Part shown: one piece after another, positions 1 through 64,000 of the stretch
How the letters are laid out: each line of letters opens with the position of its first letter
Position numbering within the stretch: position 1 is the first letter of the stretch
Assembly (NCBI GenBank): GCA_041242255.1
Contig: JBESAV010000001.1
Coordinates: 352,001-416,000 of the forward strand
Origin: Candidatus Altimarinota bacterium
GTDB taxonomy: Bacteria > Patescibacteriota > Gracilibacteria > UBA1369 > GCA-2718715
Length of the DNA: 64,000 bases
Direction of reading: 5' to 3'
The notes under the pieces: model-generated
Seen by the model: only the letters and a program-made list of their open reading frames with translations
Told to the model about the DNA's origin: nothing
The model's database searches: none
Program-made: the position numbers and the translations under genes

Positions 1-928
1 AACAACAGACCCAAGTTACGACGCTATTACAAGACTTCAAGAGTTAGGAATAGTTGAAGGAGTAACTCGAAATAACCAAGTTTTCTTCGAACCAGAAAGA
101 GAGATACTTCGTTCAGAATTCTCTAAAATCATCCTTGAGGCACTATGTCTAAGCCCATCTGCTCAGGCAAAACTATCACCTCAAGTATTCAGTGATATAC
201 CTTTCTCCCAAAATGATCCACTATGGTATTACGATTACACCAAAGAGACTCAGCTACTTGGACTATTCAATGGTTACTTAGCCGAGCAAGATCCTCAAAC
301 TGGTTTATATCCATTCAAGCCTGCTAATAGCATTACTCTAGCTGAAGCAACAAAAGTTATACTTGAGGCCCTTGAGTACAAATCCATCATCCAATTCGAT
401 CTCAACCCAAATCCAAACCAACCTTGGTACACTCAATACATTCAAATAGCCCAAGACTTATCTCCATACATCACAGACCAAGCTGCATCTACTAATCAAC
501 TCCAGAACAATCAGCTTCTTACAACTGCCGAAGCCTCAAATCCAAATCAGCTTATAACTCGTGAGGAATTTGCCATAATAGCTAGTCGAGTCTTGGATCT
601 ATACAATTGTTATGAACTCGAAGAGCAGTCTTCACAAGATCAAAGTTCTGAGGGCCAAAGCCCTGGAGATCAAGGCAATAACAACAATCAGTCTTCACAA
701 GACTCTGGTTCATCTCAAAATCAACAAAGCGAATCAATAGAGCTAATTTTCCCAAATCCTCAAAGACCAGGACTCTATATCGATCAAATCCCTTGTAATA
801 GCTGTCCTTGCGCATACACAATCAGCGATGAAAATGATATAATTAGAAGAGATATAATTTTCGCCATCCTCGAAGGACCAAATGGTGAAATTTATTCCCA
901 AAGTAATCTATTAACTATTACTCAGTGA
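1..928 (+). CDS. C-terminal part of an S-layer homology (SLH) domain surface protein (5' truncated by window)
   Basis: Frame 2 is open from base 2 to the TGA at 926-928, so the 593 start in the track is internal. SLH-like motifs: LQELGIVEG..LEPEREILRSEFSKII, FSDI..WYY..LGLFNGY..FKPANSITLAEATKVI, ITREEFAII. A Q/S/N linker follows, then a CNSCPC-containing tail. Confidence 0.8.
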   Translation, partial: TTDPSYDAITRLQELGIVEGVTRNNQVFFEPEREILRSEFSKIILEALCLSPSAQAKLSPQVFSDIPFSQNDPLWYYDYTKETQLLGLFNGYLAEQDPQTGLYPFKPANSITLAEATKVILEALEYKSIIQFDLNPNPNQPWYTQYIQIAQDLSPYITDQAASTNQLQNNQLLTTAEASNPNQLITREEFAIIASRVLDLYNCYELEEQSSQDQSSEGQSPGDQGNNNNQSSQDSGSSQNQQSESIELIFPNPQRPGLYIDQIPCNSCPCAYTISDENDIIRRDIIFAILEGPNGEIYSQSNLLTITQ

Positions 929-1482
929 TCAAAAAACACCTCCACAAATATAGTAGGGAAGTAAGTCTGGTGATTTTGACACTTTTCTTAAGTCTAACCA
1001 TCCTACCAAGACTAACACATTCCCAAGAGCAAGTATCCTGCCCTGACTTCACAGTGCAACAGATCAACCAAGCTAAGCAAACCTTTTACGACAACCTTCA
1101 AAATTTAGTTTCCGATTCTACCCCAGCTTCAACCAATTTAAATCTTATCTTTGAAGATTATCGTAATTTTCTTAGCCGTGCCTCGCTCTTTGTGCAGGAT
1201 AATTCTACAAATATAAATGATTCCGGAAACGTCCTTTCAGGCCCAGAAGCACAAAAGTGCAAGGAGATCCTTCAAGTTGAAAAGCAGACAGTCCAGACAA
1301 CTCTCAATAACACCCTCAAAGCCAGTATCTATGGAAAACAAAGTTTCAATCTATCTGAAAAATATTCTCAAATAAATCAACAATTCAATGACCTAAACAC
1401 AGAAACAAATCAAGTTACTCAAAAAGTAAAATCATTTAGCCAACAATTACCTTGTTATTCTCGCGCATGCGTACAAGACTAA
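925..1482 (+). CDS. Secreted hypothetical protein, helical, 4 Cys
   Basis: N-terminal signal peptide; GTGA overlap with upstream stop; ends LPCYSRACVQD. Confidence 0.75.
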   Translation: MIKKHLHKYSREVSLVILTLFLSLTILPRLTHSQEQVSCPDFTVQQINQAKQTFYDNLQNLVSDSTPASTNLNLIFEDYRNFLSRASLFVQDNSTNINDSGNVLSGPEAQKCKEILQVEKQTVQTTLNNTLKASIYGKQSFNLSEKYSQINQQFNDLNTETNQVTQKVKSFSQQLPCYSRACVQD

Positions 1483-2093
1483 AGCAAGCCATCGGATTTA
1501 TCATTTTTTCAATTGCACTTACCCTGCTAAGTCTCAACGTATACGCTCAAAGCCAAACTGACCCAGTAGTTAATGCTTTCGCCAATTTTCATTTTCAAAA
1601 CAACCAACTCCTCCAAAGCAAAACCCAACAACTCTTCGATTACTTCCAAGACTCAGAAGATACACTTCCTGAAGATTTCACCAATAAGTTCTCGCCACCT
1701 TTAGCTTTAGATTCCGAGTCATGTGCCGACAATCTATCTTCTAGTTGCCTAAACTACCTTTTTGAGGAAAACCTCAATCAACTCATACCACAGGTTCAAT
1801 CTTCACTAAACTTCGTTGAGGTGTCTAACCTTTCCAATATATCTGATTCCCAAGCCAGACAGTCCAGAGCTAGATTCCAGTTTATTCAAGATCAATTTGA
1901 TGCCTCACTAGATACAGTTGAGTCTTCTCTAAATTTTTATCAACAGCTTCTTCAAGCCTACCCAATGCATTTATCTTATGAATCAACAAAAGACGAACTA
2001 GATATTCTTATTTCAAATCTACAAGAACTTGAATCTTACGTAGATCAATATCCATCTAAATACAACAATGTTACAACACCTTACTGTCAGTAA
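1452..2093 (+). CDS. Secreted hypothetical protein, helical, 3 Cys (start may be ATG 1467)
   Basis: Signal peptide ending VYA|Q; overlaps neighbours; ends TTPYCQ. Confidence 0.75.
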   Translation: MLFSRMRTRLKQAIGFIIFSIALTLLSLNVYAQSQTDPVVNAFANFHFQNNQLLQSKTQQLFDYFQDSEDTLPEDFTNKFSPPLALDSESCADNLSSSCLNYLFEENLNQLIPQVQSSLNFVEVSNLSNISDSQARQSRARFQFIQDQFDASLDTVESSLNFYQQLLQAYPMHLSYESTKDELDILISNLQELESYVDQYPSKYNNVTTPYCQ

Positions 2094-3759
2094 GTTTATG
2101 ATATTTCTATCATTATTATTTTTTTTCCAGCAGTCACCACTGCCAGATTTTTTGTTGCAACAAACCAAAGCTCAGTTTCAGTCCTCTTACCAAGAAAGTT
2201 TAGATGAAGCCATTCACAATCTCCTTCAGGAGCAGGATCAACCATCACATAAAAGCCAGTTCTTATCTAATCTAGACATCTCATCTCCAGAGAAATTACC
2301 TACCCAAAACCTATACTTAAGAATCCTTAACAGCTTTACCAAAGAGCTAAAGCCATCCATCTACGAGGGTGTAAGTATAGTATCTAATCTAACTCCAGCT
2401 GAAGTTGAATCGATCCTTGAGTACAACAACCTAGCTCCAATTCAAAATCAATCAAATCTCTCACAGGTCCAAGATACCTTCAATAATATCCAAGAATTGT
2501 ACCTTCAAGAAAAAGATTTCTTTACTCAGTTAGCTAAGGTAAGACAGCAAGCAGTAATATATGAAATATTCTCAGACAACAATTCCCAAAACTCAGGGTT
2601 TGATTTAATGACTGACTTGAGCCAAATCGAGCAAAAACTTTTCTCTCAATCTTCAAACTCATCCATAAACTACCAAACTCCAGGAAGGTCAAACTTTTGG
2701 AGTAATTTTAACTCTCAACCATACATCTCCAACTTTTCTCCAGTTAACCTAACTACCTTTTCAAACTTTTCTTCCAATCAGAACAACAGCACGCCAACAA
2801 CCAATTCTCCAACCCCAACCTCAAACCAACCTAGTAGCCCAGGAAATCCGACCCAAGTTACTTTAGAACCAATCCCTGAATATCAATTTCCAACCATTCA
2901 GTACGGGGCAGTCTGTCAGTTTGATTCAAACCTTCAACAAGAGTTAGAAATTTACCAAACCAATAACTCAACTGAAGCATTAGAACAAGACAGCATTAAT
3001 TCACAAACCCCAACCTCAAACTTCTCAATCAACTCTGAAACAGATAGTCAAAGCTCAAATCAAACTCCATCTCAACAAATAGCAAATTACCAATCATCAG
3101 ATTTCAGCCTACCCTTCACTGGAATAAGCCAGTCTTGTCCCCCAGATCAAATATTCTGTTTCACCAGAGAGCTCAGATACAATCAGGTCGACCTTAAATA
3201 TCCAGCTCAGGAAGATTGTGTTTCTTGTCTCATAAACAGGCTAAATCAAGATCTACAAAATCTACTAGATAATGGTGTCCTACCTCAGAAAATCACTGGT
3301 AACTTCGGAGAACCAGCTCTTTGTAAAAAAGCCTCAGTTGGTAAAATAGGGTTAAATCTAAACATATTCAGCAAACCAATCTTACCTGAAGTTCCAACTC
3401 CAGATTACATAACTGACCTGGATCCTTATCAAACCCAAGATAATTCAATCAACCAAAACTCTGTATCAAATAGTGGTTTCTCCATCAAAAACGATACACA
3501 AACCAACAGAGACCTAAATCTTCTAGCTCAATCAAATGCACAACAATTCATTGATCAATTTGATCAAAACCTAAACAGATCCTACTCATCTAACAGCCAG
3601 GTAAATCAATCTATTCAAAACCAAGAAATTCATTTCCAAGAGCTAACTAGTCAAATGAACACCCTAAACCTTTACTTAGAATCATTCAACACCTCTTTAG
3701 ACCAACTAGATCAAAACTTTACTGAACTCATTAACCTACCAGAATGCTCAGAACTATAA
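2068..3759 (+). CDS. Secreted hypothetical protein with S/T/N/P linkers and Cys-rich domain (start may be 2098)
   Basis: Hydrophobic N-terminus; CPPDQIFC and CVSC motifs; heptad-like C-terminus ending LPECSEL. Confidence 0.75.
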   Translation: MLQHLTVSKFMIFLSLLFFFQQSPLPDFLLQQTKAQFQSSYQESLDEAIHNLLQEQDQPSHKSQFLSNLDISSPEKLPTQNLYLRILNSFTKELKPSIYEGVSIVSNLTPAEVESILEYNNLAPIQNQSNLSQVQDTFNNIQELYLQEKDFFTQLAKVRQQAVIYEIFSDNNSQNSGFDLMTDLSQIEQKLFSQSSNSSINYQTPGRSNFWSNFNSQPYISNFSPVNLTTFSNFSSNQNNSTPTTNSPTPTSNQPSSPGNPTQVTLEPIPEYQFPTIQYGAVCQFDSNLQQELEIYQTNNSTEALEQDSINSQTPTSNFSINSETDSQSSNQTPSQQIANYQSSDFSLPFTGISQSCPPDQIFCFTRELRYNQVDLKYPAQEDCVSCLINRLNQDLQNLLDNGVLPQKITGNFGEPALCKKASVGKIGLNLNIFSKPILPEVPTPDYITDLDPYQTQDNSINQNSVSNSGFSIKNDTQTNRDLNLLAQSNAQQFIDQFDQNLNRSYSSNSQVNQSIQNQEIHFQELTSQMNTLNLYLESFNTSLDQLDQNFTELINLPECSEL

Positions 3760-4898
3760 AAAACACATTCATCATCAGCCTTTTGGTATTCCTATCTGTT
3801 TCTCCAGTTACCAATGCTCAGTCAACCAGCTTTGAAGACAAAGCCACAAACTTAGGACAGTATTTATTACTTCAATTTGACGCAACAGATATTCTGGAAG
3901 ATTTCAAAACTGACCTTCTCCTTAATGAAAATTCATGTAAGCAAATTGATAAATTCCAAGTCCTTTCAGCCCAAAGTGATTTAGCTGATAGACTCCTGCT
4001 TGATTTTGAAACATTAAACGAGCAAGAAAGGCAGAGTATTATCAATAACTATCAAACCCTAGAGATTGAATACCAATTCCTCAACAACATAAGTAGCCTA
4101 ATCCAAAATGGATTCCAAGACGGCCAACCTCAGCATATCCGTCAGATTAAACAAGATTTACCACAAGACCTAAGACCTCAAGTAGACTCAATTTACAACT
4201 CCTTAGCTGTTAAGTATGAACCTCGCATTCAAAAACCAGATCCAGATAATCCTGATGAATTTATAGAAGGTGATTATCTCAACTGTCCAACTAGTTGGTC
4301 TTCACTTAAAGAAAGAGCTCAAAACCTCCAACTAGAGGTTCAACAAATCTCCGAAGAATGGGAGTCACTCAAACAAGCATTCCAAAATCTTAAAAAGTCA
4401 TCAGCCGATGCTGTAAGCCCGGCTAATTTAAAAAGCATATTTGTAGACAAACCAATCAACTCCATCTCAAACAGTGTCCAAGCAACAATTCAAAACCTAA
4501 AATCAGAAATCCAAAGAAATCAAAAAGAGTTTAACTCCATAAGCACCAATCCAATTCAAACTTATCAAAAAGTACTCCAAGAAAACGAAACCCTGCTCAC
4601 CAATAGAGCAGATATTGCGGGCTTACTACTAGGTAATTCAGACATAACTCAAGTAACCCAGGAGTTAAGTGAAAAGTCTCAGCTTCGTCAGTTATTTCAA
4701 TCAAAAATCGAACAACATGCTATCAACCAAATCACCGCCCAACATTTCGACTTAGGTATCCAAAACACACTCAACATAGCTTATCAAACTCCTCTCTTGG
4801 TTTCATACAACAAAGAAGTTTTCACTGAAACCAATCAAGAAGGTCTTCTTAATCTCTCAAAGCAGGTCTACGACCGTCAGTGTGTGGTCAATCCTTAA
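3744..4898 (+). CDS. Secreted coiled-coil hypothetical protein, 3 Cys
   Basis: Signal peptide ending TNA|Q; ends DRQCVVNP. Confidence 0.75.
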   Translation: MLRTIKNTFIISLLVFLSVSPVTNAQSTSFEDKATNLGQYLLLQFDATDILEDFKTDLLLNENSCKQIDKFQVLSAQSDLADRLLLDFETLNEQERQSIINNYQTLEIEYQFLNNISSLIQNGFQDGQPQHIRQIKQDLPQDLRPQVDSIYNSLAVKYEPRIQKPDPDNPDEFIEGDYLNCPTSWSSLKERAQNLQLEVQQISEEWESLKQAFQNLKKSSADAVSPANLKSIFVDKPINSISNSVQATIQNLKSEIQRNQKEFNSISTNPIQTYQKVLQENETLLTNRADIAGLLLGNSDITQVTQELSEKSQLRQLFQSKIEQHAINQITAQHFDLGIQNTLNIAYQTPLLVSYNKEVFTETNQEGLLNLSKQVYDRQCVVNP

Positions 4899-5613
4899 AG
4901 TAGTTCCCAATCAAGTCAGCCATCAATACAACAATCTCAGCCACCACACTGCTCAAAGGTAAAAGAGCTAAGTAAGCAAACCTCCAGATATCAGATCCTC
5001 CCTGGTACAAATTAAAGCTAAATAAAAGCCAAAATATAGAACCAACAAATACCCCAAGTAAAGTCGCTTGAAGCCTGTTTGCATGTTCAGCCTCCCGAAT
5101 ACTCGAAGCAATCAATCCAGAAAAAAGCACGAATATAGAAGAGCTCCAAAACAAATATTCTCCTCCCAAAGATAATGAATAAATCATAGCTGGTAGAAAC
5201 AAAGCTAGCATCAAGATCTGCCAAACAAAGTTTTTTACAGTTTTACCCAGTACAAATTTATAAGATTCTTTCTCGATAATTTTCACAAAATAATTCTGAA
5301 TGCTTTGCCCTATAAATAAACTCAAGCCACACAATAAAGTAAACACAGTCACAGTAGTAACCTCAAGATCACTAAATGCACTACCTCCAAACAAAGCTTC
5401 AACTCCAAACCAACTCGCCAGAACAAGCCCTATGGTTATCAATGAGCTCAAAAGGGAAGTTATAAACCTATTTAGGTAAACAAAGTAAACACTTGAATCA
5501 TCTTCATCTTTTTCAACTACTTTCTCTTCAGTAACAGCTTTTTCAGTAATCGTATTGGTAGTTTCTTCATTTGACTCATTCTGCGTTTCAGTTTTTTGAA
5601 CTTCTTCATTCAT
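4888..5613 (-). CDS. Multi-pass membrane hypothetical protein with acidic N-terminus
   Basis: About 6 hydrophobic segments; starts 3 nt downstream of lspA. Confidence 0.7.
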   Translation of the reverse strand: MNEEVQKTETQNESNEETTNTITEKAVTEEKVVEKDEDDSSVYFVYLNRFITSLLSSLITIGLVLASWFGVEALFGGSAFSDLEVTTVTVFTLLCGLSLFIGQSIQNYFVKIIEKESYKFVLGKTVKNFVWQILMLALFLPAMIYSLSLGGEYLFWSSSIFVLFSGLIASSIREAEHANRLQATLLGVFVGSIFWLLFSFNLYQGGSDIWRFAYLALLPLSSVVAEIVVLMADLIGNYFKD

Positions 5614-5616
5614 GGT

Positions 5617-6021
5617 TTAGTGTTTAGTTTTATTAGGTAATTTTAAGAAAATGTATATAAAGTATATCGCTATGCTAGTAAGATATACATCTGCAAAGTT
5701 GAAAACTGGCCAAGAACCTACATGTATAAAATCAACCACTTCTCCAAATGCCAATCTATCAATAAGGTTACCAAGTATTCCGGCTGCAAACACCGCTAAA
5801 GTCCAGTCTGGCTTGATATTACCAGCCTTTCTCTCATAAAAAATATAAAAAAGACATACAAAAGATATAATAATCGGAAGCAGTAAAGGTAAGTCTATAC
5901 TAAATGCAACACCGTCATTATAGACCACATACTCTGGCCAAAAATATTTGAAAGCAAACTTAGAAATTTGGTCAATAATAGTTAATCCTATCATTAGACC
6001 AATCCACAAATTTTTCTTCAT
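5617..6021 (-). CDS. lspA: Lipoprotein signal peptidase II
   Basis: DQISK, NDGVAFS, GNLIDR, VVDFI and FNFAD motifs. Confidence 0.92.
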   Translation of the reverse strand: MKKNLWIGLMIGLTIIDQISKFAFKYFWPEYVVYNDGVAFSIDLPLLLPIIISFVCLFYIFYERKAGNIKPDWTLAVFAAGILGNLIDRLAFGEVVDFIHVGSWPVFNFADVYLTSIAIYFIYIFLKLPNKTKH

Positions 6022-6097
6022 TAAGTCTTTATTATTCTGCTAACCCAACTATACTAGAAAAGTCAGAAAAGAACACTAAAATATTTAATAAGTCCAA

Positions 6098-7321
6098 TTG
6101 CCCAGTAAAACTAAATTTGACTACACATTAGCCTTAACTTTCCTAGGACTTGTCCTTTTTGGGCTTATCATGATGGCTAGTATTGGGGTACCCAAATCAA
6201 TTGACTTAACCAAACCAGCCGAAGTCCTATACCCAATCTGCGGTGCAAGTGGAGTAGATTGTTATTATCTTCTTAAGAAACATTTAGGAAGAATAGTATT
6301 TGCAGCAATTCCAGCTTTCATTTTTGGTTTTTATTTCCCGTTTAAGTACTGGAGAAGAATTGGAATCCCATTTTTCTTTGCCAGTTTAGTGGCACTTTGT
6401 TTGGTTCTTATCATAGGGAAATCATTCACAACATTCGCCACTTCCTGGCTCACTATCTTCAACACGTCCATTCAACCAACCGAAATAGCTAAGTTAGCCC
6501 TCATATTTTATTTAGCCCTTTGGATGGAGCGGAAAGGAAGAGATATTGAGGATTTTCATAAAGGCTTTATATCCTTTTGTATCTTAAGTGGTGTCATCAT
6601 TCTACCAATTATCCTACAGCCAGATCTTGGTTCAACTATGATCTTCACTCTGATTTCAGTATCTATGTATTATCTAGCCGGAGCGCGTGTTAAGCATCTA
6701 GCTACTGGTTTAGTTGCAGCCTTAGTCGCACTAGCGATCATCGTACCTTTCAATGACTATCTTAAGTATAGAGTCAAAGCTTATGTCAGCCCAACAGAGG
6801 ATAATTGTGAAGTTACCTCAGAGTCAGGAGCTGCTCGAGATTACTGTTGGCAAACCGAGCAAGCCAATATAGCTATTGCGACAGGTGGGTTTATGGGGAA
6901 AGGCCTCACTCAAGGTGTCCAGAAGTCTTACTGGCTTCCTCAAGCTTCAGATGATTTTATATTCGCAGCTAGTGCAGAAGAGTTAGGTTTCGTACGTACT
7001 TCTATAATCGTAATAGCCTTCTTTATTATTGCCTACAGAGGAACCTTAATAGCCAAAAACGCCAAAGATAGGTTTAGCATGTTTACCGCTCAAGGTATTA
7101 CTATTTGGCTTTCCGGACAAGCCTTCATCAATATCGGAGTAAATACCGGACTATTACCAGTGACAGGTGTAACTCTACCCTTCATATCCTACGGTGGTTC
7201 CTCCATGGTAGCTACAGCTTTAGCAGCAGGGATCCTTCTAAATATTTCAGCAAATCATACTAATAATTATGAAAAAAATTCTCCTAACAGGAGGGGGCAG
7301 CGCAGGTCACGTTACGCCTAA
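6098..7321 (+). CDS. ftsW: SEDS peptidoglycan glycosyltransferase FtsW
   Basis: IQPTEIAK, QPDLGS, DFIFA..EELGF, GVTLPFISYGGSS; adjacent to murG. Confidence 0.88.
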   Translation: MPSKTKFDYTLALTFLGLVLFGLIMMASIGVPKSIDLTKPAEVLYPICGASGVDCYYLLKKHLGRIVFAAIPAFIFGFYFPFKYWRRIGIPFFFASLVALCLVLIIGKSFTTFATSWLTIFNTSIQPTEIAKLALIFYLALWMERKGRDIEDFHKGFISFCILSGVIILPIILQPDLGSTMIFTLISVSMYYLAGARVKHLATGLVAALVALAIIVPFNDYLKYRVKAYVSPTEDNCEVTSESGAARDYCWQTEQANIAIATGGFMGKGLTQGVQKSYWLPQASDDFIFAASAEELGFVRTSIIVIAFFIIAYRGTLIAKNAKDRFSMFTAQGITIWLSGQAFINIGVNTGLLPVTGVTLPFISYGGSSMVATALAAGILLNISANHTNNYEKNSPNRRGQRRSRYA

Positions 7322-8285
7322 CCTAAGCTTGATAAGCCACTTCAACGACAAAGGGTACAGTTGTGTCTATATTGGCAGTTATTCCGGAATTGAGAGACAA
7401 ATGACCAAAGGTAAGGTTAAATACCACCCAATTTTCAGCGGAAAATGGCGTCGTTACTTTTCTTTAAAAAACCTTATAGATCCCTTTTTTATAGTTTTAG
7501 GTTTTTTCCAATCACTCCTAATTATCCTTAAAGAAAAACCAAATATAGTGTTTTCCAAAGGTGGATTCATCGCACCTCCTGTCGTTATCGCAGCTTGGGT
7601 GTTAAGAAAAGAAATTTTCATACACGAATCGGATTCTTCCCCAGGTCTAGCAACCAAGATAACTGCTCCCTTTGCCAAAATAATTTTTGTTTCAGACAAC
7701 CTTGCTCAAAAAAATCTACAACAAAAGTACAACAATGTTGAGCTAGTAGATCTACCTATAAGTCAAGATTTACTTAACGGTGATAAAAAAAATATAAAAT
7801 TCAAAAATACCAAAAAGCCAACTTTACTAATAATGGGAGGAAGCCTAGGTGCCTCAAGTCTAAACGCATTCCTAAAGGAAAATTTCACAACCCTTAAAAA
7901 ACAATGGAACATTATTCATCTGACTGGTCAAAAAGAATATCCAGATATGCCTGATAAATCACCTTCCTACATCAAGCATTCTTTTGTCCAAAAAGAACTA
8001 CCTGATATTTATGCAAAAGCAGATCTTATTTTAGCACGAGCTGGAGCAACCTCACTCAAAGAGTTCAAGGCCCTCAAAAAGAAATGTATTTTAGTTCCTC
8101 TTCCTCAATCCCAAAGTAGGGGAGAGCAGCTTCAAAATGCTCAAGATATGTCTGAGAAATACCCAGCTGAAGTTATTCTAGATGAAAATCTCAACTTGGA
8201 ATCTTTCAACAAAGCTGCTCAAAACTTAAAATCTAAAAGCTTTCCAAAAGTTAAAAAAACTCAATCAATTCTCGATTTCATCTAA
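7269..8285 (+). CDS. murG: Lipid I N-acetylglucosaminyltransferase MurG
   Basis: TGGGSAGH, KGGF, HESD, GGSLGA, RAGAT and EQLQNA motifs. Confidence 0.93.
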   Translation: MKKILLTGGGSAGHVTPNLSLISHFNDKGYSCVYIGSYSGIERQMTKGKVKYHPIFSGKWRRYFSLKNLIDPFFIVLGFFQSLLIILKEKPNIVFSKGGFIAPPVVIAAWVLRKEIFIHESDSSPGLATKITAPFAKIIFVSDNLAQKNLQQKYNNVELVDLPISQDLLNGDKKNIKFKNTKKPTLLIMGGSLGASSLNAFLKENFTTLKKQWNIIHLTGQKEYPDMPDKSPSYIKHSFVQKELPDIYAKADLILARAGATSLKEFKALKKKCILVPLPQSQSRGEQLQNAQDMSEKYPAEVILDENLNLESFNKAAQNLKSKSFPKVKKTQSILDFI

Positions 8286-9515
8286 TTGAGTACTCAAAAG
8301 GAATATCAGTCCATACACAAAAGCACTTGCTTCAAAAGTATGAAGTAAGTTTAAAGGAACCAGCAAAGCAGTCATTAATAAAAATCCTAATAAGCTCTTA
8401 TTTTCATATAGTTTTTTCATAACCAACCCATACCACCCCACGAAAAGTCCCAAGCCAATTAGACCAAACTGAGCTCCTACCTGTAAAAACCAATTTTCAG
8501 TAATTAGCTCTCTTCCTTCCAAAAATCTACTACTAGGTCCAGCTGTTCCGGCTCCATTACCAAATATAAAGTTCTCTTTCCATAAGTTCCACCCATTACT
8601 CAAAAACTCTAGTCTTTGAGAGTTAGACTCAGGTCTATTTAAAAACTCATAAATATTGTCCCCAATCATCAACAAACTCAATAAAGCACCTACAATCCCT
8701 GCACCTAGAAATTTTAGTTTATTCTTTAGTATAAAGTCTCGGTTTTCCCATCCAATGTACCCAATTAAAACAATAATTCCAGCTATCATCGAGCTTCTTG
8801 AGAAAGTAAGGTACAACAAAGCCAAGCAAACTATAGAAAGCAAAGCTTTCAACTTCCATTTTTTTAAAAAATCCAATCCAACTACCATCATCAAAACAAG
8901 ATAAACACCTAGTTGATTAGGTCCAGACATGAAGCCTTGAAATCTACATACATCTGAGTTCTCAATTTTTTGGCAGTAAGCCAAGGCTTCTCCAGCATAA
9001 AAAGTGCTCCAATCAGGTCTATATCCAAACATAGTCAGTCCTTCCCCTCCATACAACCAAAAGACTAGTAGTCCCATAAGCAAAGCTACAAAACCACTTC
9101 CTAAAAAAAGACTAGTAAGCTTCCTACGGTCATCTTTATCCACAAGCTTTATGATATAAGTCATAACTAACAGGCCAATCACAGGCAGCAACTCAAGCCT
9201 TATAATTCGTAAAAAGTTCAAATCAACCCCAAGCCTCAAAGCATTTATAAAAACTAAAGCTGCATAAGCTAAGCTTATCCAGAATAAACCCTTTCTTGGA
9301 GCTTTCTTCCATTTGCCGCTCACTCCCATAAGGATAATCAAAATCACAAAAATAATTTCTTTCCAGAACTTTAAAAGACCTATTCCTAGTTTTTCACTAA
9401 AAAAGGTGTTTATAAGTGCGTTAAAAGGTAGTAAAATAAGAAGAAGACCTAAAAAAAACACAATCATGCTTGAAATATTGATCTTGCTAGCCACTGCCTT
9501 GTGTTTATCTTTCAT
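8265..9515 (-). CDS. O-antigen ligase/polymerase (Wzy_C)-family membrane protein (start may be ATG 9467)
   Basis: Polytopic; RFQGFMSGPNQLG, TFSRSS, SNSQR, FGNGAG and ENWFLQ..GLIG motifs. Confidence 0.75.
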   Translation of the reverse strand: MKDKHKAVASKINISSMIVFFLGLLLILLPFNALINTFFSEKLGIGLLKFWKEIIFVILIILMGVSGKWKKAPRKGLFWISLAYAALVFINALRLGVDLNFLRIIRLELLPVIGLLVMTYIIKLVDKDDRRKLTSLFLGSGFVALLMGLLVFWLYGGEGLTMFGYRPDWSTFYAGEALAYCQKIENSDVCRFQGFMSGPNQLGVYLVLMMVVGLDFLKKWKLKALLSIVCLALLYLTFSRSSMIAGIIVLIGYIGWENRDFILKNKLKFLGAGIVGALLSLLMIGDNIYEFLNRPESNSQRLEFLSNGWNLWKENFIFGNGAGTAGPSSRFLEGRELITENWFLQVGAQFGLIGLGLFVGWYGLVMKKLYENKSLLGFLLMTALLVPLNLLHTFEASAFVYGLIFLLSTQLDEIEN

Positions 9516-9897
9516 TTACTTAATTTACATCTCAACTCAGGTATACCAAGTTAAAACAAATATACACACACACGCAAAAACTCTCCAGCTAGACTTGCGT
9601 CACTTGGTAGATTTACTTTTTTATTCCGAAGAAGCCAATCTAGCTACCAGAAAAGAATTCATATCTTCTAAGAAAATTCAATCCAGATACAATATATTCA
9701 AAAAACTTCACCCGGCCATAAAGCAAACAAACCATTCAACCTATCCACATCTATACCTTGAAAGCCTGACCACCATCCATAATTACAACAACAATCTATT
9801 TTTCCTAAAGAAGAAAAATAAATCCCTTATCTATAGAATCACCACAAGAATATTGTTCAAGGATTACTTTAGATTAAGCCCTATATCAGTCTCTTGA
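9466..9897 (+). CDS. Membrane-anchored hypothetical protein, weakly LemA-like
   Basis: ATG 9466 is followed by one TM helix; the C-terminal YN..N..I..F pattern recalls LemA; the longer 9313 start is antisense to the neighbour. Confidence 0.5.
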   Translation: MLEILILLATALCLSFIYLIYISTQVYQVKTNIHTHAKTLQLDLRHLVDLLFYSEEANLATRKEFISSKKIQSRYNIFKKLHPAIKQTNHSTYPHLYLESLTTIHNYNNNLFFLKKKNKSLIYRITTRILFKDYFRLSPISVS

Positions 9898-9907
9898 CTA
9901 ATAAGAG

Positions 9908-9935
9908 TTGATTTTTAAATAAATCCAGTTACAAT
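9908..9935 (+). promoter_or_regulatory. Putative sigma70 promoter for the M23-yidD-uppP unit
   Basis: TTGATT-16 nt-TACAAT in the intergenic gap. Confidence 0.4.
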
Positions 9936-10025
9936 TTCATATATATTAGGTGCTGTCTGCCACGTTACATCTTAAGTCAATAAGCTAAAGACACTAACGT
10001 TAATCAGAACTAAGGAGCAAAACTT

Positions 10026-11492
10026 ATTAGTTATTACAATAACAAAAGGTTCAACCGCAAGTTAAAGAATAACCTAAAAAAATTCAAAAAAGTATCTCAA
10101 TCACTCTTTTATTCTATCCAGACCAAGTCTAGAAAGAGACCTTCAAGAGCTACTAACGGACAATCTTCACTTAACGCAGGTGTTTACTCTGCTGATACAA
10201 AGCTTATAAAAAGAGTAAGTGCTTTTAGTGCTATTGCCCTACTTGTTACTTCCTTCAGCCCACAAGCGTTCCTTCTTACAGATACTGAGTACGTAGGTTT
10301 CCAGACTGAAGAGGATAGATTATACAACTCCCAAGTACAGATGAGTCCAGATGGGTTCCTCACGAAAAACTCATCAACCTCAGTTAATACTACTGAAAAA
10401 GCCACTTTCCAAGAGCACGTAGTTCAAGATGGAGAGTCTATTCAAGATATAGCCAACGATTACGGTATCAATGTCCAAACAATCGTATGGGAAAACAACA
10501 TCGTAAATGTAGATGAAGTTTTACCAGGCGATTCACTTACAATTCCACCAGCTGACGGTCTTTCTTATACAGTGAAATGGGGAGACACAGTTCCATCTAT
10601 TGCTCAGAGATATAGTGTATCTAACCAAGATATAGATAAAGCTAATAATATTCAGGACGGTCGAATCTTTGTAAATCAAAAAATATTTATCCCAGGAGCT
10701 GAAAAAATCAACCAAATCATCGCCTCAACTGATGCTCAGGATAACCCTCTAGTAGAACCAATCCAGCAAAACCTTGAGCCACCAGCCGACAATCCTAAAC
10801 CAGTTCAATCAGAGCCAACCAACAACGTAGTAGCAACACTAAATACAGATACAGATTTAGCTCAAACCCTACCAAATCTTCCTTCAGACAGTAAAGTCCA
10901 ACCTAAAACTGAACAAGACCCAACTCCTCAAGTGGATTTACCACAAAGAGGTGAGTTAGACTCAACAGATCAAGTCGTAATAGAGCCTGCTCCAGAAGTT
11001 GAATACAAACCAGCCGTACAAGATGTTTCAGTCCAAGTAATAACAGCTCCAGCAGATATAGCAGCAACAACTACAGCAACAGGAAGCGCAGATGACTTCA
11101 CTATAGCTCCTTCTACGGCAGGAATATGGGGGAAAGTAACAGAAGGACAGATTACAAACGGTTATAAGGCAGGTCACTATGCCTTAGATATAGCTGATAG
11201 ATCTAAACCACCAATCTGGGCAGCTCGAGATGGTGTTGTAATTACTGCAGAATACGGTTGGAATGGAGGTTACGGAAATTACATAATTATCGATCATGGG
11301 GATGGTTTCCAGACATTATATGCACATAACGAAGAGTTGTATGTCGCTGAAGGTGATACAGTAACCAAGGGTCAAGTTATATCTAAAATGGGTAACACAG
11401 GTAGAGTCTACGGTGCAACAGGTATCCACGTACATTACGAGTGTGTAAGCGACGGGGTTAAGATCAACCCTCATAAGTGTATGTCACAGTAA
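10026..11492 (+). CDS. LysM-repeat M23 metallopeptidase (NlpD/MepM-like); probable non-canonical start upstream of ATG 10341
   Basis: Two LysM repeats, P/Q/T linker, HYALD, YAH and HVH motifs. The frame is open from 10014 and encodes a TM segment before 10341; TAAGGAG at 10011-10017. Confidence 0.85.
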   Translation: MSYYNNKRFNRKLKNNLKKFKKVSQSLFYSIQTKSRKRPSRATNGQSSLNAGVYSADTKLIKRVSAFSAIALLVTSFSPQAFLLTDTEYVGFQTEEDRLYNSQVQMSPDGFLTKNSSTSVNTTEKATFQEHVVQDGESIQDIANDYGINVQTIVWENNIVNVDEVLPGDSLTIPPADGLSYTVKWGDTVPSIAQRYSVSNQDIDKANNIQDGRIFVNQKIFIPGAEKINQIIASTDAQDNPLVEPIQQNLEPPADNPKPVQSEPTNNVVATLNTDTDLAQTLPNLPSDSKVQPKTEQDPTPQVDLPQRGELDSTDQVVIEPAPEVEYKPAVQDVSVQVITAPADIAATTTATGSADDFTIAPSTAGIWGKVTEGQITNGYKAGHYALDIADRSKPPIWAARDGVVITAEYGWNGGYGNYIIIDHGDGFQTLYAHNEELYVAEGDTVTKGQVISKMGNTGRVYGATGIHVHYECVSDGVKINPHKCMSQ

Positions 11493-11722
11493 TGATCAAA
11501 AAAGTCTTACTTCAACTCATACAAATCTACCAAAAGACATTTTCTCCCGACCACAGCGGAAACCAACTGAACCCAAACATTGGTTGCAGATTTTACCCAA
11601 CTTGCTCAGAGTATGCTAAATTATCTATACAAAAATACCCACTTTATAAAGCTTTGCCTAAATCTCTGTACCGAATTCTACGGTGTAATCCTTTCTCAAA
11701 AGGTGGAATAGATAATCCTTAA
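11492..11722 (+). CDS. yidD: Membrane protein insertion efficiency factor YidD
   Basis: CRFYPTCSEY and RILRCNPFSKGGID; TAATG overlap with upstream gene. Confidence 0.9.
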   Translation: MIKKVLLQLIQIYQKTFSPDHSGNQLNPNIGCRFYPTCSEYAKLSIQKYPLYKALPKSLYRILRCNPFSKGGIDNP

Positions 11723-11732
11723 GCCAAACGAC

Positions 11733-12515
11733 ATGTCTATCTTCGAATCAATCTTCCTAGGTGCAATTCAAGGAGTAACAGAGTTTTTCCCAATCTCATC
11801 TTCAGGACACTTAGTTCTTTTCCAAAACTTCCTTGGCCTCCAACCAATCGAACAAGCTTTCTTTAATATCCTTGTTCATGCTGGAACCCTCCTGGCGATT
11901 TTAATCTACTTCCGAGAAAAACTAATAGATCTTATTAAGGGAATTTTTCAAAAAGAACCACAATCCATAAAACTTTTCCTCAACTTAATCATCTCAACTT
12001 TACCCATTGTTTTTGTTGGCTTGCTTTTTGAAGACAAAGTTTCCCAAATTTTCAGTACTCCAAACACGGTTGCCCTTAGTATGCTGGCCACAGCATTATT
12101 TTTCATAGTAGGGGAGCAAGTATCCAAAAACAAAACTAATCAAGCTCTCACTCACTTAAAAGCTCTCATAATAGGTATAGTTCAGTCTATAGCAGTGATA
12201 CCCGGAGTATCTAGATCTGGAAGCACACTTATAGCCGGATTACTAACCGGACTTGATAGAGAGAAATCAGCCGAATACTCATTTCTTATCGCTATCCCCG
12301 CAATCAGTGGAGCTGTAGTCCTATCGGTTCTAAAAGTCTTAACAGAACCATCATCCCAGACTCTCCAAACACTACCATTACTAGCAGGCTTTCTAACTGC
12401 ATTCCTAACAGGTTTCCTTTCAATAAAATTCCTAATGCAATTATACAAGAAGCATTCCCTAAACGGATTTGCTGCTTATCTTATTATTGTATCAGTAGTT
12501 TTACTTGCTATATAA
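11733..12515 (+). CDS. uppP: Undecaprenyl-diphosphate phosphatase
   Basis: QGVTEFFPISSSGH and PGVSRSGST. Confidence 0.95.
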   Translation: MSIFESIFLGAIQGVTEFFPISSSGHLVLFQNFLGLQPIEQAFFNILVHAGTLLAILIYFREKLIDLIKGIFQKEPQSIKLFLNLIISTLPIVFVGLLFEDKVSQIFSTPNTVALSMLATALFFIVGEQVSKNKTNQALTHLKALIIGIVQSIAVIPGVSRSGSTLIAGLLTGLDREKSAEYSFLIAIPAISGAVVLSVLKVLTEPSSQTLQTLPLLAGFLTAFLTGFLSIKFLMQLYKKHSLNGFAAYLIIVSVVLLAI

Positions 12516-12542
12516 AAAGCCCTAACTGATTAGCCAGGGCTC
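12514..12542 (-). terminator. Intrinsic terminator after pnp (between convergent genes)
   Basis: GCCCTGGCT-AATC-AGTTAGGGC followed by a U-tract. Confidence 0.7.
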
Positions 12543-12558
12543 TAAAATTATTCAGAAA

Positions 12559-14673
12559 TTATTCTCCTTTATAAAACTTCTTGTGACTAAGTTTTACTTT
12601 TCCATCTCTACCAACCTCCAAAATCTCAACTTTTACCAGATCATCTTTCTTAACTACATCTTCAGTTTTTTCAGTTCTTTTTGGTGCAAGCTCAGAGATA
12701 TGTAATAATCCAGTTTTACCAGCAGAGAAATCGACAATAGCTCCAAACGGTTCAGTTCTTAGAACTTTTCCTTCAAATACATCACCTGGCTGTGGAACAT
12801 AAACAATAGCTTCAATTCTAGCTTTTGCTGCTTCAAAGCTCTCTCGATCAGGAGCAGTAATGATTACCTGTCCATCATCTTCGATAGAGATCTCAGTATT
12901 AGTTTCTGCAGTAAGTTCTTGAATAGTTTCACCACCTTTACCGATCACATCTCCGATTTGTTTAGGATTGATCATCATTGATTCGATCATAGGAGCATAT
13001 TGAGAAAGTTCTGCTCTTGGTTCAGAGATAGTTTCTTCCATCTTATCCAAGATAAAGTGAAGACCTTTCTCTGCTCTATCTAAAGCTTCTTTCATTATCT
13101 CAATTGGCATACCATCAAGCTTGATATCCATTTGCAATGCAGTAATACCATCTCTTGTACCAGTTACTTTGAAGTCCATATCTCCAGCAAAGTCCTCTAG
13201 ACCTTGGATGTCAGATAAGATTTCGTAGTCACCAGCCTCAAGATCAAGAGCTACAAGCCCCATTGCAATACCTGCCACAGGTTTCTTAATTGGCACTCCA
13301 GCATCCATCAAAGCAAGAGTCGAACCACATACAGAAGCCATTGAACTAGATCCATTACAAGTCATAACTTCAGAAACAACTCTCATTGTATATGCAAACT
13401 CTTCAACTGGAGGAAGCACAGGAAGTAAAGCTCTTTCAGCAAGATCACCATGTCCAATCTCACGTCTACCAGGACTTCTCAAGAATTTCACTTCACCAAC
13501 CGAGTAAGCAGGAAAGTTATAGTGGTGGAAATACCTTTTCTTTTCATCAAGGTCCATAGTTTCCACTAGTTGAGCATCATTTGGAGATCCAAGAGTTGCT
13601 ACACTCAAAACTTGAGTTTCACCTCTTTGGAACATACCTGTTCCATGTGTGCGAGGTAGTACTCCAACTTGGGTACGGATATCTCTTATCTGATCAATTG
13701 ACCTACCATCAATTCTCTTCTTGTTTTTAACAATATTATATCTCATTCTTTTCTTAGACTGTTCAGCTACAACCGACTTTACTAGTCCTTTTGAAACTTC
13801 TTCAGCTTCAATCTCAGCAGCAAATTTTTCTAAAATTTCATCAATATAAGCTTTTTCTTTCTTTTTAACTTCAGGTTTGGTAAGTCCATGAATCTCATCT
13901 AAACGAGCATCATCTATTGCATCAACAATCTTAGCAACCCAGTCTTCATCTTGTTCTGCTACGGTGTATTCAAGCGGTTCAACTGAAACTTTTTGTACAA
14001 GTTCATCTTGCATGCGACAAATTTCAACAATCTGTTCATGTGCCTTTTGAAGAGCTTCAAGCATCTGATCATATGAAACCTCGTTTGCTTTAGACTCAAC
14101 CATAGTTATTGCATCTTTATGACCAGCAACCATCAAGTCTAAGTCTAATTCATCTTTCTTCTCAAAGCTTGGGTTCACAACTAGCTTTCCATCTAGCATT
14201 CCCATTCTTACTCCTGCAATCGGTCCACCAAATGGCATTCCAGATACAGCAAGTGCAGCAGAGGCAGCAATCATCGCAAGCGGAGCTGGATCTACATTCA
14301 TATCAGCCGAAAGTACTGTACAGATAACCTGTACTTCGTTAGTCATTCCCTTCGGGAATAGTGGCCTGATAGGTCTATCAATCATACGAGAAGTCAAAAC
14401 AGCATTGTCAGAAGGACGCCCTTCTCTTCTCATAAATCTATTTCCACCTATTGTTCCAGTTGCATAGTATTTTTCTACATAATCAACCATTAGTGGGAAG
14501 AAATCAGCCCCTTCTTTTGCCTGCCCCATAGTTGCAGTACCTAGAACTACTGTATCTCCCATTGTAACTGTCACGGCTCCGGAAGCTTGATGCGCGTATT
14601 CACCGTGTTTGATGGTAACTTCTCTACCATCAATCATTCCAGAAACTTCTATTGTTTCTTTAAAATAATTCAT
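12559..14673 (-). CDS. pnp: Polyribonucleotide nucleotidyltransferase
   Basis: FFPLMVDY, RREGRP, RREIGHG, SEV..NGSSSMAS, GDMDFKV, KH and S1 domains; downstream of rpsO. Confidence 0.97.
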   Translation of the reverse strand: MNYFKETIEVSGMIDGREVTIKHGEYAHQASGAVTVTMGDTVVLGTATMGQAKEGADFFPLMVDYVEKYYATGTIGGNRFMRREGRPSDNAVLTSRMIDRPIRPLFPKGMTNEVQVICTVLSADMNVDPAPLAMIAASAALAVSGMPFGGPIAGVRMGMLDGKLVVNPSFEKKDELDLDLMVAGHKDAITMVESKANEVSYDQMLEALQKAHEQIVEICRMQDELVQKVSVEPLEYTVAEQDEDWVAKIVDAIDDARLDEIHGLTKPEVKKKEKAYIDEILEKFAAEIEAEEVSKGLVKSVVAEQSKKRMRYNIVKNKKRIDGRSIDQIRDIRTQVGVLPRTHGTGMFQRGETQVLSVATLGSPNDAQLVETMDLDEKKRYFHHYNFPAYSVGEVKFLRSPGRREIGHGDLAERALLPVLPPVEEFAYTMRVVSEVMTCNGSSSMASVCGSTLALMDAGVPIKKPVAGIAMGLVALDLEAGDYEILSDIQGLEDFAGDMDFKVTGTRDGITALQMDIKLDGMPIEIMKEALDRAEKGLHFILDKMEETISEPRAELSQYAPMIESMMINPKQIGDVIGKGGETIQELTAETNTEISIEDDGQVIITAPDRESFEAAKARIEAIVYVPQPGDVFEGKVLRTEPFGAIVDFSAGKTGLLHISELAPKRTEKTEDVVKKDDLVKVEILEVGRDGKVKLSHKKFYKGE

Positions 14674-14740
14674 ATTTTCTTTCTTTTTTTTATTAAATAT
14701 CTTAAACATTCTAAATGTCTTAGCGGTTAAATCAAAACCA

Positions 14741-14769
14741 AAAATAAAACCCGGATTTCTCCGGGCTTT
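14741..14769 (-). terminator. Terminator between rpsO and pnp
   Basis: GCCCGGA-GAAA-TCCGGGT followed by TTTATTTT. Confidence 0.7.
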
Positions 14770-14776
14770 AGATCTT

Positions 14777-15037
14777 TTATCTCAGAGACAATTCTTCAAC
14801 TAGCTTAGCGTGAACTTCAGGTTGTCTCAGTCTTAGGTAATGCAAATGTCTTCTTCTTTTTGCAACCAATCCAAGTAGACCTCTTCTAGAGTGGTCATCA
14901 CTTTTGTGGTTTTGCAAATGCTCAGAAAGTTTTTTAATTCTTTCTGTAAGAATAGCTACTTGCACTACAGACGAACCAGTATCTTCCTTATGAGTTTGAA
15001 AGTTTTTGATAACTTTCTTTTTTGCAGTTCTATCCAT
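14777..15037 (-). CDS. rpsO: 30S ribosomal protein S15
   Basis: HKEDTGSSVVQVAILT..HKSDDHSRRGLL; start moved to ATG 15037. Confidence 0.96.
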   Translation of the reverse strand: MDRTAKKKVIKNFQTHKEDTGSSVVQVAILTERIKKLSEHLQNHKSDDHSRRGLLGLVAKRRRHLHYLRLRQPEVHAKLVEELSLR

Positions 15038-15124
15038 ATGTGTAGTTAACTTATAAACCGCCTGTATTATAATCATAAAGCCAAAAATAGCAATCCTAAC
15101 TTCAGATTTGACTACCCGGATTTC

Positions 15125-18100
15125 TTACGCTCCAGCTGGCACAAACCTAACTTTGCCAGATTCAGTCAGATTATTCATCAATTTTATAAGTTTTTCATCA
15201 ACCATTCCTTTACTTTTCTGATACATATTTATGATAACTCTTTTCTCTCCAAAGCTAAGGTTAGACAAATCCATAGCTCTATTTTTATCTTTAGCAGCAG
15301 ATAAAAATTTATTGAATTTCCCACCACCTACTAATCCAGCAGAAACACCACCAAGTCTCACCGCCCAGTTAGCTGGGTTACTAACACTTTTTTCAAACTC
15401 AGCAAAAATCTCAGCTTCTCTCCTACTCAACTTCGCCACCGCAATATCCAAACCAGCATTCAAACTAACATCTCCAACCATTTGGCCCGTAAAGTACAAA
15501 GCTTTCTCCCCACTAGACATAAGACCAGTACTAATAGCTTCGTCTCCAGTCAATAAACCTTTTTTTACAGCCTCAGTTGTTAATCCAGTACTTTTCTTGA
15601 GAGCTGATACTCTAAGAGCATTACCAAGTGAGCCACCTCCATATGCACCAAAGAAATTCACTCCTGCCTCTGCACCAATACCAATCATTGCTTCTTCTGT
15701 AGTGTCATAACCCTTTCCATAAATCACATGACTAGCCGTAGTAGCAATTGCCGCCACACTTGTTGCACCAACTAATAGGGAAGTACCACCCGTAAATGGT
15801 GTACTCAAAAGTGAAGCAGCTAAGCTTGCTCCTACCAGACCAGAAAACTTGGCGATAAATACTGCGTTGTGAAAAGTTTCATCAGATATATCCAGCCAAC
15901 CAAATCCTTGTACGTCGGACAAAGTTTCAACAAGTTTCTGTTCACCATTTGAAAACCCACCATCAAACCTTTCCATAAAGTCAGTCAGTCCTCCTGACTC
16001 TGTTAGGGCTTGTTTGGTTGTTTTTAGACAAAGTTCTTTGTAGTCATTAACTCCATTCACCAAGCTCCCTTGATATCTTTTTATATCTACATCGTAACCC
16101 TTCAATGAGTCTCGTAAAACTCTCAAAGTGATATATTTTTCAGAATATTCCTCTACACTTTTAGGTTCATCTAAAGCATGTTTCATAACTGTATCAAGCT
16201 CTCCACCACAAGCTTCATTTATAGCTTTTAACTTATCTTTACTAATTTCACCTAAATCTGATTTAAGCTCATTTTTATATTGCCTGTAATTATTTATCAA
16301 ATTATTGCTAGGGGAGTCCCAGTTACTAGTCACCATCTTTTCTGGTAATCTCAAAGCCTCAACCATTAGAATCAAAGCTGAACTTCCAGATTCTAGTTCC
16401 ATATCAATACTCTCACCTCTACCTGAGATAAACTTCGCAAGTTTATTCACTTTTTCTAAATACTGACTGTAGTCTTCAGGTTTTGACCCAGTGGCCACAA
16501 CTAAATCTCTTTCATTATTTAAATAATTTCTCAAAATATAAAAACATCTCTCGTTAAAATTCTTATAAACTTTTCTAAGGTTTTCACTCTGAAAATTATT
16601 GCTATCTATTTCGGCAGATTTATCTACAAAGTACTCATAAGCTTTCTCAAAGCTTCCAAGGTTTATCATATAGTCACTAACCCTCTTCAACCCCATCTCT
16701 TCATTTAAAGCATTCTTATCTTCTCTTGAGTCACCAATATTTAAGCTTAAATCAATAAACCTGCTACTTTCCTCCTGAATTTTTTCGCCAAGTTTAACTC
16801 TGAAACTAGACTCAATCGGTAATCTGTCATACTTCGCTTGAAGTCTATTGATCTTGTAACCAACAACTTTTACAGCCATATCCATCAAATCTCCTTCTTT
16901 CAAGCTATCTTCATCATAATCAATATCACTGAAGTCAGATTGAAGTTTTTCCAAAAAATCCATATTTGCAAATGCCCCAAGATTCTCAACCCAACCATCA
17001 ACGCTTTCTAGATCACTAACTTCAAAAAACTCTTCGTAGCCACTTATTGATTGATAGTTTTTCCATTCTAAAAGAAATTCTCCTTCAAAAATCTTATCTT
17101 CTAACCTTACCAAAGCCTCACTATCTCCAGCTCTCTCAAATATTTCACGGTTAAATTTCAAATCCAAAATCTGATTCTCCAATTCTTCAAAGCTAGCTTC
17201 TTCATTAAACTCTTTGTTCAGATCCTGTTTCGCACCTTCCAAATCATACTCAGCTTGTAGACTTCTTACATTAAACTCAACCACAGAGTTGGTATAAATT
17301 TTAACAGAACTCTCCTCTCCATTCACACCATCCTCAAGCTTTCTCCCGATCAATCTATCACTTCCACTTTCATAGTTCTTCACTACCATTTTCTCATCAC
17401 CGCGGCTAATTATTCCACCTTCAATCTGACCTTCCATCTCAAAATCTTCTAACAAATCTTGTAACCTAATGAATTTTGCAAAATTATCAAATCTCTCAAA
17501 AAATTCTTCCGAGAGCTTATCTTTATACTTATCTAAAACATCAAACTTCACTACAAACCCATTTGGTGTAGCTCGTGTGAACAAATCTCTAAATAGATCC
17601 CTTTCTTGTGTCACAAAATCACGATAGTCCTTTTTTTCTTTCAGTCTCAACACTTTTCTGACCATAACTTCATCAACTCCCATTTCTTCAAGTGATTTCC
17701 TCTGAATCTGCAGTCGATCAGCCAATAAGTCATTAAAACCATCTATTTGCTTTAAACTAAAAGCCGTAAATCCACTTTTAGGTTTAAAGTTTTCAAAAAT
17801 CCTATCTAACTTAGCAGCACCATCAACTACACTTTTAAACTTCTCATCTAAATCAACATTCATCTTAACCAAGTCATCATCCAGCTCAGGAACTATAAAT
17901 AAACTCAGATCAGTCTCAGATTCCTGCCCAGAATATTTCGACAGTAAAATAGCTGACTCACTCAGTAAATCACCCTTCTCTTCAACTCTTTTCCTCTCCT
18001 CTTCTCGCACTCTAACTTTTTCAGCCACATATTCCAAAATGAACTCTGTAACCTTTTGATCAACTTTATCAATTATTTCATTTTTCTCAGCGTCCCCCCA

Positions 18101-18322
18101 TATATTCTCTGTATTTTCTTCTAGTTTAGAGATCTCATTCAGCAAAATATTCCATTTTTCACGTCTATCTCTTGGTAGTTTATCAGTTGTTTTTTGAGCC
18201 TTCAAAACTAACTCTTTCATTCTTTCTTTAGGGTCTTTTGATTTCAGGTCAAGGTTATCATCCATTTCCTGGATTTCTCTAAAATCGTCCGGAGAACTAA
18301 CAAAACCACCTAAAGCCATCAT
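15125..18322 (-). CDS. Large acidic helical hypothetical protein with C-terminal Gly/Ala-rich hydrophobic region
   Basis: 1065-aa ORF, E/D/K-rich; C-terminal GLVGASLAASLLSTPFTGGTSLLVGA and GxxxG repeats. Confidence 0.75.
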   Translation of the reverse strand: MMALGGFVSSPDDFREIQEMDDNLDLKSKDPKERMKELVLKAQKTTDKLPRDRREKWNILLNEISKLEENTENIWGDAEKNEIIDKVDQKVTEFILEYVAEKVRVREEERKRVEEKGDLLSESAILLSKYSGQESETDLSLFIVPELDDDLVKMNVDLDEKFKSVVDGAAKLDRIFENFKPKSGFTAFSLKQIDGFNDLLADRLQIQRKSLEEMGVDEVMVRKVLRLKEKKDYRDFVTQERDLFRDLFTRATPNGFVVKFDVLDKYKDKLSEEFFERFDNFAKFIRLQDLLEDFEMEGQIEGGIISRGDEKMVVKNYESGSDRLIGRKLEDGVNGEESSVKIYTNSVVEFNVRSLQAEYDLEGAKQDLNKEFNEEASFEELENQILDLKFNREIFERAGDSEALVRLEDKIFEGEFLLEWKNYQSISGYEEFFEVSDLESVDGWVENLGAFANMDFLEKLQSDFSDIDYDEDSLKEGDLMDMAVKVVGYKINRLQAKYDRLPIESSFRVKLGEKIQEESSRFIDLSLNIGDSREDKNALNEEMGLKRVSDYMINLGSFEKAYEYFVDKSAEIDSNNFQSENLRKVYKNFNERCFYILRNYLNNERDLVVATGSKPEDYSQYLEKVNKLAKFISGRGESIDMELESGSSALILMVEALRLPEKMVTSNWDSPSNNLINNYRQYKNELKSDLGEISKDKLKAINEACGGELDTVMKHALDEPKSVEEYSEKYITLRVLRDSLKGYDVDIKRYQGSLVNGVNDYKELCLKTTKQALTESGGLTDFMERFDGGFSNGEQKLVETLSDVQGFGWLDISDETFHNAVFIAKFSGLVGASLAASLLSTPFTGGTSLLVGATSVAAIATTASHVIYGKGYDTTEEAMIGIGAEAGVNFFGAYGGGSLGNALRVSALKKSTGLTTEAVKKGLLTGDEAISTGLMSSGEKALYFTGQMVGDVSLNAGLDIAVAKLSRREAEIFAEFEKSVSNPANWAVRLGGVSAGLVGGGKFNKFLSAAKDKNRAMDLSNLSFGEKRVIINMYQKSKGMVDEKLIKLMNNLTESGKVRFVPAGA

Positions 18323-18528
18323 AGCTCATTAATTAAACTCTCAATTTCTTCCTTTTCTCTTAAGTCATTCCTTGACTCCTTATCTTTCTCAACTGACCTT
18401 TTCTCGTGTTTTAAGGTAGCATTAAACGCCTCAATCTTACCATTAATATCATCAAAACCACCCGATTTCTTCAGTAAATCCACCATTGAATTCCCTCCAA
18501 GCATACTAGCAATTTCTCTTTTCTTCAT
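18319..18528 (-). CDS. Small charged hypothetical protein coupled to the 1065-aa gene
   Basis: ATGA stop/start overlap; TGATATAAT extended -10 at 18549-18557. Confidence 0.6.
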   Translation of the reverse strand: MKKREIASMLGGNSMVDLLKKSGGFDDINGKIEAFNATLKHEKRSVEKDKESRNDLREKEEIESLINEL

Positions 18529-18575
18529 TTTCTTATTTTAATCATATTATTATATCATAAAAGCCCTTATCTATC

Positions 18576-18601
18576 AAAAAAAGCCGGCCTTTCAGCCGGC
18601 T
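18576..18601 (-). terminator. Intrinsic terminator after the 39-aa ORF
   Basis: AGCCGGCT-GAAA-GGCCGGCT followed by a T-tract. Confidence 0.8.
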
Positions 18602-18606
18602 AAGGT

Positions 18607-18726
18607 TTACTCACTAAACTCTATATCTACCTCTTCTTGCTCGCATCCTTTTTCTTGGTACAAAGATAAAGTCCCCATACCAATAACAAAAATCATGAAC
18701 ACAAGTACTTTAATCACCTTTTTCAT
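18607..18726 (-). CDS. Uncalled 39-aa single-TM peptide MKKVIKVLVFMIFVIGMGTLSLYQEKGCEQEEVDIEFSE
   Basis: GGAGGTGG SD upstream of the ATG; its own terminator 5 nt after the stop. Confidence 0.7.
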   Translation of the reverse strand: MKKVIKVLVFMIFVIGMGTLSLYQEKGCEQEEVDIEFSE

Positions 18727-18865
18727 GAGTCCACCTCCAGGACTTTAGCACTCCCTCTAGGGGAGACATTTATGTCACCACCAGGAACTTACACTAACTT
18801 TATTAAATTTTAAAGATTGAACTTCTTACCTATCTCCACTAAATTAACACCACCAAAAAAAACAT

Positions 18866-19801
18866 ATGGAATATAGGAAAATCATTCAAGACTCATGGGA
18901 TTTCGCCCAGAACAATCGTTCAATAATGTTCTTATACGCCTTTTTGCCTGCGATTCTCAATGCTATTTTTAGCTTCTGCTTCATTGCTTATCAGTTTTAT
19001 TCCCTCAAGCATTCTCCAAACCTCAATCAAGGCTCAAGCGATCTTTTTGAAAACATAATGAACTTCATTAACCAAATTATCCAAACCCACCCAGAAGCCC
19101 TACTTCCTACGGCTATATTAGTTGTAGTTTATCTTTTAGCTTATACCTTTATCCCAATTATCTCAAAAGGGGCAATAGTCCAGCTTGCCGCAAGAATCCG
19201 CAACAACCAAACTCCCAAACTTCTCTCAGGAATCGGCTACGGTCTCCGTAGTTTTTTGCCACTGTTTGGTTTCAATCTTTTCTTAAACATTTTCTCATTA
19301 AGTACTATTGTAAGTTACTTTCTAATGGTTTTTAGAAATTTCAGTATCGAAACAACCAAGCTCTTCATACCAATTTTCATTGTATTATTTTTCGTTGGAG
19401 TAATAATGAGCTTCCTGTTCGCCTTCGCCGAAAACTATATAGTAATCGACGACAAACCAGTCGATAATTCAATTTTAGAAAGCTCAAAGTTAGTCCTAGA
19501 GCATTGGACTGAAACTATTTTCGTTCTGATCTTAATGGGATTAATTGCCCTGCGAATAATACTTAATATGCTTCTAATCTTCCTTATACCCCTAGCTATC
19601 TCTGTTGGAATAAGTTTCTTTGCCACCATCAATATCGCCAACATCGGCTACATTCTTTTCTTTGCAATACTTATTTTCTCAACTTACGTCATCGGCTACA
19701 TAGGCGGAACCTTTATACTTTTCGCCAATGCTGTTTGGACCTTCACCTTCCTTGAGCTAACTGGATCTAAATCCAAATCTCCAAGAACCCAAGTTGCTTA
19801 G
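18866..19801 (+). CDS. Multi-pass membrane hypothetical protein
   Basis: About 6 TM helices; I.DSW and SI.ES.KLV..HW patterns typical of GPDPase-membrane-like hypotheticals. Confidence 0.7.
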   Translation: MEYRKIIQDSWDFAQNNRSIMFLYAFLPAILNAIFSFCFIAYQFYSLKHSPNLNQGSSDLFENIMNFINQIIQTHPEALLPTAILVVVYLLAYTFIPIISKGAIVQLAARIRNNQTPKLLSGIGYGLRSFLPLFGFNLFLNIFSLSTIVSYFLMVFRNFSIETTKLFIPIFIVLFFVGVIMSFLFAFAENYIVIDDKPVDNSILESSKLVLEHWTETIFVLILMGLIALRIILNMLLIFLIPLAISVGISFFATINIANIGYILFFAILIFSTYVIGYIGGTFILFANAVWTFTFLELTGSKSKSPRTQVA

Positions 19802-20466
19802 TCAATAAACAAAAACTCGTTCAACTTAGCAATCTGCTTACAAATCTCTAACACTTTTTCTTCAAACCTATCCCCAATAACTTCTTTATCTGAAAGATTT
19901 TTTGAGACAGTAAAGCTCTTCATTCTTAAAAATTCAATCCCAGGATGATCTTCGCTATAAGCTCTAGGCGAAGTCTTTAAACGATTTTCTTGGCTTAAAC
20001 CATCAGGGAAAACCTTTTTAAATTCCTTATCTTTTAGAATTTTATCAAGTTGTACGTACTTAGTATCTATTTTCTTACGAATTCTCTTCAAGATCTTGGA
20101 GCTAGGCATATGAATTCCACCAGCCACAAAAGAATTACCCGGCTCTACATGAATATAATATACCGGAAAGCCATCTTTCATCTTCCCTTCAAAAATCTCA
20201 CCTGACAAAGAAGTTTTATAAGGTGTCTTATCTTTAGTAAAACGCATATCTCTATATATCCGAAAGGCTTTGGTCTTCGAATCAACATTACCTGGATTAA
20301 TATTTAAATGATCATCAAACCTTTGTAGCTTCAAAGCTACGTTCTGAATACTCTCCAAAAGTTCACTCTTCAGAGTCTTATATCTATCTTTTTGCCCCTC
20401 AAACCACTTACGATTATTGTTGTTTTTTACCTCTTTCAGAAATTCAAGGTGATCTTTCCTTAACAT
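19798..20466 (-). CDS. DUF2461 (TIGR02453) family protein
   Basis: NNNRKWF, FRIYRDMRFTKDKTPYK, YYIHVEPG and LKTSPR. Confidence 0.88.
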   Translation of the reverse strand: MLRKDHLEFLKEVKNNNNRKWFEGQKDRYKTLKSELLESIQNVALKLQRFDDHLNINPGNVDSKTKAFRIYRDMRFTKDKTPYKTSLSGEIFEGKMKDGFPVYYIHVEPGNSFVAGGIHMPSSKILKRIRKKIDTKYVQLDKILKDKEFKKVFPDGLSQENRLKTSPRAYSEDHPGIEFLRMKSFTVSKNLSDKEVIGDRFEEKVLEICKQIAKLNEFLFID

Positions 20467-20487
20467 AATTTATAATTAACCAGATAA

Positions 20488-20496
20488 ATTATACCA
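20488..20496 (-). promoter_or_regulatory. Extended -10 element (TGGTATAAT) for the DUF2461 gene
   Basis: Consensus TGnTATAAT 21 nt upstream of the ATG; the same arrangement recurs across the window. Confidence 0.6.
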
Positions 20497-20527
20497 AAGC
20501 CTCACCCAAATAATCTAATCCAATCCA

Positions 20528-21751
20528 ATGTCTCTCACTTTATTAATAATTTCTCTAGTCTCTGGACTTCTGACTGTACTAGCTCCATGTGTTCTCCCAC
20601 TCCTACCAGTCATCATCGGGGGGAGCCTAAGCAAAGATAAACTAAGACCACCATATCTGATCATCACATCGCTTTGTCTTTCTATTGTGATTTTCACTAT
20701 TCTACTGAAAACCAGCGTCGTTTCACTTGGCCTCCATCCTAATACTATCAAGTACTTCTCAGCAGGATTAGTTTTACTACTAGGTATCATCACACTCTTC
20801 CCTCAAATCTGGGATAAACTGAGCTTCAAACTAGGGCTATCTCAAGGTTCAAACCAACTCCTAGAAAAAGCCAACACCAAAAGTGGTGCAGTAAAAGATA
20901 TTTTAACAGGTATATCATTAGGTCCAGTTTTCTCCAGTTGTAGCCCGACCTATTTCCTTATCTTAGCAACAGTTTTACCTCAAAACTTTTTCAATGGATT
21001 AATAGCTCTATTAGTTTACTCATTTGGTTTATCTTTAAGTTTATTTGCCATTTCCATTCTCGGACAAAAGCTAGTTAAAAAACTAAAGTGGGCCGCCAAT
21101 CCGCATGGAAACTTCAAGAAAGTTATTGGTGTTATTTTCATTTTAGTTTCAATCGCAATTTTCACCGGATTCGATAAAAAAATAGAAGCCAAGATCTTAG
21201 ACAGCGGATTCTTTGATGTCACTCAATTCGAGAACCAACTATTAGAAAAAACCGAACCAATGCCAGAGGAAGAATCTTCAAGTCCAGAGGCATCAAACCC
21301 AAACCTTCAATCCTACACAGAGATAAAGGGCCCAACCGACTATCTAAACACGGATGAAGAGTTCCTCCTACAAGATCTAGTAGGAGAAAAAGTGGTTCTA
21401 GTAAATTTTATGACTTATGAATGTATCAACTGCCAAAGAACTTTTCCATACACCAACGATTGGTACGAAAAATATCAAGATCAAGGCCTAGAAATTGTAG
21501 GAATCCACACCCCTGAATTCAATCACGAAAAAAACATTAACAACGTCGAGGCAGCCCTTGAAAGATTTGATATCCAGTTTCCAGTCGTTTTAGACAACAA
21601 CAAAGAAACTTGGCGTGCATACCAAAATAGATTTTGGCCAAGAAGGTACATCATCGATAAAGATGGCTACGTAGTTTACGACCATATCGGAGAAGGGGAG
21701 TATGAAGAAACCGAAAAAGTTATCCAAGAAGAATTAGCTCGACTAAACTAA
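20528..21751 (+). CDS. DipZ-like CcdA/DsbD membrane domain fused to thioredoxin
   Basis: APCVLPLLP and FSSCSP in the TM domain; TYECINCQR, GIHTPEF and NRFWP in the Trx domain. Confidence 0.88.
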   Translation: MSLTLLIISLVSGLLTVLAPCVLPLLPVIIGGSLSKDKLRPPYLIITSLCLSIVIFTILLKTSVVSLGLHPNTIKYFSAGLVLLLGIITLFPQIWDKLSFKLGLSQGSNQLLEKANTKSGAVKDILTGISLGPVFSSCSPTYFLILATVLPQNFFNGLIALLVYSFGLSLSLFAISILGQKLVKKLKWAANPHGNFKKVIGVIFILVSIAIFTGFDKKIEAKILDSGFFDVTQFENQLLEKTEPMPEEESSSPEASNPNLQSYTEIKGPTDYLNTDEEFLLQDLVGEKVVLVNFMTYECINCQRTFPYTNDWYEKYQDQGLEIVGIHTPEFNHEKNINNVEAALERFDIQFPVVLDNNKETWRAYQNRFWPRRYIIDKDGYVVYDHIGEGEYEETEKVIQEELARLN

Positions 21752-21778
21752 AAAGACCCTCCATCCGGAAGGTCTTTT
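21751..21778. terminator. Bidirectional terminator
   Basis: AAAAGACCCTCC-ATCC-GGAAGGTCTTTT between convergent genes. Confidence 0.7.
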
Positions 21779-21786
21779 GGGTAGCT

Positions 21787-22368
21787 TTAGCAGTCTAATA
21801 GTTCATAGTCCAATGTTGCCAGCTCTAGTGCATCTTTATTTTTGATCTCGATAGATTTAACTCCTTCTAAATCTTCCTCTCCAGCTTCTTTAAGAAGTTT
21901 TTGAAGATTCTCCCACTCTTTATCTCCTGAATTGAATGTATTTAGAAGAATAACTTTATACGGATCAACTTCCTCGATCAAAACCATCATATCTGATTCT
22001 GACAGTTCACTTGATAGTATCAATACATCTACATTTCCAAATTCAGCAATCTTTTTCTTATCAGGTACTTTCTTCAACGGAGCAACAACACATAGTCTCA
22101 CTCCATCCACTTCCATACTCTGAGTTCTTACTTCTTTCTTTCCAGTGTCATGAGCAATCGAATGAACCAAAACTCCCTTCGCTTCATATTCTCCAGGCCA
22201 GTCAAAAACTTTGTATCCTTCATCTTCCTCAAGTTTTTTTTCATCAAAAGTTGTTAAAACAATTTGAGGTTTATGTTTTTTTATTCCCTCTTTTGTAGGG
22301 TTTACAAGTATCTTTGCATCCTGTCCCTCAATACTCAATAAGGCACCATCAACTGATTTTATTTGCAT
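21787..22368 (-). CDS. Metallo-beta-lactamase-fold protein (Lactamase_B_3-like), metal ligands degenerate
   Basis: FDWPGEYEAKGV, GNVDVLIL and IEEVDP motifs; HxHxDH absent. Confidence 0.7.
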   Translation of the reverse strand: MQIKSVDGALLSIEGQDAKILVNPTKEGIKKHKPQIVLTTFDEKKLEEDEGYKVFDWPGEYEAKGVLVHSIAHDTGKKEVRTQSMEVDGVRLCVVAPLKKVPDKKKIAEFGNVDVLILSSELSESDMMVLIEEVDPYKVILLNTFNSGDKEWENLQKLLKEAGEEDLEGVKSIEIKNKDALELATLDYELLDC

Positions 22369-22462
22369 ATATCTCATTAAATTCTGCAAGGATTCTAGCA
22401 AAATTAGCCTATTTACTAAAGTCCAAATAATCTATAATTAAACCAAACCTAATACAAAGTTT

Positions 22463-23689
22463 ATGTTCAGCATCAAGTCAGTTTTCGCCCGTGAAGTCTT
22501 AGATTCAAGAGGAAATCCAACCGTTGAGTTAGAAATGATTTCAAGTCACGGTGATAAAGCCTGGACTCAAGTGCCATCTGGTGCATCGACAGGAAGTTTT
22601 GAAGCTCATGAACTACGCGATGAAGACCCTAAAAGGTTCCATGGAAAAGGAGTACTCCGAGCATGCCAAAACATAAACAAGAATATCAAAAACCACATCC
22701 TCGGATTCAAACTAGGTAACCAAGAAGAATTCGATAAGCTACTTCTAGAGCTAGATGGAACACCAAACAAAACAAACCTAGGTGCAAACGCCATCCTAGC
22801 TTGTTCACTAGCTTACGCCCGCTTATCAGCCCAATGCAATAAGCAGCACCTGTACCAATACCTATCACCAGACCAACCAAAACTTCCTGTTCCTATGTTC
22901 AATCTGATCAATGGAGGAAAACACGGGGGTGGAAACATTGATATCCAAGAGTTCATGATAGTTCCACACGGGATCAAAACTTTCCAAGAACAATACCGTG
23001 CAGCCAGCGAAATCTTCCATACCCTCAAGAAAATCCTTAAAGAACTAGGCTTCAGCACAGCAGTAGGGGACGAGGGTGGATTCGCTCCTGCTCTTGAGTC
23101 AAATTTCCAAGCCCTTGATCTACTTTCTGAAGCAGTTGATAAATCAGGTTATAAGCTAGGTGAAGAAGTATCTTTCGCTCTAGATGTTGCAGCTAGCGAA
23201 ATCTTCCAAGACAACAAATACACATTTGATGGAAAGCAAATTTCATCAGATGAACTCCAAAAACATTATGAAAAAATGATGCAAGAATACCCAATGCTAT
23301 CCATAGAGGATCCATTCCACGAGGAAGACTGGGCTGCTTGGTCAAAATTCAAAAAAGCCAACGGTGAGCAAGTTCAAATAGTAGGTGACGATCTAACTGT
23401 AACCAATCCAGAACGCATCAAAAAAGCCATCAAGGAAAAAGCCATCAATTCCACTCTGATCAAGCTAAATCAAATCGGAACCCTAACTGAAACTTTAGAG
23501 GCCATCAAAGTTGCCCGCTCCGACAAACAAACTGTAGTTATTTCTCACAGAAGCGGGGAGACGGAAGACAACTTCATCGCTGATTTTTCAGCAGCCATTC
23601 AAGCCGAATATATCAAAACAGGATCGGTCTCAAGAATCGAAAGAATCGCTAAATACAACCAACTCCTCAGAATCGAAGAAAAGATATAA
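22463..23689 (+). CDS. eno: Enolase
   Basis: DSRGNPTVE, PSGASTG, GDEGG, KLNQIG, SHRSGET and RIAKYNQL. Confidence 0.98.
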   Translation: MFSIKSVFAREVLDSRGNPTVELEMISSHGDKAWTQVPSGASTGSFEAHELRDEDPKRFHGKGVLRACQNINKNIKNHILGFKLGNQEEFDKLLLELDGTPNKTNLGANAILACSLAYARLSAQCNKQHLYQYLSPDQPKLPVPMFNLINGGKHGGGNIDIQEFMIVPHGIKTFQEQYRAASEIFHTLKKILKELGFSTAVGDEGGFAPALESNFQALDLLSEAVDKSGYKLGEEVSFALDVAASEIFQDNKYTFDGKQISSDELQKHYEKMMQEYPMLSIEDPFHEEDWAAWSKFKKANGEQVQIVGDDLTVTNPERIKKAIKEKAINSTLIKLNQIGTLTETLEAIKVARSDKQTVVISHRSGETEDNFIADFSAAIQAEYIKTGSVSRIERIAKYNQLLRIEEKI

Positions 23690-23713
23690 AAAAAGCCCTT
23701 CAAAGGGCTTTTT
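23690..23713. terminator. Bidirectional terminator eno/hisS
   Basis: AAAAAGCCCTT-CA-AAGGGCTTTTT. Confidence 0.8.
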
Positions 23714-23721
23714 CTTTGTTC

Positions 23722-24975
23722 TTAAATCGACATCTCTTCCTGCTCTCCACTACTCATGTCCTTTACAACTAGAGTTCGATCTTTTTCATATTTCCCAACT
23801 TCATCTTCTCCAAGTACAACCACTTTATTGATACCTCGTCTTTCAGCATACTTAAACTGTTTACTTAGCTTCAGGTTGTCACCCATGTATACCTCAACAG
23901 TTTTGCCACTTTCTCGTAATACATCAGCTACTTTCATAGCTTTCAACCTTAAAGAATCATCAAATACAGTCACCAAGTATTCGGCAACTACATCAACATT
24001 ATCCAATAAGCCTTGCTCTTCCATAACATCAACAACTCGATCAAATCCAAGCCCAAAACCAATTCCAGAAAGTACTTCCTTACTAAACATCCCAAGCAAA
24101 TCATCATACCTACCTCCAGAACATATCGAACCAATCTCCGATCCTTCTACGAAAGTCTCCATGACCATTCCCGTGTAATAATCCAATCCACGAGCCATAC
24201 TCGGATCAAACTCTACATATTCTTGTAGCCCAAGCTCACAGACCATTTCCCAAATCTCTTCAATCCTTTCAGTCGAGTAGTCAGACATATCTACCAGCCT
24301 AGTCTCAGAGTCTCCTGACCTTTCTAGTAAGACGTTAATGATCTCCAAATTTCCTTTACCATCAAGCAGTTCCAAAACCTTCTCAACCCCAATCTTATCA
24401 ACCTTATCAATAGTTGATATAACTTCACTTTTATCACTTTCATCTACTCCTGCCACTTTCAAAACACTCTCCAAAAATTTCCTATCCGAAAACTTTACTT
24501 TAAATCCTTTCACTCCAAGCTCTTTCAAAACGCTCACCACCACTTGAATAACCTCAATATCACTCAACACACTCTCGCTACCAATAATATCGATATCACA
24601 TTGCGTAAATTGTCTGTACCTTCCTTTCTGAGGCTTATCTGCTCTGAATACATTCCCAATCTGAAACCTTTTATAAGGTCGAACTAACGTCCCTAAATTC
24701 TCAGCTACATATCTAGCAAATGGAACTGTTTGGTCATATCTCATCGCAACCTCGCGATCACCATTGTCGGTAAAGTTGTAGGTCAACTGATCACCTTCGT
24801 CTCCATATTTTCCAAGTAAAATCTCAGAATACTCCAAAATAGGCGTTTCAATCTCTGCATAACCAAACCTACGGAAAACATCACGTATAATTTTCTCAAC
24901 ATGTTTTCTCTTAGCCATTTCAACCTGGTCAAAGTCTCTAAATCCCTTTAAAACCTTTGGTTCAATGATACTCAT
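23722..24975 (-). CDS. hisS: Histidine--tRNA ligase
   Basis: KGFRD, RYDQTVPFAR, GRYRQFTQCD, RGLDYYTG and GGRYD. Confidence 0.97.
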   Translation of the reverse strand: MSIIEPKVLKGFRDFDQVEMAKRKHVEKIIRDVFRRFGYAEIETPILEYSEILLGKYGDEGDQLTYNFTDNGDREVAMRYDQTVPFARYVAENLGTLVRPYKRFQIGNVFRADKPQKGRYRQFTQCDIDIIGSESVLSDIEVIQVVVSVLKELGVKGFKVKFSDRKFLESVLKVAGVDESDKSEVISTIDKVDKIGVEKVLELLDGKGNLEIINVLLERSGDSETRLVDMSDYSTERIEEIWEMVCELGLQEYVEFDPSMARGLDYYTGMVMETFVEGSEIGSICSGGRYDDLLGMFSKEVLSGIGFGLGFDRVVDVMEEQGLLDNVDVVAEYLVTVFDDSLRLKAMKVADVLRESGKTVEVYMGDNLKLSKQFKYAERRGINKVVVLGEDEVGKYEKDRTLVVKDMSSGEQEEMSI

Positions 24976-25054
24976 GAAAAGAAAATTAAAAATACGTATT
25001 TGACGCTAATAAACTTAAAGTTTAATTTATCTTTAGTCAATAAACCCAAGATCA

Positions 25055-25801
25055 GTGTTAGGAATATACGATTCTGGAATCGGCGGAGTTGCAGTCTTAA
25101 AGAAGCTCCAAACCATCCAACCCAATATGAGCTTCATATATTTAGCTGATCAGGAGCTTTTCCCAATTGGTCAAAAAACAAACCAACAAGTATTAGAACG
25201 ACTTCACCAGGTATTTCAATTCTTCATCAAGAAAAAATGCTCTGAACTCCTATTAGCCTGCAACACGGTCAGTGCAATTTATGCAGTGAATCACAAAGAG
25301 TTCGAAGAATACACTGATACTATAAAGGTCCAAACAATTACAGGACCAACAGTGAAGCTTTTACAAGATAATTATCCACATCTGCAAAAAACCACTGGAG
25401 TGATGATTGCGACAACTGCAACAATAAATTCACAATATTACCAAACCAAGCTTTCCGAATTTAAAAAACTCAAATACACCTACCTACGAACTCTAGCATG
25501 GGCAATCGAGGAGCAAAACTATGCCGAAATTAGAGAAAGCCTCCTCCAAAATTCACACTTAAATTGGAAGTCACTCAACTACATAATCCTAGGTTGCACT
25601 CATTATACTTGGATCAAGCCAATTTTCATGTTCCTCAACCCAAATATGATTGTAATCGATCCGGTAGAGGAGACAGCAGGCTACCTAGCCAAAACTTTAA
25701 ATCTCAAAGAGAAAAAACGACCAACCCAAAAATTCTACTCAACTGGAGGTAAGCTCAAATTCACAGATCACAACTATAAGTTCAAGAAAGTTCGGATTTG
25801 A
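25055..25801 (+). CDS. murI: Glutamate racemase
   Basis: DSGIGG, ACNT and LGCTHY with both catalytic Cys. Confidence 0.88.
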   Translation: MLGIYDSGIGGVAVLKKLQTIQPNMSFIYLADQELFPIGQKTNQQVLERLHQVFQFFIKKKCSELLLACNTVSAIYAVNHKEFEEYTDTIKVQTITGPTVKLLQDNYPHLQKTTGVMIATTATINSQYYQTKLSEFKKLKYTYLRTLAWAIEEQNYAEIRESLLQNSHLNWKSLNYIILGCTHYTWIKPIFMFLNPNMIVIDPVEETAGYLAKTLNLKEKKRPTQKFYSTGGKLKFTDHNYKFKKVRI

Positions 25802-26366
25802 TAAGATTATATACAAAATCACAAAATAACCTCTTTGATTTATCAACGTCTTCAACATTCACAAACACATGATCTACATGAGGTATAACATTATCAGCTG
25901 AGTCGGCTAATCTTAGTTTAATCTGTTCAGCTTTTTTCTCAAACAAGTCTGGCGATCTATCTTTAAGTCTTTGCAGCCTATCTTCATAACTAGCAGTAAT
26001 CCCAACAATAATTGTTTCTTGAAAGAAGCCACTAGGATTCACCTTATCAGGATATTGATAAATGGCATTATTTGCAGAATAAACAGCAATCTTTCCCTTA
26101 GCAGGTTTAGCAAAAGCATAATGCATAGTCTTATCCAAAACACGATCCCAAGCCACAGCTAAGTCATTATTAGATTGTAATTTTTCCAACTCTTCCGCAG
26201 AAACATAACTATTCTCAATCAAATTATCTCCTTTCCTTGGGTCTCTTGTAATAAATCTTTTAGGAGTATCAATAATATCTTTTAGTCTCTCATCTTCAAA
26301 TAAACTTCTAACTAGAGTAGTTTTCCCAACTCCACTTGATCCAATAACTGTTATTCCTTTTTTCAT
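25782..26366 (-). CDS. Guanylate kinase/PhnN-like P-loop kinase
   Basis: GSSGVGKT, RFITR and RLKDR lid. Confidence 0.65.
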   Translation of the reverse strand: MKKGITVIGSSGVGKTTLVRSLFEDERLKDIIDTPKRFITRDPRKGDNLIENSYVSAEELEKLQSNNDLAVAWDRVLDKTMHYAFAKPAKGKIAVYSANNAIYQYPDKVNPSGFFQETIIVGITASYEDRLQRLKDRSPDLFEKKAEQIKLRLADSADNVIPHVDHVFVNVEDVDKSKRLFCDFVYNLIKSELS

Positions 26367-26975
26367 CTAAATTTTATTACAAAACATCCATACTATTGGC
26401 ATTTCATCAGGAAGTATAATCTTGTCTATCTGAAACAAACTCTTCTCTTCAACCAATTCTTGCAAGAATTCTAGCTTGTAATCAGTAAAATGTCTATTAG
26501 CCCCGACCTTATGGTCAGATACATAAGATCTATAACTTAAGTTATTTTTAGTATTTAATTTAACTGAAAATCCCATAAAACCATTAGGATTTAAGTGTCT
26601 GTGTATGTTTTCCAAAGCATTAATAAAATCTTCCATTGAAAGATGTAGCAAAACCATATTTGCAATCACACCATCAAACATAATATCTTCAGAAACATCA
26701 GTTTTGGTAACATCAAAGTAGATAGCATGATCATCATTTTTTAAGAAGCCACCTACAAAGTCAGAAGGTAGTATGTCTACTCCTCGAGATCGAAGGTAAT
26801 TAGCATCTCTCATTGGACCAGAGCCAATCTCTAATCCAATTCCAGTCCCTATTCTCTCAGCAAAATAATCCAAAATTACTCTAAGATCATCAGGTACATT
26901 TTTTGCAGTATTCTCGACATACTTTTCATAACACTCTGAATATGTGACTCTGGTTAAACGTTTATCGTATTTCAT
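26367..26975 (-). CDS. Class I SAM-dependent methyltransferase
   Basis: LEIGSGPMRD, FDGVIANMVLLH and LNPNG. Confidence 0.8.
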   Translation of the reverse strand: MKYDKRLTRVTYSECYEKYVENTAKNVPDDLRVILDYFAERIGTGIGLEIGSGPMRDANYLRSRGVDILPSDFVGGFLKNDDHAIYFDVTKTDVSEDIMFDGVIANMVLLHLSMEDFINALENIHRHLNPNGFMGFSVKLNTKNNLSYRSYVSDHKVGANRHFTDYKLEFLQELVEEKSLFQIDKIILPDEMPIVWMFCNKI

Positions 26976-27028
26976 ACATATAATTTAAAAACTCATGCTC
27001 ATTGCATCAGTATCAAGTGAAAACTTTT

Positions 27029-27103
27029 TGGTTGCGGAGGGTGGATTCGAACCACCGACCTTCAGGTTATGAGCCTGACGAGCTGCCACTGCTCTACTCC
27101 GCA
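27029..27103 (-). tRNA. tRNA-Met(CAT), initiator-type
   Basis: TGCGGAGTAGAGCAGTGGCAGCTCGTCAGGCTCATAACCTGAAGGTCGGTGGTTCGAATCCACCCTCCGCAACCA folds as a cloverleaf; A11-U24 pair; encoded CCA. Confidence 0.95.
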
Positions 27104-27199
27104 AGTACTTTTTACACTTTATGAAAGTTCTTGTCAAATTTTAAAGGGTGATTCTTAAGCAAAGTTTTCATGGGAAAAGTGTTATAATTACAACGTTTA

Positions 27200-27778
27200 A
27201 TGCTTTACATGCAATTTAAAGACCACCTAATAGGGGAACGAATATCACTTCGTAGAACCTTACCAATTAAAAAAACAGCTGAATCTTTATTTAGTTTAAT
27301 CGATAATAGCCGTAAGTTTCTAGAGCCTTGGTTGATGTGGGTTTCTAAAACTAATTCTGTAAGCGATACGGAATCCTATCTTGCACAGAAAGAAGAAGAA
27401 TATAAACAAGGATCTAAAATTGAATATGGAATTTATCTTGGAGATATATTAATCGGAAGTATTGCCCTCGTGGATATAAGTGAAACTAATAAATCAGCAG
27501 AGATTGGATACTGGATTTCAAAAGATTTTACTAGTAAAGGTTATACATCCGAGGCATTAAAAATTATTGAAGAATTTGCTTTTGAGGATTTAAATTTAAA
27601 TAGAATTCAAATTAAATGTGATGAACTCAACAAACCTTCATGTCGCGTTGCTCAAAAGTGTGGCTACAAATATGAAGGTAAACTACGAGAAGATACATAT
27701 AATTCTTACGATCATACTCTTCGAAATACTTTAGTTTACTCTAAACTAAAATCAGATCGTGCTACTCAAAAAAGTTGA
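27200..27778 (+). CDS. RimJ/RimL-family GNAT acetyltransferase
   Basis: FLEPWL, AEIGYWI..KGY and N.PS.RVAQKCGYKYEG; TGTTATAAT at 27180-27188. Confidence 0.88.
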   Translation: MLYMQFKDHLIGERISLRRTLPIKKTAESLFSLIDNSRKFLEPWLMWVSKTNSVSDTESYLAQKEEEYKQGSKIEYGIYLGDILIGSIALVDISETNKSAEIGYWISKDFTSKGYTSEALKIIEEFAFEDLNLNRIQIKCDELNKPSCRVAQKCGYKYEGKLREDTYNSYDHTLRNTLVYSKLKSDRATQKS

Positions 27779-27828
27779 CCAAAAACAAAAAAAGTATACA
27801 TTGAAGGCACAAACCTAGCCCCAAAAGC

Positions 27829-27984
27829 ATGACTAATCAAACAAAGGACATTTGGCTTATGATGAAAGACAAGATTAGCTCACTAAGGCGGTCCAGGGAC
27901 TACCAAGTGAATCTACAGGTTGAAGACGAAGAAGAGGATGATTTCATAAACGGTTTTGAAGAAGACGACAACATATTTGAATAG
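27829..27984 (+). CDS. Uncalled 51-aa protein with highly acidic tail
   Basis: MTNQTKDIWLMMKDKISSLRRSRDYQVNLQVEDEEEDDFINGFEEDDNIFE fills the gap up to the pgl stop. Confidence 0.5.
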   Translation: MTNQTKDIWLMMKDKISSLRRSRDYQVNLQVEDEEEDDFINGFEEDDNIFE

Positions 27985-27985
27985 T

Positions 27986-28579
27986 CTACCTCAGGTAAAA
28001 AACATCAACTCTACCTTTATATTGTCTTAAAAAATAAGTAATAGGGGAATCCCCACTATTACTTTTTATATTATTCAAAACTCCCTTTTTGCTATTTCCT
28101 ATTAAAACGATAACTATTCGTCTAGCTTTCAGAAGGTATTTACTACTTAAACTAACTCTATCTCCAAAAACATGCTTTTCAGTATGGGTATCCACAATCT
28201 TATTATCATCTTTCTGCAAATCCGGAGCATCAAACAAAGAGGCAAAATGACCATCAGAACCAACTCCCATCACCACTAAGTCTAGTTCCTCAGGCAGCTT
28301 TTCTTGGTATTTAGAGTCATGCCACGGACTCAATATATTCAACTCATTATTCATACCTTTAAGCTGACCAAAGTTACTATCTTTATGATCTTTAGGAACT
28401 TTCCTTTCATCTATCAAAAACCAATTATTCTCAGCGGCCATACTGTCATAAATATGTTCCACAACTCTCCCAGCAGAACCACCACTTATTCCAATGTTAG
28501 AATTCTTCATTCCTTCAAATTCTTCCAGAACTCTTTCCCAAAACTTACTCTCATTCCTAAACTCCCAGAACTTAATCAT
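27986..28579 (-). CDS. pgl: 6-phosphogluconolactonase
   Basis: SGGS, DERKVP..DSN and MGVGSDGHFASLF; in an operon with zwf and gnd. Confidence 0.88.
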   Translation of the reverse strand: MIKFWEFRNESKFWERVLEEFEGMKNSNIGISGGSAGRVVEHIYDSMAAENNWFLIDERKVPKDHKDSNFGQLKGMNNELNILSPWHDSKYQEKLPEELDLVVMGVGSDGHFASLFDAPDLQKDDNKIVDTHTEKHVFGDRVSLSSKYLLKARRIVIVLIGNSKKGVLNNIKSNSGDSPITYFLRQYKGRVDVFYLR

Positions 28580-29957
28580 TCAAATTAATCCATTTAAATC
28601 CTTTTTCTTCTAGTAACTTATCTGAAGATTCTACATTGCTTGATCCAATAGGATAATGCTCAATCACTTTATTGTTAAGTGCCTCTTCAGTGATCTCCCA
28701 GCTAGCCACAGCTTGCTTGAAACTAACAAAGAACTCTTTCTTCTCGAGTAAGCAGTCTAAGAAAAGCACGGCATGAGAACTCAAACATTCATCTACACCA
28801 CAGCTTAAACTCTCCTTAGTCACTAAACTATTAATCTCTGATTCATAACCACTCTCATTCACAAAAAATAGCTTCACGCAGGGATTTGGTGCAATTTCAA
28901 TGATCATCTTATTAGGAGGTAGTTTCTCATCTTGATGAGCATACTTTTTGAACTCAATTACCACTGAAGTTTGCTTTCTATTCATTCCTTTTCCACTTCT
29001 CACATACACAGGAGTATCAAACCATTCATCGTTATTAATCTGCAGCTCAAAAGCAAAAAGCGTATCCGTAAAAGGTGAGCACTGAAACTTATCTCTCTCA
29101 CAATATCCTTCATACTGACCAAACACTGACTTTTTAAGTATAACTGAATCAATAAGATTCTCTTTGTGTTTAAGCAGTAAGCTTTCATCTTCAACCACTG
29201 GTATTTCAACCAATAACAAACTTAAAAGCTGAAGTAGGTGAGATTGAAACATATCTCGAGTAGCTCCTACGTTGTCGTAGTAATTCAAACGGCTTTCTAC
29301 CAGCAATTTTTCTAAAGCAGAGATCTGAATATTCGAAATCTCATGCCCTTTTAAAAGCATATTAAAAACTCGATTATTTTTCCTCAAACTCAAGATACTT
29401 CTCACAGCATTCTTACCCAAATAATGATCAATCAAATAAACCACATCCTTTAAACCAAGTCTCTTAATCTGAAATTCCAATGCCTTCGCACTTTCTAAGT
29501 CTTCTCCGAAAGGTTTTTCAATCATATATTTCACCCTTGAGTCATTTTCTCTTATTTCATATACATTCCTTATAATTTCCTCATAAGATGATGGAGGAAC
29601 TGAAAAGTGAAATATCTCTTGTTCATATTCTCCACCAATTTCTTGTACCAAGTCAGCATAATCTTTGTATGGTCTAGCTTCAGAGTATTTACCTTGATGG
29701 TAGTGGACATTTTGAATCAAATTTTCCAATACATCTTCATCAATCTCAGACTTTGCATCTAGTATAGACTTTCTAAACTTCTCTCGAAACTCTTCCTGAG
29801 AGTATTCTGACCTAGCAAACCCAATCACAATAATATCTTCTAAATACCCCTGATTTACCAATTCAAAAATTGCAGGAAACAACTTTAAATCAGCTAAATC
29901 ACCTGATGCTCCAAAAATCGTAAAAATAATCTTTCCTGATACTTTAGTTTTCTTCAT
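28572..29957 (-). CDS. zwf: Glucose-6-phosphate 1-dehydrogenase
   Basis: GASGDLA, EKPFG, IDHYLGK and RDMFQSHLLQ; start moved to ATG 29957. Confidence 0.93.
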   Translation of the reverse strand: MKKTKVSGKIIFTIFGASGDLADLKLFPAIFELVNQGYLEDIIVIGFARSEYSQEEFREKFRKSILDAKSEIDEDVLENLIQNVHYHQGKYSEARPYKDYADLVQEIGGEYEQEIFHFSVPPSSYEEIIRNVYEIRENDSRVKYMIEKPFGEDLESAKALEFQIKRLGLKDVVYLIDHYLGKNAVRSILSLRKNNRVFNMLLKGHEISNIQISALEKLLVESRLNYYDNVGATRDMFQSHLLQLLSLLLVEIPVVEDESLLLKHKENLIDSVILKKSVFGQYEGYCERDKFQCSPFTDTLFAFELQINNDEWFDTPVYVRSGKGMNRKQTSVVIEFKKYAHQDEKLPPNKMIIEIAPNPCVKLFFVNESGYESEINSLVTKESLSCGVDECLSSHAVLFLDCLLEKKEFFVSFKQAVASWEITEEALNNKVIEHYPIGSSNVESSDKLLEEKGFKWINLND

Positions 29958-31365
29958 ACCAGTCATTATGGAACTTTTCACCTTCTTTAGAATCAGTCCG
30001 TTCATACTTATGAGCACCAAAATAGTCACGCATAGCCTGAATCATATTCGCAGAGGTTTGAGCAGAAACATCATTTATCAAGCTCGCCAGTCCAGAACTA
30101 AGCACATAAGTCGGAACAGATAAATTTAAACCCTCCACCAAAACATCTCGCCAGTCATCATAACCAGCCTCAACATTCTTCTCAGCCCACTTACTCTCCA
30201 GTAGTCCATCATTTTTGATATTCTTATAGACATCATCTAAAAGCTTAGCTCGAATAATACATCCGCCCTGCCAAACTCTAGCAACTTCTTTCAGATCAAT
30301 TTCCCACTCAAATTCCTCGGCAATATCTTTAATCATTCTTAAACCCTGATCCATAACCACAATCCAAGCAGAGTATAAACAGTTTTCAAGCTTTGGAATC
30401 ATATTTTCCAAGCTAGTTTCCGGAGATACATTTTTCTCGCCGAAGTTATAAGTCTTTGAAAGCAAAAGCCTTTTCTTCTTAAAAGCAGAAGCAACTCTTG
30501 CGTGTACAGCCTGACTAATCATAGAAGTCTCAACTCCATATTCCAAGGCATCTCTAGCCGTCCATCTACCAGTACCTTTCTGACCAGCCTTATCCAATAT
30601 TATATCAACTAAAGGTTTACCTGTCTTTTCATCAACCTCCTTCAAAATAGGCTCACAGATCTCAACTAAATAAGACTCTAGTTTCCCTTCATTGAATCTT
30701 CTAAACATCTCACCGATCACTTTAGGCTCAAGTTTATAACCTTTCCTCAAGATTTGATAAACTTCAGAAAGCATTTGCATGATTCCATATTCGATTCCGT
30801 TATGAACCATCTTCACCAAGTGCCCAGACCCTTCATTTCCTAGATAACTAACACATGGTTTTCCAGAAAAATCAGTTGCAGCCATACTTTCCAAAATCTC
30901 ATAAGACTCTTCCCAAGCTTTTTTAGAACCTCCAGGCATCATAGATGGCCCTTTCAAAGCACCAATTTCTCCACCTGACACTCCCATCCCTAAATACTCA
31001 ATATCCTTCTCTTTAAGCTTTTTCACACGTCGAGTGGTATCTTTGTAGTAAGAATTCCCACCATCTATCAAGATGTCACCTTTATTGAGTAGGGGAGTAA
31101 TCTTTTCAATCAAAGCATCAACTGGTTTACCAGCTTTTATCATCAGTATAATTTTCCTAGGTCTCTCAAGAGAATCCACAAATCTTTTCAATTGCTTGAA
31201 GGATTGAAAGTTTCGACCTTCCTCAAACGATTGCTTAAAGCTATCTACTTTGTCTGAACTCCTGTTATATACCGATACACTCCAACCCTTACTTTCAGCA
31301 TTTCTTGCCAAAGAACTTCCCATAACTCCCAAACCAACTACACCAATATCACTTTTCTTCATCAA
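29944..31365 (-). CDS. gnd: NADP-dependent 6-phosphogluconate dehydrogenase
   Basis: GLGVMG, VYNR, GVSGGE, KMVHNGIEY, QKGTG and RDYFGAH. Confidence 0.96.
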   Translation of the reverse strand: MMKKSDIGVVGLGVMGSSLARNAESKGWSVSVYNRSSDKVDSFKQSFEEGRNFQSFKQLKRFVDSLERPRKIILMIKAGKPVDALIEKITPLLNKGDILIDGGNSYYKDTTRRVKKLKEKDIEYLGMGVSGGEIGALKGPSMMPGGSKKAWEESYEILESMAATDFSGKPCVSYLGNEGSGHLVKMVHNGIEYGIMQMLSEVYQILRKGYKLEPKVIGEMFRRFNEGKLESYLVEICEPILKEVDEKTGKPLVDIILDKAGQKGTGRWTARDALEYGVETSMISQAVHARVASAFKKKRLLLSKTYNFGEKNVSPETSLENMIPKLENCLYSAWIVVMDQGLRMIKDIAEEFEWEIDLKEVARVWQGGCIIRAKLLDDVYKNIKNDGLLESKWAEKNVEAGYDDWRDVLVEGLNLSVPTYVLSSGLASLINDVSAQTSANMIQAMRDYFGAHKYERTDSKEGEKFHNDWYEEN

Positions 31366-31450
31366 TAACTTTTATATCAACTAATTATAACATTTTATAT
31401 TAAAACTTTAAACAAGTTTCCTTTATATTATAACAAATAGCCAATCTTCA

Positions 31451-32209
31451 ATGTTTACATCTTTAGAGCAAAATATATTCACTATTTCAGCCTTACTCAT
31501 CCTACTTACAATCCAAACAGTTTTTCCATATTTTGAGGATTATAACTTCAAAGCCAAGCACGCTCTTAGAAATTTTGGAATGACGGTTATTAATGCCATA
31601 ATCATCAACTTACTCATCAGTCCAATCATACTACTAACTACCAACCAATCCTTTGGTTTATTCACATATTTTCAACTTAATTGGTGGGCTCAATTAGCTT
31701 TAACAGTCTTAATTTTAGATTTTCTAGCTTATCTTTGGCATTATTTGGCCCACAATGTTAGTTTCTTCTGGAGGTTCCATAAAGTTCATCATTCAGACAC
31801 TCAAATGGATGTAACAACAGCCGGTCGTTTTCACATAGGTGAACACATAATAAGCTTAGCACTTAAGATATCAGCTTATGCTGCTTTTGGAATGACACTT
31901 GAACATGTCCTTATCTATGAAACAGTGTTCCTTATCAATGTAATGTTCCATCACTCAAACATTACGATTACAGAGCCAGTCGATAAAGTCTTTCGTATCT
32001 TTTTTGCCTCTCCAAATATGCATAAGGTCCATCACTCAATTGTCCGCGACGAAGCAGACTCCAACTACTCCAGCCTTTTTTCTTTTTGGGATAGAATTTT
32101 CCGAACCTACAAAATAGTCGAAAACCCAAAGTCAATTAAGTACGGAGTTAAAGGACTTGAGGATAAACAATCAATTCCAGACATGATGAAAACTCCAACC
32201 TACGACTGA
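31451..32209 (+). CDS. Sterol desaturase/fatty acid hydroxylase superfamily protein
   Basis: His boxes HYLAH, HKVHH, FHH and HKVHH, plus NY..FWDRIF. Confidence 0.88.
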   Translation: MFTSLEQNIFTISALLILLTIQTVFPYFEDYNFKAKHALRNFGMTVINAIIINLLISPIILLTTNQSFGLFTYFQLNWWAQLALTVLILDFLAYLWHYLAHNVSFFWRFHKVHHSDTQMDVTTAGRFHIGEHIISLALKISAYAAFGMTLEHVLIYETVFLINVMFHHSNITITEPVDKVFRIFFASPNMHKVHHSIVRDEADSNYSSLFSFWDRIFRTYKIVENPKSIKYGVKGLEDKQSIPDMMKTPTYD

Positions 32210-33129
32210 TTTCTTTTGCTCATAAATTCCTCACTCTTAAAGAACTCAACTGCTTTTTCAACATAATCCTTATTTCCTAAAACAATACTAACTGCCTCAT
32301 CAATAGCCTCAACTTTCATATCTAAAATTCTACGACCACAAATGTCCGTAGCTGTTCCTCCAGCTTGCTCAATCAAATATCCAAATGGATTACACTCATA
32401 AAGCTTTCGTAACTTCTTGTATGGATAGGCAAATATACCCCCACTTCTCATCAAAATAGCGTTAACATCAGTAGCCATACTTCCTGTGTATCTAAGTTTA
32501 AACTCCTTATCTTGCCAAAACTCAATCAGTTCCGGAAATCCTCCAATGTCATAAGACTTCTGCATTCCTCCAAAGGAAGCATATCTCATATCTTCACCAA
32601 TCTTCATATCCTCCTTCTCAATCACAAACTCACCATCTTCGTATCGAAAAAGTACAACCCCTTTACCAACTGACATACCTACCATTAGTCGAGGCCCATA
32701 AACTCCATAAATTGCCGTAACAATATCATTTCCAGTTAATTCCAAAAAACTGCGTTTCTCTAAGTCTTTATATATAGCAATACTGGTTCCTACTGTGACA
32801 TTATGAGCAGCTACTGAAGAACCATCCAAAGGGTCAAAGGCAAGCTTGTAGGGAGCATCTTCTGAGTGCACAAAACATATTTCACTCTCTTGTTCCTCAG
32901 ATACAAAACAACTTACATGGTCATTTTTATCGTATACATCTTTTAAAACACCATCGGCTAAAATGTCATGACTTAGTTGAGTTTCTCCACTCGAATTTTT
33001 CTCGTTTGTGTAGTTAAAAGGTACTATCTGTATTATTTCATAGATCTTACATAGTCCATCCATCGAGTCCAAAATAATAGACTGTAATTCCTTATTAACT
33101 CCAGCTTTCTCTAAATAATTTTTAATCAT
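32200..33129 (-). CDS. fbp: Class 1 fructose-1,6-bisphosphatase
   Basis: SEE, DPLDGSS, LRYTGSM and KLR.LYECNP. Confidence 0.9.
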   Translation of the reverse strand: MIKNYLEKAGVNKELQSIILDSMDGLCKIYEIIQIVPFNYTNEKNSSGETQLSHDILADGVLKDVYDKNDHVSCFVSEEQESEICFVHSEDAPYKLAFDPLDGSSVAAHNVTVGTSIAIYKDLEKRSFLELTGNDIVTAIYGVYGPRLMVGMSVGKGVVLFRYEDGEFVIEKEDMKIGEDMRYASFGGMQKSYDIGGFPELIEFWQDKEFKLRYTGSMATDVNAILMRSGGIFAYPYKKLRKLYECNPFGYLIEQAGGTATDICGRRILDMKVEAIDEAVSIVLGNKDYVEKAVEFFKSEEFMSKRNQS

Positions 33130-34354
33130 TTCTTTTAGCTAAAAATTCCTTAGTTAAAACCTTACTTCTCTCAACTCCAGGTTGATTAAAAGCATCTACT
33201 TCAAGAAGTTCACCCAAAAGAGCAGTAGATCCTTCATATAGCATAAACAAACCACCAAGATTTTCAGCATCAATTTTATTTATATCCAAGCTTAATGAAG
33301 GCCGATTTTTCTCACATAAGCTTTCACGTGTACCTTCTAGCTCAGTATTTAAAAGTTCTCCAAATTTAACTCCATTTAAAAATTCAAACTTTTCCATAAT
33401 CAAATCATCTTCAGTATCTAAGGCAATTTTCATATCATTTTGGAACTCATTAACTCTCAAAAATTGATACATCTTATCATCAGGCCCATCACTATAAAGC
33501 TGAAGTTGACTATGTTGGTCTGTTGCTCCAAGGGCTGTTACAGGAGTTATACCCACATCCTGAGACTTACCAATCGATTCAGCCAAAAGTTGGGCATACC
33601 ATTCCCCAAATCTTAGTAGATGGTTGGAGTAGGGGAATAATACATTGATATTAATCCCATCTTTATAGTTATCAGCCTGAAACTTTGCCATCCTAAAACA
33701 TATATTTTCATCTTCATCATCTCTCAACAGAAGGTCTCTTATAACTTTCCCTCCATTTATTAATTCATCAATATTAACCCCAGCCAAAGCTGCTGGAAGT
33801 AGTCCTACAGCAGACAAAACACTATATCTTCCTCCAACATTCTGAGGAACTTCAAAAGTTTTCACATCATCTCTATCTGCAATTTTACGCAGCAATCCAT
33901 TTTCAGGATCAGTAACAAATACAAATTTATCTTTGTATTCAAGTCCAGCTCTCTCAACTTTAGCTTTCATATTCATAAACAAGCTCATAGTTTCAGAGGT
34001 TCCGCCTGATTTAGTTATCACCACAAATAATGTCCTTTCAAGGTCTAAATCATAAGTGTTTTCATAAACAAAATCCGGATCAACATTATCAATAATCCTT
34101 AAATCATCTCTATCTTTTTTAGGCAAAATCGTATCTCGTATAGTCTTGATACCTAGAGCAGAACCGCCAATTCCTAGAACCACAACTCTATCGTATTCTC
34201 CAGAAACCTCACTAGCAAAATTCTTTATCTCAATGTGTTCATCTTCCCTCATTACCAAATCATAAAAACCCAAATCTTTTTCTAACAATCCTGCAATACT
34301 TTCAGAAATACCTTCTCCAGAGTATTCATAATTATCAAATTCCAATCTAAACAT
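33122..34354 (-). CDS. pgi: Glucose-6-phosphate isomerase
   Basis: GIGGSALG, KSGGTSET, VGGRYS, QLLAESIGK and QPGVE. Confidence 0.95.
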   Translation of the reverse strand: MFRLEFDNYEYSGEGISESIAGLLEKDLGFYDLVMREDEHIEIKNFASEVSGEYDRVVVLGIGGSALGIKTIRDTILPKKDRDDLRIIDNVDPDFVYENTYDLDLERTLFVVITKSGGTSETMSLFMNMKAKVERAGLEYKDKFVFVTDPENGLLRKIADRDDVKTFEVPQNVGGRYSVLSAVGLLPAALAGVNIDELINGGKVIRDLLLRDDEDENICFRMAKFQADNYKDGININVLFPYSNHLLRFGEWYAQLLAESIGKSQDVGITPVTALGATDQHSQLQLYSDGPDDKMYQFLRVNEFQNDMKIALDTEDDLIMEKFEFLNGVKFGELLNTELEGTRESLCEKNRPSLSLDINKIDAENLGGLFMLYEGSTALLGELLEVDAFNQPGVERSKVLTKEFLAKRND

Positions 34355-34363
34355 AAAAAATAG

Positions 34364-35626
34364 TTAAACGCTTTTTACTTTTAATTCTTCAGCAGTATAC
34401 CTCTTCGACAATCTCAATAAGAACACAAACCCAATCAAAGGAATCAAACCCAAAAACCCAAATGTATAGCTAGCATTTCCAAAGAACTCCTTACAGAAGA
34501 AATAAATCGTCGTTGCAATCATCGGAGTGAAAGCAGTAGCTAAAGCATATACTGATATATCTACTCCCAGAGCCTCTCCTTGTTCATCATCTTCTACATT
34601 ATTAGAAATCATAGTTTTCGTTGTTGGAAGACTCAACGAGAAACCTAGATTGGCAAAGAAATAAGCAATGAAATACCACACAACCGTTGGACTAAAAGCC
34701 ATACCTATTAGGCCCAACCCAATCAACACTTGGGCGTAAACAACAGTCCAAAAATTCCCAAACTTATCTACAAATAGTTTCAATAGAACAGTTTGGTTTA
34801 AGATCATAACCATCCCAACAGCTAGTAGTATGTAACCAATTTCCACTTTCGAAAACCCAAACAATTGAATCAAATGCAAAATGATAATTGATATAAAAAA
34901 TGACATAGAGAAAGAAATCATAGCTCTATTCCAAAACATTTCATATACAAACCTATCTTTCTTGTACTTTCTAAGTTTTTTCAAAGCGTTAATCTCATTC
35001 CAAAAATTCCCAATTTTCTTAGTCCTAGATTCCTCCGGTAATGATTCCTCAAGGTGCCAGAACATGAGTATCCAAGTTACAAAAGCAATTGCTACCGCAA
35101 TCAAAGCAGTAGGCAAGTAACTATAGTCCTCACTTCCAGAAAAACTACCAATAGCTAGCCCAAAAAACAAACCAACTCCCATCGCAACTTCCAGTAATCC
35201 AAAGTTTTTAAGTTTATCTTCTTGAGTTGTTACATCAGCCACATACGCAGCTCCCACTGACGAGTTACCTCCAGTTAAACCATCAATCACCCTAGCAATT
35301 CCTAAAACCCAAACTGTCAAAAGAGGAATATGAGCAAATTCTCTAAAGAAATAGAATGAAACCGCAAAAAGTATCCAGCTCAATAGCGTTCCACCTTGAG
35401 TAATCAAAAGAATCGGCCTCCTTCCAAACTTATCACTAAGAGCCCCCAGAAAAGGAGCCCCAATAAACTGAAACAGACTGTAAGCCGTAAGCAATGCTCC
35501 AAACACAAGCTCATTCTGCCCAAGTTGTTCAACAACATAAGGAAGAGTCGGAGTTAGAATCGACAAGTTCATCGAATTCACAAAAGTAAGCAGTATAATC
35601 GGTATGACTCTTCTATCTATATTCAT
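34364..35626 (-). CDS. MFS transporter, TetA/DHA1-like
   Basis: 12 TM; GALSDKFGRRP motif A; RVIDGLTGG. Confidence 0.9.
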   Translation of the reverse strand: MNIDRRVIPIILLTFVNSMNLSILTPTLPYVVEQLGQNELVFGALLTAYSLFQFIGAPFLGALSDKFGRRPILLITQGGTLLSWILFAVSFYFFREFAHIPLLTVWVLGIARVIDGLTGGNSSVGAAYVADVTTQEDKLKNFGLLEVAMGVGLFFGLAIGSFSGSEDYSYLPTALIAVAIAFVTWILMFWHLEESLPEESRTKKIGNFWNEINALKKLRKYKKDRFVYEMFWNRAMISFSMSFFISIIILHLIQLFGFSKVEIGYILLAVGMVMILNQTVLLKLFVDKFGNFWTVVYAQVLIGLGLIGMAFSPTVVWYFIAYFFANLGFSLSLPTTKTMISNNVEDDEQGEALGVDISVYALATAFTPMIATTIYFFCKEFFGNASYTFGFLGLIPLIGFVFLLRLSKRYTAEELKVKSV

Positions 35627-35627
35627 A

Positions 35628-35942
35628 TTACTCAGCCAATAATTCTACTGACTCAACTACATCCGAGTTCACGTCTGAAGAATCTATAAAATCATAGTCA
35701 TCAACCCCCATATTCATATATGTATAATCTCCTCCCATCATTCCTTTCATTTTATGTTTAACAACCATTCCGGGTAAAGCCATCATAGCTATCCAAACTG
35801 CAAGTAGCACACCAGTTGTTACCAAAAGAATAGTCTTTTTATCCTTTCTTTTACACTCAGAGTACAAAGCCCAAATCGATACTGTAAACAAAGCTGATAC
35901 AAGAAGTGTAACCAGCATATACACCAAAGCTAAACCAAACAT
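35628..35942 (-). CDS. Two-TM hypothetical protein
   Basis: Two hydrophobic helices and an acidic tail; packed in an operon. Confidence 0.6.
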   Translation of the reverse strand: MFGLALVYMLVTLLVSALFTVSIWALYSECKRKDKKTILLVTTGVLLAVWIAMMALPGMVVKHKMKGMMGGDYTYMNMGVDDYDFIDSSDVNSDVVESVELLAE

Positions 35943-35951
35943 ATTTATTTA

Positions 35952-36425
35952 TTAAATTTTACATTTTCCATTCCAACAACCATATCTTATCTGCCTATCC
36001 ACAAGAAGTACACCCACAAGAGCCAAAGCAATACCTAAAAACTGAGCCCAACCAGCAAAAACATTCAGGAAGTTCAAAGTAAAGTTAAACCCAAGAATAG
36101 ACACGATAGGTAAGTAGCAAGCAAAACAAACCGTTGATAAAATCCACATCAAGAATCCTACTCCACCAAGACTGGTTAAGCTCACATCATTCTGGATTTT
36201 CTCATTTTTAAATATCTCGTAAACCCCAATCACATTAATAGCCAAAAGCAGACTTATAACTAAAGCAAAGAAGACATTTCCCATGCTTAAGTTATAACCA
36301 ACTACACAAGAGTTACCAGTGCTAGCCGGTGTTCTCCAAAGTATCAAAACTGTGATATTGAAGATCACCAAGCTAACAAAAGCAAGACCCAGTCTGTATT
36401 CTTTATTACTTAGCCAATTCAGCAT
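35952..36425 (-). CDS. Four-TM membrane protein with CxxC, coupled to DsbA
   Basis: CFAC at the end of TM3, a loop Cys and a C-terminal CWNGKC; overlaps the dsbA stop. Confidence 0.7.
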   Translation of the reverse strand: MLNWLSNKEYRLGLAFVSLVIFNITVLILWRTPASTGNSCVVGYNLSMGNVFFALVISLLLAINVIGVYEIFKNEKIQNDVSLTSLGGVGFLMWILSTVCFACYLPIVSILGFNFTLNFLNVFAGWAQFLGIALALVGVLLVDRQIRYGCWNGKCKI

Positions 36426-37101
36426 CTATAGCAGCTTTAATTTCTGAGTATGGATACGCTCCATTGAAAAATACTCCATTCACAAAAATAGCAGGAGTTC
36501 CGTTGATTCCAAGTTCAGTAGCCTGCATCAAATCTTTCTCAACTCTAGCAATTGTATCATTGTTATCCGAACAGCTTCTAAGTTCTTCCATATCCAAGCT
36601 TTCAACATCAGCTATCCAATCAAATATATTCGTTTTACTCAAAGGTCCAGTTTTAGCCACCATATTGTCAAAGATTCTGTTGTGAACTTCAAAGTAGGCT
36701 TCATCTCCACCTTGATCGTAAGCACATTCAGCTATCACAGCAGCACCAACAGCATTTGGATGAATAGCTTCAAGAGGTAAGTCTTTGAATACTACTTTTA
36801 CTAAACCTTGATCAACATATTCGTTTTTAATATTGTCATAAGACTGACTGTAGTGCCTTGCACAGTAAGGACACTCATAGTCAGAAAACTCTACAATTGT
36901 AACCGGTGCATCTTCATCTCCAAGTACTGGGTCCTCATCATCAATCTGAATCTCAGTAACCTGCCCATTTGATAAAGGCACCTCAACATCAGGAAGATTT
37001 GATTGACCAACAAAGTAACCAGCTCCAAAAGAGGTCCCCAGTGCCATCAATCCAACCAACACGGCTGCAACAGTAAAAACTATATCATTATCTTTTTTCA
37101 T
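36406..37101 (-). CDS. Membrane-anchored DsbA/BdbD-like thiol-disulfide oxidoreductase
   Basis: EFSDYECPYC and cis-Pro GTP; TGTTATAAT at 37128-37136. Confidence 0.9.
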   Translation of the reverse strand: MKKDNDIVFTVAAVLVGLMALGTSFGAGYFVGQSNLPDVEVPLSNGQVTEIQIDDEDPVLGDEDAPVTIVEFSDYECPYCARHYSQSYDNIKNEYVDQGLVKVVFKDLPLEAIHPNAVGAAVIAECAYDQGGDEAYFEVHNRIFDNMVAKTGPLSKTNIFDWIADVESLDMEELRSCSDNNDTIARVEKDLMQATELGINGTPAIFVNGVFFNGAYPYSEIKAAIDAELAK

Positions 37102-37189
37102 AATATTTTTTAATAATCACTATTAAAATTATAACATCATAAAAAAAATACATCTATTTACGAAAACAAAGTTTGATGGATCCAATACT

Positions 37190-38314
37190 TTATTGGATAA
37201 CTCCAGCTCCAAGACACAAATCATCTTTATAAAAAACCACAAACTGCCCAGATGCAATTCCTTGATCATCTTCATCAATCTGTAGCTTTAAACCATTTGC
37301 AACCCTCTCTACACTTTCAAGCCCATATCTTTTTTCACCATGTCTAAGTTTAACTGTACATTCCTTCAATTCATCCAGACTTGGCTCCTTGGTTAGCCAA
37401 TTAAATTCATCAACTACCAATGTGTTTCTAACTTTATCATCTTCAAAATACTCACGTGACACAAAAACAATATTCTTTTCTACATCTTTTTTTACCACAT
37501 ACCAAGGCCCACCACCCAAGCCAATGCCTTTCCTTTGTCCTCTTGTATAAAAGTAAAATCCATCGTGCTCTCCAATCTCTTCTCCTGTATCAAAGTCCAC
37601 AATTTTACCTTTCTTAACTCCTAGGTAATGCTCAATGAAATCTCTAAATTTCAATTTACCCAAAAAGCAAATACCTTGGCTATCTTTTCTGTTTTTATTG
37701 ATCAGATCAAAGCTTTCAGCTAGTTCTCTAACTTCATTTTTTTCAAAACAACCAATCGGAAAAATCAGATTCTCAATCTGCTCATCTTTAAGATAACTCA
37801 AAAAGTAGGTTTGATCCTTTATATTATCCGGAGCTAACTTCATTTCTTGCCCCTTATCACTTTTCCAAGCATAGTGCCCCGAAGCTATTAAGTCATATTC
37901 TTTATCCTCCATATAGTCTACAAAAGCCCCAAACTTAATCCTAGAGTTACACATAACATCCGGATTAGGAGTTCTACCTCTCTTTACCTCATTGATAGTA
38001 TAAGACACAACTTTATCAAAGTATTCCTTTTGCAAAGGCACGATCTCAAACTCGCACCCTATGTCGTCACAAACACCTTCCACAAATTTCATATCATCTT
38101 CCCAAGGACAATCACCACCCAAAAATCTCACTTCATCTTCAAGCCAGATCTTTAGATAGTATGCTTTCACATCAGCTCCAAAGTGCTTAAGCAAGGCTAA
38201 AGCTACAGAGCTATCAACTCCACCAGATACAAGCACAGCGATCTTTTTACCTTGTATATCACCGAGGTAATTAGATGCTTTCTTAAGCAATATGTCTTGG
38301 ACTGACTTCAACAT
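37190..38314 (-). CDS. mnmA: tRNA 2-thiouridine(34) synthase
   Basis: SGGVDS, NPDVMCN, GHYA, KDQTYFL and DSQGICF. Confidence 0.96.
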   Translation of the reverse strand: MLKSVQDILLKKASNYLGDIQGKKIAVLVSGGVDSSVALALLKHFGADVKAYYLKIWLEDEVRFLGGDCPWEDDMKFVEGVCDDIGCEFEIVPLQKEYFDKVVSYTINEVKRGRTPNPDVMCNSRIKFGAFVDYMEDKEYDLIASGHYAWKSDKGQEMKLAPDNIKDQTYFLSYLKDEQIENLIFPIGCFEKNEVRELAESFDLINKNRKDSQGICFLGKLKFRDFIEHYLGVKKGKIVDFDTGEEIGEHDGFYFYTRGQRKGIGLGGGPWYVVKKDVEKNIVFVSREYFEDDKVRNTLVVDEFNWLTKEPSLDELKECTVKLRHGEKRYGLESVERVANGLKLQIDEDDQGIASGQFVVFYKDDLCLGAGVIQ

Positions 38315-41300
38315 CTTTAACTAAATTATCTTTTTCAACTTCCTCAACCTGTTCAGATTTATCACGTAGGAAAATTGTAAACAAAATAGGAATAATCATC
38401 AAAGTCAAAAAAGTAGCAGTGGTCAAACCAAAGATCACACTAAATCCTAGCCCTCTCCAAAACTCATCAGATATAGTAATTGGCAACAGACCAAATACAG
38501 TAGTAATAGTCGTCAGCATGATTGGCACAAACCTTAGTTTACAAGCTGCAATAATTGCTTCTTTAAGTTTCATATTTGACTCATATCTATTTCGATTGAT
38601 TTGGTCAACCATCACAATTGCATCATTCACAACAATTCCAGTCAACATTACTACCCCAAGGAAAGCAGGGAAGCTCAATGGTAAACCAAGCAAAGACAAA
38701 CCAGGAAAAATACCAATTATAGCCAAAGGTAAAGTACAGAGAATAATAAATGTTTGCCTAAACGAATTAAACTGAGTAACCAGAATTATCAATATCAAAA
38801 TAACTGCAACAATCATCGAGCTAAACAACTCAGTAAATGACTCTTGCACATCTTCATCTTCACCACCAATCTCTACAAAATAACCAGATGGCAGCTCAAG
38901 ATTTTCTAATACAGTCTCAACTTCTGGCAAAATCTCAGCTAAAACAACATCTTCTCTTATATCAGATCTAATTCTTACAGTTCTTTCCTGATCAATTCTA
39001 GGAATCGACTGTAAAGCATCACTTTCACTAATTCTAGCAAGTGAGCTAAAAGGTATAAATCCAGCTTGAGTAGGCACTAACGTATTGTACAGTTCACTGT
39101 AGGTTTTAGTTTCATTATTATCCAACCATACCCGTATTTCAGTCGCTTCACCATCAATCTGAATCTCTCCAGCCTCAGAACCATTCACAAGGCTTTGTAG
39201 AGTTTGAGCCACACTTTGTTTATTCAGCCCATAATAAGAAAGTCTTTCTTCATCTAACTCAATCTCTAACTCATTTTTATTATTATCAAAGTCAGAGCGT
39301 ATATTCACCAGCTCTTCCACTCCAGAAAGATCAGCCTTAATAGTTTCAGTTATCTCTTGCAGTGACTCCAATCCAGGTCCACTCAATCTAATCTCAATCG
39401 GTGCAGCAGCCGGAGGCCCAGCACTAATTGATTCAACACTTATGTCTAGCGCTGATTCAACCTCTTCATATTCAGCTCTAAGCTCTTCCGAGATTACATA
39501 TGATTTCTTCCTATCAGTATCTTCATCTGTAAGATTCACTACAACATATCCTAGATAGTCACCAGTTTCGCCACCATTCCCAGAAGGATCAGTACTAATC
39601 GAGCTCCCGTAGTTGATCGTATAGTTTTTAATGTATTCTTTATCTCTCAAAATATCTTCCACAATTCCTGATAACTCCTGCGTTTCTTCAAGGCGGGTTC
39701 CAATAGGTGCTTCAAAGTTTATATATACAAATGGAGTATCTGCTTCAGGGAAAAGTTGAGCCTTCAGTATTCCGGTTACAGGCAAAGCCATACTCCCAAC
39801 AAAGCAAACCAACGTCACAAACAAAATCAAACCTCTTGCAATTCGGTTATTCAAAATATTTTCTAAAATAGATGCATATCTGTCTTTTATTCCTTCAATA
39901 AATTTTTCTTTCAAAGATAGTTTTCTTTCCTTATCACGAGAAAATCTTTCAAATACATCAATCAGTTTCACAGACAAAAGGGGAGTCACAGCAAAACTCA
40001 CCAGTAGTGAAGCCCCAAGCGTTATCGACAAAACAATTGGTATTGTTCGTATGTATTCACCCACGATTCCAGATACCAAAAGCATAGGAGCAAAAGCAGA
40101 GAGTGTCGTTAAAGTTCCAGCAACCAAAGGCCATTTATATTGATCTAAAGTTTCTTTTGCAGCATCTATTGTATTTCTTCCTTCTTTTTTAAACTCATAA
40201 ATACCTTCTACAATTACCACCGAAGTATCTACTATTAGACCCAAAGATAAAATAAGTGAAAAGATAGTTAAACCATTCAAAGTCTCATCAGCCCAGTACA
40301 ACACTCCAAAAGTAATCAAGAAAATCATTGGTATAGCAATAGATGCAACTAAAGCTTCCTTTACAGAAAGAACCAGCAATATAGCTACAAATATAACCAA
40401 AATAGTCTGAACCCCAGATGAAGAGAGAGTACTTAAATCATTTTTAATGAAATACGCATTATCATTGGTTTTCACAATTCGTACTCCTTCCTCTAAACTC
40501 TCAGAAATCTCTGCAGCCTTCTCATCTACTTGGTTTACAATATCTACGATATTTCCTCCTGAAGACTTAAAGACATTTAGAGTTATGGCTCTTTCAGCAC
40601 TTCCTTCACCTTCATAAACATAAGAAAGAGTACTTTGTTCTACAGGTTCAATATTCACATACGCAACATCCCCAATCGTTAGAAGTTCAAGTCCACCATC
40701 CTGAGAAACGTTACTCAAAGGTAAATTTCTTATCATCTCTACCGAATTTTTCTCACCTCTTATTCTTACGTTAATTTTAGATAAATCCCTTTCAACTTCA
40801 CCAATCGGTAAATTAAGGTTCCCAACCTGAATAGCTTGTATGATTTGACCAGGAGTAACGCCGTAGAACTCTGCCACCAAGCTATCCAATATAATAGTTA
40901 TTTCTTCTTCATAGTCACCAATAATTTCAACATTTGAAACACCACTTATACTTTCTATCTCAGTAGCAACTTCATCCGCTACCTCTGACAACTCTTTAAA
41001 CTCTTTATCCCCAACTACACTTAAAGAAACAATCGACATACTATTAAAGTCTAGCTCCATCACTTCAGGATCTTCAGCTAACTCAGGTAGTCTTCCAGCA
41101 ACTTGATTAGCAGCTTCTGTCAGGTCTGAAATCACCTCAGACGTATCAGCAGAAGTATCAAACTGAACTGTAATAATAGAAATATTACTTCTTGAAGTAG
41201 AAGTAATACTATCCACATCATCTAAGCTTTGAAACTCTTTCTCTAACTCAACAGTAACATTTTGCTCCACATCTAGAGCGGACGCGTTTGGGTAAACTGT

Positions 41301-41450
41301 TTGAACTATCCCAATCGGCTGATTTATCTCAGGGTTAGACTCGATATCGACATTCAGGACTCCAAAAACACCAACCAACAAGATGGCCATTACCAGCAAA
41401 AAAGTAACCCTCGATTTTTCTATAAAGTTAAACCAAATACTTCTTTTCAT
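38283..41450 (-). CDS. RND efflux permease (AcrB/SwrC-like)
   Basis: 1055 aa; GLIVDTSVVIVE, GIVVNDAIV and RFVPIMLTT. Confidence 0.92.
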   Translation of the reverse strand: MKRSIWFNFIEKSRVTFLLVMAILLVGVFGVLNVDIESNPEINQPIGIVQTVYPNASALDVEQNVTVELEKEFQSLDDVDSITSTSRSNISIITVQFDTSADTSEVISDLTEAANQVAGRLPELAEDPEVMELDFNSMSIVSLSVVGDKEFKELSEVADEVATEIESISGVSNVEIIGDYEEEITIILDSLVAEFYGVTPGQIIQAIQVGNLNLPIGEVERDLSKINVRIRGEKNSVEMIRNLPLSNVSQDGGLELLTIGDVAYVNIEPVEQSTLSYVYEGEGSAERAITLNVFKSSGGNIVDIVNQVDEKAAEISESLEEGVRIVKTNDNAYFIKNDLSTLSSSGVQTILVIFVAILLVLSVKEALVASIAIPMIFLITFGVLYWADETLNGLTIFSLILSLGLIVDTSVVIVEGIYEFKKEGRNTIDAAKETLDQYKWPLVAGTLTTLSAFAPMLLVSGIVGEYIRTIPIVLSITLGASLLVSFAVTPLLSVKLIDVFERFSRDKERKLSLKEKFIEGIKDRYASILENILNNRIARGLILFVTLVCFVGSMALPVTGILKAQLFPEADTPFVYINFEAPIGTRLEETQELSGIVEDILRDKEYIKNYTINYGSSISTDPSGNGGETGDYLGYVVVNLTDEDTDRKKSYVISEELRAEYEEVESALDISVESISAGPPAAAPIEIRLSGPGLESLQEITETIKADLSGVEELVNIRSDFDNNKNELEIELDEERLSYYGLNKQSVAQTLQSLVNGSEAGEIQIDGEATEIRVWLDNNETKTYSELYNTLVPTQAGFIPFSSLARISESDALQSIPRIDQERTVRIRSDIREDVVLAEILPEVETVLENLELPSGYFVEIGGEDEDVQESFTELFSSMIVAVILILIILVTQFNSFRQTFIILCTLPLAIIGIFPGLSLLGLPLSFPAFLGVVMLTGIVVNDAIVMVDQINRNRYESNMKLKEAIIAACKLRFVPIMLTTITTVFGLLPITISDEFWRGLGFSVIFGLTTATFLTLMIIPILFTIFLRDKSEQVEEVEKDNLVKDVEVSPRHIA

Positions 41451-42991
41451 TATTTAAAGCTAATCAATTTTGAAGCCTCTTCCAAAACTATCTCATCACC
41501 TTCTTGAAGACCTCCCACAACCTGTATCTTCCCAGCTTGTATCGGACCTTTTACATCCACTTGTTTATATAGAATCTCATTTCCAGATTTAACTGCAGCA
41601 AAGTATTCATTATTATCAATTTTCAAAGATCTAAATGGAACAACCGTTGCAGCAATAATATCCGAACCACCTTTCTCAATTTTAAAATTAACTTTTGCAA
41701 AAGCATTTGCGATCAAGTTTCCATTATCACTCAAATTTCCAATTTTAACTTTAATCAATCTGCTTCTTTCATCTGCAATCAAAGCAACATTCTTTACCTC
41801 TCCATCATATTTTTCTCCGGCGTATACAACCTCAATCTCATCACCTTTCTGAAGTAAGGAAGCCTGCTCAAGTGAAACAAAAACCTCAATTTGCTTATTC
41901 ATTTCAGAGCTTATCAAAATATAATTCATCCCAGGGGTAGTCTTTTGTCCAACATTTAAATCAATATCAAGTACAGTCCCATCTACAGGTGCAGTAACCA
42001 CTGTCTGATCAAGTTGAACTTTAGCTAAAGCAACTTGAGCCTCTGCTTGATTAATCTGACTCATAAGCTGATTAATATTTAAATCCGTTGCAACTCTTTG
42101 AGAGGCAATCTGATTTCTTAAAGATTCTATTTGCAATCGTGCGTTTTCAATCTGCTGAATATTTCTTACATCAGTATAATAATTCTGAGCAGCTTGTAGC
42201 TGTCTTTGACCATATTCAAGGTTGCCTTGTGCTTCCTCTAAATCTTCTTGTGCACTTTCAAAGTCATATTGATTCTCAAGGTCACCACCCAAAAACTCAC
42301 CTAGGTTTTCGTTTACAATATTTCCTATAGTTTTCTCTAGCGATGGAGTATTCGCTGAAATCTCGTTACCTATCTCTTCAACTTCTTTACCCATATCTTC
42401 CACACCCAACTGTCTCGCAGCCAAATCTCTAGAAGAATTCAAGCTCAAAACTGCTTGCTCCAAAGCTATGTCAGCAGTTGCAAGTTGGATTCTATAACTA
42501 TTTTCAGAAATTCCAGCATTCTGTCTAGTCAGATCTAAAGATCTGTATGCATTTGCCAATTGTTTTTCAGCACTATCTAAGTTTATGGCTAACTGTTTAG
42601 TTGCAGTATTTTCAGCTAATTTGAAAAGTACATCACCTTTCTTAACTTCACTTCCTGCCTCTACTAAGATCTCTTCTACAGTCGAACTCAAATCACTTCC
42701 TACTTCTACCTGATCACTCAAAGTGACAATCCCAGTTCTACTAAAGCTATTATCTCTCAAGTCAGACCTTACCGGATCTTTATAGGTAATTGTCTCATAT
42801 TCTAAAGGAGGTTCATTCTCATTTGGTTCTTCAGAATCTTCATTCTCAATTGGATCATTATCAACGATTACAACCTCTTCCTTTCTGCTTTCGTTGATAA
42901 GGTATATCCCTCCATAAATAATTACACCAACTACCAAAAGACTCAAAAAAGTTCTCACAACATTTTTCAAAGCATCTACAACAATTGACAT
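41450..42991 (-). CDS. RND membrane fusion (adaptor) protein with long coiled coil
   Basis: N-terminal TM; VKKGDVL and TAPVDG lipoyl halves; GLQEGD. Confidence 0.85.
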   Translation of the reverse strand: MSIVVDALKNVVRTFLSLLVVGVIIYGGIYLINESRKEEVVIVDNDPIENEDSEEPNENEPPLEYETITYKDPVRSDLRDNSFSRTGIVTLSDQVEVGSDLSSTVEEILVEAGSEVKKGDVLFKLAENTATKQLAINLDSAEKQLANAYRSLDLTRQNAGISENSYRIQLATADIALEQAVLSLNSSRDLAARQLGVEDMGKEVEEIGNEISANTPSLEKTIGNIVNENLGEFLGGDLENQYDFESAQEDLEEAQGNLEYGQRQLQAAQNYYTDVRNIQQIENARLQIESLRNQIASQRVATDLNINQLMSQINQAEAQVALAKVQLDQTVVTAPVDGTVLDIDLNVGQKTTPGMNYILISSEMNKQIEVFVSLEQASLLQKGDEIEVVYAGEKYDGEVKNVALIADERSRLIKVKIGNLSDNGNLIANAFAKVNFKIEKGGSDIIAATVVPFRSLKIDNNEYFAAVKSGNEILYKQVDVKGPIQAGKIQVVGGLQEGDEIVLEEASKLISFK

Positions 42992-43019
42992 AACTATTAC
43001 CCCTTAAAATTTAGATGAA

Positions 43020-43048
43020 ATAGTAGTATTTTTATGAAGTTATGTCAA
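43020..43048 (-). promoter_or_regulatory. Sigma70 promoter of the RND operon
   Basis: TTGACA-17 nt-TACTAT. Confidence 0.65.
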
Positions 43049-43056
43049 ATAGATCT

Positions 43057-43455
43057 TTAGCTAGATATTTCTTTCCAAAGTTCTTCTAAGTCCTGATCTA
43101 ATACAGGATTATCATGGATGTTTGTTTTCAGTCCATCACCCTCAAACCTTGGCAAAAGATGGAAGTGTAAGTGCATCACAGTCTGCCCAGCAGCCTCTCC
43201 AGAAGAACTAAAGATGTTTATCCCATCTGCACCAAGCTTTTCTTTCAAGATCACAGCCGTCTCATGTATTCCTTTCATCAAGCTTTCATACTCAGAACTC
43301 TCAAGTTCAAAAATATTCTCAACCTCATTCTTGGGAATAACCAAAGTATGCCCTTTACAAACAGGACTTATATCCAAAAAAGCCAATACATCATCAGACT
43401 CATAGACTTTATATGAAGGCAATTCACCACTAATAATTTTATTAAAAATACTCAA
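43057..43455 (-). CDS. HIT family hydrolase (TTG start inferred)
   Basis: IFNKIISGELP, AFLDISP..GHTLVIPK and AGQTVMHLHFH. Confidence 0.9.
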   Translation of the reverse strand: MSIFNKIISGELPSYKVYESDDVLAFLDISPVCKGHTLVIPKNEVENIFELESSEYESLMKGIHETAVILKEKLGADGINIFSSSGEAAGQTVMHLHFHLLPRFEGDGLKTNIHDNPVLDQDLEELWKEISS

Positions 43456-43510
43456 AACTATAAAAATTAAATCAAAAGCATTATATACTCTTTCCAAATA
43501 ACATAAAACA

Positions 43511-44026
43511 ATGACCATTCACCACCAAAACCCAGACCCAAAAATCATCCAATCTCTAAAAGACCAATCCATAAGCTACACTTTGCTGGAGCACTCTCCA
43601 TTCTTCAGCTGCCAAGACTCAGAAAGCTTCTGGTCTAACCGCATCCAAAGCTCTAGTCAAACCATCGCCAACTGCAAAACTCTCATGCTTAGAGATAAGA
43701 AAAAGAAAAACTACTACATGTACATCACTTTCTGCGATCAAAAAGTAGACCTTAGTCAGTTCCAAAACGACATAGACTCCAAACGACTAAGCTTCGCTTC
43801 TGAATCCGATTTAGAATCTCTCCTTCAAGTTTACCCAGGTTGCGTAAACCCATTTAGCCTCATTCACGATCAAGAAAATATGATCCATGTCTACATCCAC
43901 AAAGAAACACTCAAATTTGACCTTCAAGCTTTTCACCCAGGCAACAACAAATATTCCATAGAGCTTACAACACAAGACTTCCAAAATTTTCTATCCAACA
44001 CAGGTAATAAAGTCACTATTCTTTAG
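43511..44026 (+). CDS. YbaK/ProX-family aminoacyl-tRNA deacylase
   Basis: CKTLMLRDKK, RLSFAS, PGCVNPF and FHP.NN. Confidence 0.85.
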   Translation: MTIHHQNPDPKIIQSLKDQSISYTLLEHSPFFSCQDSESFWSNRIQSSSQTIANCKTLMLRDKKKKNYYMYITFCDQKVDLSQFQNDIDSKRLSFASESDLESLLQVYPGCVNPFSLIHDQENMIHVYIHKETLKFDLQAFHPGNNKYSIELTTQDFQNFLSNTGNKVTIL

Positions 44027-44576
44027 ATCTCTTCCAACAACTTTCAAGGTGGTCATCTACCATCCCAACCGCTTGCATATAGGCATACATTATTGTCGGT
44101 CCCACAAAACTCATCCCACGCTTTTTTAGATCTTTCGATAATGCACGACTAATTTCAGTCTCAACCGGCACATCCTTAAACTTCCCCCAAGTATTCACTA
44201 TCTGCTCTTCATCTACAAATCTCCACAAATACTCATCGAAACTCCCAAATTCATCCACAATATCCAAAAATACTAGAGCATTTTTCCTCACTGAATAAAT
44301 CTTCAGTTTATTCCGAATTATACCTTCAAACTCCCTAAGACTCTCCAGTTCCTCATCACTCATTTCTACTATAGCACCAATATCCCAATCCTTAAAAGCT
44401 TCTCTATATCCTTCTCGTTTCTTCAGAACTGTTTCCCAGCTTAACCCAGCCTGCGCCCCTTCAAGTATCAGCATCTCAAAAAGCTTCTTATCATCATGCA
44501 CAGGCACACCCCATTCTTCATCATGATAACGAGCGTAAAGCTCATCCTTCCCAAAACATCTTTTACGATTATCCAT
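44016..44576 (-). CDS. tag: DNA-3-methyladenine glycosylase I
   Basis: YHDEEWG, LEGAQAGLSW, IIRNKLKI, FVGPT and DHLESC. Confidence 0.95.
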   Translation of the reverse strand: MDNRKRCFGKDELYARYHDEEWGVPVHDDKKLFEMLILEGAQAGLSWETVLKKREGYREAFKDWDIGAIVEMSDEELESLREFEGIIRNKLKIYSVRKNALVFLDIVDEFGSFDEYLWRFVDEEQIVNTWGKFKDVPVETEISRALSKDLKKRGMSFVGPTIMYAYMQAVGMVDDHLESCWKRSKE

Positions 44577-44646
44577 AAAACGAATTAACATTTACATCTT
44601 ACAACACTCTTCGCTAAGATAAAGTAATCTAAAGCAACCCAAACAA

Positions 44647-46029
44647 ATGCCTAAAAACAAAAAAAATGAAATCCTCCAAGCCATCTGGCAGTTAGCCGAT
44701 GGCCAAAAGTCAGGCCTCAACATTGGTTCAAGAGCAGTACCGCATCATCTCAGACCCCACGAAAAACCAATCCTCGAAAAAGCTATCGAAAGGGGATACA
44801 TGATCCTCAAAAAAGACGATCGTCCTAACCTCGAAAACCTTTTTTATCTATATAACGAACAATTAGACCAACCAGCCTTCATCTACCGAGAATCTGAAGA
44901 ATTCCCAGTTCAACTTTCCGCTATCCAAGAAAAACTACAAAATTACGATCCAAAAAACTACGCCAAAACTCGCAACCACCTCGAAGGAAATGTCTCTAAA
45001 CTTTCTCCATACATAACTACTGGAATTCTGCCACTTCCATATGTATACCAGTTCATCCAAGAAAAATTCACCCATCTCAAAAAAGACGACAAAATCTTCC
45101 AAGAGTTAGCCTGGCGCGAATATTTCCAAAACGTCTACCAAGAGTACGGAGAAGAAATCTTCCAAAAAGGAATCAAAAACACACAACCAAGAGGCGACCA
45201 TCAAGAGATTCCAACCCTCATCCTCAAAGCCAGAACAGGTATCAAAACTATAGATCGCACCATCCGAGAGCTTTACCGCACAGGTTACATGCACAATCAC
45301 GCTCGTATGTGGCTTGCTTCATTGACTTGCAACCTTTCCAGAACCCACTGGAAACCATCAGCTGACTGGCTCTACTATCATCTTTTAGATGGTGACCTAG
45401 CTTCAAATTATCTCAGCTGGCAATGGGTTTCCGGAGCCTTCAGCAGCAAACTCTACTGGCTAACCCAATCCAACCTCAACAAGTACAGCCCCGAAGATCT
45501 TAAACAATCAGGCACCATCATCGACAAATCCTACCAAGAAGTTTCTAAGTTAGAAATCCCCGAAGAGTTCCAAGAACGATCGAAGCCAGAACTAACAACC
45601 GACCTCAGCCCAATCAATTCTGAAAAATACGAAGATAAACCAACTCTTATTTATAGCATCTGGAACCTCGACCCAGAATTCGGCAATCAAACCACTCAAA
45701 ACGTAAACCCAAAAGATTATCAAAAAGTTCTACTACTCGAGCAAAGTTACTTTGATAGATTTCCAGTATCACCACAAAGGCTCGCCTTTATCTTAGGAAT
45801 AGCCGACAATATTTCAGGACTGAAAGTTGTAGTGGAGGAAAAGTCAGACTTAAAAATATCCCCTGAAAATATAACTTTCATAGATCATCCTAGCCTCCAG
45901 CACTGGCACCATCCTGATTCTACTACACTTAAACCCCCAAGAATCTTCCCACATATTGAAGGCTACTTTTCAAGTTTCTTTAAGTTCTGGAATAAAGCCT
46001 CAAGAAAACCTAAACCCAAAACTTCATGA
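44647..46029 (+). CDS. Photolyase with inverted domain order (FAD domain first) plus N-terminal extra domain
   Basis: YAKTRN..VSKLSPYI, ELAWREY, GYMHNHARMW and LLDGDLASN.LSWQW precede a short Rossmann-like remnant. Confidence 0.85.
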   Translation: MPKNKKNEILQAIWQLADGQKSGLNIGSRAVPHHLRPHEKPILEKAIERGYMILKKDDRPNLENLFYLYNEQLDQPAFIYRESEEFPVQLSAIQEKLQNYDPKNYAKTRNHLEGNVSKLSPYITTGILPLPYVYQFIQEKFTHLKKDDKIFQELAWREYFQNVYQEYGEEIFQKGIKNTQPRGDHQEIPTLILKARTGIKTIDRTIRELYRTGYMHNHARMWLASLTCNLSRTHWKPSADWLYYHLLDGDLASNYLSWQWVSGAFSSKLYWLTQSNLNKYSPEDLKQSGTIIDKSYQEVSKLEIPEEFQERSKPELTTDLSPINSEKYEDKPTLIYSIWNLDPEFGNQTTQNVNPKDYQKVLLLEQSYFDRFPVSPQRLAFILGIADNISGLKVVVEEKSDLKISPENITFIDHPSLQHWHHPDSTTLKPPRIFPHIEGYFSSFFKFWNKASRKPKPKTS

Positions 46030-46526
46030 CCAAAGTCCCAGTCTCCAAAAAAACTCGCCCCTGGAACCAACCAAATCTCCCAGTTTATAGCCTATCTACT
46101 TTAGATCCAGATACAGGCACACCCAATATGAACATCTGCACCTATGTTTCAGCCATCACTATGGATACTAAAAGGTTTATGATTGGAGTTTATAAAGGCA
46201 CCAAAACCTACGAAAACCTCCAGAAAACAGATCAAGCCATCCTTCAGATCTTATCAAAAGACAATATCAACTTAGTTAGAAAATTCGGAAAAACCTCTGG
46301 TAAGGATTCTGATAAACTCAAAAACCTAAAAGATCGCATATCCACTCACCAAAACCTCACATACCTCAAAGATTGCACAGCTTTCATGTACCTTAAAACA
46401 ACCGATATCTTCAAAGTGGGCGACCATGATATTTGGGTAATGGAAGTCATCAAGTCTAAATCTCTCAATGACCCAAAAGACATTCTCTATACCTACGATC
46501 TCAAAGAAGCCAAAATCATAGGATAG
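46026..46526 (+). CDS. Flavin reductase-like split-barrel protein
   Basis: NMNICTYV, KTYENL, FGKTSG..DKL and GDH; ATGA overlap. Confidence 0.8.
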   Translation: MTKVPVSKKTRPWNQPNLPVYSLSTLDPDTGTPNMNICTYVSAITMDTKRFMIGVYKGTKTYENLQKTDQAILQILSKDNINLVRKFGKTSGKDSDKLKNLKDRISTHQNLTYLKDCTAFMYLKTTDIFKVGDHDIWVMEVIKSKSLNDPKDILYTYDLKEAKIIG

Positions 46527-46544
46527 CCACAAAACCCTAAAAGC

Positions 46545-47867
46545 CTATGAAAAACCAAACTCCTCATAATATATCTGATCTTCCGGCACACCTCTTTTCA
46601 TAAGATCAGCTTTAAGAGAAACCATCATCTTATTTGGCCCACACATCATCACAGCATATTCACTCAAATCTTTTCCAACTTCCTTCTCAAGTAGATCTCC
46701 AGTTAGATAACCTTCATTCACAGAGAAGTGTTTGCGATAGGTGAAATTATCATCAGCATTCTGAGCCAATTCATTGATCTCTCCATCGTAGATCAACTCA
46801 TCCTCAGACTTCACACAATGATAAAATTTTATATTTTTACGGTCATCATTTTGTGACTCATGATGAAGCATACTCAGAAAAGGAGTCACACCAACCCCAG
46901 CACCAATCCAAATCTGTTTCTTGTGGAAGTCATACATATGAGATGTAAATTCTCCATAAGGTCCAAATATATTGATGACTTTACCTTCTTCAAGTCGAGT
47001 TAGCTTCTCAGTATAATCCCCAAAAACCTTGTAAATAAATCTCAACTCATTACTCCCAGGCGAAGATGAAATGCTAAATGGATGATGCTCTTTCGGAATC
47101 TCCGTGTGTCCCGGCACAGATATAAAGGCAAATTCTCCAGGCTCAAAATTAATCTTAGTTTTTACAGGCCTCAAAACCAACTCATAAACTCCATCCATCA
47201 CTAGTTTATTCCTGATAACTTCATACTCAAACTTAGGACCAATGTATTCATACAAAAGAGTTTTATACACATACGAACTAACCCCGACCACAAAGCAAAG
47301 TCCCATCCAAAACTGCAAAGGCACAAACCGAGCCACATCACTCGAAGCATTAAAAACGTGATAAGCCGCAATGATAAAAGGGACTCCCATTAAGCTATGG
47401 ATGTTTTTCCAGATGTGATAAGGAATCTTCTTACTCATCGCCAAAGCGATTAAAATAATATACCCATACAAAGCTGTAATTCCAGCTGTCTTAGCCCAAG
47501 TATCAATCCCTGGCACAAACAAAGACCAAACATTTTCTCCAGTCATTAAAAATTGCGGAATCAAAAGCAGGGGGTGTGCAAGTATAAAAACAAAAGCAAC
47601 CTTACTGATCAAGGAATGATTCTTATAAACTTTATCCAATCCACCAAAAACCTTCTCCATAAATCTAACCCTCGACACCATCAAATAACTAACCGCCAAA
47701 AGCACCACCCCAAATAAAGATAGAATCTGACTCAAGTACCTAGGAGTCTCAACCCAAGTCAAAGTATCCACAATCTCAACCTTAGACCACATCCAAATCA
47801 GCGTAGTCACAATCAACGGCAAAGTTATATACAGATGTATATGGCTACTTTTCTCTTTCAAAAACAT
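46545..47867 (-). CDS. Ferric reductase-like TM domain plus FAD/NAD(P)-binding (FNR) oxidoreductase
   Basis: TM His residues, HPFSISS, GDYT, GPYG, GAGVGVTPF, CGP and EEF. Confidence 0.88.
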   Translation of the reverse strand: MFLKEKSSHIHLYITLPLIVTTLIWMWSKVEIVDTLTWVETPRYLSQILSLFGVVLLAVSYLMVSRVRFMEKVFGGLDKVYKNHSLISKVAFVFILAHPLLLIPQFLMTGENVWSLFVPGIDTWAKTAGITALYGYIILIALAMSKKIPYHIWKNIHSLMGVPFIIAAYHVFNASSDVARFVPLQFWMGLCFVVGVSSYVYKTLLYEYIGPKFEYEVIRNKLVMDGVYELVLRPVKTKINFEPGEFAFISVPGHTEIPKEHHPFSISSSPGSNELRFIYKVFGDYTEKLTRLEEGKVINIFGPYGEFTSHMYDFHKKQIWIGAGVGVTPFLSMLHHESQNDDRKNIKFYHCVKSEDELIYDGEINELAQNADDNFTYRKHFSVNEGYLTGDLLEKEVGKDLSEYAVMMCGPNKMMVSLKADLMKRGVPEDQIYYEEFGFS

Positions 47868-47948
47868 AGTGGTGTAGGATTACATTCAAACAAGACATTT
47901 TACTATCAACATGTTAATCTAATGTAACCAAACAAAAAAGCCCAAAAC

Positions 47949-49403
47949 ATGTCCCCGAAAAACACCTTAACAATCTGGTGGATCAAAAGAGACATCCGTT
48001 TACTCGACAACTTGTGTCTCCATAAAGCACTCCAAGACTCCAAATACGTCTTGCCAGTTTTCATATGGGAAGAAAACATTTTCTCTCACCAGCAATACTC
48101 AAGATTCCATTTTGAAGCCATAAATACTGCATTAAAAGACCTCCAAAAAAATCTAAAAACCCTAAACTCAAATCTCCTTATACTGAGAGGGGAGACACTC
48201 CAAGTCTTCAATCAACTAAAATCCCAATACAACTTCCAGGCTATCTATTCCCATGAAGAAATTGGGTCGGACATAACTTACCAAAGAGACATCCAAGTCC
48301 AAAAATGGTGCCAACAAAACCAAATCAAATACAAAGAATTCCCACAGCTTTCAGTCATCAGAGGTCTTAAAGATAGAGATAAGCTTGATCAGTCATGGAA
48401 AAAACGCATCCAAAACTCACAAGTCATCCAGTCTCCAAACTCAGTTCCACTCCCAAAAAATTTCAAACCTATCTTCGACAACTCTTTCAAAACCACAAAA
48501 CCAACCTTCGAAGATCCAAGCCAGACCATCATCCAATCCACCTCAGAAACCTCCGCTCACAATATCTTAAACTCATTCCTTAAAGACCGCTCCAAAAGAT
48601 ATCGTGGCTCGATCAGCTCACCAAACACCGCTCTCAAATACGGGTCTAGACTCTCCACTCAGCTAGCCTACGGAACTATGTCCATGAGATACATCTACCA
48701 GCAAACCGAACAAAAGCGAAAAACCACCAAAGACCCTTGGCAAAAAAAAGGCCTTCAAGCCTTCAAATCCAGGCTTCACTGGCATGATCATTTCATCCAA
48801 AGACTCGAAATGGAACCCCAAATGGAATTCTACGCCCTAAACCCATTGTTTGAAGATTTACCTTACACCAATAAACCAGAAAATCTCCAAGCTTGGCTAA
48901 AGGGTCAAACTGGAGTTCCTCTAGTCGATGCTTCTATGCGATGCTTACGACACACAGGGTTTATAAATTTCCGGATGCGCTCAATGGTAACTTCTTATGC
49001 ATGTCATGCTCTCCACCTCGATTGGAGGTACATCATGTACCCACTAGCTCAACTCTTCACAGACTACGAACCAGGTATCCATATCTCTCAACTTCAAATG
49101 CAAGCCGGAGTAGTCGGTATCAACACTATTCGAGTCTACAACCCATACAAACAAGCCATCGATCAGGATCCAAGATGCATATTTATCAAAAAATGGGTCC
49201 CTGAACTCCAAGGTAAGTCTCCAGCTGAGATACTATCCGTAGAGACAATTCCTCTTTTAAACAGCGATTATCCTAAACCAATAGTAGATTTCAAAGCTCA
49301 AACCAAAATCATGAAAGATGCCCTCTACAAAAGAAAAAAGTCTACCGAAAATGCCATCCTCAAATATCAAGTTCTCCACAAACATGGCTCTAGAAAGTTC
49401 TAA
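47949..49403 (+). CDS. Cryptochrome/DNA photolyase family protein (canonical domain order)
   Basis: WIKRDIRLLDN, SRLS..LAYG, GQTGVPLVDASMR, NFRMR, DYEPGIH and RVYNP. Confidence 0.92.
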   Translation: MSPKNTLTIWWIKRDIRLLDNLCLHKALQDSKYVLPVFIWEENIFSHQQYSRFHFEAINTALKDLQKNLKTLNSNLLILRGETLQVFNQLKSQYNFQAIYSHEEIGSDITYQRDIQVQKWCQQNQIKYKEFPQLSVIRGLKDRDKLDQSWKKRIQNSQVIQSPNSVPLPKNFKPIFDNSFKTTKPTFEDPSQTIIQSTSETSAHNILNSFLKDRSKRYRGSISSPNTALKYGSRLSTQLAYGTMSMRYIYQQTEQKRKTTKDPWQKKGLQAFKSRLHWHDHFIQRLEMEPQMEFYALNPLFEDLPYTNKPENLQAWLKGQTGVPLVDASMRCLRHTGFINFRMRSMVTSYACHALHLDWRYIMYPLAQLFTDYEPGIHISQLQMQAGVVGINTIRVYNPYKQAIDQDPRCIFIKKWVPELQGKSPAEILSVETIPLLNSDYPKPIVDFKAQTKIMKDALYKRKKSTENAILKYQVLHKHGSRKF

Positions 49404-49411
49404 AAGAAAGA

Positions 49412-50728
49412 TTAATTATTTTGGTAATTTACAACAATATGGCATTTACCAAATACTTTTGAATCTAGCTTATTTACTCTTTCTTGAGGTATAAAGTTTC
49501 CGTGCAAAGTTAACCATTCAACTCTAGCTCTTGATATTATTTGTAGGGTTTCATCTGATATATCTTCTATTTCACTATCAGTGATATCAAAAAGTATTAA
49601 GTCTGCAATCTCAATAGCAGCTTGTAATCCCTCTTCACTTACATATCCTCCACAAATCATCAAACTATCTAATCTACAAAATTTTCTGACAATTTGGACA
49701 ATCTTTTTATCATCAATTTCATAACCATCACTAAATTCTTTTAAGCAAATTAAAGCTTTCAACTTATCTTTGTACTCATCTTGAAATTGTTCAAAGCCTT
49801 CCATGTTGCAACCTATTACCATGACTTCTAAATCTTTTAAATGTAAATCACCTAAATATAAAGGTTTATTAGAAATAAAATCACATACTAAAACTCTCAA
49901 TTCTTTAAATTTATTTAATTGATTAATATCACTAATTCTTACTGTTTTACCAATATTACCTCCTAGGGATCCTTTATATCTAACGTAATTATTAACTTCA
50001 GTCTCTTCACTAAAATCAATTACTTCAAGCTTACATCCATTCAAACTAAATATATCTTCTATATCTACACTACCATTGACTGAATCAATCTTTAGAAACT
50101 TTAACTTAGGGTAATCATGGGCATTTAAACTATTAATCCATGAAATTTTATATTCACCTGTTAAATGAAATCCAGTGACATATTTGCTTACAATACCATA
50201 ATCGAGATTAAACCCTGATTCTATGTATAAACCCCTAAGTTCATCCAAATTTATTTTTCCAATTAGATCTCTAATCTTATCCTCTGTGAAATCCTTAATT
50301 ATTAAATTTATATGTTTTTCACCAATAGTTTTAATTAGATTGATTGTTGTATCGTTCAACATGTCAATTTTTAACTGAAAGTCAAAAAATAAACAACTAA
50401 AGTCAATATCGCCTTTTAGTTTATTGAGTAAGGTAGTCATTCTAACTATCGTTTCGGAATCATAACTTTGCACATCTAATATTTCACTCCCAAGGAAGGA
50501 TTCAAAGTTTTTTCTATTAAATAAATAAGGTATTACGAGGTCTCTAAAACTTTTTAAATCACTTTCGTAGCAAGCAAAAATTACACCTATTAGTATAGGG
50601 TAATCTAATCGTGTCATTGATGTCTTATTATTAACAAGTGATCTAAGTTCAGAAAAGTTAGAGCTAAACTTATCTTTATTATCTTCTACATGTTCTTTAT
50701 ATTTTCTCATATATAATAGACTACACAT
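49412..50728 (-). CDS. Hypothetical protein with degenerate leucine-rich repeats (start 50728 or 50710)
   Basis: Repeating LxxLxI/L units such as LKFLKI, LEVIDFS, LRVLVC, LDSLMICG and VEWLTLHGN. Confidence 0.6.
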   Translation of the reverse strand: MCSLLYMRKYKEHVEDNKDKFSSNFSELRSLVNNKTSMTRLDYPILIGVIFACYESDLKSFRDLVIPYLFNRKNFESFLGSEILDVQSYDSETIVRMTTLLNKLKGDIDFSCLFFDFQLKIDMLNDTTINLIKTIGEKHINLIIKDFTEDKIRDLIGKINLDELRGLYIESGFNLDYGIVSKYVTGFHLTGEYKISWINSLNAHDYPKLKFLKIDSVNGSVDIEDIFSLNGCKLEVIDFSEETEVNNYVRYKGSLGGNIGKTVRISDINQLNKFKELRVLVCDFISNKPLYLGDLHLKDLEVMVIGCNMEGFEQFQDEYKDKLKALICLKEFSDGYEIDDKKIVQIVRKFCRLDSLMICGGYVSEEGLQAAIEIADLILFDITDSEIEDISDETLQIISRARVEWLTLHGNFIPQERVNKLDSKVFGKCHIVVNYQNN

Positions 50729-50735
50729 TTAGCGT

Positions 50736-50763
50736 ATTATATGTGTAAATCCAATTATGTCAA
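50736..50763 (-). promoter_or_regulatory. Consensus sigma70 promoter for the LRR-like gene
   Basis: TTGACA-16 nt-TATAAT. Confidence 0.7.
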
Positions 50764-50792
50764 CCAAGCCGATTTAAATTAATATATAAAAA

Positions 50793-51110
50793 TCAATTAT
50801 TAAGCTCAACCTCAAAAGCCCCACTTCCACCTCTATCTCTCCTTGCTTCTGTAAACCTAAAAACCCTCCCATCTCTATTCAAAAACTTAACTATAACAGG
50901 CTTTACGACAGGTCCTCCTTCAGATGAATGCAGACCTTTTCCAGTTATCACCAAAACTCTCTTCATCTTTTTCTTAATACACTTATCCAAAAACTCAGAA
51001 CAAATTCTTTCAATATCCTCGGGATACAAAACACCTCTTCCATGAAAATCTAGCTCAGCTTCAGGTGCATTCATATCAGCATATTTATTCACTTTTCTTC
51101 TTCTTCCCAT
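50793..51110 (-). CDS. Stand-alone Smr/MutS2 domain protein
   Basis: LDFHG, VITGKGLHS and GGSGA. Confidence 0.9.
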   Translation of the reverse strand: MGRRRKVNKYADMNAPEAELDFHGRGVLYPEDIERICSEFLDKCIKKKMKRVLVITGKGLHSSEGGPVVKPVIVKFLNRDGRVFRFTEARRDRGGSGAFEVELNN

Positions 51111-51244
51111 TTAGAAACTTATTTACTATCTCTACCATATGAAAATAGTAAGTCTAAATCAACAAAAACCAATTCCACCCAAAGCAAAATAACGATTCTT
51201 AATTAACACAAAAAAGACTATAATACCCACATCTAAATCCAAAA

Positions 51245-52111
51245 ATGCAAAAATTCCTCTTCATCCAGTACGCCACATACGCCCTTGTTCCAATAGGTAT
51301 TTTGGCAGTCTATTACTTATTCAAGCACAAGCTCCATTGGTCCTTTAAAATCCTATTATCCACAGTTTTCCTAGTCTTTCTTTGGTCAACTTTCATAGAG
51401 CCACAAATTATCCTAGTCCGACAACACCAAGTATCCTCAATCCATCAAAAGAAAATAGCCTTAATCGCTGATCTACATTTAGGAGTATACAAAAACCAAA
51501 ACTTCCTCCAAAGAGTAGTCAACAAACTCAACCAACAGGAAGATCTAGACGCCATACTCATAGCCGGAGATTTCACTTTCTACCCAACCAAATCCCAAAA
51601 CTTAACAGACCTATTTCAACCTCTTTCCCAGCTTAATGTCCCAACTGTTGCAGTAGTTGGAAATCACGATATAGAAAGACCAGGTCCAAATCTTAGAAAC
51701 GAACTTATCACAGCCCTCAAGTCCCACAACATCCAAATCATCAACAACCAACAAATCCAGATCAACGAACTTAACATCCTCGGTCTAGGGGATCATTGGG
51801 GTGAGGAAGATGATGTTTCTCTTGTAGAAAACCTACCAGAGAATGGAACTTCTATCATCCTCACACACAATCCCGACACAGTCTACGACTATCCAAAACC
51901 ATCCAAACACCTCACACTCACAGGCCACACCCATGGCGGGCAAATCCGCATCCCATACCTTTACAAGAAAGTAATCCCGACTAAGTATGACTTTGACCGT
52001 GATCTCCACAAAACCCCAAAAGGCCCAGTGTTCGTAACATCCGGGCTAGGGGAGGTGGACCTTCCAATGAGATTCTTAATTCCACCGACTATTGATATCA
52101 TCAATCTATAA
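51245..52111 (+). CDS. Membrane-anchored metallophosphoesterase (YkuE-like)
   Basis: DLH, GD, GNHD, HNPD and GHTHGGQ. Confidence 0.9.
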   Translation: MQKFLFIQYATYALVPIGILAVYYLFKHKLHWSFKILLSTVFLVFLWSTFIEPQIILVRQHQVSSIHQKKIALIADLHLGVYKNQNFLQRVVNKLNQQEDLDAILIAGDFTFYPTKSQNLTDLFQPLSQLNVPTVAVVGNHDIERPGPNLRNELITALKSHNIQIINNQQIQINELNILGLGDHWGEEDDVSLVENLPENGTSIILTHNPDTVYDYPKPSKHLTLTGHTHGGQIRIPYLYKKVIPTKYDFDRDLHKTPKGPVFVTSGLGEVDLPMRFLIPPTIDIINL

Positions 52112-52768
52112 AACCTCCATCTCCGAAGCTAACTCCATCATCTCTTTCACATCTTCATCTTCAAGAGCACTTTGAATATTTTCCCATAAGTCCAAGTTAA
52201 CCCTAGCCCACTTTAGATATTTCTGACGGGCAACTTCAGTGTAAAAATACTTACCAGACTCCATGAGTGGCTTTTGATCATCCACAATTTTCCCAGCTAG
52301 TTTTCCAAGGTCATAACCAGTTTCACTCAAAAACTTCGAGCTAAAAAGTACAGGAGTAATAGGCAAAGCCTTAAACAAAGTATCACCATCCGACAGAGCT
52401 TTTCCCTCAAGACTCAATTCTTTTCCAAGGCGAGTGCTAGTATGAGCTTCTGCTACAACCTTCAAAATCAATTCTACACTTGAAGGATCATAGCCGCATT
52501 CTTCCAATAAGTCTCGAGTCTCATTCACTACAGCCTCCGGATCTAAACTTTCACTAAAAACATAATTTAAGTCATGCACCAATCCTGCCGACGCCACAAT
52601 CTCGATATCAGCTCCAATCTCTTCAGCAAAATAAACCGCTTTATCATGCACAAATTTCACATGATGCCATCCATGAAAAAGCAACTTACCTTTATTAGAA
52701 GGCTCCATATACAGAGCCTTCACTTCCTCAAATAATTTATTATATCTTTTAGTTTGAAGTTTATTCAT
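52106..52768 (-). CDS. HD-domain phosphohydrolase
   Basis: HGWHH, LVHD, H and DGD motifs. Confidence 0.8.
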   Translation of the reverse strand: MNKLQTKRYNKLFEEVKALYMEPSNKGKLLFHGWHHVKFVHDKAVYFAEEIGADIEIVASAGLVHDLNYVFSESLDPEAVVNETRDLLEECGYDPSSVELILKVVAEAHTSTRLGKELSLEGKALSDGDTLFKALPITPVLFSSKFLSETGYDLGKLAGKIVDDQKPLMESGKYFYTEVARQKYLKWARVNLDLWENIQSALEDEDVKEMMELASEMEVL

Positions 52769-53609
52769 TCTCCTGAGCTTCTAAAACTACACTAATCATG
52801 TACATCATCTCTGCTCTCGTAACTTTGTGTGATCCAGAGTTATAAGGTAAAGCTCCCAAAGAACCAACAGCCTCAAAGTATGGTGCATACCATTCTTCCC
52901 AACTTTCTTTCTCACGTACATCCATATCAAATGCAACTGCAATCATCTTAGCAACCTCAGCACCATTTGCTCCATCAGCTGGTCTAACAGTATTTTTACC
53001 AGAGTCACCAGTTACAATTCCTTTATCTCTAGCAATTTTCAAATAAGGCGAGTACCAAGCCCCAAATTCCACATCACTATATACATCAGTTCCAAGTTTA
53101 GCTTGAGCAATTGCCATGTCACTACTCACAGCCTCCACCAAGATTTTAGCCAAAGCAGCTCTATTAATTTGAGTATCAGGCTCCACACTCCCATCAGGAT
53201 TACCTCCCACAATCCCACGCTCTTTCACATCAGCAATCTCACTATAGTATCGATGCTCAGGATTCAGATCCCAAAAAATACTTCCTTCAAACCTCTCTGG
53301 TTCAGAACCAGGCAGGGGAGACTTAACTATATCTTTCAAAAAACTAGTATAAACAAATCCAGTCCCAACCGAAGTTTCAATTAAGTAAAATTCTTCATAG
53401 TTATCAACCTCCAAAATCCTAACAGTCTCTCCAGCTCGAACAGTTCCAACTACACCCCCAGAAGGACAATTATCCCTTACATTCACCGCACTACTAATTG
53501 TCGCATACCAATCGACATCAGTCCTTTTCGTACAGTCACCAGCCGACGCCATAGGCATCAAACCTCCAAGCATCATTACTGAAACCAAACCAACAATAAA
53601 CTTCTTCAT
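52761..53609 (-). CDS. Secreted SH3b plus SLH domain protein
   Basis: Signal peptide; VNVRD..GFV SH3b; GIVGG.PDG..PD..INRA and VTRAEM SLH motifs. Confidence 0.82.
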   Translation of the reverse strand: MKKFIVGLVSVMMLGGLMPMASAGDCTKRTDVDWYATISSAVNVRDNCPSGGVVGTVRAGETVRILEVDNYEEFYLIETSVGTGFVYTSFLKDIVKSPLPGSEPERFEGSIFWDLNPEHRYYSEIADVKERGIVGGNPDGSVEPDTQINRAALAKILVEAVSSDMAIAQAKLGTDVYSDVEFGAWYSPYLKIARDKGIVTGDSGKNTVRPADGANGAEVAKMIAVAFDMDVREKESWEEWYAPYFEAVGSLGALPYNSGSHKVTRAEMMYMISVVLEAQENE

Positions 53610-53657
53610 AATTTTAAGTTAAACTAAAACCAATATACCACAAAAATAAAGTCTTCC

Positions 53658-53948
53658 ATGCCATATTACACCTACATCGCCCTCTGCTCAGACAACACTC
53701 TCTATACCGGCTACACCAACGACATCCAGAGCAGGGAAGACACCCACAATCAAGGAAAAGGAGCCAAGTACACTAAAGCCCGCTTACCCATTGAAATAGT
53801 CCATGTAGAAGAATTTCAAACCCGCTCCCAAGCCATGAAGCGCGAATACGCCATCAAGCAACTCTCCAAAGATCAAAAGCTCTCTCTCATCAATAAACCA
53901 AACCAGTCAAAAAAATCAACAAGTAAACCAAATACAAGACAGTCATGA
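53658..53948 (+). CDS. GIY-YIG nuclease (YhbQ/UPF0213-like)
   Basis: YTYI..C.D..LYTGYT, HNQGKGAKYT and REYAIK. Confidence 0.92.
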   Translation: MPYYTYIALCSDNTLYTGYTNDIQSREDTHNQGKGAKYTKARLPIEIVHVEEFQTRSQAMKREYAIKQLSKDQKLSLINKPNQSKKSTSKPNTRQS

Positions 53949-54849
53949 TCAAATATTGCTCTTGATCCACTTTATTATCAGTTTTTTCTCTAACCCTAAA
54001 GTAACTAACTGCAGCTATAATTATCAATGGTACAAACAAAATTCCATACATATTTAAAACTGATTTAGAACCTATATACCCAATCGGAAGAATGAACATA
54101 TCAGATATAGGTCGAAGAACACTTGTAAATCCCAGCAGTAAAGTAGACAGAAAAAACAATGGTAAAGTAGCAGGTACAACTAATGTAAGTATATATTCGT
54201 GCTTTTCCTTGCTTTTGTATACCCTCCATATCAAAAAGAATAACAACACTAAAGCCACCAACAAAAGACCACCTGTAAATAAATTGTTATCCCATATATG
54301 CGCAGATACTAGTTCTTCAAGAACCAAAACAAAAAGGGTACTAGCAAAAAATGACAGTGCTACCATAAAGCATCTTAACAAAATTCTTGAGTAAGTTTTC
54401 AAAAACTTCTTTAAATCTGCTTTCACATAAACAAATCCAATACTAAAAGCCACCAGAGCAATAAAGAGGTTATAAATAACCAAGTGAACATTGTACTTCG
54501 ATAAACTATAATCACTCAATATCTGAGTAGGGGGTAGTCTATATTCAGAATTTGATTGAGTAATAGATACCATCCCATTCTTAACCTTTAGTAAGTCCCC
54601 ATCCTCACTTCGTTTATTGGTGTTAGCCTGGATATAGTCTGGATCAAAGCTATCCGGAAAAGTATCTTTCATATGCCGCATTGCCCAGTAAGCTTTGTTA
54701 TAGTTTCCATCAAAAACTTCCTCACCCAAAAATCCCCAAAAAGTATCTCCTTCTAATGGTCTGTAATCAAATACAAAATAGTTAAAATTAAACTTCATCA
54801 TAAAAACCGATAAAACCAGAAGAACTAATGCCAATATCTTATTTTTCAT
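53890..54849 (-). CDS. Multi-pass membrane hypothetical protein
   Basis: N-terminal TM, soluble loop and about 6 further TM helices. Confidence 0.65.
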   Translation of the reverse strand: MKNKILALVLLVLSVFMMKFNFNYFVFDYRPLEGDTFWGFLGEEVFDGNYNKAYWAMRHMKDTFPDSFDPDYIQANTNKRSEDGDLLKVKNGMVSITQSNSEYRLPPTQILSDYSLSKYNVHLVIYNLFIALVAFSIGFVYVKADLKKFLKTYSRILLRCFMVALSFFASTLFVLVLEELVSAHIWDNNLFTGGLLLVALVLLFFLIWRVYKSKEKHEYILTLVVPATLPLFFLSTLLLGFTSVLRPISDMFILPIGYIGSKSVLNMYGILFVPLIIIAAVSYFRVREKTDNKVDQEQYLIMTVLYLVYLLIFLTGLVY

Positions 54850-54925
54850 TATGAAAATTATTATTTACCAGATTATACACTAATTACCCACAACAAAAAA
54901 AACTCCACAATCAGTAGAGTAATTC

Positions 54926-55000
54926 TGGAGCGGGTAGCGGGGATCGAACCCGCCTCTTCGGCTTGGAAGGCCGACATAATAGCCACTATACTATACCCGC
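54926..55000 (-). tRNA. tRNA-Gly(TCC)
   Basis: GCGGGTATAGTATAGTGGCTATTATGTCGGCCTTCCAAGCCGAAGAGGCGGGTTCGATCCCCGCTACCCGCTCCA folds as a cloverleaf with encoded CCA. Confidence 0.95.
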
Positions 55001-55060
55001 GACTATGCTTTCTTTTAGCTTCCACATTCTATAAACCTCTCATAAAAAAGCAACCCTTTT

Positions 55061-55282
55061 TTATTGAAAATAAGGACTTACAAATCCAATAACCCTCTCA
55101 AGTTGGCTAGGTTCCACTTTTCTTTCGATTCCATCACCCATTTCAACCCTCACTAATCTATCCTCATCTACTTCAATCACACGACATAGTCGCCCTTTAA
55201 AGTCCATAATCTCACCATCCACACAACCATTATCAGCAATATCGTATTCCCTCATTTTAACTGTATATTCTCTCTGTTCCAT
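55061..55282 (-). CDS. Small hypothetical protein, possibly an SH3/KOW-like beta barrel
   Basis: 73-aa ORF filling the gap, with minus-strand-type composition. Confidence 0.55.
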   Translation of the reverse strand: MEQREYTVKMREYDIADNGCVDGEIMDFKGRLCRVIEVDEDRLVRVEMGDGIERKVEPSQLERVIGFVSPYFQ

Positions 55283-55294
55283 ATTTATAAAATT

Positions 55295-55321
55295 AAAAAA
55301 TCCCGATCTCTCGACCGGGAT
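55295..55321 (-). terminator. Intrinsic terminator
   Basis: ATCCCGGTC-GAGA-GATCGGGAT followed by a T-tract. Confidence 0.8.
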
Positions 55322-55329
55322 AAAATTTA

Positions 55330-56160
55330 TTAGAAGCCCATATTCATTCCACCTGGCATTCCTGGTATAGTTATCTCTTGGGCCGCAGGTGCAGCCACAT
55401 CATATTCACCATGTATGAAAGTTACTAGCTGACCATCAAGTACAGCTTCAACTAGTCTTAATGTATCATCAAATCTCAGTACTCCTCCTTCATCAGTTAC
55501 AACTTCCTCACAAGCTTCACCACTTGCACAAGTTACACTTGTCGGTTCATATTTCTGAATAATATTCGGGTATAAAGCTTTATACGGCATATCAGCAATC
55601 GGAATCCCACTCGGAGCATCTACGGCTTGATAGTCTGCATCTGCTAGTTCAGGATAACTTTGAGTCGCCAATCCACCTTCTCCCACCATTTTTATCTTTT
55701 TCCATCCCTCAACATTACTATACATATATCCATCGGTATCTTGATAGACAGTCTCTCCTTCAGCTTCAATTAATGCCACTCCAGTATCACTATCAAACGT
55801 GACTGTAATACCATCAGTAACTGCTTTTACATCTCCAATATTATCAACTGAAGTTACCATTCCATTTTCATCTTCACTGTTATTCATAGCGTCTTCAGAG
55901 TCTCCATCTTCATCATTTTCATCACCACTATCAGATGAGTCACCTCCTAAGCTTCCAGATCCACCAGCCCCAATTCGCATACTCATTGCCCATTCACAAT
56001 CTTCAAATTCTTCTTCAGTCACAACTCCATCATCATTTTCATCACAATTTTCAACAATTTCAGGATCAGTCAGATCAACCTCTAAGTTAGTTTCATTGCT
56101 ACATCCTGATATAGCAAAAATCATAATGATCATCAGTCCAAGCCCTAAAAATTTTCTCAT
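55330..56160 (-). CDS. Acidic lipoprotein with EF-hand-like loop
   Basis: Lipobox ISG|C; DENDDGVVTEEE; TGGTATACT at 56188-56196. Confidence 0.75.
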   Translation of the reverse strand: MRKFLGLGLMIIMIFAISGCSNETNLEVDLTDPEIVENCDENDDGVVTEEEFEDCEWAMSMRIGAGGSGSLGGDSSDSGDENDEDGDSEDAMNNSEDENGMVTSVDNIGDVKAVTDGITVTFDSDTGVALIEAEGETVYQDTDGYMYSNVEGWKKIKMVGEGGLATQSYPELADADYQAVDAPSGIPIADMPYKALYPNIIQKYEPTSVTCASGEACEEVVTDEGGVLRFDDTLRLVEAVLDGQLVTFIHGEYDVAAPAAQEITIPGMPGGMNMGF

Positions 56161-56209
56161 ATCACCGAGTTATTTATAAACAAATGCAGTATACCAAAAC
56201 ACCATAAAT

Positions 56210-56243
56210 AAAAAAGTCCACACATCAAGTGCAGAACTTTTTT
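56210..56243 (-). terminator. Terminator of the atp operon
   Basis: Imperfect hairpin flanked by A6/T6 downstream of atpC. Confidence 0.55.
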
Positions 56244-56264
56244 AAACATTACTCATTCAAACCC

Positions 56265-56672
56265 TTATCCCAATTGCTTACTTACAGCAATCTTCTCATT
56301 TTCTAAGTATTCGATTTGGAAGTCAGAAAGGTCAGATCCCTTAGCAAGTTCAGCTTCAATGAAGTCTAAATACTCCTTAGCATCTTCCACTGATACCTCA
56401 GACTCAAGCTCACAGTAGTAAGCCATAAGTCTGCATGTATTAGTTGCATTATCAAAGTTTAGAACTCCTTGTCTAACCATGTATCTTTCAGTTTCCTCTT
56501 CAGCTCCAGTCTCAACCATTGCTGAAGTGAACTTAACAGTCCCAATCATCGAGGCATGCTTAGCCATGATTACAACACGTCCACCTTCCAAAGTAATAGC
56601 AATAGACTTTGCTTCACCATTGAAAACTTCTTTGTCGGGAGTCTGGATGATTAACTTAAATTTATTTTCCAT
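56265..56672 (-). CDS. atpC: F-type ATP synthase epsilon subunit
   Basis: IQTPD, G..IMAKHA; operon position. Confidence 0.85.
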   Translation of the reverse strand: MENKFKLIIQTPDKEVFNGEAKSIAITLEGGRVVIMAKHASMIGTVKFTSAMVETGAEEETERYMVRQGVLNFDNATNTCRLMAYYCELESEVSVEDAKEYLDFIEAELAKGSDLSDFQIEYLENEKIAVSKQLG

Positions 56673-56744
56673 AATTTTGAAATTTTATATTTCCCCATAA
56701 CATTTCATATTCATAGAAGCAGGGGAGAGACTCAAGTCAAAAAC

Positions 56745-58160
<1,416 letters not shown>

Positions 58161-58170
58161 TTAATTATTA

Positions 58171-59061
58171 TTATTCACTAACCGCAGCAGATCCTCCCAT
58201 CAACTCAGCAATTTCCTGAGTAATAGCTTGCTGACGAGCTTTGTTGAATTGTAGTGTCAATTCATCTCTCTTCTTATCAGCAGCATCTGTTGCGTTCTTC
58301 ATCGCCATCATACGACTTGAGTACTCAGAAGCTTTCAAATCCATAAATGATTGTACAAACAGACCTTGAACAATAAGTTCATGAAGTCTAGTTGTAAGAT
58401 CTTCCGGATCTGAATTAAAGATCATGTAGTTATTCTCATTTCTTTTAACGTCTTCACTTTCTGATCTCAAATTATTCTCAACCATATCTTTTGAGAATGG
58501 TAAGAAAGTTTTCACTTGAGGATAAAAAGTAAACGAATTTACGTAGTAAGGCGCAATGAATTTAACTTCCTTAACCTCACCACTTCTCCAGATCTCAAGA
58601 ATCTGATCAACTACAGCCAGAGCATCAATATTTGTCATACTCTCAGGCAAACCAACAAATGATTTTTCCACTGAGATACCATTATTTTTAGCATATTCAG
58701 TAGCCTTTTTACCTATAGTTACAAGCATTCTTTGATCTTCTGGAAGTTCACCCCATTCCTTCGAGTTTACTAGAGCTTTGATTTGTTTAGTGTTCAACGC
58801 CCCACATAAACCTTTATCCGAAGTATAAAGTACAAACAAAATCTTACCTTTTTCAGGAGCAACCGAATAAACAGTCTTTTCTCCTGAGTCAACAGTCGAG
58901 CTAAGTGCTTCAAGCAAGTTACTTACAAAATCTCTGGCACCAAGTGCTTTGTTTTGAAAGGTACGCATTTTACTTGCAGCAACAAGTTGCATGGCTTTTG
59001 TAATCTTTTTTGTGTTTTTAACACCCTGTATTTGCTTTTTTATCTCTAATAAAGAAGCCAT
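58171..59061 (-). CDS. atpG: F-type ATP synthase gamma subunit
   Basis: KITKAMQLVAASK, SDKGLCG and RQQAITQE. Confidence 0.97.
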   Translation of the reverse strand: MASLLEIKKQIQGVKNTKKITKAMQLVAASKMRTFQNKALGARDFVSNLLEALSSTVDSGEKTVYSVAPEKGKILFVLYTSDKGLCGALNTKQIKALVNSKEWGELPEDQRMLVTIGKKATEYAKNNGISVEKSFVGLPESMTNIDALAVVDQILEIWRSGEVKEVKFIAPYYVNSFTFYPQVKTFLPFSKDMVENNLRSESEDVKRNENNYMIFNSDPEDLTTRLHELIVQGLFVQSFMDLKASEYSSRMMAMKNATDAADKKRDELTLQFNKARQQAITQEIAELMGGSAAVSE

Positions 59062-59066
59062 TGCAT

Positions 59067-60578
59067 TTAGTTATTAAAATAAGTTTCACTTATAGACTTC
59101 AGAGATTCTTTCACCTCATCAGTCATTTTTTTGTTTGTTTGAATTTCTTTAATCATATCAGCATTATTAGCTTCAATATGAGCTAAGAAAGATCTAATTT
59201 TCTCACCAGTCATATCTGCATCAGTAGAATCCAAGTAACCATTAGAAGCAGCATAAAGTACAAACACCATTTGCCATAGTTTGTATGGTTCATTTTGTTT
59301 TTGCTTTAGAGCTTCTACAACTCTTCTACCACGAGTAAGTTTAGATTTAGTAGCTTCATCAAGTTCAGAAGCAAACTGACTAAACGCTTCAAGTTCGTAG
59401 TACTGAGCAAGGTCAAGTTTCACAGATCCAGAAACTTTCTTCATCACATTTGTCTGTGCAGACCCACCAACCCTAGATACCGAAATACCTACATTGATCG
59501 CTGGTCTAATACCTTTGTTGAAAAGATCAGACTGCAAGAAGATTTGCCCATCAGTAATCGAGATCACATTCGTTGGAATGTAAGCCGATACATCATTAGC
59601 TTGAGTTTCAATGATTGGAAGTGCCGTGATAGAACCTCCTCCATTATCTTCGTTAAGCTTTGCAGCTCTCTCAAGAAGTCTTGAATGAAGATAGAAAACA
59701 TCCCCAGGATAAGCTTCACGCCCTGGTGGTCTTCTCAAAAGAAGTGACATCTCTCTGTATGCCACGGCATGTTTAGAAAGATCATCATAAATAACAAGTA
59801 CATCTTTACCTTTGTTCATGAAGTACTCAGCAATTGCAACCCCAGCATATGGAGCCAAGAACTGTAGTACCGCAGATGAAGCCGCTGGAGCAGAAACAAT
59901 AGTTGTATAGTCCATTGCTCCATGTTCTTCTAAAGTTTTGATAACTTGAGCAGTTTTCCCCTCACGTTGAGCGATAGATACGTATACACAGATCATATCT
60001 TCATCTTTTTGGTTGATAATTGTATCAAGCGCCACAGTAGTTTTACCAGTCTGACGATCACCAATAATCAACTCTCTTTGACCACGTCCAATCGGTACAA
60101 GCGAATCAATCGCCGCAATCCCAGTTTGAACTGGTTGATGTACAGATTTACGAGCCATTACATCTGGAGCAGGGGACTCAAGACGCATATTTTTATCAGA
60201 TTTGTATTCTCCTTTCCCATCAAGAACTTTACCAGTTGGGTCAACAACCCTCCCAGTAACAGCATCTCCAACAGGGATAGTTAAAAATTCAGAAGTAGAC
60301 TTTACGAAAAGCCCTTCTTTTACCTTCGGACTTGCTTGTAGCACAAGTGCATAAGCAGTTCCTCTCTCAATATTCATCACTAGAGCCAATGCATCAGCAC
60401 CCTCAATCTCAACAATTTCACTCATCATCAAGTTTGAAAGTCCTTTAATAGCAATAACCCCATCCTTGTATGATTCAATCACACCTTTTTCAGATGAAGA
60501 AGAGTCAGATTCTTTTGGCAAATCCGCTAGCAATTTTTCCAAATTTTCTACAAATCCATTTAGGTTTTGTGTTGCCAT
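59067..60578 (-). CDS. atpA: F-type ATP synthase alpha subunit
   Basis: GDRQTGKT and PPGREAYPGDVFYLHSRLLER. Confidence 0.98.
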   Translation of the reverse strand: MATQNLNGFVENLEKLLADLPKESDSSSSEKGVIESYKDGVIAIKGLSNLMMSEIVEIEGADALALVMNIERGTAYALVLQASPKVKEGLFVKSTSEFLTIPVGDAVTGRVVDPTGKVLDGKGEYKSDKNMRLESPAPDVMARKSVHQPVQTGIAAIDSLVPIGRGQRELIIGDRQTGKTTVALDTIINQKDEDMICVYVSIAQREGKTAQVIKTLEEHGAMDYTTIVSAPAASSAVLQFLAPYAGVAIAEYFMNKGKDVLVIYDDLSKHAVAYREMSLLLRRPPGREAYPGDVFYLHSRLLERAAKLNEDNGGGSITALPIIETQANDVSAYIPTNVISITDGQIFLQSDLFNKGIRPAINVGISVSRVGGSAQTNVMKKVSGSVKLDLAQYYELEAFSQFASELDEATKSKLTRGRRVVEALKQKQNEPYKLWQMVFVLYAASNGYLDSTDADMTGEKIRSFLAHIEANNADMIKEIQTNKKMTDEVKESLKSISETYFNN

Positions 60579-60589
60579 AAAGTTATTTA

Positions 60590-61180
60590 CTAAATATTTA
60601 AGTTTGCAATTTTTTCAATTCGTCCCATCCAGGACATATCTTGAACCTGTCCATCTACGAATACTCGCATTCCACCCAAGATTGCTTTATTAACTTGGAA
60701 CTGGACAATTACAGGCTCATCGATCTCTTTCGAAATCTTATTCATCATTTCATTCTTTTGATCAGAACCAATTCCAATTGGAGTTTGGACCAAAACAAAA
60801 GGTGAACCAAAAGCTACTTCGAGTAACTCTTGAATATTTCTAACTATTTCTTGATATGAGAAGTTCACAAGAATTTTTTTCAAAGCCTTATCAACTTCTT
60901 TCTCAACTTTCCAAATTCCTTCCACTTTTTTAACTCTCTCGTCATACGACAGAGCGTAAAATTCTCTATCTAGAGAATTCAAAGCTTCAGCAAAATCAGC
61001 AGTTAGGTATTCAATTCCTCCACGAAGTAGTTTTGATTGTTTGATAAATTTTGTATCATTACTAGAAACAAACTTAGCAACCAAAGAGATTTCCTCCAAG
61101 GTAGCATCATCCACCTTACCAGAGTCTGAAACAGACTGGCAGTGTTCTAGCAACAATCTTGTAAAATAATCATTAAACAT
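60590..61180 (-). CDS. atpH: F-type ATP synthase delta subunit (divergent)
   Basis: C-terminal VNKAILGGMRV..D.S; operon position. Confidence 0.8.
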   Translation of the reverse strand: MFNDYFTRLLLEHCQSVSDSGKVDDATLEEISLVAKFVSSNDTKFIKQSKLLRGGIEYLTADFAEALNSLDREFYALSYDERVKKVEGIWKVEKEVDKALKKILVNFSYQEIVRNIQELLEVAFGSPFVLVQTPIGIGSDQKNEMMNKISKEIDEPVIVQFQVNKAILGGMRVFVDGQVQDMSWMGRIEKIANLNI

Positions 61181-61184
61181 ATTT

Positions 61185-61685
61185 CTACTTCATAGAGTAA
61201 TTTTTCCAAGCGTCATTCACGCTGGCAGAGATTGCATCTTCAGGAACGCGATTTTCCACGACCTCAAGTACAATTTTTTGAACCACTTTAAGTAGTTCTT
61301 TTTCGACATCAGACACTAGTTTTTCTTTTCTTTCTTCAATCTCTTTTGAAGCTTTATCAAGCATTGCTGCTCTTTCTTGCTCCATTTCAGCTACTAGCTC
61401 TTTTTTCTTATCAGCAATGAAAGATTTCATTTTATCTAACTCTGCTGTAAGTTCAGCTTCTTTAGCTTTTTTTGAAGCTTCCATTTCTGAAAGCTTCTCT
61501 TGAAATTCAAGTTTAATTCTTTCAGCCTGCTCAAGTCTAGAAGTGATATTCTCACGTCTTTCATCCATAGCTGCCACAATTTTCTTGTAGAACAAGAAGT
61601 AAGTGATAGCTACAAGCAAACCAAAGTTTACTGCATAGATCAATAAACTAGCTAAGTCGATTCCGAGTGATTGGAGTCCTTGCAT
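61185..61685 (-). CDS. atpF: F-type ATP synthase b subunit
   Basis: TM with NF..L, MDER and a coiled coil. Confidence 0.9.
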   Translation of the reverse strand: MQGLQSLGIDLASLLIYAVNFGLLVAITYFLFYKKIVAAMDERRENITSRLEQAERIKLEFQEKLSEMEASKKAKEAELTAELDKMKSFIADKKKELVAEMEQERAAMLDKASKEIEERKEKLVSDVEKELLKVVQKIVLEVVENRVPEDAISASVNDAWKNYSMK

Positions 61686-61697
61686 AGTATTTTAAAA

Positions 61698-61934
61698 TTA
61701 AGATAGATCTACAAATAGAATAATTAGTGAAACTACAAGAGAGTAAATCGCAGTAGATTCACAAATCGCCATAGAAACGATCATGTTCGAGAACAATTTA
61801 TCTTGCATCTCAGGGTTTCTACCCATAGCTTCAAGAGCTTTACCAGCGATGATACCTTCACCGATACCAGAACCTACAGCTCCGATACCCATACAAATTG
61901 CAGCTGCTAAGAGCTTCATTGCACCGATTTCCAT
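61698..61934 (-). CDS. atpE: F-type ATP synthase c subunit
   Basis: GxGxGxG, RNP loop and EST..Y. Confidence 0.96.
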   Translation of the reverse strand: MEIGAMKLLAAAICMGIGAVGSGIGEGIIAGKALEAMGRNPEMQDKLFSNMIVSMAICESTAIYSLVVSLIILFVDLS

Positions 61935-61976
61935 AATATATAATGTTAAAAAATAATGAAAATTTTAAAAGAATTC

Positions 61977-62762
61977 CTAGGATTCTTGCACCGCAGTTAC
62001 CGTCCCACCTACGTATTGCACGCAGAGAAGAGGGAATACAAATGCTTGAATCAAACCAGAAAAAATACTTAAGAAGATAAACGGGATAGGTACTAACCAG
62101 AAAGTAATAGGTGCTGCAATAAACGAAATAATAACAACCATCAGCTCTCCGGCTAAAACATTACCAAACAAACGAGCTGAAAGTGATACAACTTTCGCAA
62201 TTTCACCTACTATATCAAGTAGTCCCAAGAAAAATTCTAAAAAGGCATTCGGTACATCCTTCACTGACCTTATCTTCAAAAACTCACCAACTTTAATAAA
62301 CTGACCAATATGTTTTAAAGGAGCAGTTTTTAGAGCTAAAAGATGAGACATTCCAACAATCACAAAAGCAATTGCAATTGGTAAACTAAAGTGAGCAGTT
62401 GGAGTTTTTAAAAGTTTAACTCCATCTCCTGTCACTATGTCACCAATCAATGGTAGTACATAAAATTGATTAGCCACAAAGAACATCAAGAACATTGCCA
62501 ACATTAGGGGAGTGAACTGCTTAGCTCTCTCTCGAGAACCAAATGCTGTTTCAAGATTATCAGCAAAGAAAGTAATCAAACCTTCAAGCACAACTTGCAG
62601 TCTAGAAGGAACAACTCCTACCTTTCTATTTAGTAAAACACCAACTAGCAATACAATCCCAGTCAATATCCACATAGCCAGCATTGCGTTCGTTACACCA
62701 AAAGAACCAATGTTAAATACAACATCAGGAGCAAGGCTTAAAGTTGGCATTTCAAAATTCAT
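61977..62762 (-). CDS. atpB: F-type ATP synthase a subunit
   Basis: PSRLQ, SLSARLFGN..AGE and IQAFVF. Confidence 0.96.
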   Translation of the reverse strand: MNFEMPTLSLAPDVVFNIGSFGVTNAMLAMWILTGIVLLVGVLLNRKVGVVPSRLQVVLEGLITFFADNLETAFGSRERAKQFTPLMLAMFLMFFVANQFYVLPLIGDIVTGDGVKLLKTPTAHFSLPIAIAFVIVGMSHLLALKTAPLKHIGQFIKVGEFLKIRSVKDVPNAFLEFFLGLLDIVGEIAKVVSLSARLFGNVLAGELMVVIISFIAAPITFWLVPIPFIFLSIFSGLIQAFVFPLLCVQYVGGTVTAVQES

Positions 62763-63010
62763 GATTTCTTATTTAAATTCTCAGGGAAGTTTCTAAACTT
62801 TTTATAAATTACAAATTGGGTAGTCGGAAATCCTATCAGCAAACCAGCAATCATACCCAACGGCTTAGTTCCAAAATTTACATCTACTAGATACCCCAGT
62901 CCTGCAAAAAGTGCAACTATTAAAACAGTAATAAACAAAACCCTCAAAGTTATCTGCAGATGATTTCTGCCGATCAAAACCTCTTTCATCTCTTCATTTT
63001 TCTTGTCCAT
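62759..63010 (-). CDS. AtpZ/AtpI-family protein
   Basis: GYLVD..FGTKP two-TM motif at the head of the atp operon. Confidence 0.75.
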   Translation of the reverse strand: MDKKNEEMKEVLIGRNHLQITLRVLFITVLIVALFAGLGYLVDVNFGTKPLGMIAGLLIGFPTTQFVIYKKFRNFPENLNKKS

Positions 63011-63157
63011 AAGGTTGCTATTACTGAAAGCGGCCATAGGATAAGCCCTTCCCCCCAAAAATCAAGCCCAATTATCACTCTAAAAATACATTTAACATTT
63101 TCCAACTTCCCCCAAAACAAAAATTCAACTATTCTACCCTCAAATTAAACCTATACC

Positions 63158-64000
63158 ATGAAGCTAAAACAATCTCTCAAAAACTTTCTGAAAGTATTTG
63201 TAGTATTCGCAATCATTTTTAATCTCCTTTATCTAGCCAAAATCAACTTCTCGGTTAATCACATAAAATCAAATCTAAAGGAAACAGAACAAATCACAAA
63301 CGAACTAAAAGTTTTAAAGGGTGATCTTTTTATCGACCAAAAAAACGAAGAGTCTCAAGAAAATCTTCTCTCAAGTCTGATTAGTAAGATAGAACAATAC
63401 GACTTATCCCAAACCACTGAAAACTCTAAACAAGAAATCATAGCCTTTATTCAAAACCATTCTGATTTATCCTTACCGGAGGAGTACTACACATCAAAAA
63501 ACTCAATCAATTCGTTCTCAGTTTTAAATCCTACAGATCAGAGCCTCATAACAGTTTCTTACGACAACCTATCGGAGATCCTAACACTCGAGTCATACTT
63601 GAAAACAGATACATACACCCCTTATCAGTTTCAAGCCTTTCAAGATGACCTCCAACCACTTCTCAAACAAGAATCCCTGACTCAACAAACAAAACTACAC
63701 AACAATTATCAAAGTTTTCTTCAATTAAACCAATCCATTCTAGAAGATCCAAGATTCTTAACCTTACAAGAAAAGTCGCTAGAGCAAATCCCAGCCTTCC
63801 ATTCTTCACAGACTGCTTATCTAAACTTTCTAAAACAAGGTGAAAGGATGCTTTCTATCCAGTCAGATCTAGTTACAGACACCTACAAGCTTTTCGATCA
63901 ATCAAATCAGCTCATCACCACTTCTCAGGATCAAGACTCAATAATAGACAGTCTATATAGCTCAATAGAATCAAAACAATTCCCAACAATCCTCGAAAAA
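63158..64000 (+). CDS. Membrane-anchored hypothetical protein (3' truncated by window)
   Basis: ATG 63158 MKLKQSLKNFLKVFVVFAIIFNLLYLAK...; I saw no stop before the window edge. Confidence 0.65.
   Translation, partial: MKLKQSLKNFLKVFVVFAIIFNLLYLAKINFSVNHIKSNLKETEQITNELKVLKGDLFIDQKNEESQENLLSSLISKIEQYDLSQTTENSKQEIIAFIQNHSDLSLPEEYYTSKNSINSFSVLNPTDQSLITVSYDNLSEILTLESYLKTDTYTPYQFQAFQDDLQPLLKQESLTQQTKLHNNYQSFLQLNQSILEDPRFLTLQEKSLEQIPAFHSSQTAYLNFLKQGERMLSIQSDLVTDTYKLFDQSNQLITTSQDQDSIIDSLYSSIESKQFPTILEK

Follow-up and report, generated by a model that had tools for sequence, protein, structure and literature searches.

The window analyzed here, a stretch of DNA of 64,000 nucleotides, opens with five overlapping genes, and the question raised by this locus is whether their products belong to one surface structure and what would hold it together. 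The preliminary description of the locus saw in it a protein with SLH motifs and four secreted helical proteins, locked by cysteines near their C-termini into a wall-anchored complex. The five-gene operon is real and conserved in a candidate-phyla-radiation (CPR) bacterium. Positions 1-4898 are best explained as the 3′ end of an operon that was inherited vertically and is coupled in translation, belonging to a Peregrinibacteria-like CPR member. Its products would form a single surface or wall-zone structure with Cys latches or a metal site and a role towards envelope or host; taken jointly, this reading is tentative and given somewhat less than an even chance.

Sequences and comparisons

Three related loci were recovered, L001 (Ca. 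Peribacteria), L002 (Patescibacteria group) and L003, and the window was treated as the fourth; the comparison of downstream neighbours covers the window, L001 and L002. The alignments of genes 2 and 3 rest on four sequences each. That of gene 5 comprises ten (the window, seven relatives of 47-60% identity, L001 and L002), and its Cys parity was compared in three complete copies. For gene 4 the sets were 241 clusters found at E ≤ 1e-3, an alignment of 70 sequences, 150 wider relatives and the 22 closest clusters. Families were sought in Pfam, NCBIfam and PHROGs, with 57 ORFs of the window scanned.

Organization of the operon

Five co-directional ORFs were found on the + strand, as originally described (Table 1). 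They overlap successively by 4, 31, 26 and 16 nt, and 15 of the 16 junctions in the window and the three loci overlap, the exception being a 7-nt gap in L001; junctions that overlap or nearly abut fit co-translated subunits. Within the block, promoter-like sites show no excess (8 versus 15.8 expected) and four terminator-like sites stand against 3.4 expected. The shared gene order on which the original proposal depended is intact in 3/3 related loci, despite a gene 4 identity of only 22-25% there. The operon is followed by lspA (on the other strand) and ftsW in the window, L001 and L002, with murG next in the window; a SPFH/Band_7 gene comes after gene 5 in L001 and L002. Comparison of the block with plasmids and phages gave no match.

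Table 1 Features of the five-gene block and its convergent neighbour (positions in the window)
Feature	Position	Strand	Remarks
gene 1	2..928	+	308 aa, 5′-open ORF
CNSCPC motif	794..811	+	gene 1 fragment residues 265-270
gene 2	925..1482	+	185 aa
gene 3	1452..2093	+	213 aa
YPxH motif of gene 3	1956..1970	+	Y170, P171, H173 invariant in 4/4
gene 4	2068..3759	+	563 aa
EIF..D.GFDL..DL..IE motif	2563..2631	+	N-terminal helical domain of gene 4
CVSC of gene 4	3217..3228	+	within six-Cys core
C560 of gene 4	3745..3747	+	near-terminal Cys
gene 5	3744..4898	+	384 aa
convergent neighbour	4888..5613	-	241-aa multi-pass membrane protein, acidic N-terminus; conserved neighbour

The giant SLH protein

The window start truncates gene 1, leaving just the 308 C-terminal aa of a giant protein; its orthologues in the set of L001, L002 and L003 have at least 879, 2027 and 1511 aa. 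The possibility that gene 1 encodes a small anchor was rejected, as it is a C-terminal fragment with far longer orthologues. The SLH motifs and CNSCPC tail noticed earlier were both confirmed. Residues 3-40 match Pfam SLH (E 6.7e-8; 32.8 bits, cut-off 20.8), and a profile of gene 1 with its orthologues matches the SLH structures of Bacillus anthracis Sap (E 1.5e-8). Two more SLH-like repeats were read by eye. A Q/S/N-rich linker separates the SLH region from the tail, in which CNSCPC lies 39-44 residues before the C-terminus and is followed by about 38 aa. The CxxCPC motif stands at -38 to -46 from the protein end in 4/4 loci and is invariant in the window, L001, L002 and L003 as well as in P0168 and P0169; C49, C203, C265, C268 and C270 are invariant in 4/4 (alignment A7). 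Since the N-terminus lies outside the sequence of every locus, export and outward orientation of the giant protein are assumed.

Clostridium thermocellum scaffoldins are C-terminally anchored by SLH modules. Gene 1 resembles SLH-anchored proteins such as Sap in its SLH module, and may be likened to scaffoldins in that the module sits towards the C-terminal end of a very long protein that could dock subunits. It differs from SLH-anchored proteins in the conserved CxxCPC module that follows the SLH region and in having four putative partners of no known family; no cohesin, dockerin or S-layer lattice domain was found.

Exported products of genes 2-5

Signal peptides are predicted for all four remaining products, in agreement with their N-terminal hydrophobic segments and the signal-like N-termini noted before. 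None of the four reaches the threshold of any family in Pfam, NCBIfam or PHROGs, and for gene 4 neither the PDB nor fold comparison gave a match; the claim of proteins outside described families held. Gene 2 encodes an exported helical protein with four conserved cysteines (C39, C112, C177 and C182, invariant in 4/4), the last two forming a C-terminal CxxxxC. The helical gene 3 product, the true start of which may instead be the ATG at codon 6, has C91, C99 and the penultimate C212 (2085-2087), all invariant in 4/4; the AYPMH stretch singled out in the preliminary description proved conserved in its YPxH residues. In the helical gene 5 product C65, C181 and C380 (4881-4883) are invariant in 10/10 sequences, A25-Q26, a cleavage-type site, is invariant, and the end is strongly conserved: SKQVYDRQCVVNP. 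Its AF2 model is poor (pLDDT 47.1), and there is no usable structure model for genes 2, 3 and 5.

Gene 4 is the hallmark of a large unnamed family of exported proteins, the 241 clusters of which have no Pfam model. Its AF2 model has a mean pLDDT of 68.6, with 83-95 over residues 41-200. Both motifs proposed for a conservation check proved conserved: in EIFSDN..NSGFDL..DL..IE D179 is invariant among 70 sequences and conservation reaches 90% or more at E166, F168, F178, L180, D183, L184 and I187; C384 and C387 of CVSC are present in 148/150 relatives. With C357 and C364 these form a near-invariant quartet. The middle of the protein is disordered and S/T/N/P-rich, and the C-terminal helix, placed by AF2 at 485-555, has 70 residues.

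Near-terminal cysteines

The tails ..RACVQD, ..PYCQ, ..PECSEL and ..RQCVVNP of genes 2-5 were confirmed as first reported, as were their 4, 3, 7 and 3 cysteines. Each near-terminal Cys lies 2-5 residues from the end, with only 1-4 residues and no hydrophobic tail behind it, which makes the sorting signal once suggested a poor fit. Cys occurs in the last six residues of 8/56 window ORFs, and four of these are the consecutive genes 2-5; with Cys at 0.79% of residues, the expected chance of one there is 0.047 per protein and about 5e-6 for a run of four.

Both the near-terminal Cys and CxxCPC recur in 3/3 related loci. Mature Cys counts are 4 in 4/4 for gene 2, 3, 3, 5 and 3 for gene 3 and 7 in 4/4 for gene 4, so that genes 3 and 4 retain an odd number in 4/4 loci; for gene 5 they are 3, 3 and 4, odd in 2/3 complete copies, the fourth Cys belonging to L002. 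The expected conservation of the terminal Cys among homologues was borne out in the related loci, in gene 5 and in the 22/22 closest gene 4 clusters, and failed in 47/150 wider gene 4 relatives. Another 67/150 of the wider relatives carry a second Cys within the last 20 residues, the Cys total being even in 55 of the 67; this fits an intramolecular loop, and an inter-subunit disulfide is therefore no family-wide rule. In many gene 4 relatives a C...C pair is spaced by about 8-9 residues. The three unpaired cysteines and the three of CxxCPC are equal in number, which is arithmetic and not evidence.

Part of the Cys conservation may sit at the DNA level, since start codons overlap Cys codons. 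At 8/12 junctions (2→3 4/4, 4→5 3/4, 3→4 1/4) a near-terminal Cys codon is overlapped (xxN TGY) by the first start codon of the gene that follows, and the bases that encode the upstream protein tails also encode the conserved N-terminal ends of the products of genes 3-5.

The heptad-like C-terminal helix attributed to all four proteins was upheld in three. In a crude test of the last 56 aa before the tail, 0 to 0.01 of 1000 shuffles reached the observed window value for genes 2-4 (0/1000 for gene 2), whereas gene 5 was not supported (0.90-0.97 in 3/3 loci). The bodies described as helical and Q/N/L-rich are mostly helical; their Q-richness is partly compositional, as the + strand carries far more C than G and its genes in the window are all Q-enriched and E-poor.

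Discussion

Judged by their sequences, genes 2-5 and the giant protein probably make up a genuine, undescribed, co-assembling surface or wall-zone complex. A protein of more than 2000 aa would be pinned to the cell wall by SLH repeats near its C-terminus, behind which a flexible linker would lead to a small C-terminal module with the invariant CxxCPC. The mostly helical products of genes 2-5 would be exported by Sec through a signal peptide with an invariant A-Q cleavage-type site. Their amounts would stay in a constant ratio to that of the giant protein, and they would join it, or one another, in a single structure serving cell-surface architecture or host-cell attachment. As they have no wall-binding, lipobox or sorting module, they would need a partner to stay on the cell. 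The products of genes 3, 4 and 5 each appear to keep one Cys with no obvious same-chain partner 2-5 residues from the end, the tail of the giant protein would supply three, and latches (disulfides) or a shared metal site could result. A disulfide latch between subunits is plausible. Of the wall-anchored complex locked by C-terminal cysteines, as first proposed, the gene order, CxxCPC and near-terminal Cys hold among close relatives; the Cys is not a rule of the wider gene 4 family and is entangled with start codons.

Disulfide-cross-linked envelope layers include the Bacillus exosporium with ExsY/CotY and the chlamydial outer membrane complex. The present proteins may be compared with these as surface proteins with conserved, apparently unpaired cysteines, which could covalently fasten an assembly outside the cytoplasm, in a genome that encodes an oxidase (a DsbA-like protein with a CPYC site, found in the window together with a CcdA/DsbD-thioredoxin fusion). 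They differ in showing no sequence relationship and in having a low Cys content (0.8-2.2%), with single positioned residues in place of Cys-rich proteins, and cross-links between them are putative. The same cysteines could instead be metal ligands, with CxxCPC and the Cx6C...CxxC core of gene 4 binding Zn, Cu or Fe (or haem in CxxCH relatives) and the terminal Cys completing a shared site. CxxC and CPC are classic metal-binding spacings, the quartet of gene 4 is near-invariant, His directly follows the CxxC in 85/150 gene 4 relatives and Glu in 26/150, and disulfides outside the cell are less stable under the anoxic conditions in which many such organisms live. That His is absent, however, from gene 4 of the window and from all of its 22 closest relatives, no metal-binding family was matched, and an oxidase is encoded in the window, and we consider this reading doubtful. 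Another objection to any shared Cys chemistry might be that the near-terminal Cys arose incidentally where genes overlap, a start codon in the -1 phase forcing Cys or Trp upstream, as the straddled codons and doubly used bases suggest. Yet C380 of gene 5 is invariant in 10/10 with no downstream co-directional gene, the Cys of gene 3 lies away from the start codon in 3/4 loci, odd Cys parity is retained, and Trp (TGG), equally usable, is never seen; this origin is very improbable.

As to function, the block might be a wall-zone (periplasm-like) envelope scaffold for growth or division, a housekeeping device and not a host-attachment organ. Its place beside lspA and ftsW despite deep divergence, with murG and the SPFH/Band_7 gene close by, speaks for this, and the lack of plasmid or phage matches suits core chromosomal genes; but in small genomes a neighbourhood may be conserved simply because synteny is inherited, lspA lies on the opposite strand, genes 2-5 have no lipobox and no tie was found between these proteins and peptidoglycan enzymes. 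We regard it as unlikely, a little less so than the metal site. Secreted multi-component helical effectors, forming a pore or translocon on a host membrane as tripartite helical toxins do, with the giant protein only bringing cells together, are improbable. Like the multi-component alpha-helical pore-forming toxins Hbl/Nhe and XaxAB, genes 2-5 encode Sec-exported helical proteins of one operon without enzyme motifs, gene 2 has a sub-threshold match to alpha-xenorhabdolysin subunit B (E 0.014, 14.8 bits, cut-off 40) and gene 3 one to a pore-forming ESAT-6 family (E 0.13), and relatives in the lineage are thought, according to PMC8080830, to feed on host cells. The matches, however, are far below threshold and within coiled-coil-like stretches, the gene 4 model matches no solved pore-forming toxin, genes 2, 3 and 5 offer no structure for comparison, no amphipathic beta-tongue or hydrophobic hairpin was seen by eye, and the linkage to a wall-anchored giant protein sets the block apart.

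The VirB5/TrbJ analogy of the preliminary description, with genes 2 and 3 as minor pilins of a type IV secretion or pilus system, found no sequence support and is already close to refuted, with hardly any probability left. It draws on size (185-213 aa), signal peptide and helical character only. Resemblance to type IV pilus tips (minor pilins with PilY1/PilC) extends to small exported proteins beside a very large presumed adhesin, the disulfide-loop-like CxxxxC of gene 2 and the C...C pair of many gene 4 relatives. In contrast to such tips, there is no prepilin leader, no pilin, VirB5 or TrbJ family is matched even at E ≤ 1, the family profiles of genes 2 and 3 find no such structure in the PDB, and no type IV secretion or pilus gene, including an ATPase, occurs among the 57 window ORFs or beside the operon in L001 and L002.

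The convergent neighbour of gene 5 matched no family; its product is 26% identical (E 4e-5) to a protein at the equivalent place in L002.

Organization of the five-gene operon

Reading of the ORFs at the left end of the window confirmed five overlapping co-directional genes, the first with an SLH region and a CNSCPC tail and the next four with a near-terminal Cys, as the preliminary description had it. Successive genes overlap by 4, 31, 26 and 16 nt. The products of genes 2-5 have hydrophobic, signal-like N-termini, end in ..RACVQD, ..PYCQ, ..PECSEL and ..RQCVVNP, respectively, and contain in total 4, 3, 7 and 3 Cys residues, tails and counts both agreeing with those described earlier. A Cys within the last six residues occurs in eight of the 56 window ORFs, four of which are the consecutive genes 2-5; at the Cys frequency of the window (0.79%) four consecutive near-terminal Cys would be expected about 5e-6 of the time. 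For none of the four products did a family in Pfam, NCBIfam or PHROGs score above threshold, and they have no paralogues elsewhere in the window.

Coordinates of the operon genes and of other features (window positions unless a locus is named)
Feature	Position	Strand	Remarks
gene 1	2-928	+	ORF open at window start, 308 aa
gene 2	925-1482	+	ORF, 185 aa
gene 3	1452-2093	+	ORF, 213 aa
gene 4	2068-3759	+	ORF, 563 aa
gene 5	3744-4898	+	ORF, 384 aa
SPFH/Band_7 gene	L001 7190-7984; L002 10131-10880		follows gene 5; missing at that place in window
Glu-rich ORF	15125-18322	-	1065 aa
CcdA/DsbD-thioredoxin fusion	20528-21751	+	
157-aa membrane protein and overlapping DsbA-like gene	35952-37101	-	
DsbA-like protein	36406-37101	-	CPYC site
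AcrB-type RND pump with HlyD-type adaptor	38283-42991	-	
photolyase/cryptochrome-like gene	44647-46029	+	
photolyase/cryptochrome-like gene	47949-49403	+	
second SLH protein	52761-53609	-	SH3_3 plus SLH
Q/S-rich ORF	63158-64000	+	open at 3' end

Conservation of the gene order

A genome scan with the 22 closest gene 4 sequences as query gave 38 pattern matches, of which three were confirmed: on a Candidatus Peribacteria contig (L001), on a Patescibacteria-group contig (L002) and in an unclassified bacterium (L003). The same kind of scan with the gene 5 alignment gave 46 pattern matches and none confirmed. The five-gene order first seen in the window is kept in 3/3 of these related loci. In each, a giant SLH protein comes first, with CxxCPC and a further 40 aa or so at its end. 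Next are a protein of roughly 190 aa with the end C-x4-C-x2-3 and one of roughly 220 aa that has YPxH and the end C-x, then a gene 4 orthologue with Cys and 1-3 residues at the end (KPQCSAL, KSKCE, KPVCE) and lastly a protein of about 400 aa ending in QC-x1-2 (incomplete in L003). Downstream in L001 and L002 there is an SPFH/Band_7 gene, with an oppositely oriented lspA and ftsW behind it; lspA and ftsW also lie downstream of the operon in the window, where murG comes next. A multi-pass membrane protein is encoded between gene 5 and lspA in the window and in L002 (26% identity, E 4e-5).

Gene 4 of the window is just 22-25% identical to its counterparts in L001-L003 despite the same gene order, which argues that the arrangement is old and vertically kept. 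An origin from a mobile element was rejected, since tblastn of gene 4 found no match among 72,556 plasmids or 50,697 phages and no PHROG was found for genes 2-5. The operon is thus kept across deeply diverged genomes, at a fixed chromosomal place and tied to a giant surface protein. It is genuine, conserved and undescribed; a literature search, supplements left out, found no published description of it.

Gene 1 encodes the tail of a giant SLH protein

By significant profile match the gene 1 product belongs to the SLH domain proteins: Pfam SLH (PF00395) matches residues 3-40 with E 6.7e-8 (32.8 bits, cut-off 20.8), the orthologue in L001 matches with E 7e-6 and that in L002 reaches 19.5 bits, just under the cut-off. 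A profile built from gene 1 and its orthologues recognised the solved SLH module of Bacillus anthracis Sap (E 1.5e-8) and, weakly but over the whole span, the SpaA SLH structure (E 0.15). Pfam reports one SLH stretch in gene 1, and two more SLH-like repeats (..ITLAEATKVILEAL.., ..ITREEFAIIASRVL..) were read by eye. The orthologues reach their contig ends at 879, 2027 and 1511 aa and thus have at least those lengths; hence what the window contains of this giant protein is just its tail. The SLH region and the CNSCPC tail of the preliminary description are real, but gene 1 is no small anchor. The CNSCPC motif lies 39-44 residues from the end of gene 1, and C-x-x-C-P-C is invariant in the giant tail of all four loci as well as in two further relatives (P0168 and P0169), which have a TSP3-repeat linker in place of the Q/S-rich one. 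A PDB profile search with the giant protein of L002 gave zero matches, and no csaB-like gene (pyruvylated secondary cell-wall polymer) was present among the scanned window ORFs. A second SLH protein is encoded in the window (E 5.3e-12), sharing 29% identity with gene 1 in the SLH region.

Giant surface proteins have been noted for such genomes (PMC4736985, PMC8080830), and the literature on these lineages mentions SLH proteins as well as giant and Cys-rich proteins of the surface. Cys-rich genes are listed in Supplementary Table S4 of PMC4736985, which might include relatives of the giant gene.

Genes 2-5 represent four separate families

Alignment of the four family profiles with hhalign gave at best 39.5% probability, reached by gene 2 and gene 3 in their C-terminal parts, and at most 2.5% for the other comparisons, so genes 2-5 were treated as four separate families. 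No known relative exists for any of the four, which make up a system of a known kind, that of wall-anchored surface proteins. Profile searches against PDB returned weak coiled-coil-type matches alone for gene 2 (Lpp, E 0.019), the gene 4 family (DotF, E 0.0087) and gene 5 (keratin, E 0.057), and nothing under E 0.69 for gene 3. Gene 5 has seven relatives of 47-60% identity, in which all three Cys and the SKQVYDRQCVVNP end are conserved; its model is all-helical but unreliable (mean pLDDT 47.1), too low for a fold search, and ESM Atlas offered nothing usable (best score 0.78).

Each of the four proteins had been said to end in a heptad-like helix. A crude test of the 56 residues that precede the tail supports this for genes 2, 3 and 4: in the window, the fraction of 1000 shuffles reaching the observed value was 0, 0.01 and 0, respectively. 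Support for genes 2 and 3 in the other loci was mixed. For gene 5 the values in three loci were 0.97, 0.90 and 0.96, which do not support the heptad claim. Complex prediction for mature gene 3 with mature gene 2, mature gene 5 and residues 470-563 of gene 4, run without controls, gave a score of 0.11 (mark, 0.32), the fold of the partner being uncertain, and carries no weight for or against contacts.

The gene 4 family

One of the four families is large. An exhaustive search of 1.84 billion representatives yielded 241 gene 4 clusters (50% identity) at E<=1e-3, including 83 at E<=1e-10 and four at E<=1e-30. The best 150 of the 241 relatives are mostly 470-700 aa long with a signal-like N-terminus; 'hypothetical protein' was the only name among ten clusters looked up, and no Pfam domain is common to 70 family members. 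The AlphaFold2 model, which rests on 150 sequences (mean pLDDT 68.6), has an N-terminal domain of helices modelled with confidence (block means 83-95 over residues 41-200), a disordered middle (221-355), a poorly defined Cys core with low confidence around 357-387, and a single long helix (485-555) directly before LPECSEL. Searches with this model gave no match at E<=0.001 either among PDB folds (best E 4.2) or among the viral predicted structures of BFVD (best E 0.46), and ESM Atlas contained nothing usable for gene 4.

Six Cys residues are almost fixed among the best 150 relatives, namely C283, C357 and C364 (150/150) and C384, C387 and C419 (148/150). At the conserved CxxC (residues 384-388, window 3217-3231) 85 of the 150 have CxxCH and 26 have Glu in place of the His; the CxxCH consensus of the wider relatives, NCIACHxEKI, has the spacing of haem-c attachment. 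The window protein reads CVSCL and the His is missing from all of its 22 closest relatives, so that a c-type cytochrome was rejected for gene 4 of the window. A thioredoxin-fold oxidoreductase was likewise rejected, with no thioredoxin-type Pfam match in gene 4 or 70 relatives. The family deserves its own definition even if the operon encodes plain surface architecture.

Comparison with known classes of proteins

The suggested analogy with VirB5/TrbJ minor pilins found no support: genes 2-5 have no such Pfam or NCBIfam match at E<=1, the gene 2 and gene 3 profiles have no such PDB match, and no type IV secretion gene occurs either within the window or next to the L001 and L002 operons. Type IV (pre)pilins, defined by a short basic leader ending in Gly and then a hydrophobic helix with Glu at +5, were excluded since the proteins begin with ordinary Sec-type signals that have A|Q-type sites. 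Lipoproteins were considered on account of the adjacent lspA, but no lipobox L-[AS]-[GA]-C is found at the end of the signal peptide in genes 2-5 or their orthologues; the residues before the first mature Cys of gene 2 are Q-V-S, T-A-T, Q-I-K or E-Q-V. The terminal Cys had alternatively been proposed to be a sorting signal, which does not fit LPXTG/sortase, PEP-CTERM, GlyGly-CTERM or MYXO-CTERM, because the proteins lack a hydrophobic tail and extend just 1-4 residues beyond the Cys. No family-level match to the alpha-helical pore-forming toxins (XaxAB; ClyA/Hbl/Nhe) was found in sequence, or in fold for the gene 4 model (gene 2 against XaxB 14.8 bits, cut-off 40; no PDB matches for the gene 4 model at E<=0.001). 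By way of working, the nearest systems would be wall-anchored scaffolds that dock subunits and disulfide-locked surface layers.

Cysteine pattern and possible function of the operon

The four Cys of gene 2 are invariant in 4/4 loci, as are C91, C99 and C212 of gene 3 (an extra pair occurs in L002) and the number of seven Cys in the mature part of gene 4; C65, C181 and C380 of gene 5 are invariant in 10/10 sequences, with a fourth Cys in L002. The total is therefore even in gene 2, always odd in genes 3 and 4 and usually odd in gene 5, which upholds the earlier count of three proteins with an unpaired Cys. In each of genes 3, 4 and 5 the odd Cys sits beside the C-terminus, and the giant tail offers three Cys; this correspondence of three with three is suggestive arithmetic only.

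Conservation of the terminal Cys was found in part. It is kept in L001-L003 and invariant among the 22 closest gene 4 clusters; of the best 150 of the 241 representatives, 103 carry a Cys among their last five residues. The other 47 lack one there, and in most of them a lone Cys lies roughly 10-12 residues before the end. A second Cys in the last 20 residues occurs in 67 of the 103, and the even Cys total of 55 of these 67 fits a closed C-terminal loop, while the 36 with the terminal Cys alone have mostly odd totals (27/36). A free terminal Cys thus characterises the window branch rather than the family as a whole.

The means for extracytoplasmic thiol-disulfide chemistry are available, since the window encodes a membrane-anchored DsbA-like protein and a CcdA/DsbD-type membrane domain (weak, E ~1e-4) fused to a thioredoxin/AhpC-TSA-like domain, the latter likely exporting reducing power to the outside. 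The DsbA-like gene overlaps that of a multi-pass membrane protein of 157 aa, which carries CFAC and, at its C-terminus, CWNGKC. This protein has no Pfam match and may be a partner of DsbB or VKOR type that has escaped recognition.

The main rival at the DNA level is that the Cys pattern stems from the overlapping start codons. Genes 3, 4 and 5 each start within the conserved codons that encode the C-terminus of the gene before (window 1450-1470, 2067-2087, 3742-3747; also in L001-L003), and their conserved N-termini (M-x4-M/L in gene 3, ML/R..L...K in gene 4, MRI/MLR in gene 5) are dual-coded with the upstream tails. In favour of such an origin, a near-terminal Cys codon is straddled by the following gene's first start codon (xxN TGY), which uses its TG, in 8/12 junctions: 4/4 between genes 2 and 3, 3/4 between genes 4 and 5 and 1/4 between genes 3 and 4. 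However, no co-directional gene lies downstream of gene 5, the gene 3 Cys is usually apart from the start codon, and Trp, which would meet the same constraint, was never observed, so overlap is not the whole story.

The best reading, to which we give somewhat less than an even chance, is that the operon encodes a surface or wall-zone complex co-assembling on the giant SLH protein, with the positioned Cys acting as covalent or metal-bridged latches. The main rivals at the protein level are a scaffold for envelope growth, Cys serving as metal sites, and helical effectors directed at a host. A more specific version of the co-assembling complex, which we hold to be rather unlikely, would make gene 4 the mark of a widespread, unnamed extracellular multi-subunit apparatus of ultra-small bacteria, in which a giant wall-anchored fibre is latched covalently through its CxxCPC tail, by one Cys each, to the helical products of genes 3, 4 and 5, gene 2 is a fourth, self-closed subunit, and the whole forms the base or tip of an organ holding or opening a host cell. 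The operon names specific candidates, open to testing, for the partners of a giant surface protein in ultra-small bacteria, and its single positioned cysteines are a simple and clean experimental handle.

Strand composition and other genes of the window

Strand asymmetry is extreme: every 2-kb block of the 64 kb has a negative GC skew on the + strand (-0.09 to -0.45), irrespective of gene direction. The + strand genes encode 2.5-12% Gln and little Glu, the - strand genes 0.7-6.4% Gln and often about 10% Glu, and genes 1-5 are at the upper end of the + strand Gln range. Of the Q/N/L-rich bodies described earlier, the Q-richness is present, but it is partly a genomic property, since C greatly outnumbers G on the + strand throughout the 64 kb and the genes of this strand are all Gln-rich. 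A similar disparity (29.8% C vs 15.0% G) is reported for some Microgenomates genomes in PMC7143001, according to which the Peregrinibacteria genomes then known had ordinary skew.

The 1065-aa Glu-rich ORF and the Q/S-rich ORF at the right end of the window have no Pfam family. The AcrB-type RND pump with its HlyD-type adaptor and the two photolyase/cryptochrome-like genes are unexpected for a small-genome bacterium of this kind, the latter giving a hint of a light-exposed habitat.
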